Positions 1 through 64,000 of a stretch of 64,000 nucleotides of DNA are shown in pieces. How positions within the stretch are numbered: position 1 is the stretch's first letter; every line of letters starts with the position of its first letter. Both the position numbers and the translations under genes were made by a program. The stretch is from positions 194,427-258,426 of the forward strand of contig NZ_BAABRU010000004.1 of the NCBI RefSeq assembly GCF_039545135.1, read 5' to 3'. A model generated the notes under the pieces. The model made no database searches, was not told the origin of the DNA, and was given only the letters and a program-made list of their open reading frames with translations. This stretch comes from Herpetosiphon gulosus (lineage in GTDB: Bacteria > Chloroflexota > Chloroflexia > Chloroflexales > Herpetosiphonaceae).

Positions 1-843
1 TAGTGGTTCGGGCTTGCGCACCTTGACGCAGCCAAGCCAACTCACGGCGCACCTCGTTGCGATGGTCAAGTTCAGCCTTGGCGCGTTGGCGTTCGCGCTC
101 AATTCGCTCGACCACAAAACGCTCGTAATTACCAGGGTAGGAAAAGAGTTGATGATCTTCAAGCTCAACAATCGCCGTCACCACCCGATCCAAGAAATAG
201 CGATCGTGGGTGATCAGCAGCAACGCGCCTTGCAAATTGGCTAAATAACCTTCCAGCCAAGCCACAGTGGTTGGGTCGATATGGTTGGTTGGCTCATCGA
301 GAATTAGCAAATCGGGCTTTTCGATCAGCACTCGTGCCATTGCCACGCGCTTGCGTTGGCCGCCAGAGAGCGTGCCAAGTGGGGCATCAAGCGTGGTAAT
401 ACCGAGCCGCGAAAGCACCGTGCGAGCACTCAACTCGGTATCCCAAGCATCAAGCGTGGTCAAACGTTCGCTCAACTCGGCCACAGCCGCCAGCGCTTTA
501 GCATCGTTGGGGTCTTGCTCAAGCTGCACGCTGGCGAGGGTATATTGGCTGAGCAAATTTGCGCCTTCGCCCGCCGCCGCATAAACATAGTCCAACACCG
601 TTTGGTTGGCATCCATCGGCGGATCTTGAGCCAAATAGCCGATTCGGCAATCTTTGCGCAAGGTTACGCGGCCAGTATCTGGTTGTTCTAAACCAGCAGC
701 AATTTTTAATAAGGTCGATTTACCACTGCCATTGACCCCGATTAAGCCAATTCGATCGCCGCTTGCTAAGCCCAAGGAAATATTTTCAAACAACACTTTA
801 GGGCCATAGGCTTTGGAAATAGTTTCTAAATTGATAATGTTCA
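1..843 (-). CDS. ABC-F family ATPase (EttA-like), N-terminal part; the gene runs off the window start
   Basis: Reverse-strand translation from ATG at 843 gives MNIINLETISKAYGPKVLFENISLGLASGDRIGLIGVNGSGKSTLLK...LSGGQRKRVAMARVL...LILDEPTNHID. This has Walker A, the ABC signature LSGGQ and Walker B, followed by a coiled linker, which is typical of ABC-F. The plus-strand ORFs in the track are antisense artefacts. Confidence 0.8.
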
Positions 844-864
844 TGCATTCCTAACACATCTAGC

Positions 865-3444
865 TTATGGTGCAACAGCCTGTGCACACCGAAAACCAAC
901 ATTGATATTGGCAAGGTCGGGACGGAACGAATTGCGGCCTGTGGTATGCGCCGACATCAGATCATCGAACCACGAACCACCGCGCAACACCCGCGAACCT
1001 GCGCCAGTCGGCAACTCGCGCCCATCATTGGGATGATAGGGATAGGGAATATACAGCGATTGCGTCCATTCCCACACGTTGCCTGCAAGATCTAGTGTGC
1101 CATAGGGGCCAGCGTTTGGCAATGTGCCAACAGGCATGGTTCGGCCTGGCCCAAAATCCTTGTTGTTGAGCAAACTCGCGTCAGCTTGATCGCCCCATGG
1201 GAAAATCGTGCGTTGATCGCCACGCGCTGCTCGTTCCCATTCGGCTTCGGTCGGCAAGCGCTTGCCACGCCATTCGCAATAGCTGCGGGCATCATCCCAA
1301 GTTACATTAACAACTGGATGTTGGCTCAGCGAGATTGGCACTGTGCGATCTGGCAGCCACAACGAAAGCCCAACCGGATCAAATGAATTGGTCGGGACAG
1401 CACGATCGGTTGCATTAATAAATTCAGCATAGGCTTGGTTGGTCACTTCAGTACGATCAAGATAAAAGGCCGTGGTCGAAATTGGGGTTGCTGGTTCTTC
1501 GTTTTGTAAGCCTTGCCAGCTATAGACTTCTTTGTAATGCGCCAAATCTTCGGCGGTCGCGCCCATCGTCCAGCGCCCACCTGCAATAAAATCCATGCCT
1601 TCGGGCACATAAAAATCATTGGTGACGCAGCGAAAGCCAATAATATTCAAGGGCAATTCAGGGTCACGCCGTTCGCGCACCGCCGCCCGAGCATTCTCAG
1701 GATTCGTGCCACTAAAACTACCGCGCACAATTCGCGAGCCAGGCTGGGTTGGCACTTCGCGACCATCAGCAGCATTGTAGGGGTAGGGCAAATCAAGACT
1801 GCTCGTCCATTCCCAAACATTGCCTGCTAAATCTAAAACGCCTTCAGGCGTAGCACCATTGGGATAACTGCCAACCGCTTGGGTATCGCCAGCAACCCCA
1901 GCGCCCCAAGCATTCAGCAAACTGGCATCCCACTGGTTGCCCCATGGATAGATACGACCGTCAGTGCCCCGCGCCGCCCGCTCCCACTCGGCCTCGCTGG
2001 GCAAGCGTTTATTTTGGGCTTGGCAGTAGGTCAAGGCTTGTTGCCACGAAACATTAATCATCGGGTATTCAGCATATTGAGCGTTATCATAATAATCAGT
2101 AACCGTCAGCGAACTACGATCAACTGGCTCGCTACAGCGTTGTTGCTCGACACAGGCACGATAGGCCGCTACCGTCACTTCAGTGCGATCAATATAAAAA
2201 GTTGGCAGATAGCCACGGCCAACTGGCTGCTCGTTGGGCGAGCCAGCATCGCTGCCAATCACAAATGTGCCACCTGGAATCGCCAGCATCCCCGGCGGAG
2301 CTGGCCCAATCACGATTGGCACGACTGTCGCCTCGATCGGAGTTGGCTCAGCGAGGCTGGGGGTAATTTGGGCCACGCTGGTTGGCTGAACATCGGGTTC
2401 AAACACGCCAAACGTGCGGGCCAGCAAGAAGCCAATCAAACCAATGCCAATCAAGGCCATTGCTAGCCACCACCAATTTGAGGGTTTGGGTTTGGCAAGC
2501 GTCGCTTGATGCAGCACCGTGGCTTCGGGCAAGGCGGCAACCTGATTTAATGAATGATCGACTGCCATCTGAAAATCACGCATCGATTGATAACGCTCAT
2601 CAGGCTCAGGGTGCATGGCGCGATGTAGCACCTCGCTCAAAGCAGCTGGCACGGCGCTACGCAAATTATGCGCCAACGGCGGGCGAGTACTCTCACGTTT
2701 GGCTGGCTCAAAACGGGTCAACAATTCGTGAATCACCATCGCCAAACTATAAATATCCGAGCGATGGTCGGTTTGGCCGAAGCCATATTGCTCAGGCGGC
2801 GCATAACCAGGCGTGCCATAAATCACCGTATCGCCTTCTTGACCATGTTTGAACAAGCGAGCGATGCCAAAATCGATCAGGGCAATCCGGCCATCAGGGC
2901 GCAGCATAATATTTGGTGGTTTGAGATCACGATAAATAATCGGTGGATTTTGATTATGTAAATATTGCAGCACGGTAGTTAATTGGCGCATCCAATCGAT
3001 CACCGTTTCCAAGGCCAATGGCTCAGTGCGGCCTTCCATTTCGGCGCGGAGCGTTTGGCCCTCGACGTATTCCATCACCAAAAATTCATTTTCGTCATGG
3101 CGAAATTGGTCGATCACGCGTGGCAAATTGGGGTGGCTTAGCCGCGCCAAGAGCGAAGCCTCACGCCGAAACTCGCCAACTGCGCGTTCCCAAGCATCGG
3201 TATCGCCTGGTTGATGCAAACCTGTCATCTCTTTGAGTGCAACCGGAGCATCACCAAGCCGCCGATCGGTTGCCAAATAAACCGCACCCATGCCACCACG
3301 GGCCAACGGGCGCACCACCACATAGCGATCAATCAATACATCGCCATTGGCAAGGCGGCCAGTCCAACGGGGCAGACCAGCACCACACTTGGGGCAAAAG
3401 CGTGCCCCAGTTTTCAATTCGGTTGAACAGCGTGGACAAACCAT
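865..3444 (-). CDS. Ser/Thr protein kinase with a single TM segment and two C-terminal FGE-sulfatase (SUMF1/formylglycine-generating enzyme-like) domains
   Basis: N-terminal CPRC...CPKC zinc ribbon, Hanks kinase motifs (GGMGAVYLA, YRDLKPPNIML, DFG, APE) and a hydrophobic TM (WWWLAMALIGIGLIGFLLA). Then two repeats each carrying RGGSW/RGSF and GNVWEWT motifs that are characteristic of FGE-sulfatase domains. Confidence 0.85.
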   Translation of the reverse strand: MVCPRCSTELKTGARFCPKCGAGLPRWTGRLANGDVLIDRYVVVRPLARGGMGAVYLATDRRLGDAPVALKEMTGLHQPGDTDAWERAVGEFRREASLLARLSHPNLPRVIDQFRHDENEFLVMEYVEGQTLRAEMEGRTEPLALETVIDWMRQLTTVLQYLHNQNPPIIYRDLKPPNIMLRPDGRIALIDFGIARLFKHGQEGDTVIYGTPGYAPPEQYGFGQTDHRSDIYSLAMVIHELLTRFEPAKRESTRPPLAHNLRSAVPAALSEVLHRAMHPEPDERYQSMRDFQMAVDHSLNQVAALPEATVLHQATLAKPKPSNWWWLAMALIGIGLIGFLLARTFGVFEPDVQPTSVAQITPSLAEPTPIEATVVPIVIGPAPPGMLAIPGGTFVIGSDAGSPNEQPVGRGYLPTFYIDRTEVTVAAYRACVEQQRCSEPVDRSSLTVTDYYDNAQYAEYPMINVSWQQALTYCQAQNKRLPSEAEWERAARGTDGRIYPWGNQWDASLLNAWGAGVAGDTQAVGSYPNGATPEGVLDLAGNVWEWTSSLDLPYPYNAADGREVPTQPGSRIVRGSFSGTNPENARAAVRERRDPELPLNIIGFRCVTNDFYVPEGMDFIAGGRWTMGATAEDLAHYKEVYSWQGLQNEEPATPISTTAFYLDRTEVTNQAYAEFINATDRAVPTNSFDPVGLSLWLPDRTVPISLSQHPVVNVTWDDARSYCEWRGKRLPTEAEWERAARGDQRTIFPWGDQADASLLNNKDFGPGRTMPVGTLPNAGPYGTLDLAGNVWEWTQSLYIPYPYHPNDGRELPTGAGSRVLRGGSWFDDLMSAHTTGRNSFRPDLANINVGFRCAQAVAP

Positions 3445-3778
3445 GAATTCAGCCTCTTGTGCAGCAGCATTGTCATCCTATTGTAGCACCCCGATCAAGC
3501 CATCTCAATCGTTAGAATGGGCTATTTAGCACTGATAGTCAGCTGAAAACCCTTGACACTCAACCCCTAGAGGGGATTCGCATTGGATCGCCCAAGCAAA
3601 CAGGCAAGTTGGCCCTTGTTGATAGCTGCTCGAAAGCGTTTGATGTTAAAACTACCGCGCCTCAATTCTTAGCACAATCAAATGAGCACGATCTGCGTTA
3701 GTGCTTCCAGTTATGATCATTGACTTATCATTCCAACATGTGCTATACTCGATTTTAAAGAGGAGTATAAGACGACTT

Positions 3779-4360
3779 ATGGCAGGAAAGAAAGCATTTG
3801 AGCCTCAACGGGTTCTCGAAAAAGCCATGAACGCCTTTTGGGAACGTGGTTACGAAGGGCTATCAATTGAAGATCTCGTCCACGTTACGGGAATCGGGCG
3901 CGGTAGTCTCTATGGAACGTTTGGCGATAAACATGCACTGTACCTAGCGGCTCTTAACCAGTATACTGCCGCTATTAAAGCCCAGACTACGGCTATTTTG
4001 GAGCAAACTGGCTCACTCCAAGTTGTATTAGGCCAGCTTTTCCAAGCCCAAGTTGATGCTTTGCTGCACGACCCAGCGCGGCGTGGATGTTTTTTGGTTA
4101 ATGCATCCTTAGAAATTGCTCCGCATGATCATGCCGTTAACGAGATTATCCAGTCAGCATTGAATGAGTTCGAAGAAGCACTCTATCGGCTGCTGATCAA
4201 AGCGCAGGTTGCGGGTGAACTCTCGTGGCAACACGATCCCCATCAATTAGCGCATTTCTTGGTAGCAACCTTTGTCAGCCTGCGCGTGCTGGCGCGGAGC
4301 CAGCAACAGCGGGGAATGTTCGACGATATCGTAAAAACAGCGTTATCGATTTTAAACTAA
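3779..4360 (+). CDS. TetR/AcrR family transcriptional regulator
   Basis: N-terminal HTH LSIEDLVHVTGIGRGSLYGTFGDKHALY. RBS AAGAGGAG sits upstream of the ATG at 3779. The track ORF starts earlier at 3701 but has no RBS. Confidence 0.85.
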   Translation: MAGKKAFEPQRVLEKAMNAFWERGYEGLSIEDLVHVTGIGRGSLYGTFGDKHALYLAALNQYTAAIKAQTTAILEQTGSLQVVLGQLFQAQVDALLHDPARRGCFLVNASLEIAPHDHAVNEIIQSALNEFEEALYRLLIKAQVAGELSWQHDPHQLAHFLVATFVSLRVLARSQQQRGMFDDIVKTALSILN

Positions 4361-4422
4361 ATTTTTTTGATTTCATGTTTGAATAATCATTCAAACATTA
4401 CCATTCATAAAGGAACAAATTA

Positions 4423-5232
4423 ATGACATCGCAGCAAAAGGTTGTGCTCATCACGGGCGCATCATCAGGGATTGGGCAAGCAACAGCAGAATTACTAGCC
4501 GCCAATGGATTTCGGGTCTTCGGCACGAGCCGCAACCCGATTTCGCACAAGCACTCATTTACTTGGCTACCGCTGGATGTCCGATCGGACGATTCGGTAT
4601 ATGCAGCGGTTCAATCGCTGCTCGGCCAGACCGGACGGCTTGACATCCTTATCAATAATGCAGGCTATATGCAGGTTGGGGCGGTTGAGGAAAGTAGTAT
4701 TGCCGATGTGCAGGCTCAGTTCGATACTAATCTGTTCGGTATTATCCGCATGATCAAGGCGGTAATGCCGATTATGCGCCAGCAAGGCAGCGGACACATT
4801 ATCAATGTTAGCTCGATTGTCGGACATATTGCGCCTCCATATGGTGGCCTGTATAGTGCAAGCAAATTTGCCTTGGAAGGCCTGAGTGAATCCCTTAGTG
4901 CCGAGGTTCGGCAATTCGGCGTGAGCGTCTCGTTGGTCGAGCCAAGCTATGTGAATACGCCGTTCGTCGCGCAGCCGCCGACTACCCTGATTGGCGACTA
5001 TTCCCCAGGTCGCCAACGTGCCCAACAAAGCTTCGCCACGAATACCAAGAAAGGTCTGGAGCCTGGCGCAGTGGCTCGCGCGATCCTGCAAGCAGCCACG
5101 AGCCAGCCCCGGCTACGCTACCCCGTTGGACGGGATGGAAAAATAGTCCTGATGCTGCAACGAGTGCTTCCAGAGGCAGCATTTGAGGCGCTCAAACGCC
5201 GCTTGTTCAGCAGTGAAAAGACCGCTGCCTAG
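4423..5232 (+). CDS. Short-chain dehydrogenase/reductase (SDR)
   Basis: VVLITGASSGIGQATA Rossmann motif, NNAG, and the Y-x3-K catalytic dyad (YSASK). Confidence 0.85.
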   Translation: MTSQQKVVLITGASSGIGQATAELLAANGFRVFGTSRNPISHKHSFTWLPLDVRSDDSVYAAVQSLLGQTGRLDILINNAGYMQVGAVEESSIADVQAQFDTNLFGIIRMIKAVMPIMRQQGSGHIINVSSIVGHIAPPYGGLYSASKFALEGLSESLSAEVRQFGVSVSLVEPSYVNTPFVAQPPTTLIGDYSPGRQRAQQSFATNTKKGLEPGAVARAILQAATSQPRLRYPVGRDGKIVLMLQRVLPEAAFEALKRRLFSSEKTAA

Positions 5233-5317
5233 TCTCATACACTGCGAACGGCAGCACGCTGATGGGAAAAGAAATTCCCATCAGCAGCGCCACATCCAAC
5301 GATAGGAGCAAAACCGT

Positions 5318-6322
5318 ATGATGAAAGCCTTCTTCATTGAGCGCTATGGCAACAAGGATCGGGTGCGGACTGGCGATCTGCCAATTCCAGAACTGCGGGA
5401 TACTGATCTATTGATTCAGATCCACGCTGCTGGAGTTAACCCGTTGGATACCAAAATCAGGGACGGCGCGTTCAAAGCCATCTTGCCATATCGCTTCCCG
5501 CTCATTTTGGGCAATGATGTCGCTGGGGTTGTGGTTAAGGTTGGAGCAAAGGTGCAGCGATTCAAGCTGGGCGATGCGGTTTATGCTCGGCCAGCTGCCG
5601 ACCGCATTGGGACTTTTGCCGAATTTATTGCAATCAACGAAGCAGATGTCGCGATCAAACCAAAAGAACTGAGCATGGCCGAAGCGGCTTCCTTTCCGCT
5701 GGTTGGCCTGACTGCTTGGCAAGCCTTGATTGAACAAGCACAGCTCAAAAAAGGGCAAAAAGTTTTCATTCAGGCAGGTTCCGGTGGGGTTGGGACAATT
5801 GCAATTCAGCTGGCCAAACATGTGGGTGCGATTGTCGCGACAACCACGAGCAAGGCAAATTTTGATTTTGTGAAGCGCCTCGGGGCCGATATTGTGATTG
5901 ATTACAAGACCGAGGATTTCGAAACAATCCTGAAGGACTATGATGTGGTCCTGAATAGTCAAGAGGGAACAATCATCGAAAAATCGCTTCGCGTGTTAAA
6001 ACCTGGCGGAACGTTGATCTCGATTTCGGGACCACCTGATCCCGCGTTTGCCCAAGAAATTGGCGCGAAGTGGCCCGTTCGCATGCTTTTGGGCGTTTTG
6101 AGCTATCGCATTCGCAAAAAAGCTCAACAACAGCAGGTACGCTATTCATTTCTGTTTATGCGGGCGAGCGGTGAGCAGCTCGGCGAGCTTAGTTCGTTGA
6201 TCGACGCTGAAATTATCCAGCCGGTTGTGGATCGGAGCTTTGCCTTCGAAGCAACCAAAGAGGCCTTGGATTACGTTGAAACAGGCCGAGCCAAAGGCAA
6301 GGTCGTCGTCACGATGCGCTAA
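5318..6322 (+). CDS. Medium-chain dehydrogenase/reductase (quinone oxidoreductase / zinc-type ADH family)
   Basis: GroES-like N-terminal domain, GAGGVG-like nucleotide-binding motif (QAGSGGVGTIAIQLAK), and a KGKVVV C-terminus typical of the MDR family. Confidence 0.8.
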   Translation: MMKAFFIERYGNKDRVRTGDLPIPELRDTDLLIQIHAAGVNPLDTKIRDGAFKAILPYRFPLILGNDVAGVVVKVGAKVQRFKLGDAVYARPAADRIGTFAEFIAINEADVAIKPKELSMAEAASFPLVGLTAWQALIEQAQLKKGQKVFIQAGSGGVGTIAIQLAKHVGAIVATTTSKANFDFVKRLGADIVIDYKTEDFETILKDYDVVLNSQEGTIIEKSLRVLKPGGTLISISGPPDPAFAQEIGAKWPVRMLLGVLSYRIRKKAQQQQVRYSFLFMRASGEQLGELSSLIDAEIIQPVVDRSFAFEATKEALDYVETGRAKGKVVVTMR

Positions 6323-6393
6323 GCCGTGCTTCGTTGCAATTGAGTAGATGGAATATCCATTTAAATAAACAAATGTGCCCATCTACCAAAGCA

Positions 6394-7386
6394 TCAGAGT
6401 GTCATGCGGAGCGCCTTCGCTGCAAACTCATGCATAAGCGCCTTCAATTCAGCTGGTTGCCGAATCGTAGCTGACAGATCGATCTGTAACAAGCGGTGGG
6501 CAATCGAGGTTAATTCGTAGGTTTCCCGCCGCCAAATAATCCCAACGTCGCTTTCCTCAAAGGTTCCAGCCGCTGGTGGCAGCACATGGCGCACCTGTTC
6601 GATAGTTGCTGCAAAAATAACCTCAACCGCATATGGCCCTGCCATGGTGGCCAACGTAGTGTGCATGTGTTGTAACGCATCGAAGTCTTGGGGATGCTCA
6701 AATGGCTGATTGAGCAACTTCAAGGCTTGAATGCGATCAATGCGAAATGTGCGCAGATCATTGCGTTGGTGACAATAGCCAACGCAGTACCAGTACCCCT
6801 GATAATAGACTATTCCATAGGGATCAAACACCCGTGCCGATTCCTCGCCATTGTATGTTTGATAGCTCAGCCATACCTGCTGTCGCGTATGCACCGCCAC
6901 ACTTAAGCTGGCGACGATGCTTGGCTGCAAAAAGGCAGGCGGTGGAGCAACATGAAACGTAATCGCCTCTTGGAAAGCCCTTACCTGATCAAGCAGAATT
7001 GTTGGCATAACCCGTTCAAGTTTGGCGATTGCACCCTCGATTGCGGTCGCATCAGCTGGAAATTGCAAAGCCTGAATCATGCGTAATCCCAATACCAGTG
7101 CCATGGCCTCAGCCGGATTAATCATCAGGGGCGGGATGGTATAGCCGCGCCCAAGATAGTAAGCACCATCAGGGCCGCGCTCAGCCTCAATCGGAATGCC
7201 CATATCTTGCAACATCACCACATAGCGGCGCACTGTTCGTTGGCTAATTTCGAGGCGGCTGGCAAGTTGAGCACCGCGCATCCGCTGGTGCGATTGTAAG
7301 AGTTCAAGGATGGTTAGCAAGCGGGTTGTTGGGCTATACATCGATTTATAGCTCCTTGGATTAATTAGGTCTGATTCTGACCGCAT
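6394..7386 (-). CDS. HTH + WYL domain transcriptional regulator (YafY/PafBC-like)
   Basis: N-terminal HTH (TRLLTILELLQSHQRMRGAQLASRLEISQRTVRRYVVMLQDMGIPIE) and a central WYL-type segment (YYQGYWYCVGYCHQRNDLRTFRIDRI). The true start may be the internal M at about 7341. Confidence 0.75.
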   Translation of the reverse strand: MRSESDLINPRSYKSMYSPTTRLLTILELLQSHQRMRGAQLASRLEISQRTVRRYVVMLQDMGIPIEAERGPDGAYYLGRGYTIPPLMINPAEAMALVLGLRMIQALQFPADATAIEGAIAKLERVMPTILLDQVRAFQEAITFHVAPPPAFLQPSIVASLSVAVHTRQQVWLSYQTYNGEESARVFDPYGIVYYQGYWYCVGYCHQRNDLRTFRIDRIQALKLLNQPFEHPQDFDALQHMHTTLATMAGPYAVEVIFAATIEQVRHVLPPAAGTFEESDVGIIWRRETYELTSIAHRLLQIDLSATIRQPAELKALMHEFAAKALRMTL

Positions 7387-7471
7387 TATACTCTATACTC
7401 ACAGAGTAAAACCGATTTATCAACGACTGGCATAGCAAATAGTGCCAGCCGTGAATGACCAAGGAGCAATT

Positions 7472-7918
7472 ATGACAATCGCAGTAACCCCCCATCTCAA
7501 CTTTCATGGCAATGCCCGTCAAGCGCTTGAGTTTTATCAAACTGTGTTTGGAGGAGAGTTGGTGCTTACGACCTACGCTGATGTTGGTGCACCAAAAGAC
7601 ACGCCGATCGCTGATACGATCATGTGGGGACAAGTAACGACGACCAGCGGTTTCGGCTTGATGGCCTACGATATTCCAACCACAGAGCAGCCAGCAGCGC
7701 TACAGACCGTGACATCTCGCGCCAATGGCCTAACCCTGACCCAAGCATCATTCTTTATCTCGCTCCGTGGGCAACAGGTTAACGAGGTTATGGAGCTGTG
7801 GGCAAAACTGGTTGAGCAGGCAACAATCATCGAGCCGCTTGCCCAAACACCTTGGGCGCAGCTATTTGGCATGCTTACCGATCGTTTTGGGATTACCTGG
7901 GTTGTCGATGTGGTATAG
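7472..7918 (+). CDS. VOC/glyoxalase-fold protein (PhnB-like)
   Basis: MTIAVTPHLNFHGNARQALEFYQTVFGGEL is typical of PhnB/VOC family proteins. RBS AAGGAG at 7461-7466 precedes the ATG at 7472. Confidence 0.7.
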   Translation: MTIAVTPHLNFHGNARQALEFYQTVFGGELVLTTYADVGAPKDTPIADTIMWGQVTTTSGFGLMAYDIPTTEQPAALQTVTSRANGLTLTQASFFISLRGQQVNEVMELWAKLVEQATIIEPLAQTPWAQLFGMLTDRFGITWVVDVV

Positions 7919-7973
7919 GGTTTAAACCAACAATTAGTATATCCAGACACATTAATCAGCAGCTCTAATATAC

Positions 7974-8015
7974 GACGGAATAGGTTCTTGACAAGAAAAA
8001 GAATGCTATTCCGTC
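7974..8015 (+). promoter_or_regulatory. 10-bp inverted repeat (GACGGAATAG / CTATTCCGTC) bracketing a TTGACA hexamer; candidate operator/promoter upstream of the two-component operon
   Basis: The arms and the -35-like hexamer were read directly from the sequence, about 190 nt upstream of the histidine kinase start. Confidence 0.3.
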
Positions 8016-8207
8016 ATATTGCAACCCCAATCATGACCGATACAGTGTGGTCACACTAAAAATCGATTGATCAATTAGCGCTAAATTGCAATCACATACA
8101 ACTAGTAAAATCACCCCTATTCCTATAGCCAATCGGCTGTTGCATCACCCGTACAGCGTGCTATACTTCAGATCTCAGAACTAGCACCATGTAGGAAGGA
8201 AGTCCTT

Positions 8208-9221
8208 GTGGCCGATGCAGCAGCGTTACTTGCACAAGCACAGACCCAATTGGCAAATGCCTTGCAGGCCTTGCGAGGTGAGGCCGCCCAACTGCGTGAG
8301 CGCCATACGGCGATTGCCCAGCAAGGTCGCCAGATGTATCGAACTGCCGATGAGCTAGCGGTTCAGCGCACCTTCGCTGAGCAACTTGGCACACCAGCGG
8401 TCGGGCGTTTGCGCCAACAAGAGGCCGAACTGCGCAGCAAAATGGCCAACCTCGATGCTGAAACCAGTGCCACCGCCGAAGCCCTCAAGCGGCTCGAACA
8501 ATTGATTCGCCAGATCGAAATGAGCAGCACCAGCCTCAGTGGCACAACCACAATTGGCCAACAAAATGACCCGTGGGCTTTGGCCTTACGTGGTCAAATT
8601 ATCCAAGGCCGCGAAGACGAACGCTTACGCCTGGCCCGTGAAGTCCACGATGGGCCAGCCCAAGTTTTAGCGAACGTGCTGATGGGCTTGGAACATGCCA
8701 TGAATCTGCATCAAAGTAATTCGCCGCAGATGGAGCCATTTTTGCACGAATTGCGTAGCGCCGCTCGCCAAGGCTTGCATGAAGTTCGCGGCTTTATCGC
8801 CGATTTACGGCCAGGTGCGCTCGACCAAGGCTTCCCAACTGCCCTCGCTGATTATGTTCAAAAATACCAACAAACGACCAAGGTCAAAGTTACGATTGAC
8901 CTGCTCCACTGGCCAAACCGCCTTCCGGCTGAAGCTGAGATTGTGCTCTATCGGGTAACACAAGAAGCATTGCAAAATATTCATAAACATGCTCGCAATG
9001 CCAATGTTTTGATCCGCAGTATGTTGCAAGGCAACCTGCTGATCGTCACCATCCGCGACGATGGCCCGGGCTTTGATCCACGAGAAGTTGTGCGGCGCTC
9101 TGGCAAAGAGAGTTGGGGATTGACCAGTATGCGCGAACGAGTCGCCTTACTTGGCGGAGATTTTGCAATTGCTTCACGCCCCGGGGCTGGCACTGAAGTT
9201 ACCATCCGGATTACCATCTAA
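8208..9221 (+). CDS. Cytoplasmic sensor histidine kinase, HisKA_3/NarL-DegS type
   Basis: Coiled-coil N-terminus, H-box EDERLRLAREVHDGPAQ, and HATPase_c motifs (GPGFD, GGDFAIASRPGAGTEV). Confidence 0.85.
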   Translation: MADAAALLAQAQTQLANALQALRGEAAQLRERHTAIAQQGRQMYRTADELAVQRTFAEQLGTPAVGRLRQQEAELRSKMANLDAETSATAEALKRLEQLIRQIEMSSTSLSGTTTIGQQNDPWALALRGQIIQGREDERLRLAREVHDGPAQVLANVLMGLEHAMNLHQSNSPQMEPFLHELRSAARQGLHEVRGFIADLRPGALDQGFPTALADYVQKYQQTTKVKVTIDLLHWPNRLPAEAEIVLYRVTQEALQNIHKHARNANVLIRSMLQGNLLIVTIRDDGPGFDPREVVRRSGKESWGLTSMRERVALLGGDFAIASRPGAGTEVTIRITI

Positions 9222-9243
9222 GCTCATCCAGAAGGAGATACCC

Positions 9244-9966
9244 ATGGAGCTAATTCGTGTTCTTATCATCGATGATCACCCACTTTTTCGCCAAGGCATC
9301 TGCTGGAGCCTCGGCCAAGAAAAAGATATTGAGGTGATTGGTCAAGCAGAAAATGGCGCTGAGGCTATCAAGCTTACCGAAACCCTCAGTCCCAATGTTG
9401 TGTTGCTGGATATTAATTTGCCTGGCTTGAATGGTTTGGAAGTTGCTCGCGTGCTCAAACGCCGCGCTCCACGCATGGGCATTATCGTACTTAGCATTCA
9501 CGACGATGATGAACAATTGTTCAACGCAATCAAGGCTGGCGCTGCCGCTTACGCTTCCAAGGAAATCGATCCCACCCAGCTCGTCGGCATGATTCGCGAT
9601 GTGGCTCATGGCCGTTATGTGATCAACGAAAGCGTTATGTCCAAGCCGCATGTGGCCACCCGCGTGCTCAACCAATTCCGTGAGCTTTCGAATGTTGCCA
9701 ACAACAGCGAAGATACCTCGTCGATGTTTGCCCCATTGACCAGCCGCGAAATTGAAATTCTCGATTGTATCGCGCGTGGTCTTTCCAACAAAGAAATTGC
9801 CAACCAGCTGTCGATCAGTGGCCAAACCGTCAAAAACCATATCACCTCAATTCTCAGCAAGCTCCAAGTCAACGACCGCACGATGGCCGTTATTCACGCT
9901 ATTCAACAAGGCTGGATCAAACTAGGCTATGATGAAAGTCGCGAAAGCCGCAGCCGCACCGCTTGA
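9244..9966 (+). CDS. Response regulator, NarL/FixJ (LuxR-type HTH) family
   Basis: Receiver domain (MELIRVLIIDDHPLFRQGI...VVLLDINLPGLNG) and a C-terminal LuxR HTH (LTSREIEILDCIARGLSNKEIANQLSISGQTVKNH). RBS AGAAGGAGA precedes the ATG at 9244. The longer track ORF from 9151 overlaps the kinase and is rejected. Confidence 0.85.
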   Translation: MELIRVLIIDDHPLFRQGICWSLGQEKDIEVIGQAENGAEAIKLTETLSPNVVLLDINLPGLNGLEVARVLKRRAPRMGIIVLSIHDDDEQLFNAIKAGAAAYASKEIDPTQLVGMIRDVAHGRYVINESVMSKPHVATRVLNQFRELSNVANNSEDTSSMFAPLTSREIEILDCIARGLSNKEIANQLSISGQTVKNHITSILSKLQVNDRTMAVIHAIQQGWIKLGYDESRESRSRTA

Positions 9967-10054
9967 CGAACCAGCCTGCTCTCGGTTAAAGTTGGCCCAT
10001 CGCTGTTAATTCGCAGCCTCGCAGTAGCGAGGCTGTTCTTTTTGGAGCAGAGTA

Positions 10055-11161
10055 ATGTCGATCGCATTTAACGACCTTGGGCGACATGTCGCCACTATGG
10101 CCGAGGAGATCGAAGCAGCCAGCACCCGGGTGTTGCGCAGCGGTTGGTTTGTTTTAGGTCCAGAAGTTCGCGCCTTTGAAGCAGAATGGGCAGAATATTG
10201 TGGCGCACGCCATTGCATTAGCCTAGCAACTGGCACTGATGCCTTGATTTTAGGCCTCCGTGCCTTGGGCTTGCAAGCTGGCGACGAAGTGTTGACCGTG
10301 GCCAATGCTGGCAGTTACACCACCTTCGCCACCCATACCGTTGGCGCAACCCCACGTTATGTCGATGTTGATTCAGCGAGTTATACGCTTGATCCCAGCC
10401 AATTGGCCGCCGCGATTACCCCACGCACCAAAGTGATTGTGCCGGTGCATTTGTATGGTCAGGTTGCTGATCTTTCGGCGATTTTGGCGATTGCCGCTGA
10501 CCATCAATTACCAGTGCTCGAAGATTGTGCTCAAGCCCACGGGGCACGCTACCAAGGCCAGCACGTCGGCACATTCGGCGCTTTAGCCACATTTTCGTTC
10601 TATCCAACCAAAAATTTGGGCGCGTTGGGCGATGGCGGGGCAATTATTACCAACGACGATGGCTTGGCCGCCCAAATCAAGCAATTGCGCACCTATGGCT
10701 GGGCCAATAAATATCAAGTAACCCTCGAAAAAGGCACCAACAGCCGTCTCGATGAACTTCAAGCAGCTATTTTGCGGGTCAAATTAGCTCATCTTGATGC
10801 CCAAAATAGCCGCCGTCAAGCGCTTGCTGCCCGTTATAACGCTGGCTTAGCCGCAACTCCGCTGCAATGCCCACAGCTCGATAATGCTCAGCATGTCCAG
10901 CATTTGTATGTGGTGCGGGTTGCCGCCGAACAACGCAATGCCCTGCGCCAACATTTGCAAGCAGCAGGCATCGGCAGCGACGTGCATTACCCAATCGCCG
11001 ACCATCAACAGCCAGCTTGGGCCGAGCGCTATCAGGATGTGCATTTGCCGATCACCGAAGCGCTGAGCAATGAAATTCTGTCGTTGCCATGCTACCCTGA
11101 GCTAAGCGATGCCGAAGTTGATCAGGTGATCGACTGCATTCAAGCTTTTTTTGCCGCTTAA
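10055..11161 (+). CDS. DegT/DnrJ/EryC1/StrS family PLP-dependent sugar aminotransferase
   Basis: Typical fold-type I aminotransferase motifs, including ...[22 protein letters not shown] (PLP lysine region). Confidence 0.85.
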
Positions 11162-11327
11162 TACCTCGTACCATGAATCAGGCAGCAGCCACCCAATCAT
11201 TCCCCCGCCTCGCTGCTGCCAAGCCTGCTGAGTTACTTTCGTTTAATCAGCAATCTGCCCGATTGACAAGCAACCCGCGCCTGAATATAGTTGACAGTCA
11301 GCAGCCTTCAAGCCTTGGGGTAAATGT

Positions 11328-13226
11328 ATGCAGCAAATTGAAACCTTATATCTGCCCAACTTAAAACGTAAAGATGATAAACAAGACCCGTATTTGGTTC
11401 AGCGTATTGATGATAACGAAGCAGATACTCCAACCTTAGTTCCTTTGACTCAACTCGATAGCCTCTCACGGGTCAATATTTTAGTTGGTACGAATAATTC
11501 AGGTAAAAGTAGATTTATGCGCTTGTTAACTGAAACAACCAATTTTTCAGTTCGATTAAGAGATGTTGATTTTATCAATCGTACTATAGGAAATGCTATT
11601 GATAAAATTATCAGTACTTATACTTTCATAGGACATACACAAATTAGCAAATATGATACTTCCTTCCTCACGAAATTAAAATCGAAACTGATAACTAAAA
11701 ATAATACAAATACAAGTACTAACTATCAAAATATTTTTGATGTATTTAATCATTTATCAGAATACAATTCAATATATGATCAACTTAAAGACATTAAAAA
11801 TATTTCAAAAGAAATAGTTGAAATTTTAAAATCTACTCAATTAAATCTAACAAAAAATATCTATATCCCAACTATCCGTGGCTTGCGACCCTTAAACAGC
11901 AACTATACTGATTTTTATAAGATGCAAACTATTCAAAGCTATTTTAAAGATGCTGAACATAAACCTGAAATTTTCACAGGTTTAGGGCTTTATCAAGAAC
12001 TACGCCATTATTTGCTTGGTAATAATGATCAGCGTACAAAAATTAGAAAATATCAAGAATTTATCTCGAATAGCCTGTTTGAAGGCAAAGAAGTTACGCT
12101 AATTCCAAGCGAAGAACAAAAGATTGTGGTGGTTAAAATCGGTAATGAGCTTGAACGGCCAATCCATGAGCTTGGCGATGGGATTCAATCAGCAATTATC
12201 TTGACTTTCTTGCCATTTGTAAGTCTTGAGAATTGCATTTTCTTTATCGAAGAACCAGAGCTTTTTCTACACCCCAGCATGCAGCGCAAAATTCTGGAGT
12301 TTTATCATTCTTTAGATCGCCACTTGTTCTTTATGACAACCCATTCTAATCATTTGCTAGATATTACGATTGATATTCCTGAAATTTCAATCTATAGCTT
12401 TCGAAAATTGCTTACCAGCAGCGACGATGACCAAATGCCACAATTTGTTGTTGAGAATGTTGATAACAATCAGAGCAGCTCCTTAGAATTATTGGGGGTA
12501 CGAAATTCATCAGTCTTGTTGGTTAATGCCACAATTTGGGTTGAGGGAATAACCGACCGTTGGTATTTGCGTGAAATGCTCCGAATGTATATGGAAACTT
12601 TGCCAAACCCAAAACCCAAGCTCGAAGAAGATATTCATTATGCTTTTGTCGAATATGGTGGCGATAATATTAACCATTTTTCATTCTTGGATATGGAAGA
12701 GCATCCTATTATCGTAGATCGTTTATGCGCCAAAGCAATTGTTATTATCGATCAAGATGATGAGCAGAAAAAATTAGATCGTAAGCAGCAACTTCAGGCT
12801 AAACTAGGCGATCGTCTAATCATTTTACCCTGTCGTGAAATTGAAAATAGCCTACCGCCAGAAGTTATTCGCTCAGTTGTAATTGAGTATGAAACAACTA
12901 AGCAAAACCCAAAACCCGAATTAAATTCTTTTATATATGCAGATTATCAAAATGAGCCATTAGGGAATTTTATTAAGGATCTTATAATTAAAGGAGCACA
13001 ATCTCGTAGAGGTTGTTATAGTAGTGGATCAGGAACTATTACTCAAAAACTAGATTTCTGCAAAAGAGCACTTAAGTATATTAATCCATTAACCGATGCA
13101 GAATTAGCAAAATTAGACACAGAGGAACGTCAATTGAGGCATCTGGAGTTATTTCAGGCACTACCAGAATCAACTCAACAGATAATTATAAAACTCTATG
13201 ACTTTATCAAAGCACGAAATATTTGA
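11328..13226 (+). CDS. OLD-family ATP-dependent nuclease (ABC-type ATPase + Toprim), standalone (class 1-like)
   Basis: Walker A VGTNNSGKS, ABC-like signature/Walker B region (ELGDGIQSAIILTF...IFFIEEPELFLHP), then Toprim-like motifs (IWVEGITDRW and a DxD in IVIIDQDDEQ). Gene GC is far below its neighbours (roughly 33% versus 55-60%). Confidence 0.65.
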   Translation: MQQIETLYLPNLKRKDDKQDPYLVQRIDDNEADTPTLVPLTQLDSLSRVNILVGTNNSGKSRFMRLLTETTNFSVRLRDVDFINRTIGNAIDKIISTYTFIGHTQISKYDTSFLTKLKSKLITKNNTNTSTNYQNIFDVFNHLSEYNSIYDQLKDIKNISKEIVEILKSTQLNLTKNIYIPTIRGLRPLNSNYTDFYKMQTIQSYFKDAEHKPEIFTGLGLYQELRHYLLGNNDQRTKIRKYQEFISNSLFEGKEVTLIPSEEQKIVVVKIGNELERPIHELGDGIQSAIILTFLPFVSLENCIFFIEEPELFLHPSMQRKILEFYHSLDRHLFFMTTHSNHLLDITIDIPEISIYSFRKLLTSSDDDQMPQFVVENVDNNQSSSLELLGVRNSSVLLVNATIWVEGITDRWYLREMLRMYMETLPNPKPKLEEDIHYAFVEYGGDNINHFSFLDMEEHPIIVDRLCAKAIVIIDQDDEQKKLDRKQQLQAKLGDRLIILPCREIENSLPPEVIRSVVIEYETTKQNPKPELNSFIYADYQNEPLGNFIKDLIIKGAQSRRGCYSSGSGTITQKLDFCKRALKYINPLTDAELAKLDTEERQLRHLELFQALPESTQQIIIKLYDFIKARNI

Positions 13227-13449
13227 ATCTAATCGTATATTCAGCCCATAATCCTGATCCACGAAGGACACGAAGATTGAAACCACGAAGAACGCGAAGA
13301 GCGCGAAGACTGCTTATTCCAACGTCCTGACCCCTGACTGCTGACATCTAATCTCCTCATTTTTCTCTGCGCCTCTGCGTTAAATGCTAATTTCTAATCT
13401 CTGATCTCTACCCTGCGTTTCATCCTTCATCCCTCATAATTCATCCTTA

Positions 13450-13492
13450 AAAAACTACCCCTCACCTCAATATCGAGGCAAGGGGCGTTTTT
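13450..13492. terminator. Bidirectional intrinsic terminator hairpin (CCCCTCACCTC...GAGGCAAGGGG) with flanking T/A runs; terminates lon (minus) and possibly the OLD gene (plus)
   Basis: GC-rich stem read directly, followed by CGTTTTT on the plus strand and preceded by AAAAAA (T-run on the minus strand). It lies 25 nt past the lon stop. Confidence 0.45.
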
Positions 13493-13510
13493 GATTGCGA
13501 TCAGCTTAAT

Positions 13511-15943
13511 TTAGCTGGCGATAACGTCTTGGCGAATAAATGGCATCAGCGCAATTGTCAGCACTTCGTCCATGGTTTCAACCGGAATCAATTGCAGATC
13601 TTGACGCACCTTTTCGGGCAGATCAACAATATCTTTGGCGTTTTCCTTGGGCAAAATGAAGGTTTTGATGCCTGCGCGATGGGCTGCCAAGGTTTTTTCT
13701 TTCAAGCCACCAATTGGCAAGACCCGCCCGCGCAAAGTGACTTCGCCAGTCATGGCTACATCGCGGCGCACAGCCCGACCAGTCATAGCGGAAATCAACG
13801 CAATCGTCAGGGTAATCCCAGCCGATGGGCCATCCTTGGGCACTGCACCTTCGGGCACGTGGATATGGATCGAATGCTCGTCAAAGTAATTTGGCTCAAT
13901 GCCCAACTCTTTGGCACGATAACGCACATACGACATCGCTGCCTGAGCCGATTCCTTCATTACATCGCCCAATTGACCAGTGAGGCGCAATTCGCCTTTG
14001 CCAGTCAATGGCAAGACTTCGAACGAAAGAATATCACCACCCGTTGGTGTCCAAGCAACCCCAGTCGCTACCCCAATTTGATCAGCAACTTCGGCCATGC
14101 CAAAACTGAAATGTTCAGGCCCAAGGTAGATTGGCACATCAGCAGCGTCAATCAAGAACTTGGTTGGCTCGACTTTTTTGGCCTTCTTGCGGCGCTTCTT
14201 GCCTTCTTGCGGTGCTTCTTCATCCTGCGATTCAGCTACCTTGCGGGCAATTTTGCGACACAAGGCCGCAACTTCGCGCTCAAGGTTACGCACACCAGCT
14301 TCGCGGGTATATTCACGAATCAACTTCAAGATCGCAGCATCGGTTAATTCCAACTGGCTGCTTTCGAGGCCATGGAACTCGCGTTGCTTGGGCAACAAGA
14401 AGCCTTGAGCAATCGCTAGTTTTTCATCCTCGGTATAACCGCCAATCTCGATAATTTCCATGCGGTCGCGCAGTGGCGCTGGAATTGGCTCAAGTTGGTT
14501 GGCGGTTGCCACAAACACTACTTGGCTCAAATCAAACGGAATTTCCAAATAGTGATCTGAGAAGGTGTTGTTTTGCTCCGGATCAAGCACTTCTAGCAGT
14601 GCCGAAGTTGGGTCGCCCCGGAAATCATTGCCAATTTTGTCAATTTCATCAAGCATAAAGACTGCTTGACGCGATTTGGAGGTTTTCATGCCTTGAATAA
14701 TCCGGCCTGGCATGGCTCCGATGTAGGTGCGGCGGTGGCCGCGAATTTCGGCCTCGTCGTGTACACCACCCAGCGACTGACGCACGAATGGGCGATCCAA
14801 GGCGCGAGCAATCGAGCGCCCAAGGCTGGTTTTACCAACCCCTGGCGGGCCGACGAAGCACAAAATTGGTGAACGCATTTTGCTACCAGCGAGCTTGCGC
14901 ACCGCCAGATATTCCAAAATCCGCTCTTTGACTTTTTCCAAGCCATAGTGATCTTCGTCAAGCACTTGGCGCGATTGCACCAACGAAATTGCGGCGACTT
15001 GATCAGCATTCCATGGCAAAGCAATAATCCAATCAAGGTAGGTGCGAATCACGCCAGCCTCGGGCGAATTCATGCCTTGTTGGGCGAGACGCTTAATTTC
15101 GTGCAAAGCTTGATCTTTGACATATTGCGGCGCGTTGAGTTCATTGACTTTGCGGCGCAATTCATCAATTGGATCATCACCATCGTCATCTTCGCCTAAT
15201 TCGCGGCGAATTACCCGCATTTGCTCGCGCAAGAAATACTCTTTTTGACCTTGATCAAGCACTTCTTTGGTGTCGGATTGAATTTTGGCGCGGAGCCGCA
15301 ACAGCTCTAATTGACGGGCCAAGATCACCTGCACCCGATTCAAACGTGCCAATGGCTCCATTTCATTCAACAATTCCAAGCGATCTTGGAATGAGAAAGC
15401 GGGGCCGTAGGTCACCAAATCGGCCAAATGGCCAGGTGTCGTAATGCGGTGCACAAAGGCAACTGCTTCTTGAGGAATTTCGCCTAAATAATCGACAAAT
15501 TCAGTAATTTGCTGTTTGACCGTATCCATCAAGGCATCGACTTCGATGCCCTTGGGTTCTTGATCGGGCAAGTAGCGGCAAGCTACACGATAGAAGGGAT
15601 CGCTCTGAACACAATCAACAATCTCAGCGCGGGTAATCCCTTCGAGCACAATTTTTACCGTGCCATCGGGCAATTGGGAGAAATCTTCCAAGCGAGCGAC
15701 CACGCCAACTTTGGGTAGTTGTTGGGGTTCGTGGCCTTTATAAGCTTCAATTTCAGCCTCAGAAACAAAGATCAACAAAACATGTTGATCGTCTTCCATA
15801 GCTTGTTCCATGGCCCGATAAGACTTGCCCTGCCCAACCTGGAGCGGCACAGTCATGTGCGGCATGATCACAATTTCGCCCAATACCACCAACGGTAAAG
15901 TGCGCTCGGTTCCTGTACGAGGGCGGTCTTTTTCTCGGGTCAT
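13511..15943 (-). CDS. lon: ATP-dependent Lon protease (La)
   Basis: Lon N-domain, AAA+ module (GPPGVGKTS, Walker B FMLDEIDK), and the proteolytic domain with the PKDGPSAG serine motif. Confidence 0.95.
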   Translation of the reverse strand: MTREKDRPRTGTERTLPLVVLGEIVIMPHMTVPLQVGQGKSYRAMEQAMEDDQHVLLIFVSEAEIEAYKGHEPQQLPKVGVVARLEDFSQLPDGTVKIVLEGITRAEIVDCVQSDPFYRVACRYLPDQEPKGIEVDALMDTVKQQITEFVDYLGEIPQEAVAFVHRITTPGHLADLVTYGPAFSFQDRLELLNEMEPLARLNRVQVILARQLELLRLRAKIQSDTKEVLDQGQKEYFLREQMRVIRRELGEDDDGDDPIDELRRKVNELNAPQYVKDQALHEIKRLAQQGMNSPEAGVIRTYLDWIIALPWNADQVAAISLVQSRQVLDEDHYGLEKVKERILEYLAVRKLAGSKMRSPILCFVGPPGVGKTSLGRSIARALDRPFVRQSLGGVHDEAEIRGHRRTYIGAMPGRIIQGMKTSKSRQAVFMLDEIDKIGNDFRGDPTSALLEVLDPEQNNTFSDHYLEIPFDLSQVVFVATANQLEPIPAPLRDRMEIIEIGGYTEDEKLAIAQGFLLPKQREFHGLESSQLELTDAAILKLIREYTREAGVRNLEREVAALCRKIARKVAESQDEEAPQEGKKRRKKAKKVEPTKFLIDAADVPIYLGPEHFSFGMAEVADQIGVATGVAWTPTGGDILSFEVLPLTGKGELRLTGQLGDVMKESAQAAMSYVRYRAKELGIEPNYFDEHSIHIHVPEGAVPKDGPSAGITLTIALISAMTGRAVRRDVAMTGEVTLRGRVLPIGGLKEKTLAAHRAGIKTFILPKENAKDIVDLPEKVRQDLQLIPVETMDEVLTIALMPFIRQDVIAS

Positions 15944-16082
15944 ATCAAAAATCCCTCATTTCGCTGTGGCAGAATAGCCACACAGAGTGGGTTAAAAGCA
16001 TCATAATACGTCTTTATAGTATACGCTAACTTATCTTAACGGCAAGCATCGATTGTCCTATTTTGGCGTAATCTTGCTAATT

Positions 16083-17888
16083 TTAATACTCTGTTAGCAC
16101 AGATCCAGTACTTTCGTTGGTTTCAAATTGCAATTGATACAAACGAGCGTATGTACCAGCTTGGGTCAAAAGCTCGCTATGGCTGCCAAGCTCGGTTACT
16201 TTGCCCGCCTCAATCACGGCAATTCGCGTGGCATTTTTGACGGTCGAAAGTCGATGGGCAATCACAAAAGTCGTGCGACCTTGCATCAAGCGTTCTAAGG
16301 CTTCTTGGACCAAACCTTCCGATTCGCTATCCATGGCCGACGTTGCTTCATCGAGAATTAAAATGCGCGGGTTTTTGAGCAAAGCCCGAGCAATTGCGAC
16401 GCGCTGACGTTGCCCACCAGAGAGTTTAATCCCACGTTCGCCGACGATCGATTCGTAGCCACCCTCGAAATTGCTAATAAATTCATGGGCATTGGCAGCC
16501 TGGGCAGCTTCAATCACTGCTTCCATCGGCGCATCAAGGTTGCCATAACGAATATTATCGGCAATCGTACCACTGAATAATAGGGTTTCTTGCGGCACAA
16601 TCCCAATCTGGGAGCGTAACGAGGGCAAATCGACATCGCGAATATCAAAGCCATCAACCGTAATTCGCCCCGCGGTTACATCGTAAAAACGTGGAATGAG
16701 ATTAACTAAAGTTGATTTGCCAGAACCACTTGGCCCGACAATCGCCATAACCTCGCCAGGCTCAACTTTGAGGTTGATGTTGCTCAAAACAGGGGTATTG
16801 CTTTCGCCATAGTTAAACGATACATCTTCTAAATAAATTTCGCCTTCGATTGGCGGTAAGTTGATTGCATTGGTTTTGCTGGCGATTTCGGGAGCTGTAT
16901 CCAAAATGCCGAATACCCGGGCAGTCGAACCAAGTGCCTCTTGCAATTGGCTGTACAAGCTGGTAAATGTGCCCAGCGAGCCAGCAATCACGGCAGCATA
17001 CAACAAGAAAGCGATTAAATCGCCAAGCTGCATCGTGCCATTTAATACTTGACGACCACCAAACCAAAGCACAAACACCAATGCCCCAAAGCCCGAAAAC
17101 GAGACAATTGGCACAAACTGAGCACGAGTTTTGGTCCGGCGCATCGAGGCCGAAAACGCATGTTCAATTGCTCCGCTAAATCGCTCAACTTCGTATGGCT
17201 CACGGGCAAATGATTGCACGATTCGCACGCCAGAGATGGTTTCTTCCAGCACCGATGAGGCTTCAGCCATGCGATCTTGGACTTCGGTGGACATATTGCG
17301 AATCCGACGGCCATAGATAATCGCCAGCACAATCAACAAGGGAATCAGCAATAGGGTAATCGCAGTTAGTTGCCAACTGAGATTAATCATCATAATGAAG
17401 CTACCGATAAAGGTAATACCATTTTGCAGAAACGCGGCAACCGCATTTGTGCCGATCCCCTGAATCACCGTAACATCGTTGGTGACCCGTGAAGTTAATT
17501 CGCCGACACGGCGTTCGCTGAAAAAGGCCAACGACAGCCGTTGTAAATGCGAATAGACCTCAATTCGCAAGTCGGCGACTGCTCGTTCGCCAACGTAGGT
17601 CAAAAAATAGCCTTGAATATAGTTAAACACCATTTGGGCAATAAATACACCCATCAAGCCAATCGCAACGTTGTCTAAGGCGGCGGTGCTTGAAGCATCT
17701 TTGACCGTTTCAACCAAATTGCGAATTGCTAATGGCATAACCAGGCCAATGCCACTGGAAATTGCCAAACACAGCAGCGCCAAGCCTAAGCGCCAGCGAT
17801 AGGGATAGACATATTGAAACATGCGCCGCAACTCTAAATGGCGCAAATTTCCCAATTGTTTCGGTGCTTGTGCCAGCATCACATCCAT
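16083..17888 (-). CDS. ABC transporter, fused permease/ATPase exporter (MsbA-like)
   Basis: Six-TM N-terminal half and a C-terminal NBD with GPSGSGKST, LSGGQRQR and ILILDEATSAMD. Confidence 0.9.
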   Translation of the reverse strand: MDVMLAQAPKQLGNLRHLELRRMFQYVYPYRWRLGLALLCLAISSGIGLVMPLAIRNLVETVKDASSTAALDNVAIGLMGVFIAQMVFNYIQGYFLTYVGERAVADLRIEVYSHLQRLSLAFFSERRVGELTSRVTNDVTVIQGIGTNAVAAFLQNGITFIGSFIMMINLSWQLTAITLLLIPLLIVLAIIYGRRIRNMSTEVQDRMAEASSVLEETISGVRIVQSFAREPYEVERFSGAIEHAFSASMRRTKTRAQFVPIVSFSGFGALVFVLWFGGRQVLNGTMQLGDLIAFLLYAAVIAGSLGTFTSLYSQLQEALGSTARVFGILDTAPEIASKTNAINLPPIEGEIYLEDVSFNYGESNTPVLSNINLKVEPGEVMAIVGPSGSGKSTLVNLIPRFYDVTAGRITVDGFDIRDVDLPSLRSQIGIVPQETLLFSGTIADNIRYGNLDAPMEAVIEAAQAANAHEFISNFEGGYESIVGERGIKLSGGQRQRVAIARALLKNPRILILDEATSAMDSESEGLVQEALERLMQGRTTFVIAHRLSTVKNATRIAVIEAGKVTELGSHSELLTQAGTYARLYQLQFETNESTGSVLTEY

Positions 17889-18042
17889 CCTTCAGCCAAC
17901 AATACCCTCGTTGGCACGTATATACGTGCTTGCCCAGCAACCAGCAAGCGCTGTATGATCAATCAATCGGTTACTGATGATTGTACGTGGCTGATGGGTG
18001 ATGTCAATCGCTGTGTTGGTTAGCAGATGTTACCACCAGCCG

Positions 18043-19557
18043 TTATTCGGTTCGGCGCGGACGATATTGGAGTGCTTCGGCTAAATGCGCTGGTTGAATT
18101 TGCGCAAGATTGGCTAAATCGGCGATGGTTCGGGCCAATTTAAGCACGCGATGATAACTACGGGCTGAGAGTTGTAATTGTCGCATGGCGGCTTTCATCA
18201 AGCTTTGGCTCGCCGAATCTAGCTCGCAGGCATGGCGTAACTGGGCTGGCCCCATATCACTATTGGTCAATATATGGTGTTTGCCAAAACGCTCGGCTTG
18301 GCGTTGACGAGCTAAAACCACGCGATCACGAATTTGCTCCGATGGCTCGCTACTACGCACACTCGCAAGTTTTTCATACTCCAGCCGTGGCACTTCAATA
18401 TGAATATCAATCCGATCGAGCAATGGCCCTGAGATGCGTTTTTGATAACGGGCAATTGCGGCTGGCGGGCAAACGCATTGGCGGGTGGGGTCGCTATAGT
18501 AGCCACATGGGCAAGGATTCATGGCTCCTATTAGCACAAAGTTTGCCGGGAATGTTAGCGTGCCCGCTGCCCGACTAAGCACTACCGTATGATCTTCGAG
18601 CGGCTGGCGCAGCACTTCGAGCACTTGTTGGCTAAATTCCGGCATTTCGTCGAGAAATAACACCCCTCGATGAGCCAGCGAAATCTCGCCTGGCTGAGGC
18701 GTGCGGCCACCGCCAACCAAGCCAGCATTAGAAATTGTGTGGTGCGGCGCACGAAATGGTCGGGTACGAATAAAGGGCATGTCGTTGGGCAACAAGCCTT
18801 TAACTGAATAAATTTTGGTCACATCTAAGGCTTCGTCGAGGCTGAGCGGCGGCAAAATTGAAGGTACGCAGCGGGCGAGTAAGGTTTTGCCAGAACCAGG
18901 CGGGCCGCTCATCAAGACATTATGCCCACCAGCTGCGGCCACTTCCAAAGCGCGTTTCACGTGTTCTTGGCCTTTGACATCGGCAAAATCAACGTTATAG
19001 CTCAGGCTTTCGGCGGCTGGGGGCTGGCCCTCGTAGGCTTCGATGTAGCGCTCGCCATTGAGATGGGCGGCAATATCGACGATTGAACGCACTGGAATAA
19101 CGGTAATGCCACTGAGCAAGGCCGCTTCGGCTGCATCGCAATGGGGCACATAGGCGGTTTGCAAGCCTTCGCGCCGCGCAATTGTGACCATTGGTAAGAT
19201 GCCATCAGTATGCCGCACTGCGCCATCAAGCGATAGTTCGCCGACAAACAAGGCTTGGCTTACATCGGCAGCAATTTGGCCTGAGGCTAACAAAATGCCG
19301 ACGGCTATTGGTAAATCGTAGGCTGGGCCAGCTTTGCGTAAATCGGCTGGAGCCAAATTGACGGTGAGCCGCGAATCGGGAAACGAGCCGCCGCTGTTGC
19401 GCACTGCTGCTCGCACTCGCTCTTTGGCCTCCTGCACAGCGGTATCGGGCAAGCCGACAATTGTGAATGATGGCAGGCCACGACTGAGATCAACTTCGAC
19501 TTCAACTAACGCGCCATCTAAACCCACAACGGCGCAGCTCCAAACTTTCGCCAACAT
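18043..19557 (-). CDS. YifB/ComM family Mg-chelatase-like AAA+ ATPase
   Basis: Lon-like N-terminal subdomain, Walker A GPPGSGKT, Walker B LFLDEMPEF, a C4-like CPCGYYSDPTRQCVC insert, and a ChlI C-terminal region. Confidence 0.9.
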   Translation of the reverse strand: MLAKVWSCAVVGLDGALVEVEVDLSRGLPSFTIVGLPDTAVQEAKERVRAAVRNSGGSFPDSRLTVNLAPADLRKAGPAYDLPIAVGILLASGQIAADVSQALFVGELSLDGAVRHTDGILPMVTIARREGLQTAYVPHCDAAEAALLSGITVIPVRSIVDIAAHLNGERYIEAYEGQPPAAESLSYNVDFADVKGQEHVKRALEVAAAGGHNVLMSGPPGSGKTLLARCVPSILPPLSLDEALDVTKIYSVKGLLPNDMPFIRTRPFRAPHHTISNAGLVGGGRTPQPGEISLAHRGVLFLDEMPEFSQQVLEVLRQPLEDHTVVLSRAAGTLTFPANFVLIGAMNPCPCGYYSDPTRQCVCPPAAIARYQKRISGPLLDRIDIHIEVPRLEYEKLASVRSSEPSEQIRDRVVLARQRQAERFGKHHILTNSDMGPAQLRHACELDSASQSLMKAAMRQLQLSARSYHRVLKLARTIADLANLAQIQPAHLAEALQYRPRRTE

Positions 19558-19653
19558 AATGACACCCCCGTAACAATTTGCTATCGGGAGTTAGAGCCAC
19601 ATGTTGGCGATTTTTGGCATGGAGTCGGCGAAATTGAGGAAAATTGCCAAAAC

Positions 19654-19956
19654 TTAGTTGACAGCGACCCAATCGAGCTTTACCAATTTATCGGCGACGC
19701 TGTTCATGTCGGCACAACGGCAGGCTGGCTGGCGCTGGACAACAATTTGCCAAGCACGACAAACGGTTTGCACTGGCCAACAATCTTGGCTGGGTACTTG
19801 ATGCGCAGCACTCACATGGTTGATAATTTCTTCAGCAACCATGTAGGCATCGTTATCGTTGATGCCTTCAGCTTCGCGAACAATCACGGCTAATTGGACT
19901 ATATGGCTTGCTAATTTGAGCAAGACTCCACGGCTTTTAACACGTTCGGTTTGCAT
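19654..19956 (-). CDS. Hypothetical protein (100 aa), adjacent to the mini CRISPR array
   Basis: ORF with an AAGGA RBS upstream of ATG (MQTERVKSRGVLLKLASHIVQLAVIVREAEG...). I found no recognisable domain. Confidence 0.4.
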   Translation of the reverse strand: MQTERVKSRGVLLKLASHIVQLAVIVREAEGINDNDAYMVAEEIINHVSAAHQVPSQDCWPVQTVCRAWQIVVQRQPACRCADMNSVADKLVKLDWVAVN

Positions 19957-20059
19957 GTTCTGCGATCCTTTGGCACGAAGGATTGATAGGACGTTTATGG
20001 CAAATACCACGAATGGTATGCGTAAAAATCAATAAAAATAGCGGTACGGAATGGTATCA

Positions 20060-20170
20060 CGTACAGCTAGGCACAAATCCAACCCATTTGCTCAAGACCT
20101 TGTACTTGCTCGCCGACGGCGGCGAGGCCAAGGCGTACAGCTAGGCACAAATCCAACCCATTTGCTCAAG
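20060..20170. CRISPR. Mini CRISPR-like array: two identical 37-nt direct repeats (CGTACAGCTAGGCACAAATCCAACCCATTTGCTCAAG) separated by a 37-nt GC-rich spacer
   Basis: Exact 37/37 repeat at 20060-20096 and 20134-20170 with a unique 37-nt spacer (ACCTTGTACTTGCTCGCCGACGGCGGCGAGGCCAAGG). A 228-nt AT-rich leader-like stretch (20171-20398) lies on the high-coordinate side. Orientation is unresolved. Confidence 0.45.
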
Positions 20171-20398
20171 TAGTCGAATGCAAGGTAGAGCGTTGCTAAA
20201 GAGCATTATTATCTCTAAATCTTTCTCTTATTAATAGTAAAACATTCGTAGCCGAATTTCAATAGATTTTTGGTCAAATTATTATCCAAATAATAAATCG
20301 TTAATAAAATTTGATTATCCCAAAGCCAATAACTATTTGTACTAGCATTTGATAAATAGCACAATAGTTCTGATTATTACTCATAAGGAGATCAATTC

Positions 20399-21130
20399 AT
20401 GGCCCAATTTGCTGCTGAGTTAATTCAAACGTTGCGCCAAGCTCAATCGTTGGTGGTTTTGACAGGTTCAGGAATTTCGGCTCCCAGCGGAATACCGACC
20501 TATCGCAGTGCCGCCGCCGATGCCCGTTGGACGGCCTATGACCCTGATAAAGTTGCGACATTCGCGGGCTTTGAGCGTGATCCAGTTGGGGTTTTTCAGG
20601 TGTATCAAGCCATGAAACGCCAGTGTGAGCAGGCTCAGCCAAATGCTGGTCATTATGCACTTGCCCAGCTAGAGCAACTAGTTGGGCAATTTAAGCTATT
20701 TACTCAAAATATTGATAGTTTGCATCAACGGGCTGGCTCAAGCCAGGTTTACGAGGTGCATGGCAGTTTGGCTCGAACAATCTGTTCGCGCGAAGGCAAC
20801 TTGGTTGAAACCTGGAATCCTGAGCAGCCAATTTGCCCTAAGTGTGGTACGCCGTTGCGGCCTGATATTGTTTGGTTTGGCGAATTGTTGGATGCAGCAA
20901 TTTTGCAAGCGGCCAAAGCTGCGTTTGATACAAGCGATGTGGCTTTGGTGATTGGCACATCGGCGCTTGTTGAGCCAATTGCTTCGTTGCCACATCGAGC
21001 CTTGCGGCGCAAAAAAACGGTGATTGAAATTAACCCTGATATGCCGTTGCGGGGAATTGCGACTTTTTCGTTGGCAGGCAGCGCTGATGCGGTGTTGCCA
21101 CAATTGATTAAAGAGGTTTGGAAGCTTTAA
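20399..21130 (+). CDS. NAD-dependent protein deacylase, Sir2 family (CobB-like)
   Basis: GSGISAPSGIPTYRS NAD-binding motif, a Cys4 zinc ribbon (CSREG...CPKCG), and GTSALVEPIASLP. Confidence 0.85.
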   Translation: MAQFAAELIQTLRQAQSLVVLTGSGISAPSGIPTYRSAAADARWTAYDPDKVATFAGFERDPVGVFQVYQAMKRQCEQAQPNAGHYALAQLEQLVGQFKLFTQNIDSLHQRAGSSQVYEVHGSLARTICSREGNLVETWNPEQPICPKCGTPLRPDIVWFGELLDAAILQAAKAAFDTSDVALVIGTSALVEPIASLPHRALRRKKTVIEINPDMPLRGIATFSLAGSADAVLPQLIKEVWKL

Positions 21131-21133
21131 ATG

Positions 21134-21173
21134 CCCTCACCCCAACCCCTCTCCCGCTGCGGCAGGCGAGGGG
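21134..21173. repeat. REP-like GC-rich palindromic unit (CCCTCACCCCAACCCCTCTCCCGCTGCGGCAGGCGAGGGG), copy 1, at a convergent gene junction
   Basis: Same about 41-nt unit recurs at 26907-26947 (reverse orientation) and twice at 38139-38249. Confidence 0.6.
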
Positions 21174-21252
21174 CCTTGCTTATGTTTTTAGGCTGCTCTG
21201 CGCTTTGTGTCCTTCGTGTCCTTTGTGGATCAATCTGCTCCCCAAATGTTGG

Positions 21253-22026
21253 TTATTGCTGCCACCAACGCACAATCGGCCCTAAAATGTGATCAAAGCG
21301 GCGATTGACTGAGGCAGTGCCCTGCAAAATTGGCTGAAAGTTGGCAAGTTCTTGCTGATTCCAATCGTCACGTAGTTGATCGGCGGCACGAGTTAGGTTG
21401 GTTGCTAATTGCGGTTGCAGCTGTTCACGGGTGGTGTCGGCATCAATCCAGGTTGGCTCGCCGCACCGAATTAAGGCAACTGGCCGTTGTTCGCCAGCAA
21501 ATTCGTAGCGCAAGGCGATTGGCAAACACCACAAATTTCCTGTGCGAGTAGCAATATCGGCAACCCCACGAAAAAGTTGGAGCGGACGACGATCTGGCGG
21601 TATAATCTGACCCTGCGGAAAGATCCAAACTAAAGACTGTTTTTGTTGGAGCAGGCTGCTGGCGTAGCGAATTGAGCGCAAGGCTTCGCGTGGTTCTTGG
21701 CGATTAACCGAGAAACAGCCGCACCAACGAAAGAAGAAATAGCGGGCCAACTGGGCTTCTTCCATCATTAAATAGTGGCGGCGTAGGTAGATAGAACGAA
21801 ATAGCTCGAACGCCAAATGCCCATCCCACCAGCTTGTATGGGTTACATAGGCCAAAATTGGCTCGCGACTACGCAAAATGTCAGCGGTTGACCCAACATT
21901 CAGCAATACTTGATCAAAGGTTTTGCGCAATGCAGGCCGAATCAAGGCCCGATAAACCAACCAAGCACCCAAGCGATTCGGTTGGGCTGGCAAACGTGGT
22001 TGATTCTTGCTAGGGCTTGGTGGCAT
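21253..22026 (-). CDS. Lysophospholipid/1-acyl-glycerol-3-phosphate acyltransferase family protein (PlsC-like)
   Basis: HxxxxD acyltransferase motif (VTHTSWWDGHL) and a PQG-type motif IFPQGQI. Confidence 0.7.
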   Translation of the reverse strand: MPPSPSKNQPRLPAQPNRLGAWLVYRALIRPALRKTFDQVLLNVGSTADILRSREPILAYVTHTSWWDGHLAFELFRSIYLRRHYLMMEEAQLARYFFFRWCGCFSVNRQEPREALRSIRYASSLLQQKQSLVWIFPQGQIIPPDRRPLQLFRGVADIATRTGNLWCLPIALRYEFAGEQRPVALIRCGEPTWIDADTTREQLQPQLATNLTRAADQLRDDWNQQELANFQPILQGTASVNRRFDHILGPIVRWWQQ

Positions 22027-22087
22027 AATTAAGCTCTCATACTAGTGACAATCTGTCCAAATAGTAGCATAGCTAAAGGAGCCTGGA

Positions 22088-23437
22088 ATGGCTAGCGAAC
22101 GGGTGATCGTGATTGGAGCCGTCGCCGCCGGAACGAGTGCTGCTGCCAAGGCCAAACGCACAAATCCCGATTTAGATATTTGCGTGTATGGCCGCGAAGC
22201 CCATGTTTCCTACTCTGCTTGTGGGTTGCCCTATTTGATTAGCGGAGCAGTGGCTGATTATCAAGCCTTAATTGCCCGCACTCCAGCCCAATTTGCTCGC
22301 GATGGCGTAACCGTCAAAACCGAACATGAAGTAATCGATCTTGATGTGGCGGCAGGGCGAGTGACTGTGCGCGATTTGGCTAACAATAGTACGTTCCACG
22401 ATCATTTTGATCGTTTGGTGATCGCAACTGGCGCAAGGGTCAATTGTCCACCAGTACGAGGGATTGAACTACAGGGGGTCTTTCGGTTACGCTCAATGCA
22501 TGATGGTTTAGCAATTCAAACCTACATTAGCCAACAGCAACCAAAACAGGCGGTCGTGGTTGGCGCTGGCTATATTGGGCTAGAAATGGCCGAGGCCTTG
22601 CTCGATCGTGGGATTGGCGTAACCTTGGTCAATCGCAGCAAAACCGTGTTAAGCTCACTTGATAATGATATGAGCAGCCAGATTATCAGCCGACTTGAAG
22701 CTGCGGGCGTGCAATTGGCGCTTGGTTGTGGCTTGGAAGGCCTCGAAGGTAAGGCCGATAAAGTAACCCATGTGGTTGCTGGAGGTCGCGATATCCCTGC
22801 CGAATTGGTGATTATCGCGACTGGAGTGCAGCCAAATAGCGAATTAGCGCAAAGTTGTGGCGCTGAGCTTGGCGATTATGGTGCAATCAAAATCGACCAA
22901 TTAGGCCGTACTAGCGTCGATAGGGTGTATGCCGCTGGCGATTGCAGTACCGTTGATCATCGAATTCTGAATAAGCCCGTGTATTTACCACTGGGCACGA
23001 CTGCTAATAAACAAGGTCGGACGCTTGGAGCCTATCTCGCAGGCCACGAGCGCCCATTTCGCGGAGTTGTGGGCACAGCAGTCACCAAATTTGCTGATTT
23101 ACATATTGCCGCAACTGGATTAAGTGTTGAGCAAGCTCTCCGCCATGGCTACCATGTTCGTAGCAAAATCATCCATTCAACCGATCATGCGGGGTACTAC
23201 CCCAATGCTCGGCCAATAACGGTTAAGTTGGTTGCTGATGCAGCCGACGGCACATTGTTGGGTGGCCAAATTATTGGCTACGACGATGTAGCAAAGCGGG
23301 TTGATGTGGTAGCGGTGGCACTCGCGGGAAGAATGACGGTAGATGAGTTTGCTTGGCAAGACCTGAGTTATGCACCCCCATTTTCATCGGTGTGGGACCC
23401 ACTGTTGGTTGCTGCCCAAGCATTGGCTAAAGGCTAA
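22088..23437 (+). CDS. FAD-dependent pyridine nucleotide-disulfide oxidoreductase, CoA-disulfide reductase/NADH oxidase family
   Basis: GAVAAGTSAAAKA FAD motif, active-site Cys in SYSACGLPY, and a second Rossmann VVVGAGYIGLEMAEA. Confidence 0.8.
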   Translation: MASERVIVIGAVAAGTSAAAKAKRTNPDLDICVYGREAHVSYSACGLPYLISGAVADYQALIARTPAQFARDGVTVKTEHEVIDLDVAAGRVTVRDLANNSTFHDHFDRLVIATGARVNCPPVRGIELQGVFRLRSMHDGLAIQTYISQQQPKQAVVVGAGYIGLEMAEALLDRGIGVTLVNRSKTVLSSLDNDMSSQIISRLEAAGVQLALGCGLEGLEGKADKVTHVVAGGRDIPAELVIIATGVQPNSELAQSCGAELGDYGAIKIDQLGRTSVDRVYAAGDCSTVDHRILNKPVYLPLGTTANKQGRTLGAYLAGHERPFRGVVGTAVTKFADLHIAATGLSVEQALRHGYHVRSKIIHSTDHAGYYPNARPITVKLVADAADGTLLGGQIIGYDDVAKRVDVVAVALAGRMTVDEFAWQDLSYAPPFSSVWDPLLVAAQALAKG

Positions 23438-23439
23438 GC

Positions 23440-24180
23440 TTGAAAGGACATTCTGTGAGCATCGAAACGCTTTTTGCCCATGCCCGTGCCGCCATAAGCA
23501 CTGGCCGGAAGGAGGAGGGGCGCAGCTTATTAATTTCAATTATTCATGAAGACCCCGATTTTGCGCCAGCGTGGCTCTGGCTCAGCGGGGTTTTGGAGGA
23601 GCCAGAAAAACGCCGCGATTGTTTGCAACGGGTGCTTGAACTTGAGCCAACCAATGAAGCCGCGCTCATGGGCTTAGAGTTTTTGCGCTTGCAAGTCGTT
23701 GTTGATCAAACGCCACCAACTCCGCCGGTTGAAAAATCAGTCGCAGTGGTTAAGCGTTTGGGCGAATATTTGGTTGAGCAAAAGTTTATTAAGCAAATCC
23801 AACTTGATGCTGCTTTAAGCGAGCAGGCCCAAGAAGCGCGTTATGGCCGCATCGTGCCGCTCGGCGATATTTTGTTGCGGCGGCGTTGGCTCACCACCCA
23901 AGCGCTCGGCAAGGTTTTGGAAGTGCAAAAAATGGCGCGTGCTCAGGGTGGCCACGCCAGCACAATCAATCGACTGGGCGAACATTTGATTGAGCAAGGC
24001 CTGATCACGCGGACGCAGCTGAATCAAGTAATTGCCCGTCAAGCCGATTTGAAGGTACGCGGCCAGAATTTCCAGGTTGGTGAGTTGTTGGTGCTTTCGG
24101 GCATGCTCTCGCGCAATCAATTGCAACAAGCAATCGATGAGCAGCAACATACCTTTATGAACGAGTTACCCCAACGCTAG
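23440..24180 (+). CDS. Protein with an N-terminal TPR-like region and two MshEN/T2SSE_N-like domains (candidate c-di-GMP receptor)
   Basis: Two copies of the RLGEYLVEQKFI..QL / RLGEHLIEQGLITRTQL pattern that resemble the GspE/MshE N-terminal domain consensus. Confidence 0.5.
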   Translation: MKGHSVSIETLFAHARAAISTGRKEEGRSLLISIIHEDPDFAPAWLWLSGVLEEPEKRRDCLQRVLELEPTNEAALMGLEFLRLQVVVDQTPPTPPVEKSVAVVKRLGEYLVEQKFIKQIQLDAALSEQAQEARYGRIVPLGDILLRRRWLTTQALGKVLEVQKMARAQGGHASTINRLGEHLIEQGLITRTQLNQVIARQADLKVRGQNFQVGELLVLSGMLSRNQLQQAIDEQQHTFMNELPQR

Positions 24181-24333
24181 CTTTCCTGGTGTCGCAACAT
24201 TATTTTGATTCTTCGCTTCCAACGCGACCCAAAAGCTCGTTATAATACGACAGCATGGTGCAAGCCATGCTGTTTGTTCATTCAGCGCAAGCATCTGGGC
24301 CTCGGCTGAGATGGTTGTGAGGCAGCGAGCCAG

Positions 24334-26073
24334 ATGAATTTGCTTGTGCCATTGGGTTTAATTGGCTTAATTGCCTTGCCGATCATCGTGGTATTGCATA
24401 TGGTGCGTCAGCGCCGCCAACGGGTACGCATTCCGACGATTCGGCTGTGGGCGGCATTAACCCCACCACCTGAGCGCCAACAACGCACCTTGCCCTTAAC
24501 CTTGCTGTTGGCTTTGCATTTGCTGGTCGCTACTTGTTTGGCCTTGAGCCTAGCCCAACCTGCTTGGATTTTTGGAGCCGCTGCGCCGCGCCACCTCGTG
24601 ATTATTCTCGACACTACCTCTAGCATGGCCGCCAATCGCTCATTTACCCAAGCTCAACAACAAACCGATGATTTGATTAATGATTTGGGACGTGATGATA
24701 GCCTGGCGATTGTTGAGCTAAATCATGAAGCTCGTTTACTTGGTTATGGTGGTTATGCTGAACGCCAACAACTACGCCAAATTGTGGCCGAGCTGGCTCC
24801 CGCTGGTAATAATGCTAACTTGGCCCAATCGCTGAGCATTGCCAATGCCACCCTCGCCAACGATCGCCAAAACCAGTTGATTGTGCTGAGCGATGGCGCT
24901 TTGCCTGCCAACAGCACGCCATTATCGGTTGCCGCCGAATTAGAGTGGCGCATGCTGGGCGAAAGCACCGCTAACAGTGGCATTGTTAATTTTGCTAGCC
25001 GCCGCTTGCCCAACCAACGCAATGCCCTGTATGCCCGTGTGACCAATTTTAGTGATTTGCCCGCTGCCCGCACCTTGACTCTTTTGGTTGATGGCGAGGT
25101 TGAATCGGAGCAAAATCTGGTGATTCAGCCTGGTGGCAGCGAGGAGCGCACTTGGGAAGTAGCCAACGGCGAGCTGGCCGAATTGGAGCTTAGCCCTAAC
25201 GATGGTTATACGCTTGACGATCGGGCGGTGCTTGCACTCAGTCGCTCTGGCTCGTTGCGAGTTCATTTGGCCACATTAACGCCCTCGCCACTGGAACGCA
25301 TGCTGCGCAGTTTGCCGAATATCGAGCTAAGCGTTGGCTCAACCGTCAGCAACCAACGGGTAGATTTGACCGTGTTGAATGGAGTTTTACCGCAGCAATT
25401 GCCAACCAGCGCATTGTTGATTGTCAATCCGCCGAGCGACCCACGCTTGCCAACCCAAGACAGTGTTTTAGGTGAGCAGGCTAGCAGCGCTGTCTTGGAT
25501 GCCGATTTTGCTGGTATCGACCTTTCGAGTGTGCAATGGGGTGGTCGTCGCCCGATCAACCGTGATGAGATTCCAGCAGGCTTGAATAGTGTGATCGAAA
25601 CTGATACTCAGTCGCCCTTGGTGCTGCGTGGCACGTGGCAAGAGCATGCCACCATCGTTTGGCTGTTTAATTTGGATAATGCTAACCTCAGTGCAAAATT
25701 GGCCTTTCCCTTATTAACAGCGGCTAGCATCGCCAACTTAACAGGCGGATCACTGCCTGAGCAACTGGCGGCGGGCAGTTTTGCCCCCAACACACCGCTA
25801 ACCCGCCCTGATGGCGAGGCTCAAGCACTCGATCAGCGCCTGAATCAAGCGGGTTTGTATCGGGTCGTTGGGAGTAATCGTGGCGGGATTGCAGTCAACT
25901 TTGGTGATCCACAAGAGTCAAATCTGCAACAACAAACCCAACCAATGATTAGCCAAAGCCCGCAACCTGAGGGCGATCGCTTGCCGCCTCAAGGCACGCC
26001 ATTATGGCCGCTGCTGGTTGGTTTGGCCTTGGTCGCCTTGATTTTTGAATGGTGGTATAGCTTTCGCTCATAG
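24334..26073 (+). CDS. BatA-like membrane protein with vWA domain (N-terminal double-TM, C-terminal TM)
   Basis: N-terminus MNLLVPLGLIGLIALPIIVVLHMVRQRRQRVRIPTIRLW is typical of BatA N-terminal double-TM proteins. It has a central vWA-like DxTxS (ILDTTSSM) and a C-terminal hydrophobic segment. Confidence 0.65.
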   Translation: MNLLVPLGLIGLIALPIIVVLHMVRQRRQRVRIPTIRLWAALTPPPERQQRTLPLTLLLALHLLVATCLALSLAQPAWIFGAAAPRHLVIILDTTSSMAANRSFTQAQQQTDDLINDLGRDDSLAIVELNHEARLLGYGGYAERQQLRQIVAELAPAGNNANLAQSLSIANATLANDRQNQLIVLSDGALPANSTPLSVAAELEWRMLGESTANSGIVNFASRRLPNQRNALYARVTNFSDLPAARTLTLLVDGEVESEQNLVIQPGGSEERTWEVANGELAELELSPNDGYTLDDRAVLALSRSGSLRVHLATLTPSPLERMLRSLPNIELSVGSTVSNQRVDLTVLNGVLPQQLPTSALLIVNPPSDPRLPTQDSVLGEQASSAVLDADFAGIDLSSVQWGGRRPINRDEIPAGLNSVIETDTQSPLVLRGTWQEHATIVWLFNLDNANLSAKLAFPLLTAASIANLTGGSLPEQLAAGSFAPNTPLTRPDGEAQALDQRLNQAGLYRVVGSNRGGIAVNFGDPQESNLQQQTQPMISQSPQPEGDRLPPQGTPLWPLLVGLALVALIFEWWYSFRS

Positions 26074-26096
26074 CATGTGCTTGAAGGAGTAGCTCA

Positions 26097-26855
26097 ATGA
26101 TCGATAATCGTCAGCGATTCAGCAATCGGGTGGCCGATTATGTACAGTTTCGCCCAAATTACCCTAGCGAAATATTCGTGCCCTTGCAACAACACCATGG
26201 CTTTGGCCAAAACTCAGTCGTGGCCGATATTGGAGCGGGCACGGGGATTTGGAGTGAGCAACTGCTCCAGCATGGGGCAACTGTCTATGCAATTGAACCC
26301 AACGCACCGATGCGTGAAGCCAGCTTGCAACTTACCGAGCGTTATCCCACATTTCAAGCTGTTGATGGCAGTGCCGAAACCACTGGTTTGGCCGATCAGA
26401 GCGTCAATTGGATCACGGCGGCTCAAGCATTTCACTGGTTCGAACCACAAGCAACCCGCCGCGAATGGCAACGAATTTTACGACCTGAGGGCTGGGTAGG
26501 CTTAATTTGGAACCAACGTTCGCTTGATGGCACAGCGTTTTTACAGCAATACGAAGCACTATTACACCAATTTGGCAGTGATTATGCCACCGTCAAACAT
26601 ACCAACATCGAACCGCAACGGATTGCCGATTTCTTTGGCAACCAACCAGCTTGCTACACCGCCCAAAACGCCCAATATTTTGATCAAGCTGGCTTGTTGG
26701 GTCGGGCATTTTCCTCGTCGTACACGCCCACGCCTGAACAACCCAATTATCAACTGCTACGCCAAGGCCTGATTGAGGCTTGGAAAGAGCATCAGGTTGC
26801 AGGCAAAGTGGCCTTTTTATACACAACCACGGTGTACGTCGGGCGGTTTAGCTAG
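26097..26855 (+). CDS. Class I SAM-dependent methyltransferase
   Basis: Motif I VADIGAGTGIWS, plus motif II/III spacing typical of the Methyltransf_11/25 family. Confidence 0.75.
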   Translation: MIDNRQRFSNRVADYVQFRPNYPSEIFVPLQQHHGFGQNSVVADIGAGTGIWSEQLLQHGATVYAIEPNAPMREASLQLTERYPTFQAVDGSAETTGLADQSVNWITAAQAFHWFEPQATRREWQRILRPEGWVGLIWNQRSLDGTAFLQQYEALLHQFGSDYATVKHTNIEPQRIADFFGNQPACYTAQNAQYFDQAGLLGRAFSSSYTPTPEQPNYQLLRQGLIEAWKEHQVAGKVAFLYTTTVYVGRFS

Positions 26856-26906
26856 ATTAACTGTAATATTGTTCCCTGTTCTTCTAGCCTACTACATATC
26901 CAAAAG

Positions 26907-26947
26907 CCCCTCGCCCGCCGCAGTGGGAGAGGGGTTGGGGGTGAGGG
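26907..26947. repeat. REP-like GC-rich palindromic unit, copy 2 (reverse orientation), between a convergent gene pair at the end of the cmr operon
   Basis: CCCCTCGCCCGCCGCAGTGGGAGAGGGGTTGGGGGTGAGGG is the reverse complement of the unit at 21134. Confidence 0.6.
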
Positions 26948-26962
26948 AATTCAACCAATCAG

Positions 26963-27352
26963 CTACAGTTTGGGAATCCGGCGAGTGCGGGCGACTTGAC
27001 GGATTGCATCCAAATTGCAAATCTCGCCTACCTCAAAAACGGTTGGAGTGGTATTAGGAATAGGGCGCATATTGATGATTGGCATAAAATAGCCGGAGCG
27101 CCCATGCAACTCAGCGATGACCGCCAAGGCCAATGGAGCCAAGCCTGGCGGATTGATAATAATTGGGATGGTTTGCCAATCGGCGGTTTTTAAGCCAACG
27201 CTTTCAATCAAATCGTAAGCGACCTCAGCCAAAGGCCGCATGCGGCTAACTTGGGTATCGACAAAGCGAATTTCGGGGGTTTCATCGACAAGCGCTACAA
27301 CTTGTGCAAACTGTTTATCAGTCAATGGATGGGCAAAGTTAATCAGAAGCAT
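26963..27352 (-). CDS. Small uncharacterised protein (129 aa), terminal gene of the cmr operon; possible type III accessory (Csx15/Csx16-size class; family not verified)
   Basis: Same strand, 34 nt downstream of the CARF-nuclease gene, and followed directly by the REP terminator element. No motif I can assign. Confidence 0.4.
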   Translation of the reverse strand: MLLINFAHPLTDKQFAQVVALVDETPEIRFVDTQVSRMRPLAEVAYDLIESVGLKTADWQTIPIIINPPGLAPLALAVIAELHGRSGYFMPIINMRPIPNTTPTVFEVGEICNLDAIRQVARTRRIPKL

Positions 27353-27386
27353 AGCTGTTCCTTTGTTAAATTCTACTCGAATAGTA

Positions 27387-28241
27387 TCACTTAATAATAT
27401 TTAATATTTTTGCTTTAGAATCTTCATCTATAGTAGAGCCATCAAAATTAACTGAAAGAATTTGTACATTTGATGCATCTGCAAGGGCTAATTGGGATTT
27501 CCCGGGGTTTTCCGTAATAATCAGTATTTTATTCGAATAAATACCTAAGTGTAAACCTGTTGTATTAAGTTGTCTTATACCTTCAATTTTCTTACCTTTT
27601 TCTCCAAATTTCACTTCAATAATTCCAAAATGATTACCCCTACGATAAATGACATCTAAATCTATCTGCCCTGAGAAAGACCGTACAGCTGATAAAATTT
27701 CGATATTATTTTCTTCCAATATATCTATAACTGCTTGTTCAAAAGGCTCTTTTGCTTGCTCGATAGACCAATTTCCTAAACCTAACTGAACATCTAGCCA
27801 ATCCTCTAGGGTTATACAAGGTGGTATAGAAGTTTCTTGTACTAGATGAAATTCAAAATCTTTCCAATCATATGTATACAATTTACTTTTGCCTGCTTCG
27901 CTCTCAAGATAAACCACAGGAAAGTTAAATTTCCGTGCCACTTGGGAAGCAGCAAATGACATCGGTTTTGTTCCACCAGTAACATTAAAGTAAAGCTCAT
28001 TACCTTCTTTCAGATTAGCAATACTTTCCTCTATCTGTCGGGTAATCTTTGGGATATCGTAAGAATCTGTACATATAATTTCAGTTTCAATATTTTTTGA
28101 CTTTAGAAGTGCTGCCGTATTATGAGCTTTTTTAACTGTTCCATCAGTATAAATAAGCAATGCTAAATCTGGTTCGAGGTGATAGATAGGAATAAGGTTC
28201 GGCAAAGGTTGTGCCCCAACTAGGGATAAAAGAATTTTCAT
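27387..28241 (-). CDS. CARF-domain protein with C-terminal PD-(D/E)xK-like nuclease motif (Card1/Can2-like cOA-activated effector)
   Basis: N-terminus MKILLSLVGAQPLPNLIPI is typical of CARF Rossmann starts in Card1/Can2/Csm6. C-terminus IDLDV-x12-IIEVKFGEK fits D...ExK spacing. RBS AAGGAG is present. The gene is AT-rich (about 33% GC) relative to neighbouring cmr genes. Confidence 0.6.
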   Translation of the reverse strand: MKILLSLVGAQPLPNLIPIYHLEPDLALLIYTDGTVKKAHNTAALLKSKNIETEIICTDSYDIPKITRQIEESIANLKEGNELYFNVTGGTKPMSFAASQVARKFNFPVVYLESEAGKSKLYTYDWKDFEFHLVQETSIPPCITLEDWLDVQLGLGNWSIEQAKEPFEQAVIDILEENNIEILSAVRSFSGQIDLDVIYRRGNHFGIIEVKFGEKGKKIEGIRQLNTTGLHLGIYSNKILIITENPGKSQLALADASNVQILSVNFDGSTIDEDSKAKILNIIK

Positions 28242-28307
28242 CGATGACTCCTTAAGTGAAAATAAAAATTAATGAAGAACCTTTTCAATTCATCATTAAA
28301 ATCGCTC

Positions 28308-29216
28308 TTATTTTTTATTCAAACGTTGAAGTAGGGCTTCGATTTGTTGCTCGCTCTTACACATTTCCCCAAGCTCCATCCGACCATAGCCACTTGATGT
28401 TTTGGCTCCAATGCCCATATGCGTAAGGCCATTAGCGAGCAAGGTGCGGGCGGCATTACACCAATTAGGGTCTCCGCTGAGTGCCACTAAATAGTGACCA
28501 GTTGCGCTCAGAAACGGAATAATCGTTGGACTATCCCAGTCGGCTGGCGGGGTTGAATTGCCTTGATAATACGTAGGATGATGTACAGTAATCACATCGG
28601 AATGTAAGGGACCGCCAGCTTGGGCCGTACCAGGAATATACAAGGCATCGTAAAAGCTGACACAGCCACTTAGCTCGGTTGTGCCAAATAATTCGCGATG
28701 AAATTCGCCGCCTTTGGCCCACTTTGGTGTAGCGCCATCTTCAGCTATGCCTTGACCAAGGCGTTGATGGGCAAAACTTGAGGCCAAGCCTTTCAAGCCA
28801 CTGCCTGGAATGTAAGGCAAGCCATAGGTGCGCTGCAAGGCGATTGAGTTTTCGAGCACACTCTCGGCTCCCAGCCCTACGACCATACGACCCTCGACTT
28901 TCGCCTTCAATAAACAAATATCGGGAATCTCCTTTAACGTGTTCAACCAACGGGTAAAAAATGCTCGATAGAGGTTTAATACTGGTTCTTTTCTGGCAAT
29001 CTGCGAACCTCTACAAAAATGTTCAGTTAATGGATTATCTGATGTGCATTCATCAGGTTTAACTGTAGATCCTCGGCCTAGTGCATTATTCGGACGTTGC
29101 TGATTTGCTTTATTTTCAGGATCGGGCTGTTGGGGCAAATAGCGGTCAAGCCATAAGCCTGCATGGGCTACGTTGTCTACTGTGACGTTATTTAGCCTAT
29201 CACGCCGACTATTCAT
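28308..29216 (-). CDS. cmr6: Cmr6 (type III-B Cas7-family RAMP)
   Basis: N-terminal AHAGLWLDRYL motif and G-rich loop GLPYIPGSGLKGLASS, both characteristic of Cmr6. Confidence 0.8.
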   Translation of the reverse strand: MNSRRDRLNNVTVDNVAHAGLWLDRYLPQQPDPENKANQQRPNNALGRGSTVKPDECTSDNPLTEHFCRGSQIARKEPVLNLYRAFFTRWLNTLKEIPDICLLKAKVEGRMVVGLGAESVLENSIALQRTYGLPYIPGSGLKGLASSFAHQRLGQGIAEDGATPKWAKGGEFHRELFGTTELSGCVSFYDALYIPGTAQAGGPLHSDVITVHHPTYYQGNSTPPADWDSPTIIPFLSATGHYLVALSGDPNWCNAARTLLANGLTHMGIGAKTSSGYGRMELGEMCKSEQQIEALLQRLNKK

Positions 29217-29230
29217 AAATACCTCGATGC

Positions 29231-29677
29231 TTATTGAATTGAATCAGTTGACTTAATATCAAGAATGCTTTGGGCAAAACGCTTGTACCAAAGTAATGCA
29301 TCTAAGATTTGCTGGGTACGATACATATAATCGGCTAGTTCTAATTTAGCGATGTTAGCAGCAAACTCTTGAGCTTTACAGGTAAAGCCAATGGTTATGG
29401 CAAGATGCTTTAGAAATAGGTTGATCTCTGGCTTGTCGCGTGATTGGGCGAATGCTAAAGCTTGAACTAAACCAGCACTTCTAATTAAGATTGGTAATTT
29501 ATGCGCCATCGAGCCATATACATTGCGACTGGTTTGGTGTTCTATGGCGATTTGCCTAACCTTTTCTCCCTTTGATCTAATATCTAACTCAGGATATTTT
29601 TGTAAAACTATTTCAATATGACCATGAGCCGATTTTGCATAATCTTGATCACGAGTTTGAAAGACTGGGTTACTCAT
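29231..29677 (-). CDS. cmr5: Cmr5 (type III-B small subunit, Cas11 family)
   Basis: 148-aa all-helical protein positioned between cmr4 and cmr6, with an LPILIRSAGLVQALAF core resembling Cmr5. Confidence 0.65.
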   Translation of the reverse strand: MSNPVFQTRDQDYAKSAHGHIEIVLQKYPELDIRSKGEKVRQIAIEHQTSRNVYGSMAHKLPILIRSAGLVQALAFAQSRDKPEINLFLKHLAITIGFTCKAQEFAANIAKLELADYMYRTQQILDALLWYKRFAQSILDIKSTDSIQ

Positions 29678-29687
29678 TATGCTGCTC

Positions 29688-30569
29688 CTATTTCACAATC
29701 ACGCGACAAATTCCGCGCCCGACGGTTGCCTTGCCTCCAAGCTGAATTGGTTTTTGCCACAGTCGGGGTAGCTCGGCATTGATGCTTTCTCCTAAGTCTG
29801 TTTTTGAGGCTGGTGGAGCAATCAACATCAAGCCAGTCAAAATCGATTCAGCAGGTAAGGCTTCTTCATACCAAAGTTGGCCATCAGCAACTGTTTTGGT
29901 TTCATCGTTGAGCCGAATGCGGGCGGTTATTTCGGTGGCAGTATTCAAAAGAAAACTAAACACATCATCATTGACGATGCAGAAACGCTCAACAAACATC
30001 GTTTGCCAGTCTGGTGAATCATCAAAAATGCGCGCTTTGAGCCAATCAGCCCATTGGGTCACTAGCTCAGCTTGATCCGATTGAGATTCAAAATCCAAAT
30101 CTTCTAAATAAATGTCCTTGTGCTTTTCTGATTTTGGTAAGTTTGATTTAAGTGCTGATTTTGTAGCAACAAGACATTGATCGCCATCAGGATTTTTGAT
30201 CCAGCTTGGTGGGATGTTTTCAGCCACAAGATTTTTGATTTCGCGGGCAAGGCGATTGAGAATGTAGGGCGAGGTAACCCATGCGAAGGTGCCATACAAA
30301 CTGCGCACCGGCATGCACAACAAGCGCAGATCAGAAAATTGCACAAAGCCTGCATTACCAGTGGCGTTATCTGATGCTGTTCCAAAGATTTCATCTTTAC
30401 GAGCGCCATTGTAACTATCGCGCAATGGGCCTTTGAGCGATGAGCCAGGCAAATAGGGCAAATTGGTGGCTTTTTCGCGGGCAATCGGCAAATCGATAAC
30501 TCCAGCGCCTTGGCCAGTGCCAGCATGAAGTGGTGAAAGTGCATGGACAAAAACGAGTTTGGTGGTCAT
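29688..30569 (-). CDS. cmr4: Cmr4 (type III-B Cas7 backbone RAMP)
   Basis: VHALSPLHAGTGQGAGVIDLPIARE...LPYLPGSSLKGPLRD G-rich loop and Asp-containing catalytic region typical of Cmr4. Confidence 0.85.
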   Translation of the reverse strand: MTTKLVFVHALSPLHAGTGQGAGVIDLPIAREKATNLPYLPGSSLKGPLRDSYNGARKDEIFGTASDNATGNAGFVQFSDLRLLCMPVRSLYGTFAWVTSPYILNRLAREIKNLVAENIPPSWIKNPDGDQCLVATKSALKSNLPKSEKHKDIYLEDLDFESQSDQAELVTQWADWLKARIFDDSPDWQTMFVERFCIVNDDVFSFLLNTATEITARIRLNDETKTVADGQLWYEEALPAESILTGLMLIAPPASKTDLGESINAELPRLWQKPIQLGGKATVGRGICRVIVK

Positions 30570-30639
30570 TATCGTAGCTCCTTCGCAAGATACGCTAAAA
30601 ATGCTTTGAGAACAGTATTTTTTACCTAGTAACAGTAGA

Positions 30640-32121
30640 TTATTTCGGCATTTTTTCCTTAAGATAGGCTAAAAATGCTTCAAGGATATTCCCTTCTACA
30701 GATATTGAATTTATATTAAGAACTTCATCAGCTCTCAATAAAAACCTAAGATCCTCTGGTTTCGGAGATATAGGGTGGACACTAGCCTTCAGTGATAACT
30801 TCATTTTTGGAGATAATTCGGTTCCTGATAAAATAAATGCTAAGCCAATAAGGTCTCCATTTGCACATTGGAAGGTTTTTAAGATAAGTGGGCTGGCTAA
30901 ACGCTCATTATCTTTTGTTGAATCATTGGGATTTACTAATCCAAGAGTTGTAGGACGAGGATCTAAATCTTTCCGATTAGATCCATATCTATTACCTTTA
31001 AACTGAAAAATGATTGGTAATCCAAACTGAGCACGAGGGAATGCCTTGATTATCTTATACTGCGGACTTGCTTGAACATTATCTGGATTATGATGCTTAA
31101 GATGTTGTTTTGTAATTCTACGAATCTGATTTGGTTCAGGCCAAAGACTTGTTCCATTAGTATTTTTTGCTTGCCGAAAATATTTTAATTTTTCTATCAA
31201 ATCCCTCCACATTCCAAATAAACCTTGTTTTCCTGTTTTATAAAAGATCTTAAATCGATTACTATTACTTATATCTCCTAAAATTGGTAGATCAGGATGA
31301 AAATAAGTGTTTTTATAGTATTTTGTATAATTTCCTAACAGCCAAGACTTAAAATTGTTGGCATTTTTCGGATGTTCTTTATTATCGCATCGAGTAACAG
31401 AACCAAAACCTCTTCTTGTTCTACCTCCAATGCCCCCAAAAGTTTCCCAAGCCCAGAGTGTAGCATCAACTTCAATTTTAATGCCTTTGTGATAAGTAAT
31501 CTTTAGGTTAAATATGACCTCGTTACGAATGGTTTTGATGGGGGTTTGCATTCCATATTTTTTTACGGTTTCCCTGTCAGGTTTAATTGGGAAAGATGCA
31601 TATTCATGAGCAACTTCAGATAGCCCATATGCATTAAATTTCCCTTTTGTCATTCTAATTTCATAGGGTTTCTGCTCCTCCCCATCAGAAATTATCTCAA
31701 CTGAGATTTGAATAGGAATGATATTTTTTAATTTATTATTTTCTTGATTTTGATCATCTACTAGATTACTAGAATCTTGATTCACCTTTTTCTTTTCAGA
31801 AGAGGACGAAGTGCTGGCACTACCCCAAATCTCGGCTTCTCGTTGCCGCATATCATCAAGCCGTTGAGAATCGGTAAAATTTGGATCGGTACTTCCACCA
31901 CGGATAGCACGCCACCAAAAACGCAGTTGGCCGCGAATGCCACTGGCCCGAATTCGCGTGATTGGGTCATTCACCCCAGCTTCAACCCCGCCACCAAACA
32001 ATGGGGTGATCAGCTTGTAGCTGCGGGTTTCGGTGATATAGGTTTGCCCGCCAATGGTAAATTCATTTGGTGCTTGATACTCTATAGGATCTGGTGCAGA
32101 AATAGTTGGTTTACGATTCAT
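30640..32121 (-). CDS. cmr1: Cmr1-like RAMP (Cas7 family, 493 aa)
   Basis: LITPLFGGG...IRASGIRGQLRFWWRA motifs are typical of Cmr1. It overlaps the cmr3 stop by 4 nt (translational coupling). Lower GC than cas10/cmr3. Confidence 0.65.
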   Translation of the reverse strand: MNRKPTISAPDPIEYQAPNEFTIGGQTYITETRSYKLITPLFGGGVEAGVNDPITRIRASGIRGQLRFWWRAIRGGSTDPNFTDSQRLDDMRQREAEIWGSASTSSSSEKKKVNQDSSNLVDDQNQENNKLKNIIPIQISVEIISDGEEQKPYEIRMTKGKFNAYGLSEVAHEYASFPIKPDRETVKKYGMQTPIKTIRNEVIFNLKITYHKGIKIEVDATLWAWETFGGIGGRTRRGFGSVTRCDNKEHPKNANNFKSWLLGNYTKYYKNTYFHPDLPILGDISNSNRFKIFYKTGKQGLFGMWRDLIEKLKYFRQAKNTNGTSLWPEPNQIRRITKQHLKHHNPDNVQASPQYKIIKAFPRAQFGLPIIFQFKGNRYGSNRKDLDPRPTTLGLVNPNDSTKDNERLASPLILKTFQCANGDLIGLAFILSGTELSPKMKLSLKASVHPISPKPEDLRFLLRADEVLNINSISVEGNILEAFLAYLKEKMPK

Positions 32122-33584
32122 TTGGTTACTCCCTTAATTTCAGCGAACGTCCCATCCCAAGCTCCGAGCACTGCTAACCCAAAGCCATCGCGGCGATCTT
32201 GCTCTGCATCGCTTATGCACTGCATCCAAAACTTGGTTATCCAAACTTCAATCGCAGGTTTTTCGCCTACTAGCGAGAGGAACAAGACCGTACCAGCAGG
32301 AGCTAGGCGGCGAGTTGGTTTAGGCTTATGAATTGCTAAATCCCAGCCTGAAATAGCTTGAGCACGCTTGATCGCGATTGCTTCAAGCGTTGGCTGCACC
32401 CCATCAACCTCGCGGCATAGCCAAGTTGGGCGATAGCCCTTTTCAAACATCGCTGGGGTGAGCAAAATCACGCGGCATGCTTGATCTTTTACGATTGCAT
32501 CAACGATAACTTGATCGCATGCTGGCAATGGATGCTCAGTTGGCTCCCAACGAGCCAAACGGCGCTCGCCGCCCAAGGGTGCAATGCTTGGTTGTGGAAT
32601 GCTTAAACCAGTTGTATCGCGGTAATCAGTGCTCACATATAAGGCCAAACGCTGCGCTTTGGCCAATTGTTGCTCGTTGGCTTGGGTAAAGCTTAGACCA
32701 CGAGTTTGAAACAAATGCCCATCTTCAGCTTGTTGAGTATTAGGCTGAATTTCAACATGCGTCCGTTGATCAATTGGCAAGCCTTTAATTCCCAAGTCAG
32801 TACTTTTTTGCACTAAGGAAGTTTGGGTTTGATCAATCAATGCTTCTGGATCTTGCAACCATTGCAGAAAATGTTCCCAATACCAAAATTGCGGTTGCTC
32901 TTTGGCGGGCTTACGCCGATCAACCTCGCCTGAACCAACCAAGCCAAGTTCATTAAAATCGCTGACAAACCCCGCAGGAGCCAGAATTGGCACTAAGCGG
33001 CGGAGCCAAGGCACAGATGTTGTGGGTTCTGCTGGTTGATCGTCGGATGCTTTTGCTTCGGTTTTTGATTCAGGCTCAAACAACAGTGCATCGGCAGGTG
33101 CAGGGCATAAGAATCTCAGGCTATCTTTGGTTTCGTTTGGTTCTAGCAATTCAACTAAGACTGGCCCATAAATTTGAATTGGCTGTAATTTATTTCCCTG
33201 CGCTTGATTAAACTTAGGATCTTTGTTAAATCGAAGGTTTGAAGCATAGGCAGTTTGGGAGCGAATAACCCCAGCCAAAACTGATGGCGGCGGGAACGAC
33301 TGGGTATAGGCACGTGCGCCAGGCGTATTGTTAAATGGTCGGCCATCGCGCACAATCAAGGGGTCACGCGGCTCGATGAGCCACGCTTGCTGAGTTGTAG
33401 TTTCAGCTTTGGTTGGTTGATATGAGTTTGCCTCAACTTGAATTGGTTTAGCAGGCTCACTTATTAATTCAGCTGCTTGATCGCTGCCTAGCGCTGCTGA
33501 AGTTTGCTCAACGAATTGAGTATTGGTGCTGTTTTGCTTTTTGGTTTGTTGCTTTTGCTTAGAACGTTCGCGGCGTGTAGTCAT
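32118..33584 (-). CDS. cmr3: Cmr3 (type III-B Cas5-family subunit) with low-complexity N-terminal extension
   Basis: LIEPRDPLIVRDGRPF is the hallmark Cmr3 N-terminal motif. Start assigned to the ATG at 33584 with a GGAGG RBS. The track ORF from 33674 would overlap cas10. Confidence 0.8.
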   Translation of the reverse strand: MTTRRERSKQKQQTKKQNSTNTQFVEQTSAALGSDQAAELISEPAKPIQVEANSYQPTKAETTTQQAWLIEPRDPLIVRDGRPFNNTPGARAYTQSFPPPSVLAGVIRSQTAYASNLRFNKDPKFNQAQGNKLQPIQIYGPVLVELLEPNETKDSLRFLCPAPADALLFEPESKTEAKASDDQPAEPTTSVPWLRRLVPILAPAGFVSDFNELGLVGSGEVDRRKPAKEQPQFWYWEHFLQWLQDPEALIDQTQTSLVQKSTDLGIKGLPIDQRTHVEIQPNTQQAEDGHLFQTRGLSFTQANEQQLAKAQRLALYVSTDYRDTTGLSIPQPSIAPLGGERRLARWEPTEHPLPACDQVIVDAIVKDQACRVILLTPAMFEKGYRPTWLCREVDGVQPTLEAIAIKRAQAISGWDLAIHKPKPTRRLAPAGTVLFLSLVGEKPAIEVWITKFWMQCISDAEQDRRDGFGLAVLGAWDGTFAEIKGVTK

Positions 33585-33609
33585 AGCAATCCTCCGAAAA
33601 CTTGTTGGA

Positions 33610-35421
33610 TTAATTTCCATTGGCGAGCTTTTGTGCTTCAGCAATAAATTCGGCAATAATGACTTCATCAGCAAATTGTTGAATAATGGAATGAGGCTTG
33701 GTAGTTTGATCTAATAACAAATCATCAATCATTTTGAGTAACTGCTCGGCAATATCGTCCTCAACTTTTTTACCGTTACTCGTATACTTGCGCTCAATGA
33801 TGCGTTTGGCTTCGGCGCGGAGAATACTGGCGGGCAAGTCTTTTAATCGAATAGATAAATCATGCAGTTCAAAGGCAAAACCAAGGGGAATTTGATCATA
33901 TTGATGTAACTCGATTAGGCGCGTCAGCCGCTCATATAACGAAAACTGACCTTCAGGTTTAGCCCACGATCCGGCGATAATTCGATCTGCACCGCCACGT
34001 TTGCTGAGGTTGATTGCCAACGCATTTTTGCCTTTTATGCCTTTGGCTTGCTGCTCAGCTTTACGCGCTAAATCTAAGGCATCGGATAATGGTTCGAGGT
34101 GATGGACAATTGCAATGCCGACCGAGAGTGATACCATTGGGTCAACAAGCGCCTGTTTAAAAGCAGTGGCTAAATCAGCGGCACAATCAAAGACTGTGGC
34201 TAAACGTTTATTATTACCTTCTTGAATTACGTGACTACTCGTTAGTGGTAAAAATGCTAAAACATCATCCCCGCCCGAATAGACTAAGGCTCCTTGATGG
34301 TTTTCGACGATCGACTTAACATTTCCCGCAAATCTAGTTAATTTTTCGGAAATACCTTGATGTTCATCCATCCCATGGGCGGTATTAATAAATCTTCCCA
34401 TAGCATCGCCATCAGCATGCAGAATGGCATAGTAGGGAATGGGAATTGTAGTATCTAGAAATGGTTTTAAGAAATCTTGCAGATATTTTTGAGCCTTTTT
34501 AAGATCTTCTCCTACTAAGGCATCATTGAAACGCTCGGCAAAGAGAAGTGAGCCGTCATAATACTCAAAAATATCATGGTATATCGGTGTTTTTTCGTTT
34601 TGAATATATTCTTTGGCCGATTCGAGTAATTTTAATGCACAAATATAATCCTTCCATAACCTAGTAACAGCTTTAGGATTTTTCTCACTTTGATCTAGTA
34701 AGGTTAGATAATTAAAAACAGGTGTCGCAGCTATATGTGAGGTGCTTGGAAACCTTGAATCGACACCTTTTTGACCATGCCGTTTGAGAATATCAACGCC
34801 TGATAAATGCTCACCAATATTGATTCCATACTCGCGGTACATGGTTAATTCTTGGCCTTTTAGCTCACGGTTATCAATCACCGATTCACGTTCGCCATCG
34901 ATTGAAGATTTTGGAGCGTTTGTGCCCCACGTCACCGCGCTAAAATTACGGGTATTTTTGCGAGCTGCCATCAGGTGTTCAAGCTGCTCGCGGGTTGCAC
35001 AATACACATCATCACTTGCTAAATGCAATGCAACCCAACTAAATTCAATCAAAGCAGCAATTTGAGCTTTGGCTCGGGTTTGATCAAACACACCAGTTAC
35101 TTTTGCAAACGCGCCATCGCGAATCTCATTTACACGAGTATCTAAGGCTTGTTTGGCGGCATCGGCAATCATTTTGACATCGCCCTCTACCTTGGCCAAA
35201 ATTTTGTTGGGCACATTGAAAGCGCTGTTTGGCGCTAAATCTTGGGCTGGATCGGTTGGATAGGGAAAGATCAAATTACCTTTAGCTTGATAAACGCTTT
35301 TTGCCACCGCTTTGGACAACTCGCTGAGTAGCCACGAACCAAACCAGAGGTCGCGGGTGCGGCGAGCGCTGGCGATGAAATCTTGAACTGGGCCAATCGC
35401 GATTAGGATTAAATGAGACAT
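33610..35421 (-). CDS. cas10: Cas10/Cmr2 (type III large subunit), apparently HD-less, with intact GGDD cyclase motif
   Basis: N-terminus MSHLILIAIGPVQDFIASARRTRDLWFGSWLLSEL (Cas10 palm-domain start). GGDD motif in LVYSGGDDVLAFLP. Length is only 603 aa and I found no HD motif. RBS GGGGAG is present. Confidence 0.85.
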   Translation of the reverse strand: MSHLILIAIGPVQDFIASARRTRDLWFGSWLLSELSKAVAKSVYQAKGNLIFPYPTDPAQDLAPNSAFNVPNKILAKVEGDVKMIADAAKQALDTRVNEIRDGAFAKVTGVFDQTRAKAQIAALIEFSWVALHLASDDVYCATREQLEHLMAARKNTRNFSAVTWGTNAPKSSIDGERESVIDNRELKGQELTMYREYGINIGEHLSGVDILKRHGQKGVDSRFPSTSHIAATPVFNYLTLLDQSEKNPKAVTRLWKDYICALKLLESAKEYIQNEKTPIYHDIFEYYDGSLLFAERFNDALVGEDLKKAQKYLQDFLKPFLDTTIPIPYYAILHADGDAMGRFINTAHGMDEHQGISEKLTRFAGNVKSIVENHQGALVYSGGDDVLAFLPLTSSHVIQEGNNKRLATVFDCAADLATAFKQALVDPMVSLSVGIAIVHHLEPLSDALDLARKAEQQAKGIKGKNALAINLSKRGGADRIIAGSWAKPEGQFSLYERLTRLIELHQYDQIPLGFAFELHDLSIRLKDLPASILRAEAKRIIERKYTSNGKKVEDDIAEQLLKMIDDLLLDQTTKPHSIIQQFADEVIIAEFIAEAQKLANGN

Positions 35422-35620
35422 TACAACTCCCCAAAGAACTAACTGGCAACAGAGAGTGGTATAGTTGGAGTGGCTTGGTGGAATGCTAGGAGTTAAGTCT
35501 TATCCTACCAAGGATTGTCAAGCACAGCCTGTACTAGGTATAGATGCAATTTGGCGTGATTTTTTTGCAGCCAATTTGCGCATGTTTGCTTAATTGTTGA
35601 TTAATGGTTGCCACTACCCT

Positions 35621-35650
35621 TTGACTTTTGGCGTATCAATCGTTGATAAT
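35621..35650 (+). promoter_or_regulatory. Sigma70-like promoter (TTGACT - 17/18 nt - GATAAT) upstream of the Ser/Thr kinase gene, in the divergent intergenic region shared with cas10
   Basis: Hexamers read directly, about 35 nt upstream of the GTG start at 35686. Confidence 0.3.
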
Positions 35651-35685
35651 ACAGGCTACGCAATCATGTAGCGGCGGGGGAAACT

Positions 35686-37197
35686 GTGTTTGCTGATTTG
35701 CTGCCTGATGGCACGATCCTTCAAGGACAACACGATCAATATCGGATTCTCGGCATCATCGGGCGCGGGGGCATGGGCGCGGTCTATCGCGGCGAACGCC
35801 TCAGCGATGGCTCAACCTGGGCGGTTAAAGAGATGCGCCCACCAGCCGAGGCCGCTCCCGAGGAAATTGCCGAAAATCGCAAGCTCTTTGACCAAGAAGC
35901 GCAATTATTGCAAACGCTCGATCATCCCAACTTGCCCAAAGTCGTCGATTCATTTGAGCAGGCTGGTCGCCCCACGCTGGTGATGGAATTTGTCCAAGGC
36001 AAAACGCTCGAAGATAAGCAGCGTGAAATGAATGCGCCATTTTTTCAACGTGATGTGCTAAATTGGGGCGTGCAGATTGCGCGGGTGCTCAATTATTTGC
36101 ATAGCCAAAATCCCCCAATTATTTTTCGCGATATGAAGCCGCCGAATGTGATGCTTACGCCTGAAGGCATTATTAAGCTGATCGATTTTGGGGTGGCGCG
36201 AACCTACAAAACCAATAAAAGTAAAGATACAGTGGCCATGGGTTCGGCTGGCTATGCGCCGCCTGAGCAATATGGTAAGGGTCAAACTGATGCGCGAGCC
36301 GATATTTATGCCTTGGGCGCAACCTTGCTGCATATGTTGACCAATCTGCCGCCTGTGCCGCTGCAAACGCCCAAAGATGGCTCGCTGATTAAACATAATC
36401 AATCGGTTACGCCGGAGATGGAGCAGGTGATTATTCGATCGATGGCGATGGATCGCGAGAAGCGCTTTCAGACGATGGCTTCGTTTGAGCAAGCATTGTT
36501 GGCGGTTGATCGCGGGGTGATTGTGCCCGATAAGCGTGATGATCCGACCATGTTGCCCACGCCAGCCCCTGTCTTTAACAATCCGAACCCAAATCCTGCG
36601 CCAGCATGGGGCAATCCCAATCCAAATCCTGCGCCAGCATGGGGTAATCCGAACCCAAATCCTGCGCCAGCATGGGGTAATCCTAATCCGCCACAGTATC
36701 AGCAGCCAATGCCACAACCTGTGCCACAGCCAGCCCCACCATCGTGGGCACCGCCAGTCCAGACCCCAGCGTGGTCGCCACCGCCACAGGCCAATGGCCC
36801 AATTTGTGATCAGTGTGGCCGTATGAATAAACCTAATGCGCGGTTTTGTGCTGGTTGTGGCGCGGCAATCAAACGGGCTGTGCCAAAGCTAGTGATTACC
36901 TCGCCCCGTGCGGTTTGGGAATTGGCATTAACCCACTTTCCTTGCCGCATTGGGCGGCGTGATCCAGCACAAAATCATCATCCTGAGATCGATTTGGCTG
37001 AGCATGATCGAGGCGTGGCCTCGCGTCGCCATGCTGTCATCGAACAACAGGGTGATCATCATTTATTAATTGATTTGGGCAGCATCAATGGCACAAGCAT
37101 CAATGGTGTGCCGATGACTGCCTATCAACCGCACCATCTGCGGCCTGGTGACCGTATTCGGATTGGTGATGTTGAGATGGTTTTTAGTATCGAGTAA
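35686..37197 (+). CDS. Ser/Thr protein kinase with Pro-rich tandem repeats, zinc ribbon and C-terminal FHA domain
   Basis: Kinase motifs (GRGGMGAVYRG, FRDMKPPNVML, DFG, APE). Three NPNPNPAPAWG repeats. CDQCG...CAGCG zinc ribbon. FHA-like end (FPCRIGRR...SRRHAVIE...GSINGTSINGV). Confidence 0.85.
   Translation: MFADLLPDGTILQGQHDQYRILGIIGRGGMGAVYRGERLSDGSTWAVKEMRPPAEAAPEEIAENRKLFDQEAQLLQTLDHPNLPKVVDSFEQAGRPTLVMEFVQGKTLEDKQREMNAPFFQRDVLNWGVQIARVLNYLHSQNPPIIFRDMKPPNVMLTPEGIIKLIDFGVARTYKTNKSKDTVAMGSAGYAPPEQYGKGQTDARADIYALGATLLHMLTNLPPVPLQTPKDGSLIKHNQSVTPEMEQVIIRSMAMDREKRFQTMASFEQALLAVDRGVIVPDKRDDPTMLPTPAPVFNNPNPNPAPAWGNPNPNPAPAWGNPNPNPAPAWGNPNPPQYQQPMPQPVPQPAPPSWAPPVQTPAWSPPPQANGPICDQCGRMNKPNARFCAGCGAAIKRAVPKLVITSPRAVWELALTHFPCRIGRRDPAQNHHPEIDLAEHDRGVASRRHAVIEQQGDHHLLIDLGSINGTSINGVPMTAYQPHHLRPGDRIRIGDVEMVFSIE
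36580..36692 (+). repeat. Three tandem 33-nt repeats (AATCCGAACCCAAATCCTGCGCCAGCATGGGGY) inside the kinase gene, encoding NPNPNPAPAWG x3
   Basis: Near-identical units at 36580, 36613 and 36646, plus a partial fourth. Confidence 0.8.
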
Positions 37198-37199
37198 GT

Positions 37200-38084
37200 A
37201 TGAAACGTAAATTTTTGGTTGGGGCGGGACTGAGTGCCGCCGCTAGTGCGCTTGCTGGCATCGCGGCCTATGCCGCCCATCGTTTAAGTGGCCCAACTGC
37301 CGCGCTCAAACGTGAAACGCTGTTTGCTTTTACGCCATTTGAAACCGGGGTCGATTGGGAAGAAGTCAGTTTTAATTCGGTCGATGGCTTGCAAATTCGC
37401 GCGTGGTGGCTTGGTCGCCCTGAAAGCAAACGCGTCGTGATTGGCTGCCATGGCCATCGCGGTCGCAAAGACGAGTTGCTCGGCATTGGTTCAGGCTTGT
37501 GGCGAGCAGGCATGAATGTATTAATTTTCGATTTTCGTGGGCGCGGCGATAGCGATGATTCGATTTGTTCGCTGGCCTATCACGAGGTTGGCGATTTGCA
37601 TGGCGCGATCAAATATGTTGAATCACGCTTGCCTGAAGCGCAAATTGGGGTGATTGGCTACTCGATGGGCGCAGCAGTCAGCCTGTTGGGCAGCGCCGAT
37701 CAGCCTGCGGTTAAGGCGGTAGTTGCTGATAGCAGCTTTGCCGAAATGGCCAATTTAGTTGATTTTGCTTTTGCCAATCGGCGTTTGCCACGTCGCCCAC
37801 TGCGAGCTTTAGCTGACCAGATTACTGCTCAACGCTATGGTTATCGCTTCGAAGCGGTGCGGCCAATCGAGGCCTTGATTCGCTATGGGCAACGGCCATT
37901 GCTGGTTATTCATTGCACGGGCGATACGGTGATTCCAGTGGTCGATGCCTACGATTTATATGCCGCCGCCCAAGGTCCAAAAGAACTGTGGATCGTTGAA
38001 GATCTGCCACATTGCGGAGCCTATTTCGCTGATCGCCCAGCTTATGTTAAACGAGTCGCCGGGTTTTTCGAGCGCTATTTGTGA
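37200..38084 (+). CDS. Alpha/beta hydrolase fold protein
   Basis: HGHRG oxyanion-region motif, nucleophile elbow GYSMGA, and C-terminal Asp/His positions. Confidence 0.75.
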   Translation: MKRKFLVGAGLSAAASALAGIAAYAAHRLSGPTAALKRETLFAFTPFETGVDWEEVSFNSVDGLQIRAWWLGRPESKRVVIGCHGHRGRKDELLGIGSGLWRAGMNVLIFDFRGRGDSDDSICSLAYHEVGDLHGAIKYVESRLPEAQIGVIGYSMGAAVSLLGSADQPAVKAVVADSSFAEMANLVDFAFANRRLPRRPLRALADQITAQRYGYRFEAVRPIEALIRYGQRPLLVIHCTGDTVIPVVDAYDLYAAAQGPKELWIVEDLPHCGAYFADRPAYVKRVAGFFERYL

Positions 38085-38138
38085 CGTGGGGCTAGGATTC
38101 TGGTGTAATGGTTTATTGCATGAACAACGGCCAGCATG

Positions 38139-38249
38139 CCCTCACCCCCTAGCCCCCTCTCCCGCATGCGAGGCGAGGGGGAACCATCCCACCATGAAGC
38201 TTGGAACTCCCCTCGCCAACCGCAGTGGGAGAGGGGCTGGGGGTGAGGG
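38139..38249. repeat. Two REP-like units in inverted orientation (38139-38181 and 38209-38249) forming a long imperfect palindrome between convergent genes
   Basis: CCCTCACCCCCTAGCCCCCTCTCCCGCATGCGAGGCGAGGGGG ... CCCCTCGCCAACCGCAGTGGGAGAGGGGCTGGGGGTGAGGG. Confidence 0.6.
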
Positions 38250-38368
38250 TACGGTACAATTGGTTGTTACCCCAATGAACTATTACCTTCAGGGACTAGG
38301 GGTCAGAAATTGAGAATTAGCGCTACTTTTTCTGCCCCCTGCCAACTAGCCCCCTGCCCCCTCGCAAA

Positions 38369-40894
38369 CTACTGCATCAACGGTACGCGCAGATAATCGT
38401 TGGGAATAAACAAGCTGCCTTGGGTGATACCCTGCGGCGCTGCATTGCGCAATTGCTCGGCCAAAACACTGCTTGGTTGCTGGCCTTGCAAGGTGCGATC
38501 AAAGGCTGCGATGATCGCGGCTACTTGTTCAGCCGTTTCGTGCACAAATTCCAAGCGATAATGCACGATTCCGGCGGCTCGCCAGGCATCAAGATGCTCC
38601 ACGGCAGTTTGAGCTTCAGCCCCAAAAACCGTATTGCGACAGCCCACGTCGGCCATCACCGGATGCGCCCGCCCATTCAGATCACGCAACTCCACCCGAT
38701 GCTTCTCGCAGGGATGGCCGCAATCTTTGAAGCTCGTGCCATTTGAGAGGAAGCGGCAAAACACACAGTGCTCGGTATGGAATACAGGCAAATGTTGATA
38801 GGCGATCACTTCAACTGCTGCACTGCCCAATTGCTGAGCCAAAGCCGTCACTTGGGCCGCATTCAAATCGTGGGTCGGCGTAATCCGCTCTAGGCCTAAT
38901 TCGAGCAGGGTGTTGGCAGTAATGCTATTGGCGGCATTCAGGCTAAAATCGCCAATCAAGGCGGGGTGTTGCTCCTGGCGCAAGGCTTCGAGCAAGCCCG
39001 TTGAACGTACCACAATTTCGCAACCAAGCTTGAGCAAAAAGTGGATAATCCGTTGCTCGCTGGGTTTGAGCACCCGTGGGCTAGCGACACGCACCGTAAT
39101 TCCATGCGATTGGACTAATTCGACCGCTGGCTTCAACCCATACAATTCCAAATAATCGAGGGTGATGCTGGCAGGTTTGGCGGCGATTGCTGCTTGCAAT
39201 TGCTCAGGCGTGCGCACCAAAATATGCAATTGGGGAGCATTGCTTGGGTTTGGTGCTGCTTGAACCGCTTGTTGTGCTTGGGCCAAAACCTCAAGTGGCG
39301 CTTGGATTTGGCGGATTGGCGCGGCGGCTTGCAAGGCACTAAGTTGCTCGATCGCTTGGCGGCGCAGGTTATTCAGCAACGAGCTTGGCACAAACGGCTG
39401 ACCGCTAATATCGATGCTCATTTCGGCCAAACTATAGGCGGTGTTGCCCAAACGGCTGGCTTGATCAAACAGAAATTCGTTGGTCAAGCCGCGATTTTGC
39501 GAGCGTGGCAATGGCTCAGGTGATTGCACGGTTACGCTGAATTGAGGATAATTGCTGACCGTCCAGGTTAATTGTAAAGGCTGGCCTTCGTGGGCAACCA
39601 CATGCAGTTGCAATGGTTGTTTGGCGACAGGCGCGGCGGCCTCTAAAAATGGCTTGGCAGCGCGATCAAGCTCAGGGTCGTGGCTACGCCAAATCAAATC
39701 GCCGATGCGAATCCGATTGGGCTTGATTGCTTGCGGGCCGAAGCGTAATTCAATTTCGCCGGTTGGCAAGGCTTCGATTCCATAAATTCGCCCGCCTTCT
39801 TCACGTTCTTCAGGGCTGCGCCAGTTGGCGGCATCAAATACCACGCCATCGCCAGCCTTGAGTGGAGCAATCACGTGATTTTCGTGGGGCTTGAGCACAA
39901 TCCGTTCGCCATAGATATCGCTGACATAGCCAATTAATACGCCACGGTGACGCGGTGCACGGCCATTGACCACGGTTTGATGATTGGTTCCGCCAATGAA
40001 AAATGTGCCCAAGCCGCGTGAATAGACTTGCTCTAATTGCAACTCTTCGGCAGGCGTGATGCTCAAGGGCAAGCCAGCCCAAGCCTCATCAACCGCCTTG
40101 CGATAGGCGCTAGTGGTCAAGGCCACATAATCGGCATCTTTGTAGCGGCCTTCGATCTTCAGCGACGAAATACCCAATTTGATAATATCGTGCATCAAGG
40201 GCACGGCATATAAATCGCCGGGTGAGAGCAAATAACGGGCATCGGCCAAGGGTTTGTGTTTACCATCAACCAACAATTGGTAGGGCAAACGACAGGCTTG
40301 AGCACATTGGCCGCGATTGGCACTGCGCCCGCCCCAGGCTTCCGAGGAGAAACATTGGCCAGAATACGAGACACACAAGGCTCCATGGACAAACATTTCT
40401 AGCTCGCAATCGGTGGCTTGGCGAATTGCGGCAATTTCAGCCAGCGATAATTCACGAGCTAAAACCACCCGATTAGCCCCAAAACGACGGGCTAATTCAA
40501 CACCCTCGGCGCTAGTGATGCTCATTTGGGTGCTGCCATGCACTTCCATTTCGGGGGCAATTTGGCGGGCAAGTTGGGCAATACCAATATCTTGCACAAT
40601 CACCGCATCGGCTCCAGCCTCGGCAATCGCCGCCAACGAGCGGGTGGCTTCGCGCAGTTCGTGTTCAAACACCAAGGTATTGAAGGTCACAAACCCACGC
40701 ACACCGCGTTGATGCAGGGTACGCATTACTTCGGGTAATTCGCTCAAGGTAAAGCCCACCTTAGCGCGGGCGGTAAAATGCTTCAAACCAAAATAAACCG
40801 CATCTGCACCTGCTTCGATTGCGGCATGCAACTGCGGCCAATAGCCCGCCGGACTCATCACCTCGGGCTTGGAAAAACGGCGTTGTTCGCTCAT
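38369..40894 (-). CDS. U32 family peptidase (collagenase-like, PrtC/YegQ family) with C-terminal extension
   Basis: N-terminus AGADAVYFGLKHFTARAKVGFT...GVRGFVTFNTLVFEHEL, and the conserved E-x-F-x-H-G-A-L-C-V-x-Y-S-G-x-C region (EMFVHGALCVSYSGQC). Confidence 0.85.
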   Translation of the reverse strand: MSEQRRFSKPEVMSPAGYWPQLHAAIEAGADAVYFGLKHFTARAKVGFTLSELPEVMRTLHQRGVRGFVTFNTLVFEHELREATRSLAAIAEAGADAVIVQDIGIAQLARQIAPEMEVHGSTQMSITSAEGVELARRFGANRVVLARELSLAEIAAIRQATDCELEMFVHGALCVSYSGQCFSSEAWGGRSANRGQCAQACRLPYQLLVDGKHKPLADARYLLSPGDLYAVPLMHDIIKLGISSLKIEGRYKDADYVALTTSAYRKAVDEAWAGLPLSITPAEELQLEQVYSRGLGTFFIGGTNHQTVVNGRAPRHRGVLIGYVSDIYGERIVLKPHENHVIAPLKAGDGVVFDAANWRSPEEREEGGRIYGIEALPTGEIELRFGPQAIKPNRIRIGDLIWRSHDPELDRAAKPFLEAAAPVAKQPLQLHVVAHEGQPLQLTWTVSNYPQFSVTVQSPEPLPRSQNRGLTNEFLFDQASRLGNTAYSLAEMSIDISGQPFVPSSLLNNLRRQAIEQLSALQAAAPIRQIQAPLEVLAQAQQAVQAAPNPSNAPQLHILVRTPEQLQAAIAAKPASITLDYLELYGLKPAVELVQSHGITVRVASPRVLKPSEQRIIHFLLKLGCEIVVRSTGLLEALRQEQHPALIGDFSLNAANSITANTLLELGLERITPTHDLNAAQVTALAQQLGSAAVEVIAYQHLPVFHTEHCVFCRFLSNGTSFKDCGHPCEKHRVELRDLNGRAHPVMADVGCRNTVFGAEAQTAVEHLDAWRAAGIVHYRLEFVHETAEQVAAIIAAFDRTLQGQQPSSVLAEQLRNAAPQGITQGSLFIPNDYLRVPLMQ

Positions 40895-41341
40895 GAAGTT
40901 CCTAAATCTATTGTGGTAGCAATTGGGATTGCATGGGATTAATCATCGTTGAGATTAAGCTTAACACATTTTAGCCAATTGGTTATTTCACGATCTTCTC
41001 TTTGAGCCATGATATCGGTTCTCTAGCTCCTCGTTTCGCCACCCTTCCGTCCCTCCGCCGGAGGGAAACACAGTGGGTTTTCATCCCCCTGCACCCCCTA
41101 AAGTTCAATTGTTGATTTGCAGTGGTTGCCTGATGAACCTAAAGTTGTGTGATTCCCGATCTCCAGCCTTCGCGATCTTCGCGTTCTTTGCGGTTTCGGT
41201 AACTAATCTGGCAATCCCTATGATTCCAAATGTGCCCAAGATTGTGCATCAAGCATGGCCCAACTTCTGCTACAATAGAAGTGGGAACCGTGTGTTGATG
41301 CGTGCAAAGTCGCATCCTTGAGATCAAAAGGAGTCCATACA

Positions 41342-41944
41342 ATGGCTTTTGAACTGCCAGCGTTGCCCTATGCAACCGATGCCTTAGAAAAAGCAATCGA
41401 TGCGCAAACCATGGAAATTCACCATGGCAAGCACCACGCTGCCTACGTGAATAACCTCAACGCTGCCTTGGAAAAATATCCCGAATTGCAAAGCAAATCA
41501 TTGCACGAGTTGATCAGCGATTTGAACAGCTTGCCCGAAGATATTCGCACTGCTGTGCGCAATAACGGCGGCGGCCACGCTAACCACAGCTTGTTCTGGA
41601 ACATCCTCAGCCCAAACGGCGGCGGTGAACCAACAGGCAAACTTGGCGATGAAATCAACGCCACCTTTGGCTCACTCGATGCCTTCAAGGAACAATTTGC
41701 TAAGGCTGCAACCACTCGCTTCGGCTCAGGCTGGGCTTGGTTGGTGCGCACCAGCGAAGGCAAATTGGCCGTAACCAGCACCGCCAACCAAGATTCACCA
41801 GTTATGGAAGGCCAAACTCCCTTGTTGGGCTTGGATGTTTGGGAACACGCATACTACTTGCGCTACCAAAACCGCCGCCCCGACTACATCAAAACCTGGT
41901 GGGAAGTCTTGGATTGGAACAAAGTCGCTGAAAACGATAAGTAA
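41342..41944 (+). CDS. sodA: Fe/Mn superoxide dismutase
   Basis: [16 protein letters not shown]...[14 protein letters not shown] and DVWEHAYYL metal-ligand motifs. RBS AAAGGAG is present. Confidence 0.9.
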
Positions 41945-42014
41945 GTCTGATTAACCACAGGTTTGAGCACGGGTGGTTGTTGCCATCCGTGCTTTTGAGT
42001 TAAGGAGCATACGA

Positions 42015-42416
42015 ATGGCTTTTTGGTTGCTCAAAACTGAGCCAAACGAGTTTAGTTGGGATGATTTGCTGCGCGATGGTTCGACGGTTTGGAATGGAGT
42101 AACCAACGCCCAAGCCTTAATTAATCTCCGGGCCATGCAGCTTGATGACCAATGTTTGATCTATCATAGTGGCGATGTACGGGCAGCTGTTGGCATTGCA
42201 CGAGTTAGCCGCACCGCCTACCCCGACCCCAACAGCGAAAATCCCAAGCATGTAGTAGTAGAAATTGAGCCAGTTGGTCCGCTTGCTCAGCCGGTAAGTT
42301 TGGCTCAGATCAAAGCCGAGCCAAGCTTGGCCGATTGGGCCTTGGTACGCCAATCGCGGCTTTCGGTTGTGCCATGCAGCCCCGAACAATGGGCTTGGAT
42401 TATCGCCCAAGATTAA
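42015..42416 (+). CDS. EVE (PUA-like) domain protein
   Basis: MAFWLLKTEPNEFSWDDL...VWNGVTNAQALINLRAMQLDDQCLIYHSG matches the EVE/DUF55 signature. RBS AAGGAG precedes the ATG at 42015. Confidence 0.8.
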   Translation: MAFWLLKTEPNEFSWDDLLRDGSTVWNGVTNAQALINLRAMQLDDQCLIYHSGDVRAAVGIARVSRTAYPDPNSENPKHVVVEIEPVGPLAQPVSLAQIKAEPSLADWALVRQSRLSVVPCSPEQWAWIIAQD

Positions 42417-42518
42417 TGCTCACCATGCCGTTACCAGATTGGGAACAATCTAGCTAGCTAGCACGTTAGGCTAGTGCAATTGCAAACAACGAGAACGTTC
42501 TCCCGTGGAAATCTGGCA

Positions 42519-43139
42519 ATGGAGCTAAAATACATGATCCGTCAATCAATTCTCGGTTTGGGACTTGGGCTGTGTGCAAGCCTCTTGATCGCTTGTGGCG
42601 CGAATCAGCCAACCGCTGTGCCTGCGGCCAATATGGCCAATCCTGCTTCAGCATTTTGTACTCAAAACGGCGGTACTCACAGCATTCGCCAAGATGCTGC
42701 TGGCAATCAAACGGGTTTTTGTGGTTTTCCCGATGGCAGCGAATGTGAAGAATGGGCCTTTCAGCGTGGCGAATGTCGCCCAACCAGCCAAAATCAAGCA
42801 AGCAGCGATGCCAGCGTCAAACGATTGACCATGCAAGATAACAATAGCAAAATTACCCTGAAAAAAGGCGAAATCATCGAAATTGTGCTGGAAAGCAATC
42901 CCAGCACGGGCTTTGCTTGGAGCACTGGCCCTGATGCTGGCAAACTATTGCAGCAACAAGGCGCAGCGCAATTTCAATCCTCAGACCCTAATCCGAAACC
43001 AGGCTCTGGCGGCACTGAAACCTTCTATTTCCAAGCAGTCGAAGTTGGCTCAGGCAGTTTTGCCTTAGCTTACCAGCGTGGCTTTGAGAATACTGACCCC
43101 AACCAACTCTTTTTAATTGAGGTTGAGGTTACCGAATAA
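42519..43139 (+). CDS. Lipoprotein with DUF333-like Cys-rich domain and chagasin-like (I42) protease-inhibitor domain
   Basis: Lipobox LLIAC|G. NPASAFC...GFCGFPDGSECEEWAFQRGEC pattern. NPSTGFAWS motif resembling I42 NPTTGYxW. Confidence 0.55.
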   Translation: MELKYMIRQSILGLGLGLCASLLIACGANQPTAVPAANMANPASAFCTQNGGTHSIRQDAAGNQTGFCGFPDGSECEEWAFQRGECRPTSQNQASSDASVKRLTMQDNNSKITLKKGEIIEIVLESNPSTGFAWSTGPDAGKLLQQQGAAQFQSSDPNPKPGSGGTETFYFQAVEVGSGSFALAYQRGFENTDPNQLFLIEVEVTE

Positions 43140-43185
43140 CCAGACTTGCCAAGCAAACCCTTCTCTCGCTTGTGGGAGAAGGGTT

Positions 43186-43872
43186 TTACTTTGGTTTGGT
43201 GGTGATAATTGCCGCCACCCGCAAGACTTGATTGCTGGTGCTTGTGTTGATAATCGCGATCTCCAGCTGCGGATTTGAACGCAGGCGTTTATCAATCTCC
43301 TCGTTGAGGGTTGAGCTAAGCATATTTTCAATGACCGAACCTGGGATACTCAGCCGACCATTTTCGCCTAGACCAACGTTTTCGGTTGTTACCACCAATT
43401 TGCCATCGATCGCGGCAATTTGAGTGCGGGCTTGAATATCTTGCACACCAACTAAGGGCAACGGATAGCCTAACGTGACGGTCATTGCCACTCCGCCCTT
43501 GGGGTGGTTACCCAAAATCACTTGGGGATTTTGAAAATCGGGGTTGGTAGCAATCGCCTGTTCGATATAGCTGTGATCAATATCAACGCTGATATCAGGG
43601 CGTTCATCGGGCACTGGCGATGGGGTGCGAGCCGCATTCGTGCCACCAAAAATCCATAAAGCGATAATGCCGACGAGCGGCAAGATCAAGCCTGTGCTTA
43701 AAACGCCCAGCATAAAGCTCCACCACGATTTCACCCAGCGCCGCCGTGGCTTGGCTACTTTGGCTTGCGGCAATGGTCCAGTTGCGGCACTTGGCTGATT
43801 AATTTTTGCACCACAGACAGTGCAATGCTGGGCTGTATCCCGAACGTTGGCTTGGCACGCGCTACAAATCAT
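43186..43872 (-). CDS. Hypothetical zinc-ribbon membrane protein
   Basis: MICSACQ...CTVCG zinc ribbon, one TM (MLGVLSTGLILPLVGIIALWIFG), then an extracytoplasmic domain. RBS GGAGGA before the ATG at 43872. Confidence 0.55.
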   Translation of the reverse strand: MICSACQANVRDTAQHCTVCGAKINQPSAATGPLPQAKVAKPRRRWVKSWWSFMLGVLSTGLILPLVGIIALWIFGGTNAARTPSPVPDERPDISVDIDHSYIEQAIATNPDFQNPQVILGNHPKGGVAMTVTLGYPLPLVGVQDIQARTQIAAIDGKLVVTTENVGLGENGRLSIPGSVIENMLSSTLNEEIDKRLRSNPQLEIAIINTSTSNQVLRVAAIITTKPK

Positions 43873-43903
43873 GCTTCCTCCTGCACGGATTGCGCCAGAA
43901 CAG

Positions 43904-44812
43904 TTAGCGGGCGAGATAGACGGCCACAATCACCGCTGCAATTACCAGGCGGTAAATAATAAACGGCAAAAACGAGTTGGTACGAACATAGCGTAGCAAA
44001 AAGCCAACCGCTAATGCTCCCACCACAAATGAGACGCTAATTCCAAGCCAAAAGGGTGCAGTCAATTGCGAGCTATCAATATCGCGCAATTTGAGCACAC
44101 CAGCCCCAAAGGTGATTGGAATTGCCATCAAAAACGAGAAACGTGCGGCGGTTTCGCGGGTAAAACCCAAAGCTCGACCCATAGTCATGGTGCTGCCAGA
44201 GCGTGAAACCCCAGGAATTAAGGCCAAGGCTTGAGCGCAACCAACCAACAAAGCATGTTTCCACGTTAGGTCGCTCAGTTCATAACGGCGCGGCGCAAAA
44301 CGGTCAGCGATGTAGAGCACAACCCCCATGATGCTCATCGTGCCAGCAATCACTAAATATTTATCAAGAAAATACTCTTCCGCCAAACTATCTAAGAGCA
44401 AACCCACAATTCCAGCTGGAATTGATGCCAGCACAATAAACCAAAACATGCGCCCTTGTTGGCTACGAGGTTGATGCATATGCAGCAGCAAATTCAACCA
44501 ATCGCGCCAAAAAAACAACAGCAAAGCAATTAATGTGCCCATATGCAGGGCAACATCAAAGGTTTGGGTTTGAAAAAAGGGATCTTGCCAATCAAAAAAC
44601 CATGGCACAACAATTAAATGCGCCGATGACGAAATTGGTAACGGCTCGCCCAAGCCTTGCACAATGCCCTTGCCAGCAGCAATTTGATACTGGCCAGTTA
44701 AAAAGAAGGCTGTCACAATCGTCAAAAGCAGCACAATCCCCAAGGGAATCCAGAGTTGTAAGGCCTCGCGACGTGGCGACAAGTCAGTTTGTTCGAGTGA
44801 TGTCTGAGCCAT
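43904..44812 (-). CDS. uppP: Undecaprenyl-diphosphatase (UppP/BacA)
   Basis: Polytopic membrane protein with SSSAHL and PGVSRSGSTM motifs, both characteristic of UppP. Confidence 0.8.
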   Translation of the reverse strand: MAQTSLEQTDLSPRREALQLWIPLGIVLLLTIVTAFFLTGQYQIAAGKGIVQGLGEPLPISSSAHLIVVPWFFDWQDPFFQTQTFDVALHMGTLIALLLFFWRDWLNLLLHMHQPRSQQGRMFWFIVLASIPAGIVGLLLDSLAEEYFLDKYLVIAGTMSIMGVVLYIADRFAPRRYELSDLTWKHALLVGCAQALALIPGVSRSGSTMTMGRALGFTRETAARFSFLMAIPITFGAGVLKLRDIDSSQLTAPFWLGISVSFVVGALAVGFLLRYVRTNSFLPFIIYRLVIAAVIVAVYLAR

Positions 44813-44933
44813 ACCTCATCCTTGAAATGTTCAAATTAACGATCATCGAACCGATGATCAGCGTTTGCATTATACGCAGGTTACTTAAGATGGCAACCTA
44901 GCCCAGCACTGATGACGATCAGCTTCACGCTGC

Positions 44934-45851
44934 TCACGAATGGCGTGCTAGCAAGACGACAGCTATAAGAATGAGCAAGCCACCGCCAAGTTGCCAGAAG
45001 CTAATCGGTTCGTGCAAAACGACGACCGCAGCTCCGACTGATACCAAAGGTTCCAATGCTGAGATCGTCGATCCCGCAGTCGGGCCAATCCGTTCGAGAC
45101 CAACAAAAAACATAACAATCGCCAGCACGGTGGAAATCAGGGCAATGCCAACGATTGCTAACCAGCCAGCGCTCGTTGCTGGCCACACGGGGCCACGGGC
45201 AAGCATAATCCCAATATACACCACCGCCGCCGCACTCATAATTACCGTCGATGAAGGAATGGCTCCGGCCTGCGCGGTAATTCGGCTCCCCGCCGTGATA
45301 TAGATAGCATAGATCACCGCTCCGCTGATTGCGAAAACGATGCCTAGCGGCTTACCACCACCAATCGGCCCGATTGCCAAGGCCGAGCCTGCCAATGCCA
45401 ACACGAGTGCCAGCACCATACGTGGGGTCAGTCGTTCCTTAAAAAATACAACCGAGATTAAGGTAACCAGACCAGGATAGAGATAGAGCAACACCGCGAC
45501 TAGGCCAGCCGAGGCCATGGTGAGCGCAACAAAATAGGCCATCGACTGGGCGACATAGCCGATTCCACCAAGCAGGATCAAGCCAAGCAGCAGCTTCCCA
45601 CGCGGGAGCTGCTCACCACGAACGCGCAGAATACCAACCATGACCACAGCGGCAATGCTGAAGCGCAAACATAACACCGTGATCGGTTCAGATCCGTCAT
45701 CATAGGCTAGTCGCGCAAATACTCCCAACCAGCCAAAAGCGATCGCCGAAAGCAACATGGCCGCAATCCCAAGCCAGCGCTGGCGGCGAGCGGATGGGTC
45801 GGCGTGATGGGGTGACAAAGAAACCGATGAATCATCAACAGCCTGCTTCAT
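44934..45851 (-). CDS. DMT superfamily (EamA-like) transporter
   Basis: Ten predicted TM helices arranged in two EamA-like halves. Confidence 0.75.
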   Translation of the reverse strand: MKQAVDDSSVSLSPHHADPSARRQRWLGIAAMLLSAIAFGWLGVFARLAYDDGSEPITVLCLRFSIAAVVMVGILRVRGEQLPRGKLLLGLILLGGIGYVAQSMAYFVALTMASAGLVAVLLYLYPGLVTLISVVFFKERLTPRMVLALVLALAGSALAIGPIGGGKPLGIVFAISGAVIYAIYITAGSRITAQAGAIPSSTVIMSAAAVVYIGIMLARGPVWPATSAGWLAIVGIALISTVLAIVMFFVGLERIGPTAGSTISALEPLVSVGAAVVVLHEPISFWQLGGGLLILIAVVLLARHS

Positions 45852-46161
45852 AACATCCTTTCTTGGGATGATCCAAGAGCTTTACAATTAAACATAAAGG
45901 GTCTGGATGATCGTATTCAATATTGAGGAAATTGCAAAAGACCTGTTAAATTTTTCGCCTAAAAAAGTAGCACTGACCCAATTTCAACAGACTAATGAAG
46001 GTCTGAGAATTGGATCAGCGTTCTATTATTTTTTCTTCAATGATCGCCTGATGTGGATAAATAAGCAGGTTTGCATATCTATTCGGGCAATGGGGAGATG
46101 CAATAATATAGACCGTGTAGCGCCTGCCGACCGTGCCGTCTCCACCGTTCTCGCTATTCCC

Positions 46162-46860
46162 TTATGTGCGCATATGGTTGTTCTGAATTGTTCTTATGCC
46201 CACCCGAATGGATTCACTTAGCATAACTGGTACATTCAGTCCAAACTGTGCTGCACGCAGATGCAAATCATGCAACAACCGACACGCCCGTTCAGCGTCC
46301 ATATGAACGATCTCTTCCCACTGCGCTTGGGTTGGATAGATATCCCAGATGCGTGGTTGAGGCAGGGTTGCTGGATCATGCTGCGTTATGACGACATGGG
46401 CGGCATGATAGGCCACAATACTTCTAAGTGTGGCAATCTCTGCCATAGCGAAACCGTGCCGATAGACACGCAAATACAACTGATGAATAAGGCTATGGGC
46501 GAGCTGCGGCTGAGATACGAGAAGCTGCATCCACTGCGAGCCATCAGGAACGCCATCATGGGGCAACATATTGGATGGAAAGTTCGGGTTGTCACCCATC
46601 TTGCTGGAGAGCTGCTGCGCCTCCGCTTCAATGTGCTCAAGTGTAAAAAACTGGGGAGCTGGAGTCGGCGGCAGGCCTGACCGTGATGATCGTCGCCACC
46701 AAATAAGCAGGATGGTACCGATACTCCCAATCGCCATCCATATGAGTTCCCATGCCATGAATGGTTCCTCCTTGTCATGTCTCAGGTAAAACAGCAATGA
46801 TGCGCTCCAGCACCAAGGCAGGGTTACGTCACCATACGCCCATTGTACATAACTCGCCAC
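46162..46860 (-). CDS. Hypothetical protein (N-terminal TM), tRNA-proximal
   Basis: ORF only. A likely internal start is MAWELIWMAIGSIGTILLIWW. No domain recognised. Confidence 0.35.
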   Translation of the reverse strand: MASYVQWAYGDVTLPWCWSASLLFYLRHDKEEPFMAWELIWMAIGSIGTILLIWWRRSSRSGLPPTPAPQFFTLEHIEAEAQQLSSKMGDNPNFPSNMLPHDGVPDGSQWMQLLVSQPQLAHSLIHQLYLRVYRHGFAMAEIATLRSIVAYHAAHVVITQHDPATLPQPRIWDIYPTQAQWEEIVHMDAERACRLLHDLHLRAAQFGLNVPVMLSESIRVGIRTIQNNHMRT

Positions 46861-46997
46861 AACGATGTAGCTCGGTGGTCGAGTCCCTACGATTCGACCA
46901 CCGAGCTGTCTACTCTGTCCCTAGAGGGTTCTGTGATCCAAGTTAACGTATTATCCACATTTTTGACAAAGCATACCCATACCTTAGATGAAATTAT

Positions 46998-47231
46998 GTG
47001 GCGAAGAAAATTCAAGTCACAGATTTGTCCAAGCGAACAAATATCTCTCAATCTCGAATATCGGCTATCAAAAATAACCCCTATATCAACCGCACAAGCG
47101 ATACAATTGCTCGTTTTTGTGAGGCTTTAGGGATCTCGCTGGCCGATTTTGGCGAGTTAGTTTACCTTGAAGATTCAGCGGAAAATTCAGAATCTAAAAT
47201 AGAACTGGCCCAACTTCAGCAGACTAACTAG
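46998..47231 (+). CDS. XRE-family (Cro/C1-type) HTH transcriptional regulator, GTG start
   Basis: VTDLSKRTNISQSRISAIKNN...TIARFCEALGISLADF helix-turn-helix pattern. Confidence 0.55.
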   Translation: MAKKIQVTDLSKRTNISQSRISAIKNNPYINRTSDTIARFCEALGISLADFGELVYLEDSAENSESKIELAQLQQTN

Positions 47232-47254
47232 TGTCTGATAGTTGGGCCAGTTCT
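47201..47254 (+). terminator. Perfect 15-bp inverted repeat (AGAACTGGCCCAACT / AGTTGGGCCAGTTCT) spanning the stop codon of the XRE gene; terminator-like hairpin without a T-run
   Basis: Arms read directly. The loop is 24 nt and contains the TAG stop. Confidence 0.35.
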
Positions 47255-47553
47255 ATTGCGATATACGCTTTGTGTTTGGCGACCGTCAGCTATATCGCGA
47301 GTGGAGTATCCTCTGTAAACTAACGCACCTTACCAATTGAATCGATAAAGGGGACAAGATTCTTGGCATGCTGAGATCGCTGTAGGAATGGTAGCCATTC
47401 ATGCGACCGCTGCCAGTTGTTCAGATCAGGAATACGGTGGTTACCCCTGATGATGTATTGATACCAAGCGACTGTGTTTGACGCAGTGCTTTTATTTTTT
47501 GTGCTTAATGGACAAACGCCCACATGATTACTCAGATGGACGCTTGTTGGTTG

Positions 47554-47629
47554 TGGCTCCCTGACTAGGACTCGAACCTAGGACATGCTGATTAACAGTC
47601 AACCGCTCTACCAACTGAGCTATCAGGGA
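47554..47629 (-). tRNA. tRNA-Asn (anticodon GTT), CCA encoded
   Basis: Reverse complement folds as a cloverleaf: acceptor TCCCTGA/TCAGGGA, D-arm GCTC-AGTTGGTA-GAGC, anticodon loop CTGTTAA, T-arm CTAGG-TTCGAGT-CCTAG, discriminator G, then CCA. Confidence 0.85.
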
Positions 47630-47650
47630 TTATGCATTTGTAAAAAGAAG

Positions 47651-47695
47651 TGGCTCCCTGACTAGGACTCGAACCTAGGACCCATTGATTAACAG
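47651..47695 (-). repeat. 45-nt duplicate of the tRNA-Asn 3' end (from anticodon loop to CCA, 2-4 mismatches in the variable loop): candidate att site of the integrated element
   Basis: TGGCTCCCTGACTAGGACTCGAACCTAGGAC..TGATTAACAG matches 47554-47598 of the intact tRNA. It lacks the 5' half, so it is not a second gene. Confidence 0.6.
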
Positions 47696-48624
47696 GTTCG
47701 CCTAAAATGCGAAGCAAGCACCCTGTTTCAACAGGCTGCTTTGAAGGAGGTTTGGTATTTGTTTGCTCGCCAGCAACACCACATTGCTGCAATGCACTGT
47801 CGCCCTAACCAGCATTTTCTTAGAGATCGTTAACGTTCTGCTGGAGTAGGATATGGTACGCTGAAGCCTAACTTGACTCGACACATTCGAGCTTACCAAC
47901 AGGACTATTGATAACGGGTGCTTTAGTACATCAATAGTCTTCCCATTGGCTCTAGCATGCGCTCGTTGCTAGAAACCCAATAACAGGTGGTTGATGCTAT
48001 GACACGCCACCTGCTGGATAAGCAGGACAGATGCTATGACACGCTGCTTATCACCACGCTTCATGGGAATTCAGGATCATTGAATCCATGGAGCTTTACC
48101 ATAGGTCGTCTGGGAGTCCTGCTCACCGACTTCTTTATTTACGAACGCCGCTTGCGGCCTTCATAATTCAATGCGCTCCGGCTTTAACCAATTCATAAAA
48201 GATGGCCGTTCGGAGATTGACGGCCATCGCTCGCCATCGACACAATGCAAGGTTACGATGGTTGAGTTTGATATACCCATGACCTTGACTCAGTGTGTTT
48301 CCTGTCTTCCTCACACCTATTGGTGAATGACGGTTGGCTTTGTGTTGCCGCCAATTTGGAACGGTAACCCTCGCCACAGCCCTTTGCCAGTACCAAACGT
48401 GTAGGTTGCTTTGCTATACCCAAAAAATGGCGACCGCCATTGCTGGTTGTGCAAGCACCCCTTAACGCGGTGTGTCTGAAGACCTGTCATGAGATACCCC
48501 TTTAGCACCACCTGCGGGGGTATCCCATCACATACTCTTTCCGCTCCGCGCGGCCTCGAGTCGAGTATCTGCGAACGCACACGCTATCCCAGTGGGATAC
48601 CGCGATAGATCGAGGTCATGATTA

Positions 48625-49488
48625 ATGATTACGCAATGGATCGAAGAATATTTGTCCGCCAAAATCGCCGAACGCCGCAGCCCTGCTACCATCACTACCT
48701 ACCGTATCCGGTTAGGACGGTTTGGTGCTTGGGTCGTTGAACAACCCAATCAGGTGCTCACTCGTGCGTTATTGCGGGCCTACAGTGCGTACTTAGCCCA
48801 ACAAAACATCAGCATTGCCAGTCACTATAGTTATCTCAACGATGCCCTCGTCCTCGTGCGCTGGCTTGCTGAAGAAGGTTATATTCAACCCATTAAGACC
48901 GATAAACTCAAACCCCGATTACCCAAGCGCTTGCCTGCCCACTACACGATGGATCAAATTAAGCGCCTCCTGCTGGTTGCCGAGCTTCGTGAAAAAGCCA
49001 TGCTCTGTGTCTTACTGGATACCGGCGTTCGGGTCAGTGAACTGATTCAACTCCGCCGGACTAGCTTTGACTCGGAAGGCTGCGCCATGATTCTTGGCAA
49101 AGGCAGCAAGGATCGGTATATCTGGATTTCATCCGTGACCCAAGAAGTCCTTCGAACCTACATCGCCAGTCGGACGGATACGAACCCTGCGCTGTTTGTC
49201 AGCCATCGCCAGCAAAAAACGCTGACGATTAGCGGCGTACACCAGAGCTTCGATCGCTTAGCCTCCGACGCGGAGATCCGCAACGATGTGCGGCGTTTGA
49301 TTCACTCCTTTCGTGCCACCTTCGCCCGCGAACTGATCAAGAAAGGCCTTGATGCAGAAAGTCTACGGGTGTTGATGGGCCATGAAACGATTCAAATGTC
49401 TCTGCACTATGCACAACTCTCATCCCATGAGGCGACCCAAAATCGGCAAGGCGTGAACCTCCTCGAGAAGGTGGAGTCATGCTTATAA
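48625..49488 (+). CDS. Tyrosine recombinase/integrase (XerC/D-like)
   Basis: N-terminal SAM-like domain. Catalytic-domain motifs DTGVRVSEL (R), KGSKDR (K), HSFRATFA (HxxR), LMGHETIQMSLHYAQLS (catalytic Y). Confidence 0.85.
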   Translation: MITQWIEEYLSAKIAERRSPATITTYRIRLGRFGAWVVEQPNQVLTRALLRAYSAYLAQQNISIASHYSYLNDALVLVRWLAEEGYIQPIKTDKLKPRLPKRLPAHYTMDQIKRLLLVAELREKAMLCVLLDTGVRVSELIQLRRTSFDSEGCAMILGKGSKDRYIWISSVTQEVLRTYIASRTDTNPALFVSHRQQKTLTISGVHQSFDRLASDAEIRNDVRRLIHSFRATFARELIKKGLDAESLRVLMGHETIQMSLHYAQLSSHEATQNRQGVNLLEKVESCL

Positions 49489-49497
49489 GCCTCCAGT

Positions 49498-50151
49498 ATG
49501 CCCACCTATCCCGGTAGAAACAAGGGAAAAAGTGTACAGAAAGTCAGCACGTTTTTGACAAAAAACGTGCTGATAGGGGGATCTATGCCCATCGATGTTG
49601 GAATTGGTTTGGCCATGGCCACGATGCTGTATGCCGTGGTGCTTGAACGCTACAAGCACTATTTGGAGCCAGATTGGACGTGGATTGAAGTGGTTGTCGG
49701 AACCCTGCTGTGCGTGACTGCCGCAGGGATCGCCATCCGCCTTACGCCGAACGCCAGCTGGCCCCAGTATGAGCACCAGATCATCGCCAGCTTTGGCATT
49801 GGTGGTGGGGTCATTATTACGTGGCAAGTCTGGCGCATGATCAAACGTCGCCAACAAACCCGTGCGGTTGTCTTTGACCTCGTAAATGGCGACCACCAAG
49901 AAAGGGATGTGGATGCCACGGCGACGACTCCGTTGGCCGAACGTGGTGAACGAACATCGACTCGAAGCGCTAGCGAACGCCGCGCAATCGTCGAAGCAAG
50001 CTATCCGAGCCAAAGAGTTGCTCAACCAAGTGGTGCATCAGCGCTATCACTTGAACAATCCCGAAGCCGTCGAACTTATCCTGACCAAGATCGCCCTGCT
50101 GCTCGCAGAGATCGAGGCCAATCAGGAACGAATTCAGCGCCTCTTGATTGA
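49498..50151 (+). CDS. Hypothetical membrane protein (frame uncertain; overlaps alternative ORF 49886-50188)
   Basis: The first third has two hydrophobic helices (GIGLAMATMLYAVVL, VVGTLLCVTAAGIAI). The rest is Arg/Ser-rich. The alternative frame 49886-50188 encodes a helical 100-aa protein and could be an Xis-like factor. I cannot resolve the two from sequence alone. Confidence 0.3.
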   Translation: MPTYPGRNKGKSVQKVSTFLTKNVLIGGSMPIDVGIGLAMATMLYAVVLERYKHYLEPDWTWIEVVVGTLLCVTAAGIAIRLTPNASWPQYEHQIIASFGIGGGVIITWQVWRMIKRRQQTRAVVFDLVNGDHQERDVDATATTPLAERGERTSTRSASERRAIVEASYPSQRVAQPSGASALSLEQSRSRRTYPDQDRPAARRDRGQSGTNSAPLD

Positions 50152-50304
50152 TGCAGCCCACGGCGAAGAGAAAACGCCCGAGTCGTAAAACCCAGTTGCC
50201 CCAATGGCCATGTGCGATTGGGGCAGCATCCTCATTCCTTGCCCTTCGATAGAGATAGTAGTGTGCTGTGGTGAGTATCCTCCCGCAGCACCGAGGATAG
50301 ATCA

Positions 50305-51900
50305 ATGACGACACCGTTATATGCGCAGGTGCGCACTGCTATTCAGCAGTTGCTGGCAGGCCAGACCCTTGACCTGACCCGTGATTGGGGCGAATGGCTA
50401 TCGATGATCCAAAGTTTAGTCTATGCCTTTGAACAGGGCGGCTCGGCTGCCGTCCAAACCGCACTGGAAACCGCGATGCGGGTTGATAGTCGCGTTGCGG
50501 CGCTGGTGGTTGACCCTGCACCACCCACAGCCTTGCGCACCATGCCACCCTTACCGAGTGAATTGAGCAAAGCCATCCGGCAGCACGGCGCATGTGGCCA
50601 CTGGCTCGATACCTATATCGGCTATGCCAGTTATGCCAGTCCGGTCACGCCCGCGATTTTTCATGAAGCGGCAGGCCTCTTTTTGGCGGCGACCGCGATC
50701 GCGCGGCGGCTGTATCTGCAAATTGGCGAAACCTACTACTACCCCAATGTCTATGCGCTATTTGTGGCTCCTCCTGGGCGCTATGCCAAATCGACGGCGA
50801 TGAAGGTCGTCGAGCGGGTATTGCGTCGCGCAGGTCTTGGCCATTTGCTACTACCCGACAAAAGCACGCCCCAGTCGCTGCTCCAGCAGTTTTCGACCGT
50901 CATTCCTGACAAACTGGACAGCTACAGTGATTACGACCGTGAGCAATGGCTACTCGCTCGCGCTCAAGCGGCCCAACGGGCATGGTTGCTTGATGAAGCG
51001 GGATTTCTCTTCAGCGATATGAAGAAAGAGTATATGGCCGAGCTGCTCTCGCTCTTACTCAAGCTGTTTGATAATCCCGAATACTTGGCCCACGAAACCA
51101 TCACCCATGGCCGAACAACCATCCGTGATGCCAGTCTTTCATTCCTTGGCGCAACCACACCGAAAAACATCGAGGAGCATCTGCGCAGCGAAAAGCTGTG
51201 GGATGAAGGCTTATGGAGTCGCTTCGCGATTCTGATTCCTGAGCACGACCCGATTTATGCCGAGTTTCCTGATGAACTCACCATGCCCCCGGCGCTGCTC
51301 GATGGCCTGAAACACCTCGATTTGCTGTTTCCGAAGCCCGACGCTGAACTGGTTGATGACGTACCCGAGGAAAATATCAAGCGCTTTGTGCGGATCTATA
51401 ACGAGCATCCCCCCAGCGCTATCCGCCTCGCGCCCGGGGTCATGAGTCTCTGGAAACGCTATGACAAGGCCGTCCGGTTTGACCTGCCCAATAACGGCTT
51501 ACCCGACACGCTGTATGCCAGCTATGCCCGTTTCCCGGGGCATGTGTTGCGGGTGGCCATGATTCTGGCCGCCATGGATTGCCCTGAGTTACCCGTGATG
51601 ATGCAGCTCGATCACCTCAAACGCGCAATCACGATCGTCGAGCGCTGGCGCAGCGACTTGCATCGGATTTGGAGCGATGGGATTCGGAGTGAAGAAACCA
51701 AGCTGGGAGATAAATTGGTCGGCATGCTCAAAGCCTCGCTCTCGGGCTTGACTGTGCGCGATATCTGCCGCCAAACCAACCAATCCAAAAAAGAGATCAC
51801 CGAAGTCCTTGAAGTCTTACGCCTCGCAGGCCAAATTGACGTGCTGGAGACCAAAGCCGCCAACGGTCGGGTGATGCAACTGTGGAGATATAGCGCATGA
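50305..51900 (+). CDS. Hypothetical replication-associated protein (DUF3987-like; family assignment tentative)
   Basis: 531-aa ORF just upstream of the iterons and the primase gene. No Walker A. Family recall is weak. Confidence 0.45.
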   Translation: MTTPLYAQVRTAIQQLLAGQTLDLTRDWGEWLSMIQSLVYAFEQGGSAAVQTALETAMRVDSRVAALVVDPAPPTALRTMPPLPSELSKAIRQHGACGHWLDTYIGYASYASPVTPAIFHEAAGLFLAATAIARRLYLQIGETYYYPNVYALFVAPPGRYAKSTAMKVVERVLRRAGLGHLLLPDKSTPQSLLQQFSTVIPDKLDSYSDYDREQWLLARAQAAQRAWLLDEAGFLFSDMKKEYMAELLSLLLKLFDNPEYLAHETITHGRTTIRDASLSFLGATTPKNIEEHLRSEKLWDEGLWSRFAILIPEHDPIYAEFPDELTMPPALLDGLKHLDLLFPKPDAELVDDVPEENIKRFVRIYNEHPPSAIRLAPGVMSLWKRYDKAVRFDLPNNGLPDTLYASYARFPGHVLRVAMILAAMDCPELPVMMQLDHLKRAITIVERWRSDLHRIWSDGIRSEETKLGDKLVGMLKASLSGLTVRDICRQTNQSKKEITEVLEVLRLAGQIDVLETKAANGRVMQLWRYSA

Positions 51901-52185
51901 GAAGTGTCATAAGTGTCATGAAGTGTCATAAACGGTTTATGACGCTAAAAACCCACTTGGGGAGCCGCTTCCTTGAGAAGTGTCATAGTGTCATAAGGGG
52001 ACATGTCCAATTTAATAAGGAACATGTACGCGAGACCGATGAGACCACACAAAATCAAAAAATAGCATGACACTTCTGACACTATGACACTTCTCCGTTC
52101 TATCCCATTGGAAAGCCCTAAATCGTTGATTTTGGCTGCATGACACTTCTCTGACACTTCATGACACTTCTCGTGGGAGGGTTCA
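51901..52185. promoter_or_regulatory. Iteron field: at least 10 copies of AAGTGTCAT / ATGACACTT in direct and inverted orientation (candidate origin or primase/initiator binding sites)
   Basis: Direct copies at 51901-51930 and 51977-51996. Inverted copies at 52067-52096 and 52141-52172. Read directly from sequence. Confidence 0.55.
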
Positions 52186-53322
52186 ATGATTGAACATCTT
52201 TCGGGCGATGATTTTCTTTCTTTGGTTGGCCAGCGCACCGCCCTGCGCAAAGTGGCCGCAACCAATGGCGGTGAATGGGCGGGAGCATGCCCTTTGTGTG
52301 GAGGGAAGGATCGCTTTCGGGTGCAACCGCATGGGGATCGTGGTGGCCGCTGGTGGTGTCGCAGTTGTCGCGATGGCCAGCCGTGGGCTTCGGATATTGA
52401 TTTTGTCTTTCTACGCGATCACGGCTTTATCCCCAGTACCGATCATCCAGAGTGGCCTGCGTTGATCAAAGAGGCTTTTGCCACACTGGGGTTGACGATC
52501 GAGCAATCACGACCATCGACGAAGGTCGTCCCTGACCCTGAGCCACCGAATGATTGTGAGCCACCCGCTGCGCTTTGGCAACAAGCCGCCCTGAGTTTTC
52601 TTGGCTACGCGGTTGATATGTTGTGGAAGGATGGGGATAGCCAGCCCTCGCCACGCACCTACTTACACCAGCGTGGCCTGACCGATCATACGCTCCGCGC
52701 TGCCGCGATTGGCTACAACCCCAAACCGCTCTACCGTCCGCTGCACAAGTGGGGACTGACAGACCCGAAGAAAGATGGCGTGTGGTTGCCTGCGGGCTAT
52801 GTGATCCCATGGTTTTGTGATGGGCAGCTCTGGAAGCTCTCGATTCGCCAAACGACCCCGCGCGACGAGGGCATGAAATACGTGACGATTGCTGGCAGCA
52901 GCAATGTGCCCTATGGCATTGATACCTTCCGCGCAGGCCGCCCGGGTATTCTGGTGGAAGGGCCGATTGATGCGTTGGTGGCCCAACAAGCACTTGGCCA
53001 ATTCGAACGCCATGGGCAACCACTCAGCGGGGTTGCGGCGATTGGCACAACCCAAGGGCGCGGCTTTCGTTGGCTCGTCCAATACAGCCTCTGTCAGCCG
53101 CTCTTCATTGCCACCGATGCCGATCAGGCAGGCGATAAGGCCGCTGCCTATTGGCTCGATATCTTCAAAGGCAAAGAGGTTGCCCGCATGCGGCCCGACC
53201 CGCACGATTTTGGCACGATGGCGGTGCAGTGTGGCATGGATTTACGGTCGTGGATTGCCACCCATCTTGATCGCTGGTGGACGGGCGACCTCGCCCCTAG
53301 CCCGATTCAATCAGTTGCCTAA
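52186..53322 (+). CDS. DNA primase, zinc-finger + Toprim type (DnaG-like, element-encoded)
   Basis: CPLCGGKDRFRV...WWCRSC zinc-binding motif. Toprim Glu in ILVEGPIDAL and DxD in FIATDADQAGDKAA. Confidence 0.7.
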   Translation: MIEHLSGDDFLSLVGQRTALRKVAATNGGEWAGACPLCGGKDRFRVQPHGDRGGRWWCRSCRDGQPWASDIDFVFLRDHGFIPSTDHPEWPALIKEAFATLGLTIEQSRPSTKVVPDPEPPNDCEPPAALWQQAALSFLGYAVDMLWKDGDSQPSPRTYLHQRGLTDHTLRAAAIGYNPKPLYRPLHKWGLTDPKKDGVWLPAGYVIPWFCDGQLWKLSIRQTTPRDEGMKYVTIAGSSNVPYGIDTFRAGRPGILVEGPIDALVAQQALGQFERHGQPLSGVAAIGTTQGRGFRWLVQYSLCQPLFIATDADQAGDKAAAYWLDIFKGKEVARMRPDPHDFGTMAVQCGMDLRSWIATHLDRWWTGDLAPSPIQSVA

Positions 53323-53394
53323 GACCTGAATGTTTTCTCCTGATATTTAGCGGCGATGGGTGGGTGTATCCCATCCATCGCCGAGGAGCCTGTT

Positions 53395-54384
53395 ATGACC
53401 ACTCTCGTCCATGGGGCCAATATTGGCCATGGCTATGTCAAATATACGATCAATGCTGGTGATCACGAAGAAACAATTATTTTCCCAGCGCTGGTGGCTC
53501 CCGCCAGTAGCACCGATGGCAATCTGCACGATGTGCCCACCGTGGACGTTCACGGCACACTCTGGTGGACAGGTGATGATGCCCTGTTGCACCCCGCGCC
53601 CTTATCACTCCGCTCGCAACAACGGCTCTACGATCGCCACATTATCCCTGCGCTGGTCAAAGGAGCGTTACAGCGCCTCAAGCAGCCCTGTGGTGGCGCA
53701 TGTGTGACTGGACTCCCTGCGGCCTGGTCCGGCGAACGGGATTTAGCGGTGGCCTTGGGGTCGCGGCTGCGAGATGCGGTTGCAACCCAGTACTATCACG
53801 GCACAACCCTGAAAACGGGCATCCGCGTGATTAGTGAACCGCTTGGCGCGTTGTATGGCGTGTTGCTCGACCCCAGTGGGGCGATTACCACTAGTGGCTA
53901 TGAGATGAGTCGGGTTGGGGTGATTGACTTGGGCCACAACACCGTGGATGCCTGCATTGTCCAAGCGATGAATGTGGTGCCCGAAAGTGCGATTAGCTTC
54001 GAGTTGGGTAGCGCCAGTCCGCTCCAGCAGCTCCAGACCAAGATTAGCGGGCGCTACAACCTTGATCTGACTTTACACGAAGTTGATCACGCGGTGCGGG
54101 CAGGCTATGTACGGGTCGCGGGTGAGGAATGCGATCTGCCAACCGGATGGGATCGCCCATGGCTGGCCAATGGCCAACAGGTCGCGGATGCGCTTGTGCG
54201 AGCGTGGGGCAGCGGCGCGAAACTGGCGGCGATTATTGTGGCGGGTGGTGGTGCAGAAATGCCCATGCTGGTTCAAGCGATTCACCAGCGTTTCCGCCAA
54301 ACGATCGTTGCACCCAACCCACAAACGGCGATCGCCCGTGGCTATGCCCGCCGTGCGCGGCGCTACGAGGAGTTTGGCCAATGA
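53395..54384 (+). CDS. Actin-like ATPase (ParM/StbA family) segregation protein
   Basis: Phosphate-1-like VHGANIGHGYVK and phosphate-2-like GVIDLGHNTVDA motifs. RBS GAGGAG upstream of the ATG at 53395. Confidence 0.55.
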   Translation: MTTLVHGANIGHGYVKYTINAGDHEETIIFPALVAPASSTDGNLHDVPTVDVHGTLWWTGDDALLHPAPLSLRSQQRLYDRHIIPALVKGALQRLKQPCGGACVTGLPAAWSGERDLAVALGSRLRDAVATQYYHGTTLKTGIRVISEPLGALYGVLLDPSGAITTSGYEMSRVGVIDLGHNTVDACIVQAMNVVPESAISFELGSASPLQQLQTKISGRYNLDLTLHEVDHAVRAGYVRVAGEECDLPTGWDRPWLANGQQVADALVRAWGSGAKLAAIIVAGGGAEMPMLVQAIHQRFRQTIVAPNPQTAIARGYARRARRYEEFGQ

Positions 54385-54773
54385 GTTTTGATGAACGCCT
54401 GACGACGCGCAGCTCCGGCGTGCTGAGCGCGATGATTGCCAGTCTCGGCAATGAATCCGCCGTACTTCGCGCCCTTGTGATTATTGGCTTGCACACCTGT
54501 GGCAAAAACATCCAGCTATTCACTGCCGATGCCTTGGCCAGCGTCGCCCGCCTTGATGATCACGCCGTGCGGGACACTTTGCTGGCGGTGCTGATGAAAC
54601 CTGTTGAACAAGCGTTGCACCCACGTTCCCCCAGCGTTGAACCCGTGTTACACGCCAGTACACCATCTGTTGAACACACGTTGCACACCAGTACACCACC
54701 TGTTGAACAAATCCCAGTTCCGCCGCCCACGACGCTCGATCTTCCGCCTGATCCCGAGTACCAAGATGTGTAA
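54381..54773 (+). CDS. Hypothetical protein, translationally coupled to the ParM-like gene (ATGA overlap); possible ParR-like adaptor
   Basis: Start ATG overlaps the upstream stop. Pro/Thr-rich C-terminal tail with repeated PSVE(P/H)xLH. Confidence 0.35.
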   Translation: MSFDERLTTRSSGVLSAMIASLGNESAVLRALVIIGLHTCGKNIQLFTADALASVARLDDHAVRDTLLAVLMKPVEQALHPRSPSVEPVLHASTPSVEHTLHTSTPPVEQIPVPPPTTLDLPPDPEYQDV

Positions 54774-55644
54774 ATGAAAGGGAACTGCTATGACTTCACC
54801 TTCAGCCGTGCTGGCTCGGATTGAAACAATCACGCGTGTTTTGCAGGACGTGGTTCAAGGATTACAGGGAAAGCCCTTCCACTGGGGCGGAGGGCAACGC
54901 GAACACTGGATGCCCTTACTGGCAACCATGGGCTTCCATTTGATCACGAAAACCCAAATCGCCAAACAAGGCTATCGCTTAAAACGGGGGGCGCAGCCTG
55001 TGGGCACAGTCTACTACGACGCACCCTTGCAACGCTATGCCGATGTCTATCTCCGTGAATGCCAGTGTGTCGCGCTTACTGATTCCGCATCGGCAGATGA
55101 TTCGGCGCTTGACCAACAAAAAACCGCCGATGAATAAGCATCGGCGGCGTGCATCACCGGAGAACACCAAAGTGATGCAGCGCTAGTATACCAAAGGAGA
55201 ACACCATGACAACATCGGATGTGTTATTTGATCTGCACCGCCTTGATCCTAGCCGCAAACTCATCAAAGGCCTCGCCTGCACGCTCGGCTGGGGCAATAG
55301 CATTGTTACCACCGTCTCGACCCTGAGCGATTTTCAGCATTGGCTGTGGGGAATTCGTGATTATCGCGGCATCCTCGCGGGGCTGGGGGTCGCGCTGTTT
55401 CTCTTCCTTGGCCAACTCTATACCTTGCGCCGGACTGCGTGGGGCTATGGCTGTTTTCTGGCTCCCGATGCCATGATTACGGCCTATAAATGGTGTGAAT
55501 GGTTGTTTTACCCCATCGCCTACAAACTGGCTTCCGGCCTGCCAGCGCTGGCCCTCGCGTGGGGTGCAGGCTTGGCGCTCGGGGTTGTCTCAGCGCGGTG
55601 GCCCGAATATCTGGCCTTTGGCCGCACTGTACAGGAGCATCCGC

Positions 55645-56757
55645 ATGGATATTAATTCGCCGTGGCTCTATCCGTTGATTTTTCTGTTTGCCTGTAGTTT
55701 TGTTGGCACGTTTCTGTGGTGGCATGCACGCACCCCTACCAGCGAACGCCGCCATGCCGCTGCGCCTACCGCACCCGTGCGTGCGACAAATCCGGCACGG
55801 CCAGTCGTGGTGGAGCGTCCGCGTGGTGAAACCTCACCGGAACCCACGACCACCAGTTTATCAACCTATTCATGGCCCATGCTGCTCGACACCTTGGCCA
55901 AGCGCCCGCATATTGGGATTGCTGGCCCCTCGCGCCAAGGCAAGTCGGTACTGAGTATGGCCCTGACCTATCTTCGCGCCGTCGATGGTCACCAGCTGGT
56001 GATTCTCAACTCACATGCGCGACCGAATGATTACGGCGGCTTGCCACAAATCTATGACTATCCGGCGATCAACCGCGTGATGAAAGCGTTGCTGGCTGAG
56101 CTAGGGCGACGCAAGGCCGCTGCGGCCACAGGCGTGAATCATTTTGATCCGATTACGGTGGTGTTGGAAGAAGCGCCTGATGTCATGAGCAAGGTGCATG
56201 GCGAAGATGGCTCAGCCGCCAAACCTAAAGTGCCTGTTGCGCAGCGCTTTGTGGGCGAAATGCTCCGCCAAGCCGCCAAGTATCGCATGCATCTGATCCT
56301 TGTGACCCAAACCACCTTAGTCAAACCACTGGGCATTGAAGGCGATAGCGAAGCACTCGATAACTTGCTCTGGATTGCGATTGGCGATCGGGCCTTGGAG
56401 AAAATGAAGTCGCCCCTCGTTGCCCCATGGCCTGCGGCGATTGAGTGGAATTGTCAATGGTTTTGGTGCAATCGCGAACCGGCGTGGATGTTATCGACCC
56501 GCCCGATTGACCCAGCACGCCTGTGGCGAGTTCCCGATTCCATGGGAGATCCCGCAGGTGATTCCCCGCTTGGAACCATGGGAACTAGCGATGAGAGCCT
56601 GATTGATGAGGCCACGTTGACCGATGTCATCCTGATTACCAAGCTCATCCTTGCTGGCAAAAGTGGCAACGAAATTATTGACAGCTTGGGTGGCAAACGC
56701 ACGCGCCGTCTCAGCCAAATTCGCCATGTCAAGCAGGTGCTTGATCTTGGCGCTTAA
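55645..56757 (+). CDS. Membrane-anchored P-loop ATPase, FtsK/SpoIIIE/TraB-like (candidate DNA-transfer protein)
   Basis: N-terminal TM (WLYPLIFLFACSFVGTFLWW), Walker A GIAGPSRQGKS, and a hydrophobic Walker-B-like HLILVTQT. RBS AGGAG upstream of the ATG at 55645. Confidence 0.5.
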   Translation: MDINSPWLYPLIFLFACSFVGTFLWWHARTPTSERRHAAAPTAPVRATNPARPVVVERPRGETSPEPTTTSLSTYSWPMLLDTLAKRPHIGIAGPSRQGKSVLSMALTYLRAVDGHQLVILNSHARPNDYGGLPQIYDYPAINRVMKALLAELGRRKAAAATGVNHFDPITVVLEEAPDVMSKVHGEDGSAAKPKVPVAQRFVGEMLRQAAKYRMHLILVTQTTLVKPLGIEGDSEALDNLLWIAIGDRALEKMKSPLVAPWPAAIEWNCQWFWCNREPAWMLSTRPIDPARLWRVPDSMGDPAGDSPLGTMGTSDESLIDEATLTDVILITKLILAGKSGNEIIDSLGGKRTRRLSQIRHVKQVLDLGA

Positions 56758-57554
56758 TACCGAAAGGAATCATTCTTATGACCACGACACCGATGACCAT
56801 TACCTTGACCGAAACCCTTGATCTGCCGAAACACGGCCAGCATACCGTGCAAATCACCGTGACCCCACCGAGCACCGAGCCGCACGATCTCGCTCCCTTG
56901 CTGCAACAGGCGACCATGACCCTCTTTCAGCAACTGGATGCTGCCCTGATTCGTGTTCAGCAGCCACCGCGCTATCTGTGTGGTGCACTGTGTAGCGTGC
57001 TCGTCTGCCCATTTCTTGGGTTGTATCTGCGTGTTCCCCAAAGCACGCCGCTCGAAACCCTGCTGGCGGAAACGGTGATCGATGCCAAGGGCGATGCTCA
57101 CCAGCTCTGGACGGTCGCACTGATGGCCGTTCCGCCAGCGCTTGTCTTGCCGCATATCCCTGTGCTTATTCATGCTTTTTCGATCCAAGGGGCGAAGTCA
57201 TGGCGGGAATATCGCGGCGAAGGTGATACCCTGCTTGCAGAACGCTTGCATGAGTGGCAACACGCTATTCCTGAACCAGTACGAACCGATGAACACTGGC
57301 TTAGTGGACTTTAATTGAGTATTCGAGGCCGTGGCTGCTACATTAAGCAAGCCACGGCCATTTGGTGATCAGGATGCTTGCGGCATTCTTGCCCATTCAT
57401 ATCGTGTTCAAACCGTGTTCATATCGCGTTCAGATGGTCTACAAATCGCCAAGTAAAAAATAGCGCACTAGAATCGCCTAAATTGGCTATTTGGTCGTGC
57501 CGACATTCTTTAACAGGCTGCACAGCCACCAATTATCGTGTGAGGAGTGATTGA

Positions 57555-58490
57555 ATGACAACCCATACCTCCGTTGGCCTTAATCCCACTGAGCTGCACA
57601 TCCTGCTGCTCGTTGCTCGGCTTGGTCGCTTGCTGTCACGCCACCTGCGCACCGCGTGGGGCCATCCGTTTACCGTGACGATTCAGACCGTCAATCGCAC
57701 GTTGGCCAAGCTGGTTGATGCCAAGCTGCTGATCTATTGCGAACACTTTCAATCGCATGGCTATGATCCGCGTGGTGCGATCGGGTGGACACGCCATGGC
57801 CGCTTATATAGTCTCACGCCCCTTGGCTGGGAGATCGTCAAACAGGCCTTTCCCATGCTGGAGGAAGGCAGTGAGCGGCTGGCTCCCACGATGTTTAATC
57901 CCCAACATCAAGCCGAACACCAAATTGAGTATGCCGAGTTCATCACCAGCTTGATTCAGTCGCTACCGTATGTGCCTGGTATTGTCGGCATGAGTAGTTA
58001 TATTGAGATGGACTTAGGCCCAACCGCACGGCCACGCGCTGATGGCATTGTTGTGGTGCGGCGCTGGGCCGATGCGACGCAGCCCGATTCTGAGCGCTCG
58101 TCGTTGTATCCATGGCTTGGGATTGGCCAACAGCAAGGGCAAATTGATCAACTGTATGCGATTGAAATCGATCGGGGAACCGAGGAGTTGAGTATTATTA
58201 CGGGGAAAGCCCATTCGTATGGGGAATTATATCGATCGAAGTATTGGGAAGGGCGCTATAGCTGGCCTTTAATTGCCTTTACCGTGCCGAGCGAACGCCG
58301 CAAACGGGCCGTGCTTGATGCGTGGGAAATCGGCTGGCCCGGCAGCCAGCTGCTCATTGCGACCATCGACGATGTGCGTGAGTCGGGTATTCTCACGCCG
58401 ATATGGACGACCCAGTACACCAAGCAAGGCCAACGGATTCAGCAATCGCATCGGTTTTTGCGAGCTGCTTGGTTTGAAAAGGTTATATGA
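57555..58490 (+). CDS. Hypothetical wHTH protein (possibly replication-relaxation family)
   Basis: N-terminal segment LHILLLVARLGRLLSRHLRTAW...VNRTLAKLVDAKLL resembles a winged helix. Family assignment is weak. Confidence 0.35.
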   Translation: MTTHTSVGLNPTELHILLLVARLGRLLSRHLRTAWGHPFTVTIQTVNRTLAKLVDAKLLIYCEHFQSHGYDPRGAIGWTRHGRLYSLTPLGWEIVKQAFPMLEEGSERLAPTMFNPQHQAEHQIEYAEFITSLIQSLPYVPGIVGMSSYIEMDLGPTARPRADGIVVVRRWADATQPDSERSSLYPWLGIGQQQGQIDQLYAIEIDRGTEELSIITGKAHSYGELYRSKYWEGRYSWPLIAFTVPSERRKRAVLDAWEIGWPGSQLLIATIDDVRESGILTPIWTTQYTKQGQRIQQSHRFLRAAWFEKVI

Positions 58491-58519
58491 TTCAATAATC
58501 ATTTAAAATAAATTACATT

Positions 58520-59521
58520 TCATAAATATTCATCTATATCTATAATTATATTTTTATTTTTCTTCATATATAATTTGAATTCATCAATAAAATTTTCAGT
58601 GGCAAAAATAAGAGTTAATATATCGTTTTTATTTATTTCTATATCAATGAATGCCTCGTGAACTATTTTATGTCTTATTGTTATATATTTAGCTATTACT
58701 TTTTTGATATTTATTTCTTTTTTATTGAATATTTTGTTTACATTAAGTATTTTCTCTATATCTATCTCAATTTCATTAAATGCGCTTATTATTTTTGGAA
58801 TATTTTGAAATGATGTTAATCTTGCATATTCATCTCCAATTGTTACCTTTTTTGTATACATATTCTTGAAGCTATGTAAATCTAATTTTTTTAATATATT
58901 CTTCTGAATAGACTCTTGGTTATTGACATAAATTACAAAGAAATTTTTTAGAAACTCTTCTATTGAAGATACTATGTAAGGAATGATTAGATTATTTATA
59001 ATAATACCTTTATCAAATCTTAACATCCATGGTAAATTCTCTTTTTTATAATTAAATTCATCAATATCATCTTGAACAGCTATTTTTGATGTAATTATAT
59101 TATTTATGAAATTTCTATAGACTATAGAGCATCCGCGTTCAATAACAGTAAATTCTGGTATTTCATAATAAAGATATGAACACACTCCTTCTTGAGGATT
59201 ATATAGACTTCCTAGAAAAGCTTTTTTTAATTGTTTAATTACATTATTTTGTGCCTCCAGATCTGCAAAAGAACGTCCAGCATTTGAATAGGCATGAAAA
59301 ACTACTTTTGTATCCTTGGGAACATTTTCAACCGGATTATAGTCAATAAATAGCCAACATCCACGGGTAGACTCATAATTATTCTCATTGAACCAGTAAT
59401 AACTTAGACCTTTGTAACCAGAATAATAGGTTGCTTTTTTCCATCCTAATGGAAATATAATTTTTTCAATTTGCCGACGAGTAGGCTGATTTTTAGTTCT
59501 AAGAAATAAATCAATACTCAT
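58520..59521 (-). CDS. AT-rich hypothetical protein (333 aa) with C-terminal Rx4H (HEPN-like) motif
   Basis: About 25% GC. C-terminal ...AKYITIRHKIVHEAF... contains R-x4-H. No other recognised domain. Confidence 0.5.
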   Translation of the reverse strand: MSIDLFLRTKNQPTRRQIEKIIFPLGWKKATYYSGYKGLSYYWFNENNYESTRGCWLFIDYNPVENVPKDTKVVFHAYSNAGRSFADLEAQNNVIKQLKKAFLGSLYNPQEGVCSYLYYEIPEFTVIERGCSIVYRNFINNIITSKIAVQDDIDEFNYKKENLPWMLRFDKGIIINNLIIPYIVSSIEEFLKNFFVIYVNNQESIQKNILKKLDLHSFKNMYTKKVTIGDEYARLTSFQNIPKIISAFNEIEIDIEKILNVNKIFNKKEINIKKVIAKYITIRHKIVHEAFIDIEINKNDILTLIFATENFIDEFKLYMKKNKNIIIDIDEYL

Positions 59522-59600
59522 TACTTGCTCCTAGAATCTGGAATTAATGATTTAGGTTCTTTCTGATAATCCATGCTAGACTATCCGACAGGAGGTACGC

Positions 59601-60135
59601 ATGGCTCTCCATGAATTGACCAATACCCAATTTGCCGTGATTGCACCGATCCTACCGACCGAAACCTGCCGTGGCCGCCCATGGAATGACCACCAATGCG
59701 TGGTTAATGGCCTATTTTGGCAACGCAATACCATGATTCTATGATGCGATATTTCCGACCGCTTTGTACTCTGGTAACACGGCGGAACCTGGGAATGCAT
59801 CCTTACCTCCTTGCATATGTCCTTAAATGCCATGGATGCCTCGAGTGGCAGTAATTGACCATCGATGGCATGCTTATTTGCGTCGGTCGTACCGTTGCGG
59901 CGCATGAAAAAAATCTTTGATGACACATGAATCCACTAACCAAACCCTCGGATGTTTCTACGGCAGATTCGGTACCAAATCCACCTCCTTTAGTTTAGAT
60001 GGTCGTGTACATCCGTTATCCTCCTGTCTTACGCCTAGACAGATCCACGAAGGCACCGCGTTCGAAACCCTGATCGTTATGCTCCAGCAGCACGGACAAC
60101 CCGGCACCCGTCCACACTCATTGGTTGATGATTGA
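59601..60135 (+). pseudogene. Degraded IS5-family (IS427/IS1031-like) transposase remnant, multiple frameshifts/stops
   Basis: MALHELTNTQFAVIAPILPTETCRGRPWNDHQCVVNGLFWQ matches the conserved N-terminus of IS5-family transposases (L..EQW..IEPLLP...GRPR.D.R.VLNGI). Downstream fragments lie in other frames. Confidence 0.6.
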
Positions 60136-60791
60136 GGCGATGATGACCGTTGTATCAGACAGTGGACTCAGCAATATGGGATTCGGTCGGTGATTCTGCC
60201 ACGCCGACGACGCGGTGAATGCAAGGCTGTCCGTCCAGTTTCTATGGCTAACAGGCTTGCCATGCCCGCACTGTGGTTGAGCCCGCCAATGGCGGGCGCA
60301 AGGAGTGTCGGTTGGTTGAGAAGAGAAACTGGCTCTGAATTATCTTGTATTGATGCATCTAGCCATGATTCAACGATTGGTTCGTATCATTGTACCGTTC
60401 ATATAGCCATCCTGAATTATAAGGCCTACGGTAATATGCTATTAAAGTAAAGGTGCTGTTTTTGATCATTTTCGTGGTATTCTGAATCTTTCCAATGGAA
60501 GCTTAAGGAATTAAATTATCAAACAAAATATATTCTCCAGCCTCTTCCTACTGTCAATGTGTTGTGATTAACTGGAGTCAGTGTGCCTTTAGAATCCATT
60601 ACTGCCAATACATCCCATGATATCCAAACGTATCTGGATACAAGATCACTATCAAAATGAGGATAACAGTACTTATCAGAACTTACTTTATACGTTTTAA
60701 TTTAACTATTTAACTAGTTGGCTTGACATACCTGATAGGATATAGCAACTAGAATTACACCTTAATCTTATAAAAACATCATAACATTTCT

Positions 60792-62846
60792 ATGCACTTG
60801 AAGGAGTTACCTATGATCTCAGATGTAGAGAAAAAACGTTCTATTTTACTTACGACAAAACTAAGGTTTTCTCCAGAAATTCAACCTTTAAAACAGACTG
60901 TTATTAATAATATTATTTTACAAATAATTTATACAAATTCATCATTAAATAGGTGGAGGATAGAAACTATTAATGAAAAAATCTATTCTCAGATTGGACA
61001 TCAGATTAATAATGATGATTTAAACTTATCTTTAAAAAGTCTTATTTCTCAAGAAATGATTGAGGAACTAAATAATGGAGGGCATAAAACATATAAACTA
61101 TCTGATATAGGAAAAAAGTTAATAGATAAGCATCAAATTGAGGCAGAGAATAGGTTGGATAGGGTTCTACATGAACTTTTTTCGAATTCAGAAATACACT
61201 CATCTTTATATACCGATCCTTTCCTTGATGTTATATCAAGAATATTTTCAAAAATAGGTGAAGATAATGCTCGTTTAATAAAAGGAGATTTATCTAATGA
61301 AGATTTATTGAATTATATATCATTACCAGATATAATAAAGGGGGTAGTTTTTAAATCTTCAAATATTAATTATGCTGTATTTGAATCTGGAATAAATAAT
61401 TTTTTTAGAAAAAATGACCCTGATTTTGATATTATTAAATGGAATATGGCTCAGAATTATTATATAACAAAATCTTTAGGAATTGATCCTTCTGGATCAA
61501 TCCTTTCTAAAGAATTATATGAAAATGCTGTTTTCTATCTTGATACTAATATAATTATTACAGCATTAGAAGAAAATCACGAGTATCATCATAGTTTTTT
61601 ATTTTTTATTGAAATGTGTAGTAAATTGAATATATCAATCAATATTTGTCAAATATCACTAGATGAAATGAATGAATGGTTATCATATCAGAGAGAGATA
61701 ATAGAAAAAACTATAAGCAATATACCTGATGGACTGTCAAGTAAAATCAATTCACTGATATATGATATATATCTTAAGAAAGTAGAATTACATAATTATG
61801 AAAATATAGATGATTTATTTACTAGTTTTTCTAATGCATCAAATAAGTTAGAGTCTGAATTTGAAATAAAATTATTTCATAATGATTGGTTTTCTAATAA
61901 TAATGATAAACCGGAAGTGAATAATTTTGCTGAAAAGATTAGAGATAGATATTTTAAAACTCGTAATAGAAAAAAATCTCGTAGAGCACCAAAACATGAT
62001 GCTTTATTATTAATGTGGATAGAAAAAGAACGGAGAGAAAAATCTTTAAACACATGGCTAATTACAGCTGATTCTTCTTTACCAGGTATAGTACCTAATA
62101 GATCAATAGATTCTTCTTTAGCTATTACTATGGATGCAATTATCCAATGGATATCTCCTGTAAATATTTCCAATGAAGATGAATTTAGTTCTATATTCTC
62201 AGAAATGATAAAATTAAGACTATTTCCTCAGAATAAAATATTTATGCTAGAAGATTTTCTTATTTTTCATGAAATGAATATTTCATGCAAAGAGTTACCT
62301 ATTGAAGATGTAGAACAATGCATTAGATATATTAAGAGGAATATTCCAAATATGGATATATCTAAATCATCTGATAGAGAAAGATTACACTATGAGATGA
62401 GTAGATTTTTTAAAGATCCAAGTCGAAAATATCAAGAAGAGTTATCAAAGCTCGAAAGAGAGAAATCAGAAATGAGTATGAATTTTGAAAGAGAGAAATC
62501 AGAAATGAGTATGAATTTTGAAAGAGAGAAATTAGAAATAAATAATTCTATTTCTGATTTTAGAGAAAAACTATCTAATATGGAAAGTGAAATAAATATA
62601 AATAAAATAAAAAGTATAGTAAATAAAAAAATGTTCAGAAGTGTGTTGCTACTTTTTATAGTAATTTCTATAACAGTCTACATTGCCGAAGGAAACACCT
62701 TCTACGAAAAGATTAGTGGGTGGTGGCAAGTGTATACTTTTATCTTTGGAGTATGGATTTTTCTTGTTTCTATTTGGATAGGGAAAGAAGGACTTAGAAC
62801 GCTTGGATGGCCATTTACCAAAATTTTTGGAATAGAAGATAAATAA
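60792..62846 (+). CDS. AT-rich large hypothetical protein (684 aa) with PIN-like motif and C-terminal double TM; candidate defense/abortive-infection cargo
   Basis: About 24% GC. NAVFYLDTNIIITALEE resembles a PIN/DUF4935 first strand. Tandem EREKSEMSMNF repeats. C-terminal hydrophobic helices (VLLLFIVISITVYIA, VYTFIFGVWIFLVSIWIG). Confidence 0.55.
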   Translation: MHLKELPMISDVEKKRSILLTTKLRFSPEIQPLKQTVINNIILQIIYTNSSLNRWRIETINEKIYSQIGHQINNDDLNLSLKSLISQEMIEELNNGGHKTYKLSDIGKKLIDKHQIEAENRLDRVLHELFSNSEIHSSLYTDPFLDVISRIFSKIGEDNARLIKGDLSNEDLLNYISLPDIIKGVVFKSSNINYAVFESGINNFFRKNDPDFDIIKWNMAQNYYITKSLGIDPSGSILSKELYENAVFYLDTNIIITALEENHEYHHSFLFFIEMCSKLNISINICQISLDEMNEWLSYQREIIEKTISNIPDGLSSKINSLIYDIYLKKVELHNYENIDDLFTSFSNASNKLESEFEIKLFHNDWFSNNNDKPEVNNFAEKIRDRYFKTRNRKKSRRAPKHDALLLMWIEKERREKSLNTWLITADSSLPGIVPNRSIDSSLAITMDAIIQWISPVNISNEDEFSSIFSEMIKLRLFPQNKIFMLEDFLIFHEMNISCKELPIEDVEQCIRYIKRNIPNMDISKSSDRERLHYEMSRFFKDPSRKYQEELSKLEREKSEMSMNFEREKSEMSMNFEREKLEINNSISDFREKLSNMESEININKIKSIVNKKMFRSVLLLFIVISITVYIAEGNTFYEKISGWWQVYTFIFGVWIFLVSIWIGKEGLRTLGWPFTKIFGIEDK
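62454..62540 (+). repeat. Two and a half tandem 33-nt repeats (GAAAGAGAGAAATCAGAAATGAGTATGAATTTT) within the AT-rich gene
   Basis: Exact duplicate units at 62454 and 62487, with a diverged third copy. Confidence 0.8.
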
Positions 62847-63069
62847 TTTAGTGAATTATTTATCTTCTATTCCAAGCCCTTGATAATTACAGTGATCAAG
62901 GGCTTCCTTAACTATATGTAGGTTCTATTTGATCATTCAAGATATCGCATACCGTCGCAAAACCTCATTGATATGCTGATTGGGACGGTATTCTTGGTCA
63001 TTTTCTCATGTACATTATGGTATTTGTGCCTTCCCAAGTCCCAAGGGAGGCTTAAGGATTTATCAGTAT

Positions 63070-63975
63070 CTAAATCAATGAGTGACTATTTGCCATTACC
63101 ATCTCCAATAACGGCAGCGGCTCCTCGGGCACGAGCTGCACTGCTGCCAGATTGAAGCCATCCACTTGGACTTCGGCCAAGACAAAGCCATTCAGGCGAT
63201 TGGCCACCGCGCTACTGGTGGGCAGCACATCGCGGAACAGCAGCATGTCCCCCGGTCGCGCTTCCGTCGCTGGATAGACCATGCCATCCACGGTCTCCAG
63301 TACCGCACATGTCAGGCTGGCCGCAGCTTCGCCTTTGGCCGCGTCACTCAGAAACACACTGGTTCGTTGCGTGGCCACGGCGAGCGTCCCGCCGTCAACG
63401 GGCAGCGCCGTGCGCCGAACCAATCCGCTATTGGCCAGCGCTTGGGCATCGGTTTGGATGGGCGTGCGCTGGCGTTGGCCCTGCTCATCCTCATAGACCC
63501 CATAGCCACTCGTCCAGCGTCCATCGCTATTGCCGCCTTGGGTATAGCTGCATTGCTCGGTACTGACATACCACACCCGCCCCGACTGGCGCGGACGCAC
63601 GAACAGCACGCCATCCTCATCAACACCCCAGACCCATGGACGGTTGCTGGTATCCCCCAGCTGCACCTGCTCGCTCAGGATGGTGGCCCACGGCTGATCG
63701 TCCGCTGCAAGATTCGCAATATCGACGAGCGGACTTTGCACTTTGCCATCGCTGTTGAAGACTGCCCATGGATTGACCGCCAATACCTCACTCAAGGCAT
63801 ACTTGGCCACTTGATCGAGTGTCACGGTTGGCGTGGTGACGGCTTTGACCCGCACGTTAGTGATCACCAACTCAATATCGCCATCATTGCCATCCCACAG
63901 CGGCTCCACCAGATCGCTGCCAAGGTGGGCATTGCGAAACACGGCGGTAAAGGTCGTCGCGGTCGTGGCCGTCAC
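63070..63975 (-). CDS. Hypothetical protein (301 aa) of the integrated element; possibly a structural protein
   Basis: GTG start with a GGAGGA RBS. The sequence is Thr/Val/Gly-rich and resembles beta-rich phage structural proteins, but I found no diagnostic motif. Confidence 0.4.
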   Translation of the reverse strand: MTATTATTFTAVFRNAHLGSDLVEPLWDGNDGDIELVITNVRVKAVTTPTVTLDQVAKYALSEVLAVNPWAVFNSDGKVQSPLVDIANLAADDQPWATILSEQVQLGDTSNRPWVWGVDEDGVLFVRPRQSGRVWYVSTEQCSYTQGGNSDGRWTSGYGVYEDEQGQRQRTPIQTDAQALANSGLVRRTALPVDGGTLAVATQRTSVFLSDAAKGEAAASLTCAVLETVDGMVYPATEARPGDMLLFRDVLPTSSAVANRLNGFVLAEVQVDGFNLAAVQLVPEEPLPLLEMVMANSHSLI

Positions 63976-64000
63976 GACGACTTCCTCCGGCTCCGCGCCG

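Follow-up and report, generated by a model that had tools for sequence, protein, structure and literature searches.

Results

A probable early prophage arm linked to tailed-phage genes

The region described here lies in a 64,000-nucleotide stretch of Herpetosiphon gulosus DNA (the window) and is very probably the early arm, devoted to integration, replication and maintenance, of a temperate, siphovirus-like Herpetosiphon prophage inserted in the first of two tandem tRNA-Asn genes. In relatives the same module converges on a tailed-phage gene set, and in DSM 785 the island is bounded by tRNA-Asn repeats. The arm carries plasmid-style maintenance genes, and its chief point of interest is an FtsK/TraB-like DNA pump, membrane-bound and so far uncharacterised. 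A preliminary description had listed an integrase, a DUF3987 protein, iterons, a Zn-ribbon/Toprim primase, a ParM-like actin with its partner, an ATPase and a Replic_Relax protein, all in one orientation. Profile matches confirmed these genes, all on the + strand at or near the positions first assigned to them, with scores far above chance.

Loci matching the window at 84-94% identity occur in H. aurantiacus DSM 785, H. llansteffanensis and H. geysericola, and a tailed-phage structural arm directly adjoins the module in four syntenic relatives. The scores for terminase, portal and capsid come from DSM 785; the tail genes were seen in the other relatives. The DSM 785 set comprises a large terminase (phrog_2, 4.5e-23), an HTH_7 protein at the small-terminase position, a portal of the SPP1 type (3e-23), a major head protein (phrog_267, 1e-78) with a scaffold, a neck protein (phrog_5, 6e-12), an adaptor, a tail tube protein (PF18906, 3e-05) and an endolysin (Amidase_2, 1e-23). 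The tail genes of the structural arm encode a 588-aa protein, preceded by a 455-aa protein and one of ~1125 aa at the tape-measure position; none of the three matched a PHROG or Pfam family.

In the window, the early arm heads toward the convergent structural/lysis arm, only the final gene of which is included. This gene, the last of the tail module (588 aa in relatives), is present as its 3' half (63070..64000, - strand) and runs off the window; the last 903 bases are 91% identical to the final tail gene of the relative locus L002 (16768-17670). Past base 64000 the structural arm of this strain is a presumed one, deduced from synteny and the 903-bp overlap. Distant relatives of the ATPase also lie near phage genes: on contig L014 near a Phage_capsid_4 protein, and on contig L021 near SPP1_Dit and a 1053-aa tape-measure-like gene. 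L021 shares with the window the actin-like protein (ALP), the small adaptor, the membrane protein, the ATPase (26% identity) and Replic_Relax, while its replication initiator differs.

A membrane-anchored FtsK/TraB-like ATPase and its membrane partner

The P-loop ATPase (55645..56757, + strand, 370 aa) was classed as FtsK/TraB-like and membrane-anchored from its family profile, an AlphaFold model and Foldseek. It consists of a single N-terminal membrane helix, a linker, a RecA-like motor and a C-terminal three-helix HTH-like domain; its start was corrected to 55645 according to gene calls in relatives, the ORF first proposed being too long. The sequence by itself matched no Pfam family above threshold. 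Its family, which has no name, comprises 876 cluster representatives (E ≤ 0.001); the family profile matched FtsK (1.5e-14) and also EccC, TcpA and TrwB, and 57 of 96 members matched PF01580 weakly. With the model (pLDDT 86.8), the best solved structures were TcpA of the Clostridium perfringens plasmid pCW3 (6o1x, 1.3e-06) and the FtsK motor domain (6t8g and 2ius, ~5e-06), though at 16-20% sequence identity and TM-scores of ~0.4. TcpA also operates as one part of a multi-protein transfer apparatus, which the Herpetosiphon element lacks.

The gene for a polytopic membrane protein (55206..55655, + strand, 149 aa, two hydrophobic segments above the hydropathy threshold) overlaps the start of the ATPase gene by 11 nt at its 3' end. 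This protein is a conserved partner of the ATPase: homologues (HMM E-values 6e-44 to 4e-61) are encoded immediately 5' of the ATPase gene in each of the five contexts inspected, from phages or metagenomes (L016, L021, L014, L020 and L019).

The family profile matched pIJ101 Tra with 55 bits, collinearly through motor and C-terminal HTH, which bears out the naming of the ATPase as FtsK/TraB-like; the other genes had been correctly named as well. We considered the possibility that the element is a phage-conjugative hybrid, i.e. a tailed prophage whose ATPase and membrane partner act in the manner of Streptomyces Tra/TraB: a hexameric pump, directed by the C-terminal HTH, would pass double-stranded phage or plasmid DNA across septa to filament neighbours. 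The order of domains and the match to the coupling protein TcpA are in keeping with this, as is the label that NCBI gives to some of the family, 'type IV secretory system conjugative DNA transfer family protein'. Furthermore, five family queries against 72,556 plasmids found matches only in Streptomyces and filamentous cyanobacteria (Nostoc, Tolypothrix, Calothrix, Moorena, Allocoleopsis, Annamia and Pseudanabaena), several of them on plasmids of just 5.6-9.5 kb such as pCC7120zeta, and Herpetosiphon is likewise filamentous (PMC12157898). Yet this pattern comes from about nine genera and may be explained by phylogeny rather than cell form, and the ATPase is tightly linked to ParM in two divergent lineages, which is equally compatible with a role in segregation. 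The Tra and TraB proteins (pIJ101; pSVH1/pSG5) share the FtsK-like motor followed by an HTH, but they are 620-770 aa long with a long N-terminal region, and their genes are adjoined by spd genes rather than by a gene for a small polytopic membrane protein. The element showed neither recognisable Spd-like genes nor any clt-like repeat apart from the iteron field, and DNA transfer by the ATPase is putative. We regard the hybrid as unlikely, though it is the likeliest of the alternatives considered.

Proposed plasmid-type maintenance genes

The ParM-like actin ATPase (53395..54384, + strand, 329 aa) has ALP_N and MreB-like_C domains and matched phrog_691 'partition protein' (4e-24), PRTRC_D (2e-17) and ParM NF010498 (3e-11); it is 46% identical to the ALP of L021, a distantly related phage-like contig. 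Its stop codon overlaps, as ATGA, the ATG of a 130-aa partner gene (54381..54773, + strand), which contains a 33-nt coding repeat (54601-54708). The partner, a candidate ParR-like adaptor, matched no Pfam or PHROG family, and shows 32% identity over 72 aa with the product of the gene at the same position in L021. What an integrated prophage would use a ParM for is not evident, an observation that speaks against the prophage reading and that makes the maintenance role a matter of interpretation.

The module ends with a Replic_Relax protein (57555..58490, + strand, 311 aa; PF13814, 9e-09, 36.1 bits against a curated cut-off of 25.3; MarR_2, 8e-04), 25% identical to that of L021 (1e-12). This fold class combines a winged helix with a PD-(D/E)XK-type domain (PMC3424549). 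When the window's ATPase and Replic_Relax protein were compared by tblastn with the isolated phages of GenBank (50,697 phage records), neither had a detectable homologue.

Similar gene sets occur in temperate Bacillus phages with plasmid-prophage-type modules (vB_BtS_B83, IEBH, Izhevsk, Kirov, Novomoskovsk/Bolokhovo). These siphoviruses and myoviruses have tyrosine recombinases, a Replic_Relax protein and a ParM-like gene that is directly followed by a small adaptor gene; some also encode an FtsK/SpoIIIE protein, and ParM is documented in plasmid prophages (PMC8026635, PMC7685451, PMC10454425, PMC9658697). FtsK-like genes are also common in Streptomyces phages (bioRxiv 10.1101/2024.02.16.580700). 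In contrast to the Bacillus phages, which are thought to persist as plasmids, the Herpetosiphon element has clear att repeats and is integrated at a tRNA gene of a filament-forming Chloroflexi host; its ATPase and Replic_Relax proteins are those without a match in the phage records, and the ATPase has an N-terminal membrane helix and a conserved membrane partner.

Three further proteins of the module matched no family (Pfam, PHROG and other family profiles): a predicted membrane protein of 188 aa (49585..50151, + strand), called in relatives and overlapped by an alternative frame of 91-100 aa; a 115-aa ORF (54790..55137, + strand); and a 178-aa protein (56778..57314, + strand) that is 98% identical to its DSM 785 counterpart. 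The 115-aa ORF falls in DNA (54772-55121) lacking a counterpart at that position in DSM 785, as seen from a blastn gap against L002.

Replication genes and an iteron field

The DUF3987 protein (50305..51900, + strand; PF13148, 5e-22) carries a C-terminal winged-helix domain and aligned with the C-terminal portion of PHROG families annotated 'DNA primase' (2e-20). We propose that it is the replicative helicase and origin-binding initiator. It is followed by an iteron field (51903..52168) with five forward copies of AGTGTCAT on the left and six reverse units (GTGTCAT/GTGTCAG) on the right, separated by a conserved central block, GGGGACATGTCCAATTTAATA, and then an A-rich stretch. The 64-kb window contains 10 exact copies of AGTGTCAT, against a chance expectation of 1.3 (none of 100 shuffles gave 10), and nine of these lie in the field, namely the five forward copies of its left side and four of the reverse units of its right side; the remaining two units on the right are GTGTCAG variants. 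Downstream lies the gene for the Zn-ribbon/Toprim primase (52186..53322, + strand, 378 aa; PF08273, 4e-07; PF13155, 4e-07; phrog_47 'DNA primase', 3e-19).

The layout of the iterons is kept in relatives, their copies having changed in concert: the unit is GTGTCAT in the window, GTGTCAC in DSM 785 and GTCAC in GCA_020161265.1. This concerted change accompanies a cluster of changes in the winged helix of the DUF3987 protein, 10 of whose 22 differences from the DSM 785 protein fall within residues 451-500, around this domain. We propose that the field is a replication origin, though it could be a centromere or operator instead. In P4-like phages and staphylococcal pathogenicity islands, a primase and helicase/initiator gene adjoins an origin in which two iteron sets surround an easily melted spacer, and the iteron sequence co-varies with the C-terminal domain of the initiator. 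The window differs in having a DUF3987 protein as its proposed initiator, with the primase encoded by a gene of its own, and in the inverted orientation of the iteron sets; binding of the DUF3987 protein to them is putative.

Integration site and element boundaries

An attR-type repeat (47495..47695, - strand) is made up of a 59-nt flank, a tRNA-Asn and a 46-nt copy of a tRNA-Asn 3' half, the last two being 20 nt apart. ARAGORN placed the whole tRNA-Asn at 47554-47629; the half copy (47650-47695) is 91% identical to it and ends abruptly at the anticodon loop. Homology between the window and DSM 785 begins precisely at 47495. In the complete genome of DSM 785, this 200-bp att block is duplicated at the far island end (96.5% identity), adjoining two tandem tRNA-Asn genes, and the direct repeats bound an island of 42.1 kb. 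The first 6.4 kb of that island hold a second integrase and a cI/Cro-like pair, which may be parts of a separate small element. A remnant of a related element lies immediately outside attR in the window.

On the other side of the att repeat, 930 bp (47696..48624) have no called gene, in the window or in relatives, and contain two copies of TATGACAC (47996-48044); we infer an attP arm or a regulatory region. The tyrosine integrase follows (48625..49488, + strand, 287 aa; PF00589, 7e-25, with SAM-like N-terminal domains) and shares 98% identity with its DSM 785 counterpart. In GCA_020161265.1 and in a 33-kb contig, both arms adjoin tRNA-Phe with an unrelated integrase (25% identity), so that the two arms stay linked despite a different integrase and a different tRNA site.

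At their junction in the window lies a cargo island (58477..63098) with a GC content of 25-40%, encoding a HEPN (RiboL-PSP) protein (58520-59521, - strand; PF18735, 1.4e-06) and a 684-aa protein (60792-62846, + strand). Relatives carry different cargo at the same place, which is a hotspot for variable and probably defensive cargo.

The window and DSM 785 share the same insertion site (EamA, then tRNA-Asn), as would be expected if a defective or domesticated prophage sat at a fixed locus with its module out of use for the phage life cycle. The remnant outside attR would fit such a history, and a PHAST analysis of H. llansteffanense (PMC6210107) gave a 16.2-kb 'incomplete prophage' that is possibly this locus. 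However, the ORFs of the early arm are all intact, with 94-100% protein identity to DSM 785, and the element is more alike between strains (93-94% DNA identity) than the flanking EamA region (86%). In addition, the morphogenesis and lysis sets of DSM 785 are complete, and one relative has changed both its integrase and its site, to tRNA-Phe. A defective or domesticated state thus appears improbable.

The class assigned in the preliminary description, an independent AICE/ICE-like element (int, rep, par, tra) merely beside an unrelated prophage, is very improbable and fails because the capsid, portal and terminase genes are contiguous with the same module in syntenic relatives. The element does resemble AICEs such as pSAM2, SLP1 and pMEA300 in its integrase at a tRNA-derived att, its autonomous replication genes and its single membrane-anchored FtsK-type ATPase with a DNA-binding C-terminus (PMC2440964, PMC3218068), and its early and structural arms are transcribed in opposite directions with variable DNA in between. 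But no further att copy was found between the arms, at the right end of the span or elsewhere in the window, the element running beyond base 64000, so that 49498-58490 is not the whole of it. Replication genes are missing from the structural arm, IMG/VR treats integrase through structural arm as one 34.3-kb provirus, and the same ATPase lies beside phage structural genes in three divergent lineages. Nor does the minimal AICE gene set hold. AICEs, which measure 9-24 kb without virion genes and have no need for ParM, are defined by RepSA, RepAM or Prim-Pol replication types (PMC3218068) together with Spd, Kor and Pif functions; here an island of ~42 kb with a full head/tail/lysis set (DSM 785) uses DUF3987 and Toprim proteins. 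Profile searches found the Toprim primase, the ParM-like and Replic_Relax proteins and, through its family profile, the FtsK match of the ATPase, but no replication gene of the RepSA, RepAM or Prim-Pol type; Pfam searches of the window proteins found no Spd, Kor or Pif-like genes.

Discussion

On the prophage reading, the genome would circularise upon excision or infection. The C-terminal winged helix of the DUF3987 protein would then bind the inverted iteron sets and open the conserved central region between them, and theta-type replication would be begun by the Zn-ribbon/Toprim primase. The co-inherited plasmid-type block (ParM-like actin, small adaptor, small membrane protein, membrane FtsK/TraB-like translocase and Replic_Relax) would retain extrachromosomal copies in long filamentous cells: ParM may push copies of phage DNA apart, and the membrane-anchored translocase, steered by its C-terminal HTH, may clear or move phage DNA across closing septa.

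The earlier remark that this combination is poorly described for the lineage stands. Once the element is read as a prophage, the ATPase is the interesting residue. If it acted as in the hybrid considered above, the phage would spread without virions.

A probable prophage early arm and the structural arm adjoining it in relatives

Between 48.6 and 58.5 kb the window carries a run of co-oriented genes, all on the plus strand. Profile searches bore out nearly all of the gene calls in the preliminary description (integrase, DUF3987, primase, ParM and the wHTH protein, here Replic_Relax). The run opens with a tyrosine integrase (48625-49488; PF00589, 7e-25), followed by a DUF3987 protein (50305-51900; 5e-22, with PHROG 'DNA primase' families matching in the C-terminal part, 2e-20) and by a Zn-ribbon/Toprim primase recognised by profile search (52186-53322). 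The next gene (53395-54384) encodes a ParM-like actin with ALP_N and MreB-like_C domains, which also matched phrog_691 'partition protein' (4e-24), PRTRC_D (2e-17) and NF010498 (3e-11), and which qualifies as the actin-like ATPase of ParMRC (type II) partition. Its stop codon is overlapped by the ATG of a 130-aa gene (54381-54773), a candidate small adaptor that matched no RHH or HTH model among the Pfam and PHROG profiles. Three 33-nt tandem repeats inside this gene (54601-54708) translate into a P-V-E-(Q/P/H)-x-L-H peptide that recurs just ahead of the acidic C-terminus. The run ends, beyond a membrane ATPase (55645-56757), with a Replic_Relax protein (57555-58490), which exceeded the curated cut-off of PF13814 (36.1 versus 25.3 bits), has an N-terminal winged helix (MarR_2, 8e-04, residues 8-62) and had no sequence relative in the PDB. 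Replic_Relax is a PD-(D/E)XK-fold family, mostly fused to HTH domains (PMC3424549). A scan for consensus promoters and terminators gave a result no better than shuffled sequence.

The corresponding loci of Herpetosiphon aurantiacus DSM 785, H. llansteffanensis and H. geysericola are 84-94% identical to the window. Compared with DSM 785, the window has extra DNA at 54772-55121, which includes most of a 115-aa ORF (54790-55137), and lacks, at 57314-57555, a low-GC gene for a 329-aa multi-pass membrane protein, which in DSM 785 separates the 178-aa gene from Replic_Relax.

In DSM 785 three genes on the minus strand, of 588, 455 and about 1125 aa, run convergently towards the module. The last 903 bases of the window (63098-64000) are the 3' half of the first of these, the last tail gene (91% identity), and are all of the structural arm that the window holds. 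We read this arm outward in the IMG/VR provirus UViG_2508501111_000002 (34.3 kb) and in the DSM 785 chromosome. It comprises, in this order, a tape-measure-sized gene and then a tail tube gene (PF18906, 3e-05), neck (phrog_5) and adaptor (phrog_442) genes, a major head protein (phrog_267, 1e-78) with a scaffold, an SPP1-type portal (PF05133, 3e-23), a large terminase (phrog_2, 4.5e-23), an HTH_7 protein at the small-terminase position, an Amidase_2 endolysin (PF01510, 1e-23) with small upstream genes, and a tail-fibre-like 521-aa protein whose homologues contain collagen repeats. Terminase, portal, HK97-type capsid, tail and lysis genes are thus present in one att-bounded unit in the syntenic DSM 785 locus, and IMG/VR already has a provirus entry for this region. 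The tail genes were also found in three further relatives (L011, L012 and L016). The 588-, 455- and 1125-aa tail proteins and the DSM 785 cargo genes had no PHROG or Pfam match, and the tape-measure-like protein, queried with its C-terminal 376 aa, yielded no homologue. To our knowledge, phages of Chloroflexi are almost undescribed.

We considered the possibility that the two arms belong to separate elements. In GCA_020161265.1 and in a 33-kb contig from a sequencing run, the genes from DUF3987 to Replic_Relax again adjoin the 588/455/1124-aa tail genes, with both arms beside tRNA-Phe and with an integrase that is 25% identical and on the opposite strand. The two arms therefore travel as one unit, even in relatives at another tRNA with an unrelated integrase. 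The structural arm of DSM 785 has no replication genes of its own. More distantly, a relative of the ATPase (48% identity) faces a Phage_capsid_4 gene on contig L014, and another (26%) has an SPP1_Dit gene and a gene of 1053 aa opposite it on the phage-like contig L021. Besides the ATPase and the membrane protein, L021 encodes three further proteins of the window's block, at identities of 46% (ALP), 32% (small adaptor) and 25% (Replic_Relax, 1e-12), and its initiator is of the HTH_36 type, in place of DUF3987 and primase. Since this contig shares the block and differs in its initiator, the ParM-to-Replic_Relax genes represent, judging by these sequences, a co-inherited maintenance unit distinct from the replication unit. 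From these comparisons, the region most likely belongs to a temperate siphovirus-like prophage of Herpetosiphon, of which it forms the early arm.

Boundaries of the element

A tRNA-Asn gene lies at 47554-47629 on the minus strand, and before it lies a 46-nt copy of a tRNA-Asn 3' half, ending at the anticodon loop. In DSM 785, two tRNA-Asn genes stand in tandem at the far end of the island. A 200-bp block, consisting of the 3' 45 nt of the first tRNA, a spacer, the second tRNA in full and 59 flanking nt, stands at both ends of this island (96.5% identical, about 42.1 kb apart), and its outer edge (47495) is precisely where homology between the window and DSM 785 sets in. The 46-nt fragment is not a chance repeat, since it is part of the 200-bp repeat found at both island ends. 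Neither the window nor the region between the arms had a further att copy.

Within the DSM 785 island, the first 6.4 kb carry a methyltransferase gene, a second integrase gene and genes of the HTH_3 and HTH_26 types. At this island end, far from the window's arm (L023 3571-11566, the DSM 785 locus at CP000875.1 738267-746262), the HTH genes are cI/Cro-like and the second integrase is of the tyrosine type; it lies directly upstream of the tail-fibre-like gene, which is low in GC, and of a Calx-beta/CBM protein in the opposite orientation. The 6.4-kb segment could be part of the phage or a small tandem or separate element, or the integrase could serve the fibre region as its recombinase.

Just outside attR, 1.47 kb of the window (46020-47495) are absent from DSM 785 at the same position and are homologous to the part of its island just inside attL (82-86% DNA identity near att). 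An HTH_3-like ORF within them (46998-47231) shares 43% protein identity with its island counterpart. From this homology, the stretch is probably a diverged remnant of a second related element, formerly integrated in tandem.

Comparison with AICEs and known phages

The preliminary description had read 49498-58490 as an AICE/ICE-like module. AICEs are small att-bounded elements that combine Int, a Rep (RepSA, RepAM or Prim-Pol) and a Tra with an FtsK domain, along with Spd, Kor and Pif (PMC2440964, PMC3218068); we took a size of about 9-24 kb and freedom from virion genes as part of the definition. A recombinase with tRNA att repeats is present (the integrase, tRNA-Asn with its 46-nt duplicate, and the 200-bp repeats of DSM 785). 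For Tra, the ATPase taken alone lacks PF01580, and its family profile and predicted fold appear FtsK/TcpA/Tra-like. Whereas AICEs have RepSA, RepAM or Prim-Pol, the window has only DUF3987 and the Zn-ribbon/Toprim primase. In DSM 785 the island is about 42 kb long and includes genes for terminase, portal, capsid, tail and endolysin, and none of the early-arm proteins had a Pfam, NCBIfam or PHROG match to Spd, GntR-type Kor or Nudix Pif. The genes of the proposed module thus stood, and its class fell on Rep type, size, virion genes and accessory functions. Capsid or portal genes just beyond the window, which the preliminary description had itself named as speaking against its proposal, are there in the syntenic structural arm of DSM 785.

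The closest described arrangement is that of Bacillus phages, from which genes for Replic_Relax, FtsK/SpoIIIE and ParM-like proteins, the last with small adaptors, are reported; plasmid prophages have documented ParM systems (PMC9658697, PMC7685451, PMC10454425, PMC8026635). Many Streptomyces phages bear FtsK-like genes (bioRxiv 10.1101/2024.02.16.580700, PMC11536984). The AICE assignment is a misreading, because an integrase with replication, partition and FtsK-like ATPase genes is insufficient for it when a head-tail-lysis arm adjoins. The object is most likely of an ordinary kind, a temperate tailed prophage.

The iteron field and the replication unit

The iteron field proposed earlier is real: nine of the ten copies of AGTGTCAT in the 64-kb window fall at 51903-52168, where 1.3 would be expected by chance. 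The left five are forward and the right four reverse, together with two GTGTCAG variants. The field, 1.2 kb upstream of ParM, is the sole repeat cluster that could pair with it, and might alternatively be a centromere or an operator. Its arrangement and central sequence GGGGACATGTCCAATTTAATA are kept among relatives, and its copies have all been altered together, to GTGTCAT in the window, GTGTCAC in DSM 785 and GTCAC in a tRNA-Phe relative. Between the window and DSM 785, 10 of the 22 differences in the DUF3987 protein lie in residues 451-500, at the C-terminal winged helix. This concerted iteron change and the clustering of differences at the winged helix are suggestive, though not proof, of DUF3987 being a putative iteron-binding initiator and helicase.

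Two direct copies of GATGCTATGACACGC lie between att and the integrase gene (47996-48044) and have the iteron core TATGACAC in common with the field. By this shared core, origin binding may be linked to integration control.

Cargo island and other low-GC stretches

A low-GC (25-40%) cargo island occupies 58477-63098, at the meeting point of the two convergent prophage arms. It encodes a HEPN RiboL-PSP protein on the minus strand (58520-59521) and a 684-aa protein whose gene has a 33-nt tandem repeat at 62454-62552. At the same spot DSM 785 has PDC-M32-like genes, and GCA_020161265.1 a Schlafen/AlbA_2 protein and an MTase-Mrr fusion. PADLOC found nothing among the cargo proteins of the window. 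The site looks like a defence or moron hotspot. Elsewhere in the composition profile, 11001-13000 and 27001-35000 are low in GC (37-45%, against a background of about 51%), which suggests other horizontally acquired islands.

The membrane ATPase belongs to a large unnamed family

Gene starts in relatives placed the start of the ATPase at 55645, giving a protein of 370 aa; the first 11 nt of its gene are shared with the end of the gene for a 149-aa membrane protein. By itself, this protein had no match in Pfam (including PF01580) or PHROG and no meaningful one in NCBIfam, and a word-based search recovered five homologues only, each of them from Herpetosiphon or another member of the Chloroflexi. 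When 1.84 billion cluster representatives were searched with a profile, 876 matched at E<=0.001. In an alignment of 96 members G99, K100 and E176 are invariant, and 57 of the 96 match PF01580 (FtsK_SpoIIIE) weakly, at best with 2.4e-07. Searched against the PDB, the family profile hit EccC (1.2e-15) and FtsK (1.5e-14), and also TcpA and TrwB. An AlphaFold model built with the 96-member alignment (pLDDT 86.8) predicts an N-terminal membrane helix (8-29), a RecA-like core and a C-terminal three-helix domain (325-369), and Foldseek ranked TcpA of pCW3 and the FtsK motor at the top (TcpA, FtsK and EccC at 1e-06 to 1e-04). The family profile matched pIJ101 Tra with 55 bits, collinear through the C-terminal HTH, and the HTH end of Tra aligned with the domain 325-369.

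The ATPase thus has the Walker A and B motifs, the RecA-like motor and the FtsK-type fold of FtsK-HerA proteins, and falls short of PF01580 at its curated threshold. Despite that shortfall, the family profile, the predicted fold and the pIJ101 Tra alignment make 'membrane FtsK/TraB-like ATPase', as the protein had been called, a fair label. The family, for which there is no curated model, is unnamed, large and uncharacterised.

A homologous small membrane protein directly precedes the ATPase in all five phage or metagenome contexts examined. BFVD contains phage proteins like the ATPase in size and fold (best 8e-16). With tblastn, the ATPase and the Replic_Relax protein had no match in 50,697 phage records; a distant family member had a single one, a Bacillus phage FtsK/SpoIIIE gene (7e-06). 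A scan of IMG/VR with a six-sequence ATPase alignment returned the DSM 785 provirus only. We rejected a role as terminase or packaging enzyme, given a separate TerL in the relative and a fold that is FtsK/TcpA-like rather than that of a terminase.

Possible roles of the ATPase

Given the linkage of the ATPase to ParM, a role in segregation or in clearing the septum is at least as likely as one in DNA movement. The case for movement comes from the hosts of related plasmids and from the collinearity with pIJ101 Tra. Five queries spanning the family, run against 72,556 plasmids, hit only those of Nostoc, Tolypothrix, Calothrix, Moorena, Allocoleopsis, Annamia, Pseudanabaena and Streptomyces. These hosts are all filamentous, and several of the plasmids are just 5.6-9.5 kb long. 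One is pCC7120zeta of Nostoc PCC 7120 (L027), with a family member at 2945-4126 (HMM, 1e-61); the 6.4-kb plasmid NC_008440.1 of Nostoc sp. PCC 7524 also bears one. In such very small filamentous-cyanobacterial plasmids about one fifth of the length is the ATPase gene, annotated just as hypothetical or ATP-binding protein. On these grounds a TraB-like role in moving DNA from cell to cell is conceivable, if rather unlikely. No clt-like repeat was found near the ATPase, where only the iteron field and a coding repeat turned up.

In a bolder reading, the ATPase and its membrane partner would form a compact TraB-type pump for dsDNA. Its family would be one of multicellular, filamentous hosts (Herpetosiphon, heterocystous and oscillatorian cyanobacteria, and Streptomyces), borne there by plasmids and temperate phages, and an excised, ParM-segregated genome of this prophage would travel virion-free from one cell of a filament to the next. 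We regard this full scheme as improbable.

Implications

The result corrects a tempting misreading of such gene sets as AICEs, and the proposed replication origin offers a clean case of joint change in iterons and initiator winged helix. Through the pair formed by the ATPase and its membrane partner, the Tra/TraB pumps of Streptomyces are connected with phages and small plasmids from filamentous bacteria. If the pump reading were true, a tailed phage would have a second, conjugation-like route of spread, and movement of phage DNA within the filament would blur the line between lysogeny and conjugation.

Follow-up and report, generated by a model that had tools for sequence, protein, structure and literature searches.

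Introduction

The closest described systems are the Rep proteins of the SaPIs and the origins on which they act. SaPI Reps use a C-terminal winged helix to bind 6-12 iterons located directly downstream of rep, and these iterons are divided equally between the two flanks of an AT-rich centre, those on one flank being inverted relative to those on the other (PMC9371898). The Reps are self-loading, and they are thought to load as two hexamers (PMC9371898). They belong to SF3 or, in the SaPIbov1 type, to SF6, and it is the SaPIbov1 type that has been related to the DUF927-containing helicase Cch (PMC7581432). The proteins of the DUF3987 family are replicative helicases of SF6 that are related to MCM, carry a C-terminal wHTH, and are paired with primases (PMC4889955). 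One characterised member, AgaPH, is active as a 5'-3' helicase and interacts with its own primase-polymerase (PMC11724360). In the iteron plasmids pSC101, P1, F, RK2 and R6K, direct repeats of 17-22 bp are the binding sites of WH1-WH2 Reps that recruit the DnaA and DnaB proteins of the host (PMC4980987).

Here we describe a 285-bp field of short repeats from Herpetosiphon gulosus, situated between a DUF3987 helicase gene and a primase gene within a stretch of 64 kb (hereafter the window, meaning the whole of the DNA analysed). We consider it likely that this field is the vegetative replication origin of an integrative element of about 11 kb, and that it is read by the adjacent MCM-like helicase.

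The integrative element

Homology with H. geysericola, H. llansteffanensis and H. aurantiacus is shared from about 47.5 kb to 58484, and this delimits an integrative element of Herpetosiphon of about 11 kb that extends from a tRNA-Asn at about 47.5 kb to 58.48 kb (Table 1). Its right end is placed at 58484 by the loss of homology, and a search for a right-hand att, in which the left end (46.8-48.65 kb) was compared with 58.3-64 kb, turned up no shared direct repeat of at least 12 nt. The same tRNA-Asn is occupied by the element in at least four Herpetosiphon genomes, while a more distant relative of the element adjoins tRNA-Phe. Since several species carry it at one and the same locus and the search for a right att repeat was negative, the element may no longer excise or replicate, and is perhaps a fixed, inactive resident. 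Several further ORFs are present in it besides the genes named in Table 1. Among the ten element proteins scanned there is no Rep_3-type protein, and no repeat array was found in the element other than the field itself.

The sequence GATGCTATGACACGC is present twice near the left end, at 47994-48008 and 48031-48045. It had been read in the original prediction as two more occurrences of the iteron core, close to the att site. The pair is indeed there, but it is a separate site conserved in relatives as GATGC-N2-3-GACACGC, where the T that gives it its iteron likeness is not kept. Outlying iterons were rejected on these grounds.

Table 1. Features of the element and of the iteron field (positions in the window)
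Feature	Position	Strand	Remarks
tRNA-Asn	47554-47629		
46-nt partial tRNA-Asn copy	47650-47695		
Tyrosine integrase	48625-49488		
DUF3987 (SF6, MCM-like) helicase, 531 aa, proposed initiator	50305-51900	+	PF13148
Whole iteron field, proposed replication origin	51901-52185		285-bp intergenic cassette, dyad centre 52035
Outer left cluster A	51902-51929	+	three copies of AAGTGTCAT, start-to-start 9 and 10 bp
Degenerate inverted copy TATGACGCT	51938-51946	-	convergent pair with the third A copy
Inner left cluster B	51978-51994	+	AAGTGTCAT and TAGTGTCAT, 8 bp apart
Degenerate third B copy AAGGGGACAT	51995-52004		directly after cluster B
Central region, proposed unwinding zone	51995-52066		72 bp, 40% GC
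Inner right cluster B'	52067-52092	-	three inverted copies, cores 52068, 52077, 52085
Conserved non-iteron spacer motif TATCCCATTGGAAAGCCCTAAA	52101-52122		recognisable in the L001, L005, L004, L007 and L008 cassettes
Outer right cluster A'	52140-52169	-	three inverted copies, cores 52141, 52152, 52162
Primase RBS GGGAGGG	52175-52181		primase ATG at 52186
Zn-ribbon + Toprim (DnaG-type) primase, 378 aa	52186-53322	+	Pfam PF08273, PF13155, PF01751; PHROG 47 DNA primase
ParM/ALP-like actin	53356-54384		PF17989, PF21522, PHROG partition protein
130-aa ORF overlapping the ParM-like gene	54381-54773		
420-aa P-loop protein	55495-56757		Walker A motif
Replic_Relax protein	57555-58490		

Two mirror-image halves

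The heptamer AGTGTCA has 14 exact matches in the window, and 11 of these are packed into 266 bp (51903-52168), leaving only three copies in the remainder of the 64 kb. Shuffles of the whole window contain 4.3 copies on average and 10 at most. The segregation of the 11 cores by strand is complete (chance 2/462). All five + strand cores are in the left half, at 51903, 51912, 51922, 51979 and 51987, and the right half holds the six - strand cores. They fall into four clusters, 3+2 on the left and 3+3 on the right. Since the start of each copy and the end of its mirror partner add up to 104069-104071, the dyad centre of the field lies at 52035 ± 1 bp. With the degenerate AAGGGGACAT counted in, the array becomes 6+6. 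At its two ends the field is tightly joined to the neighbouring genes: the first copy shares bases with the TGA that closes the 531-aa gene, and the last copy, in cluster A', stops 6 nt short of the primase RBS.

Five direct copies immediately after the stop codon, then an AT-rich spacer and at least five inverted copies running up to the primase RBS had been predicted originally. The five direct copies are all on the + strand, but instead of a single run they form a group of three (51902-51929) and a group of two (51978-51994) separated by 48 bp. The inverted copies are confirmed and their count can be sharpened to six, in two groups of three. As for the spacer, its GC content is lower than that of the element, but only moderately so (40% over 51995-52066 versus 55.5%). 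Two patches of 25% GC, at about 52005-52029 and 52046-52066, flank a GC-rich core in the field centre.

In L001 and L010 the AGTGTCA core is identical at 77 of 77 positions and the rest of the field at 76-83%; the core is under purifying selection. All seven Herpetosiphon elements share an almost unchanged left-centre block, which extends from the GGACATGTCC palindrome (51999-52008) to ACATGTACGCGAGAC (52022-52036), and TACGCGAGAC of the central region is found again in L006. An equivalent of the convergent pair made by the third A copy and TATGACGCT is kept in L004, L006, L007 and L008. The spacers are conserved between clades, though neither direct nor inverted similarity between them is significant within the Herpetosiphon elements. 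A second spacer motif, in direct orientation on both arms, was dropped from consideration, as direct and inverted similarity within an element score about equally.

Other signals were sought in the field. No DnaA box with up to one mismatch is present in it; in the same search, CTATCCACA was found at the cassette centre only in L004 and L008. A simple sigma-70 scan gives no convincing promoter inside the field, and an Rfam scan gives only sub-threshold chance matches.

The adjacent helicase

The 531-aa protein encoded just upstream of the field matches Pfam PF13148 with 79 bits (cut-off 27, E 5e-22) and scores only for DUF3987. In its AlphaFold (AF2) model, which has a pLDDT of 85.6, an AAA+ core is followed by a C-terminal winged helix. 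This predicted winged helix spans about residues 463-529: a first helix at 463-477, H2 at 484-491, H3 at 495-507, and the beta hairpin of the wing at 511-529. In the model, residue N492 sits in the turn before the recognition helix H3. When the model is compared with the PDB by Foldseek, the best matches are MCM subunits and archaeal Orc1/Cdc6-origin DNA complexes. MCM subunits dominate the matches at E <= 1e-4 (top 8rif_7, E 3.6e-7), and the similarity is remote, with a TM of about 0.4 and 11-17% identity. Against the PDB, the C-terminal 60 aa find winged-helix domains and the family profile finds nothing else, all with weak scores (E >= 0.003), and a PDB sequence search with the 531-aa protein alone finds nothing. 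In the "phages" collection there is one weak match, and in the "plasmids" collection none, so that neither supplies an annotated origin to compare with the field.

Primases accompany this family. Here a Toprim primase is encoded downstream, and homologues carry PrimPol or DUF3854 fusions. The polarity of AgaPH is 5'-3' (PMC11724360), unlike that of MCM, and the loading geometry is therefore not simply transferable from MCM to these proteins.

A cassette that stays with the helicase gene

Starting from homologues of the helicase and their contigs, 47 related loci in about 14 clades were compared, the most distant at 28% protein identity. Across these loci the DUF3987 gene directly adjoins a comparable array. 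An unbiased 7-mer scan, in which the richest 300 bp was taken from each whole locus, places the array next to the DUF3987 gene in 12 of the 14 clade representatives (two of the 12 are weak), whereas by chance it would fall there at a rate of 4.5-18% per locus. The two misses, L022 and L024, nonetheless have an array of 4-5 copies at the stop codon. As in the window, the array of 10 clades starts with a repeat that overlaps the stop codon of the helicase gene, while in three phage-like clades the array is directly upstream of the helicase gene. The whole cassette of about 280 bp can be aligned in relatives down to 38% protein identity. Over this range the clusters keep their positions, and where the variable part of the repeat differs, it does so in every copy together. 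In L024 and L025, a second, mirror-image half-array is found 4.6 kb away.

The repeat itself is particular to each clade: it is AGTGTCA in the window and its close relatives, nnGTCAC in L005 and L013, AGTGTTGA in L006, AGTGTAGA in L004, L008 and L014, AGYGTAGCA in L007, GTGTCGAA in L015-19, AACCTGTCA in L020, GTGTAGTA in L021, GTGTAGCA in L022, L024 and L025, GYGTAGC in L042 and L043, TGTCACA in L027-29, L031 and L037, ACTGACA in L030 and L033-36, and GTGCAGAC in L039.

The gene beyond the array varies. Some loci have a Toprim primase there, those whose helicase has a fused N-terminal PrimPol have an HU/IHF-like gene, and in others the next gene is the helicase itself. On the phage-like contigs the cassette is upstream, the helicase and primase genes abut, and ParM is not detected. 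In every cassette the last cluster stops a few bases short of the RBS and start codon of the next gene, and in L004, L007 and L008 it ends before the helicase's own RBS. The helicase is thus the only constant neighbour of the array. ParM is detected only in Herpetosiphon elements: none was found in the cassette-bearing L004, L007, L008, L015-19, L029, L035, L039 and L043, in a comparison that leaves aside L005 and L006, whose contigs are short and contain little or no sequence past the primase. No array of this sort accompanies E. coli YfjI, a distant DUF3987 protein that belongs to the cryptic prophage CP4-57. A rule for all DUF3987 proteins was therefore rejected, and the link between array and helicase is limited to this subfamily.

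Co-variation of helicase and repeat

Whether the iterons co-vary with the upstream protein in related elements was one of the checks that had been proposed, and its outcome is positive at two levels. At the level of clades, each repeat goes with its own helix2-turn-helix3 sequence, and identical winged helices go with a common repeat. The different repeat types admit no single alignment of register and orientation across clades. This co-variation at clade level is confounded by common descent, and only one case, seen in seven elements, escapes: a single residue of the helicase and a single base of the repeat, within Herpetosiphon.

Base 8, which follows the core, switches in concert in both arms among the seven Herpetosiphon elements. 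It is T in the window and in L001, where residue 492 of the helicase is N. It is C in L012/L009, in L005/L013 and partly in L010, where residue 492 is H. In L002 it is G-rich, and residue 492 is T; there, four left copies have gone from T to G, and the right copies are without matching changes. The protein tree reads ((window, L002, L012), (L001, L010), (L005, L013)). The N/H and T/C split cuts across this tree, so residue and base have switched together at least twice independently. Among 317 variable columns in nine element proteins, this tree-incongruent split appears only in helicase-492 and primase-122, and primase-122 fails when L005, L013 and L002 are added. In ParM and in the 130-aa ORF, none of the columns goes along with the change of the repeat. 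The correlation between residue 492 and base 8 is the strongest evidence at hand for a reading of the repeats by the winged helix of the helicase itself.

A proposed mechanism

A model for the action of the field can be proposed from these data. The 11-12 copies of (A)AGTGTCA(T) would each be bound by the winged helix at the C-terminus of the upstream DUF3987 helicase. Since the sites face each other in mirror halves about 52035, the two halves, 3+2(+1) and 3+3, would recruit two oppositely oriented helicase rings. These rings would then melt the AT-rich patches of the centre, about 70 bp long, in a self-loading reaction that does without a separate loader. The Zn-ribbon/Toprim primase encoded directly downstream would next prime synthesis. 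Occupancy of cluster A' probably also damps the expression of the downstream replication genes, as only 6 nt separate this cluster from the primase RBS (and in phage-like relatives the array ends before the helicase RBS).

The original prediction offered the dyad-arranged iterons as an origin or as a site for loading either an initiator or the primase. An origin or initiator-loading site agrees with the attachment of the array to the helicase in about 14 clades, with the MCM/Orc1-like fold predicted for that helicase, and with the co-variation. Loading of the primase does not hold up: relatives with a fused PrimPol and without a Toprim primase keep their arrays, and none of the primase columns follows the repeat through all seven elements. 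The centre of the field, at 40% GC only moderately AT-rich, counts against the origin reading.

Other readings of the field

The field could be an operator and nothing else, at which the genes for replication or partition that lie downstream are shut off by the helicase's winged helix or by some other repressor, the origin being elsewhere. We regard this as improbable. Iteron-plasmid initiators commonly autoregulate through their repeats, which speaks for such a role, as does the closeness of the last cluster to the next RBS or start codon in every cassette; because the array abuts an RBS in each case, the operator role could even be primary and not secondary. However, the 11-12 sites in two mirror halves, around a centre of about 70 bp with AT-rich patches, far exceed the needs of an operator, and the protein proposed to bind them is a homologue of replicative helicases. 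The layout also fits the SaPI origin (PMC9371898), and the element is without another repeat array. The roles of operator and origin are not mutually exclusive.

A parC-like centromere, combined with a promoter for the ParM-like actin and with the product of the 130-aa ORF (54381-54773) as its ParR-like adaptor, would be a very surprising outcome. A ParM/ALP-like gene and a small overlapping ORF do follow the primase, and no other array fit to serve as a centromere was found in the element. In plasmid R1, 2 x 5 repeats flank the promoter. The repeats of R1 parC are direct, whereas the halves of the field are inverted. Furthermore, the cassette is kept in relatives without detected ParM and stays with the helicase gene, and the columns of ParM and of the 130-aa ORF do not follow the repeat change. 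Since the helicase is the only constant partner of the array, a ParM centromere was rejected as the primary function. Secondary use as a centromere might occur, in the Herpetosiphon elements alone.

We also give little credit to a structural element, in which the long imperfect palindrome would form a cruciform or a single-strand hairpin in DNA or RNA and serve, for example, to attenuate a transcript, to assemble a primosome or as a single-strand origin. The field does reach -59.2 kcal/mol when folded as single-stranded DNA (z = -8.6 versus shuffles), but such a z-score is automatic for any inverted array. Pairing calls for mirror complementarity, not for one 7-mer repeated 3+2 times per arm, and the T to G changes in the left copies of L002 are uncompensated on the right. 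There is also no Rfam match.

That the left half is coding is scarcely credible, despite an open 57-aa ORF at 51897-52070 whose ATG overlaps the helicase stop (ATGA). Gene finders call this ORF in L002 and L003, and the ATGA overlap with a short ORF recurs in L005, L006 and L015. Its length and sequence vary among relatives, however (57, 46, 32, 44 and about 26 aa), and H. geysericola is without a gene call there. The repeats lie in different frames, at spacings of 9, 10 and 8 bp, and the same repeat occurs in inverted form beyond the ORF. As the frames differ, the repeats recur outside the ORF and the ORF is not conserved, selection acts on the DNA. Repeats belonging to a coding region had been named as one of the findings that would overturn the original prediction; the repeats are non-coding, even though the 57-aa ORF overlaps the left half.

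Clt-like transfer loci belong to the TraB/FtsK-type transfer systems of actinomycete integrative elements. We give almost no weight to such a locus, read by the P-loop protein at 55495-56757: the element does encode this Walker A protein and a Replic_Relax protein, but the P-loop protein matches no FtsK/TraB model and is absent from cassette-bearing relatives, and the array is tied to the helicase gene.

Implications

On the origin reading, a widespread family with a "domain of unknown function" would gain a concrete role, as origin-recognising initiator-helicase, along with its cognate DNA site. The case would come from the Chloroflexota, a phylum with few genetic tools, where a cassette of helicase, origin and primase, about 3 kb in all, is a candidate for the minimal replicon of a Herpetosiphon vector. 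The natural pairs of winged helix and repeat, including the switch of a single residue with a single base, could offer a cheap system for studying MCM-like sequence recognition and loading.

A wider proposal can be put forward tentatively, and we think it less than likely to hold in full. The subfamily of DUF3987 helicases described here would be a large group of self-loading, MCM-like initiators in bacteria that had escaped notice before, each with a portable origin cassette of about 280 bp and a readable recognition code, of which residue 492 and base 8 would be the first entry. The 6+6 mirror layout, with its gap of about 70 bp, would be a sequence-defined loading platform for two opposed MCM-like rings, and the Herpetosiphon array might double as a ParM centromere.

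Comparison with known systems

The field resembles the Rep-ori systems of SaPI1, SaPIbov1/SaPI2 and SaPI5 in several ways. The proposed origin adjoins the helicase gene of an integrative element. Its repeats, 5(+1) on the left (+ strand) and 6 on the right (- strand), are opposed about an AT-rich centre, the AT-richness being modest here. The helicase has a predicted C-terminal winged helix, which, to judge from sequence co-variation, would read the repeats. A primase gene is adjacent, and repeat specificity differs between elements (PMC9371898, PMC7581432). There are also clear differences. The helicase belongs to DUF3987, whereas SaPI Reps are of SF3 or of the SF6 SaPIbov1 type. The primase is DnaG-type and encoded downstream, so that the origin lies between the two genes, whereas the primases of SaPIbov1 and SaPI5 are AEP-type (PMC7581432) and SaPI pri is upstream of rep. 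The repeats are 7-9 bp long and form four clusters, an outer and an inner one per side, in a host from the Chloroflexota, while SaPI repeats are 5-6 bp long. The likeness to the SaPI origin would thus concern the way of working and not the homology of the helicases. By this analogy the field, which is very probably functional, would be a further case of a self-loading initiator-helicase with an adjacent iteron origin, in a helicase family and a phylum that differ from those of the SaPIs. The general picture drawn from the SaPI Reps is left unchanged.

SCCmec is likewise an integrative element, and at its putative origin the helicase Cch2 binds specifically to short repeats that closely follow the gene for Cch2 (PMC7581432). 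Unlike the present field, this origin has only three direct repeats of 5 nt, and its helicase is of the D5/Primase_Cterm type (SF3). The second half-array of L024 and L025, 4.6 kb from the first, is reminiscent of ori plus crr in satellite phage P4. In P4, the octamer repeats of ori and crr are read by the C-terminal winged helix of the alpha primase-helicase, which is a fusion of an AEP-like primase with an SF3 helicase. Unlike P4, the window has a single compact field and no second site.

Orc1/Cdc6 and MCM share with the modelled helicase an AAA+ core followed by a C-terminal winged helix, and the inverted sites would suit two opposed rings. Unlike the archaeal and eukaryotic pairing of Orc1/Cdc6 with MCM, one protein would here join the roles of initiator and helicase. 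As in iteron plasmids, where the repeats are the initiator's sites, the repeats stand beside an AT-rich region, and coupled autoregulation is probable. An iteron-plasmid origin of the Rep_3/TrfA/pi kind was rejected all the same: the repeats are 7-9 bp long in inverted halves, with no such Rep and no DnaA box. Finally, like parC/ParR/ParM of R1, about ten short repeats precede an operon with a ParM-like gene; unlike in R1, the array follows the helicase and not ParM in relatives, and its halves are inverted.

Conservation at the centre of the iteron field

Conservation is uneven at the centre of the iteron field, the proposed origin between the DUF3987 helicase and primase genes. Its left-centre block, running from the palindrome GGACATGTCC through AATTTAATA to ACATGTACGCGAGAC, is near-invariant in all seven Herpetosiphon elements, whereas the right-centre is highly variable among them. 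TACGCGAGAC is found again in L006, a relative at 55% identity. This contrast between the two halves could reflect a priming start site or the site of a second factor. In the phage-like loci L004 and L008, the cassette centre holds a near-consensus DnaA box, CTATCCACA, and this central box is confined to phage-type cassettes. In clades with an N-terminal PrimPol fused to the helicase, inspection by eye alone suggests that the gene directly after the array codes for a small HU/IHF-like DNA-binding protein (…VERYLETLAEEIANGEWVDIPYIGKVQVV…), which if correct would be a hint that these origins involve a bending factor.

The arms of the field can also differ from one another. In H. llansteffanensis the left-arm repeats are all AGTGTCAC, and the right arm is mixed at the base following the 7-nt core, with three C and three T. 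The repeats appear to have been caught midway through concerted evolution, following the N492H change in the helicase.

Coordinates of features in the window and in related loci
Feature	Locus	Position	Strand
tRNA-Asn	window	47554-47629	-
Partial copy of tRNA-Asn	window	47650-47695	
GATGCTATGACACGC pair	window	47994-48045	
Left-centre block of field	window	51997-52036	
Right-centre of field	window	52037-52066	
Window-specific segment	window	54773-55120	
115-aa ORF	window	54790-55137	
Low-GC island	window	58500-63000	
DnaA box	L004	4357-4365	
DnaA box	L008	7832-7840	
Iteron array	L010 (H. llansteffanensis)	7597-7882	
Candidate HU/IHF-like gene	L029	5156-5459	
Candidate HU/IHF-like gene	L035	5641-5946	
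Candidate HU/IHF-like gene	L032	from ~3028	
GTCACCA repeats	L022	2290-2532	
Split array, first half	L024/L025	7348-7402	
Split array, second half	L024/L025	11975-12027	
YfjI locus	L048 (E. coli K-12)	2758985-2761173	

Ends of the element and neighboring variable regions

At the left end, a 46-nt copy of the tRNA-Asn 3' half (91% identity) lies 20 bp beyond the gene; H. geysericola, H. llansteffanensis, and H. aurantiacus have this pair too. The pair (47553-47695) is probably the element's left attachment-site scar; no right-end counterpart was found among direct repeats of at least 12 nt between 46.8-48.65 kb and 58.3-64 kb. Two copies of GATGCTATGACACGC enclose a short palindrome, CTGCTGGATAAGCAGG, and lie upstream of the integrase gene by about 600 bp. 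These copies are kept in relatives as GATGC-N2-3-GACACGC. The likely reading is that a recombination or regulatory protein binds here and that this is not an origin repeat.

The ~350-bp segment with the 115-aa ORF is missing from all related Herpetosiphon elements and is therefore a window-specific insertion; likewise, 46020-47495 has no equivalent in H. aurantiacus. Directly beyond the right end starts a low-GC island (25-40% GC versus ~52% around it), with ORFs of 333 aa and 684 aa, the latter carrying 33-bp tandem repeats (62454-62552). Neither ORF had a PADLOC match or a Pfam-independent assignment. Since H. geysericola has a Type ISP restriction enzyme at the matching position, the island has the appearance of a hotspot for variable cargo or defence. 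The composition of two more low-GC stretches, 11000-13000 and 27000-35000 (37-45% GC), suggests other horizontally acquired regions.

Arrays in more distant loci

For YfjI, the DUF3987 protein of the E. coli cryptic prophage CP4-57, neither side of the gene carries a repeat array. Ten copies of GTCACCA in L022, paired as five GGTGAC…GTCACC palindromes, lie 3.7 kb upstream of its helicase gene and are unrelated to the array beside that gene. The L024/L025 array is split in two: the first half, at the helicase stop codon, has GTGTAGC five times on the + strand and once on the -, and the second, 4.6 kb downstream, is its mirror image (one and five). This downstream half adjoins a 400-bp region dense with four other short repeat families, and the split arrangement brings to mind P4, with its ori and crr.

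Follow-up and report, generated by a model that had tools for sequence, protein, structure and literature searches.

Within a tRNA-Asn-associated integrative element of Herpetosiphon gulosus lies an AT-rich block (~58.49-63.0 kb of the 64,000-nucleotide stretch analysed here, referred to as the window) that carries two divergent genes, one encoding a HEPN protein and the other a protein with a PIN domain and a transmembrane hairpin (PIN-TM). The locus raises the question of whether the two genes constitute one defence system or simply share an address. The answer favoured here, with moderate confidence, is that the block is foreign cargo carrying two functionally independent single-gene nuclease modules, and no two-gene system.

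The AT-rich block and its decayed insertion sequence

The features of the block are as follows (window coordinates):

58520..59521, minus strand: HEPN gene, 333 aa (GAA5527617/WP_345721241)
58658..58675, minus strand: Rx4H codons R283-H284-K-I-V-H288, catalytic motif of the HEPN domain
59575..60410 (ends approximate), plus strand: decayed insertion sequence remnant, putatively of the IS5 family, GC 0.507
60813..62846 (ORF opens at 60792), plus strand: PIN-TM gene (GAA5527619/WP_345721243)
60888..61178, plus strand: PadR/MarR-like winged-helix domain with a long C-terminal helix, aa 33-129 (ORF numbering)
61530..62141, plus strand: VapC-type PIN domain, aa 247-450; strand 2 is followed by a helical insert
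62427..62633, plus strand: coiled-coil stalk, a long single helix, aa 546-614
62454..62552, plus strand: 33-bp tandem repeat, 2.6 copies, two of them perfect, inside the stalk
62634..62789, plus strand: C-terminal transmembrane hairpin, aa ~615-633 and ~646-664 (Kyte-Doolittle scan and alignment)
62827..62906, plus strand: two stem-loops in succession, at the 3' end of the PIN-TM gene

The reading frames listed in the first-pass annotation, 333 aa on the minus strand and 684 aa on the plus strand, are present at 58520-59521 and 60792-62846, respectively. Their GC contents were measured as 0.250 (HEPN) and 0.261 (PIN-TM), where the element (48600-58400) has 0.556 and the left-hand chromosome 0.491, in line with the earlier estimate of genes of 24-25% GC within an element of about 58%; the PIN-TM gene falls ~0.30 below its flanks. 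At the composition of the block a stop is expected with a probability of 0.096 per codon (ln P = -69 for 684 codons, -34 for 333 codons), and the two frames are thus not products of chance. The HEPN gene has AGGAG 7 nt upstream of its ATG. Translation of the PIN-TM gene probably starts at M8 (60813), which has GGAG 7 nt upstream, giving 677 aa as in the NCBI record rather than the 684 aa of the open frame. The first of the 3' stem-loops of this gene is a perfect 22-bp inverted repeat across the stop codon, and neither stem-loop is followed by a T-run. A scan for promoter-like sites returned 26 against 27 expected, and no terminators. The PIN-TM gene is flanked by a 35-nt direct repeat (60492-60526 and 63041-63078), which was considered as an att-like site and set aside for insufficient shuffle support (score 30; shuffle mean 19.8 ± 2.4, with 1 of 300 shuffles reaching 31). 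Exact look-ups of the H. gulosus proteins, aimed at extending the view past the right edge of the window, gave no record.

An IS5-family transposase had been reported between the genes, and an insertion sequence remnant is indeed found there; its description as merely frameshifted did not hold, the remnant being heavily decayed, with transposase pieces in all three frames (the N-terminal piece from 59602) and many stops. The tentative assignment to the IS5 family is based on the N-terminal fragment, which matched PF13340 DUF4096 below the gathering cutoff (E=8e-6, 26.4 bits; cutoff 34.3), and on the central fragment, which was 33% identical to an annotated IS5-family transposase (tblastn, E=3e-4). 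Neither terminal inverted repeats nor a target duplication were found, and because of the missing inverted repeats the ends are approximate. The DNA of the segment had no match among plasmids, nor the concatenated central fragment in Pfam. The HEPN start is ~55 bp away from the remnant, which lies on its upstream side and may have shut the HEPN gene down. The insertion appears to have arrived later, between the divergent genes. Since then it has decayed and the two genes have not, a difference that implies selection for both.

The HEPN protein

Judged from its sequence, the 333-aa protein belongs with the Abi-like HEPN proteins, in the RiboL-PSP clade. An N-terminal alpha/beta domain (aa 1-~125), in which STRG and GRS motifs are invariant, is followed by the C-terminal HEPN domain (aa ~126-333). 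The match to Pfam PF18735 (HEPN_RiboL-PSP) is marginal, 28.8 bits against a gathering cutoff of 28.4, and aligns aa 175-319 with profile positions 30-189 of 191; the same model was matched by all 13 relatives at E<=0.1. The HEPN-type Rx4H ending that had been read from the letters is real, R283, H284 and H288 being invariant in 13/13 relatives, and an all-alpha fold with the four-helix core of the HEPN superfamily is predicted for the C-terminal domain. The UniRef label 'Apea-like HEPN' was not reproduced, HEPN_Apea giving no match at E<=1.

The RiboL-PSP-HEPN clade is distantly related to the AbiD/AbiF HEPN proteins of abortive infection (Anantharaman et al. 2013, PMC3710099), and its described contexts are fusion to endoRNase L-PSP or an operon with ParB, an association that is not a requirement of the Pfam model. 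What the H. gulosus protein would share with the clade is the Pfam-matching C-terminal domain, the invariant motif and the predicted four-helix fold; in place of the L-PSP/ParB context it has the ~125-aa alpha/beta domain with its invariant motifs. No Pfam match to L-PSP or ParB was obtained on the protein, or among the called neighbours in loci L006, L007, L009 and L031. Relative to the HEPN/MNT (HepT) type VII toxin-antitoxin (TA) toxins (e.g. PDB 7ae2, 5yep, 8xdj) the protein is ~2.5 times larger, carries an extra N-terminal domain and shows a sequence identity of ~10%, and no MNT nucleotidyltransferase antitoxin gene was found beside it or its relatives. When the N-terminal domain alone was searched for fusions to other effectors, only 8 candidates and 1 match were returned, an uninformative yield.

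The word-indexed search gave 14 relatives, sporadic in their phyletic distribution, and both defence islands and mobile elements carry it as a stand-alone gene. As for its predicted activity, the N-terminal domain would sense or regulate, and the activated Rx4H HEPN domain would cut RNA, halting growth of the infected cell.

The PIN-TM protein and its family

The second protein is a predicted membrane-tethered nuclease. Its FYLDTNIII strand, previously called PIN-like, contains D251-T252-N253, which is kept in 229/229 relatives. The catalytic residues D251 (61542-61544), E292, D403 and D427, assigned as metal-chelating by comparison with the VapC layout, are conserved in 229, 222, 228 and 228 of the 229 relatives, respectively; the acidic residues of the VapC group are thus all present, and the fold is the alpha/beta/alpha fold of PIN domains. 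The window protein itself matched no Pfam PIN model at E<=1. Matches came from its relatives, 17 of 32 matching PF16289 (best E 4.4e-6) and 23 matching PF01850 at E<=0.1, and its UniRef name is DUF4935 domain-containing protein. Where the family has a conserved DDxWF the window copy reads HNDWF, a change that could alter its activity. A metal site made up of four cysteines (C276, C286, C499, C510) was considered and dismissed, the residues being only 68-87% conserved. The N-terminal peptide KRSxLLxxRxRFSPxxQP is conserved but disordered.

The family is conserved along its full length (mean column identity 51%), the stalk being its only length-variable module, with 25-97 aa between conserved anchor positions. 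Internal tandem repeats and two C-terminal membrane helices had been recognized at the outset, and both were recovered: the 33-bp repeat encodes 11-residue units EREKSEMSMNF, and the hydrophobic helices form a hairpin followed by a conserved tail, GWPFTKIF. Basic residues flanking both ends of the hairpin suggest an N-in/C-in topology. In the window copy a fresh 33-bp duplication may have altered the stalk length.

VapC-type PIN toxins measure ~130 aa and members of the DUF4935/PIN_12 group ~350 aa (Pfam PF16289; Matelska et al. 2017, PMC5499597), whereas the PIN-TM protein has 677 aa and adds a PadR-like winged helix, the coiled-coil stalk and the hairpin. No VapB antitoxin gene was found; upstream of the PIN-TM gene the window holds only intergenic DNA and the insertion sequence remnant. 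With SNIPE the family has in common that it is a stand-alone gene, widely but sporadically distributed. The domain order is reversed: SNIPE has an N-terminal transmembrane segment, DUF4041 and GIY-YIG, whereas PIN-TM runs from winged helix (wHTH) through PIN domain and coiled coil to the C-terminal hairpin. The folds are unrelated and the substrate may differ. Neither DUF4041 nor GIY-YIG gave a Pfam match in the PIN-TM protein or its relatives, the nuclease being a PIN domain; the resemblance is one of architecture only, an analogy.

A word-indexed search returned 116 relatives and an exhaustive profile search 1374 clusters, such that the family comprises at least 1374 clusters at 50% identity in more than 10 phyla, including archaeal MAGs. 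It is sporadic (14 loci among species representatives, in more than 10 phyla) and abundant in Dehalococcoidia, Aminicenantes and Desulfobacterota, poorly studied anaerobic or environmental lineages. In many loci the GC content of the gene is below that of its flanks, by up to 0.20. Frequent neighbours are restriction-modification (R-M), pAgo, Mokosh-like, Hma, Abi or TA genes. The window copy and the relatives at L004, L010 and L035 sit on integrative or conjugative elements, many others in chromosomal R-M/defence islands without conjugation genes, and several, such as the one at L001, among housekeeping neighbours only. The tested adjacent genes at L015, L016 and L018 gave no PADLOC matches. 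The association with defence islands, judged locus by locus, is partial.

Neither window protein matched PADLOC-DB v2 at E<=1, and 39 family members gave scattered weak matches only, no model drawing more than 3 of them. PLSDB plasmids (72,556) and INPHARED phages, searched by tblastn with both proteins, yielded no homologue of either family. Searches of PDB sequences with both family profiles returned only chance-level matches and no solved relative, and a search of PHROGs nothing meaningful.

Roles of the two modules

VapC-type PIN domains are usually RNases, and they usually need an antitoxin; none is evident beside the PIN-TM gene. In the predicted mechanism, a stalk of evolutionarily variable length would hold a head composed of the PadR-like, nucleic-acid-binding winged helix and the VapC-type PIN domain with its metal-binding site intact. 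Near the membrane, this head may cut nucleic acid that invades the cell or, once triggered, cellular RNA, while its location or an autoinhibited state would protect the host, analogous to SNIPE. In its most developed form, a tentative proposal to which we give a low probability, the family would be a widespread and hitherto unrecognised single-protein immune system in which a coiled-coil 'ruler' keeps a PIN domain at a fixed distance from the inner membrane, where it cuts nucleic acid entering by phage injection or conjugation. Location would distinguish self from non-self, as it does for SNIPE, but the system would have evolved independently and from other domains, and the rapidly changing stalk length would tune the reach to different entry machineries.

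It is possible, though doubtful, that PIN-TM works for the mobile element and not for the host, either as a fused TA-like addiction module, with the winged helix as cis-acting VapB-like inhibitor or autorepressor, or as an entry-exclusion nuclease degrading competitor DNA or RNA at the membrane. The four copies on integrative or conjugative elements point in this direction, the combination of winged helix and PIN mirrors DNA-binding VapB and VapC, and a membrane anchor suits a site of conjugation or entry. However, many relatives reside in R-M/defence islands devoid of conjugation genes or between housekeeping genes, and the sequenced plasmids contained no homologues. Moreover, such a role overlaps mechanistically with defence and is inseparable from it by sequence alone.

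The first-pass annotation had proposed an uncharacterised abortive-infection or toxin-type defence pair. The defence- or toxin-like character was retained for each gene as a single module, while conserved pairing found no support: the two families never co-occurred, the comparison covering 17 loci with PIN-TM and 7 distinct ones with HEPN. When the fetched loci were searched by tblastn with both proteins, there were 0 cross-matches, L031-L035 also lacked the partner family, and neighbour clustering of the 17 PIN-TM loci revealed no conserved adjacent ORF; on these results the pairing hypothesis was rejected. That the two proteins still form one two-component system, for instance a nuclease effector and a membrane sensor split by the insertion sequence, is therefore quite improbable, even though the genes are adjacent, divergent and equally extreme in GC (0.25 and 0.26), which suggests joint acquisition. 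The family sizes are very unequal (14 against 116 relatives in the word-indexed search, and 1374 PIN-TM clusters by profile), each protein already joins putative sensor or anchor and effector domains, and defence islands commonly contain HEPN genes, so that occasional adjacency is expected. Elsewhere, the gene immediately upstream of PIN-TM in L033 encodes a HEPN protein from another family, AbiV, and in L034 MNT/HepT is found two genes from PIN-TM; in view of L033, a loose HEPN/PIN-TM association at superfamily level is conceivable.

A role for PIN-TM outside conflict, as a membrane RNA-processing enzyme or as a membrane-tethered PadR-type regulator with a structural PIN domain, is very unlikely. 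RNase Y, likewise built from a membrane anchor, a coiled coil and a nuclease, would be the model for the former; the loci with housekeeping neighbours only and the strong full-length conservation also fit. Conversely, the sporadic occurrence, the depressed GC of the gene in many loci (by as much as 0.30 here) and the frequent defence-type neighbours are at odds with such a role, and the invariant catalytic acidic residues speak against a purely structural PIN domain. Least probable of all is that the block is decaying junk, its genes unexpressed or non-functional and intact by recent arrival only, the HEPN promoter lost to the insertion sequence and the DDxWF motif of the PIN domain altered: the insertion sequence just upstream of the HEPN start, the HNDWF variant, a composition mismatch that would invite silencing and poor translation, and the uninformative promoter scan would fit, but the insertion sequence amassed stops and frameshifts while both frames stayed open at ~0.1 stop per codon, and the canonical catalytic residues are all preserved, as are both ribosome-binding sites.

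Under the favoured reading of two independent modules, genes can lie side by side in a cargo island, and be alike in composition, without forming a functional system. The HEPN gene extends the known range of Abi-like HEPN proteins by a new N-terminal domain. Should the PIN-TM family prove to be a defence system, membrane-anchored nucleases that guard the route by which foreign nucleic acid enters would have evolved independently a second time, and for the first time on a PIN domain, in lineages with few validated defence systems. The variation in stalk length offers a hypothesis on structure and function that can be tested directly.

Cargo genes of the integrated element

The first-pass annotation had placed two divergent ORFs, one with an HEPN-type motif (the HEPN gene) and one for a PIN-like protein with C-terminal TM helices (the PIN-TM gene), on either side of a frameshifted IS5-family remnant, and had read them as an abortive-infection or toxin-type defence pair. 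The observation was confirmed with small corrections only. As to the interpretation, the domain calls and a role in a conflict system are reasonable; the pairing is not supported.

47554-47629, tRNA-Asn gene
48625-49488, tyrosine integrase, downstream of tRNA-Asn
57555-58490, Replic_Relax protein gene
58520-59521, minus strand, HEPN gene, 333 aa
about 59575-60410, plus strand, IS remnant, GC 0.507
60792-62846, plus strand, PIN-TM gene, 684 aa

The element is integrative and plasmid-like, the integrase being followed by a DUF3987 protein, a Zn-ribbon/Toprim primase, a ParM/ALP-like actin, a 420-aa ORF and Replic_Relax, while its right end lies outside the window. The AT-rich block begins exactly at the Replic_Relax stop codon and ends at ~63.0 kb, with a 301-aa minus-strand ORF lying just past this edge. 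The GC content is 0.250 for the HEPN ORF and 0.261 for the PIN-TM ORF, whereas the surrounding element has 0.556 and the chromosome to its left 0.491. At the composition of the block the stop probability per random codon is 0.096, giving ln P of an open frame of -69 (684 aa) and -34 (333 aa), and the two frames are thus not attributable to chance. Both products match NCBI proteins at 100%, WP_345721241 ("HEPN domain-containing protein") and WP_345721243 ("hypothetical / DUF4935 domain-containing"). The HEPN gene carries AGGAG 7 nt 5' of its start. PIN-TM translation probably starts not at 60792 but at M8 (60813), which has GGAG 7 nt upstream, yields the NCBI-annotated 677 aa and agrees with the homologue starts.

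The IS remnant lies upstream of the HEPN gene, ~55 bp from the start codon, and its transposase pieces are spread over all three plus-strand frames with many stops between. The N-terminal fragment matches PF13340 (DUF4096, IS4/IS5 transposase N-terminus; E=8e-6) under the gathering score, which a fragmentary query would be expected to miss, and the central fragment is 33% identical (E=3e-4) to a Streptomyces plasmid region annotated "IS5 family transposase". No terminal repeats of the remnant and no further IS copies in the window were found.

Additional features were observed in the window. A 22-nt unit (TTCATATCGTGTTCAAACCGTG...) is present in three overlapping copies spaced 11 nt at 57396-57439, ~115 bp upstream of the Replic_Relax gene, and these look like iterons or operator repeats. 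A 632-aa plus-strand ORF (11328-13226) with the ATPase domains AAA_15 (E 9e-17) and AAA_21 (E 2e-14) sits in a separate low-GC islet (0.37 vs about 0.50 around) and resembles the ABC-type ATPases of OLD, Gabija or PARIS-like defence systems. A stretch of ~8 kb of lowered GC (0.37-0.45) at 27000-35500, with several minus-strand ORFs of 284-603 aa, may be a further horizontally acquired block.

Genomic contexts of the two families

The HEPN and PIN-TM families never co-occurred in the fetched loci of relatives. In tblastn searches with both proteins no HEPN relative was found in the PIN-TM loci then fetched, nor any PIN-TM relative in the HEPN loci, and the partner family was likewise absent from the later loci L031-L035. 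In all-vs-all clustering of neighbouring ORFs, the only groups shared by at least three loci of one family were antisense ORFs within the query genes, response-regulator-type ORFs at 6-7 kb from PIN-TM (three loci) and an RlmD-like methyltransferase ~4 kb upstream of HEPN (three loci). DUF4935 genes are usually monocistronic (Matelska et al. 2017, PMC5499597). The only hint of a looser association is an AbiV-type HEPN gene (6171-6839) directly upstream of PIN-TM on the same strand in L033, and an MNT/HepT pair (11161-12005) two genes downstream of it in L034; both probably reflect co-residence in defence islands.

The PIN-TM family comprises at least 1374 representative clusters at 50% identity (exhaustive profile search, E<=1e-3), 478 of them with E<=1e-30, and nearly all representatives are 640-720 aa long and aligned end to end. 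Carriers among species-representative genomes include Aminicenantes, Desulfobacteraceae, Dehalococcoidia, Anaerolineae, Planctomycetota, Zixibacteria, Spirochaetaceae, Bryobacterales, Oligosphaera and Verrucomicrobiota, with further copies in Thermoplasmata and Thermococcus MAGs, a patchy spread typical of accessory genes moving horizontally. In many loci the gene is lower in GC than its flanks, by up to 0.20. Its neighbours include a short pAgo/SIR2-like gene (E 3e-32) and an MkoA-like gene (E 2e-55) on either side (L011), an overlapping HmaB-like methylase (E 7e-134; L020), a type I restriction subunit (L030, an IMG/VR contig) or type III methyltransferase (L013) directly before it, HigBA-like and Phd/ParE modules (L033), and adjoining T4SS coupling proteins (L004, L010); in L035 it lies on an integrase-bearing element. 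In L001 the gene stands between housekeeping genes only, and the adjacent genes tested in L015, L016 and L018 gave no PADLOC match.

HEPN relatives were found near PRTase, reverse transcriptase and serine recombinase genes (Paenibacillus silvae), with an AAA_15/DUF4435 (PARIS-like) pair and an IS3 (metagenomic locus), and directly after an Abi_C gene on an ICEBs1-like element with Rep_trans, DUF961 and ImmR/ImmA-like genes (B. licheniformis). The three loci in which a TRAM/tRNA-U5-methyltransferase (RlmD-like) gene precedes the HEPN gene by ~4 kb (L006, L025, L007) represent one metagenomic lineage seen twice and P. silvae, and islands may insert recurrently in the region beside the methyltransferase gene. 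A Trypsin_2-type serine protease gene adjoins the HEPN-family gene in L006 (9325-10329) and PIN-TM in L035 (5810-6850). Both families are absent from PADLOC v2, PDB (sequence search), PLSDB and INPHARED, and no description of the PIN-TM architecture was found in full-text literature searches.

Architecture of the PIN-TM protein

Pfam searches with the PIN-TM protein of the window gave no significant match; among 32 aligned relatives PF01850 (PIN) was matched by 23, PF16289 (PIN_12/DUF4935) by 17 and PF13470 by eight. The AF2 model (pLDDT 82.7, pTM 0.71) predicts the following parts:

aa 1-30, N-terminal peptide, low-confidence yet conserved (consensus KRSILLxxRxRFSPxxQP)
aa 33-129, winged helix and long C-terminal helix
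aa 137-243, helical linker
aa 247-250, 282-286, 360-362, 421-425 and 444-446, PIN core strands, with a helical insert after strand 2
aa 462-541, helical domain
aa 546-631, single 86-residue helix
about aa 637-671, two further helices, forming a hydrophobic hairpin with the end of the 86-residue helix

Within the N-terminal peptide (aa 8-31) R16, R25, F26, S27 and Q31 are each present in 77-85% of 229 members despite a pLDDT <50, making it a candidate autoinhibitory or interaction segment. The family motif DDxWF, whose D residues occur in 196/229 and 192/229 members, reads HNDWF in the window copy (61878-61892, aa 363-367 of the 684-aa ORF), which keeps the canonical PIN acidic residues intact. 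Four cysteines conserved in 68-87% of the 229 members, two in the PIN domain (C276, C286) and two in the following helical domain (C499, C510; window numbering), could form a metal or redox site, provided that they are spatially close.

At the 3' end of the gene, two adjacent stem-loops (62827-62906; folding energy of the region -43.8 kcal/mol) were observed, the first being a perfect 22-bp inverted repeat over the final codons and the stop codon, and the other a GC-richer 10-bp stem. No T-run follows, and these are consequently not classical terminators. An imperfect direct repeat flanks the gene (60492-60526, CCAATGGAAGCTTAAGGAATTA..., and 63041-63078, CCAAGGGAGGCTTAAGGATTTA...); its score of 30 (shuffle mean 19.8 ± 2.4) was reached by 1/300 shuffles, and it may be chance or the trace of a cassette insertion.

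Proposed mechanism and history

HEPN domains dimerise to build a composite Rx4H site, and the HEPN protein would most likely be a stand-alone Abi-type RNase, its conserved N-terminal domain being the obvious candidate for trigger sensing or autoinhibition. The PIN-TM protein is most likely a membrane-tethered nuclease, proposed to be dimeric, as dimerisation is common to PadR units, VapC PINs and long coiled coils. The hairpin would anchor it, the stalk would set the head-membrane distance, the winged helix would bind nucleic acid and the PIN domain cleave. By its architecture, direct cutting of entering nucleic acid at the membrane is favoured, as performed by SNIPE, a nuclease that becomes toxic once its TM is removed (10.1101/2025.11.03.685801). 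SNIPE is unrelated to the PIN-TM protein and serves as an analogue only. Alternatively, a membrane or phage signal could release or activate the protein as an abortive-infection RNase; as to substrate this is favoured, because VapC-type PINs are usually RNases.

The extreme composition shared by the two genes suggests a very AT-rich donor, and they were possibly acquired together; their nearest relatives are only 42-44% identical. The IS, with its host-like GC, would then have inserted between them and decayed while both AT-rich ORFs remained intact, an argument that the cargo is under purifying selection. For PIN-TM, both the defence-island contexts and a stalk of hypervariable length are consistent with an arms-race protein. 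PIN-TM is a large, uncharacterised and architecturally distinctive family, and a credible candidate for single-gene defence.
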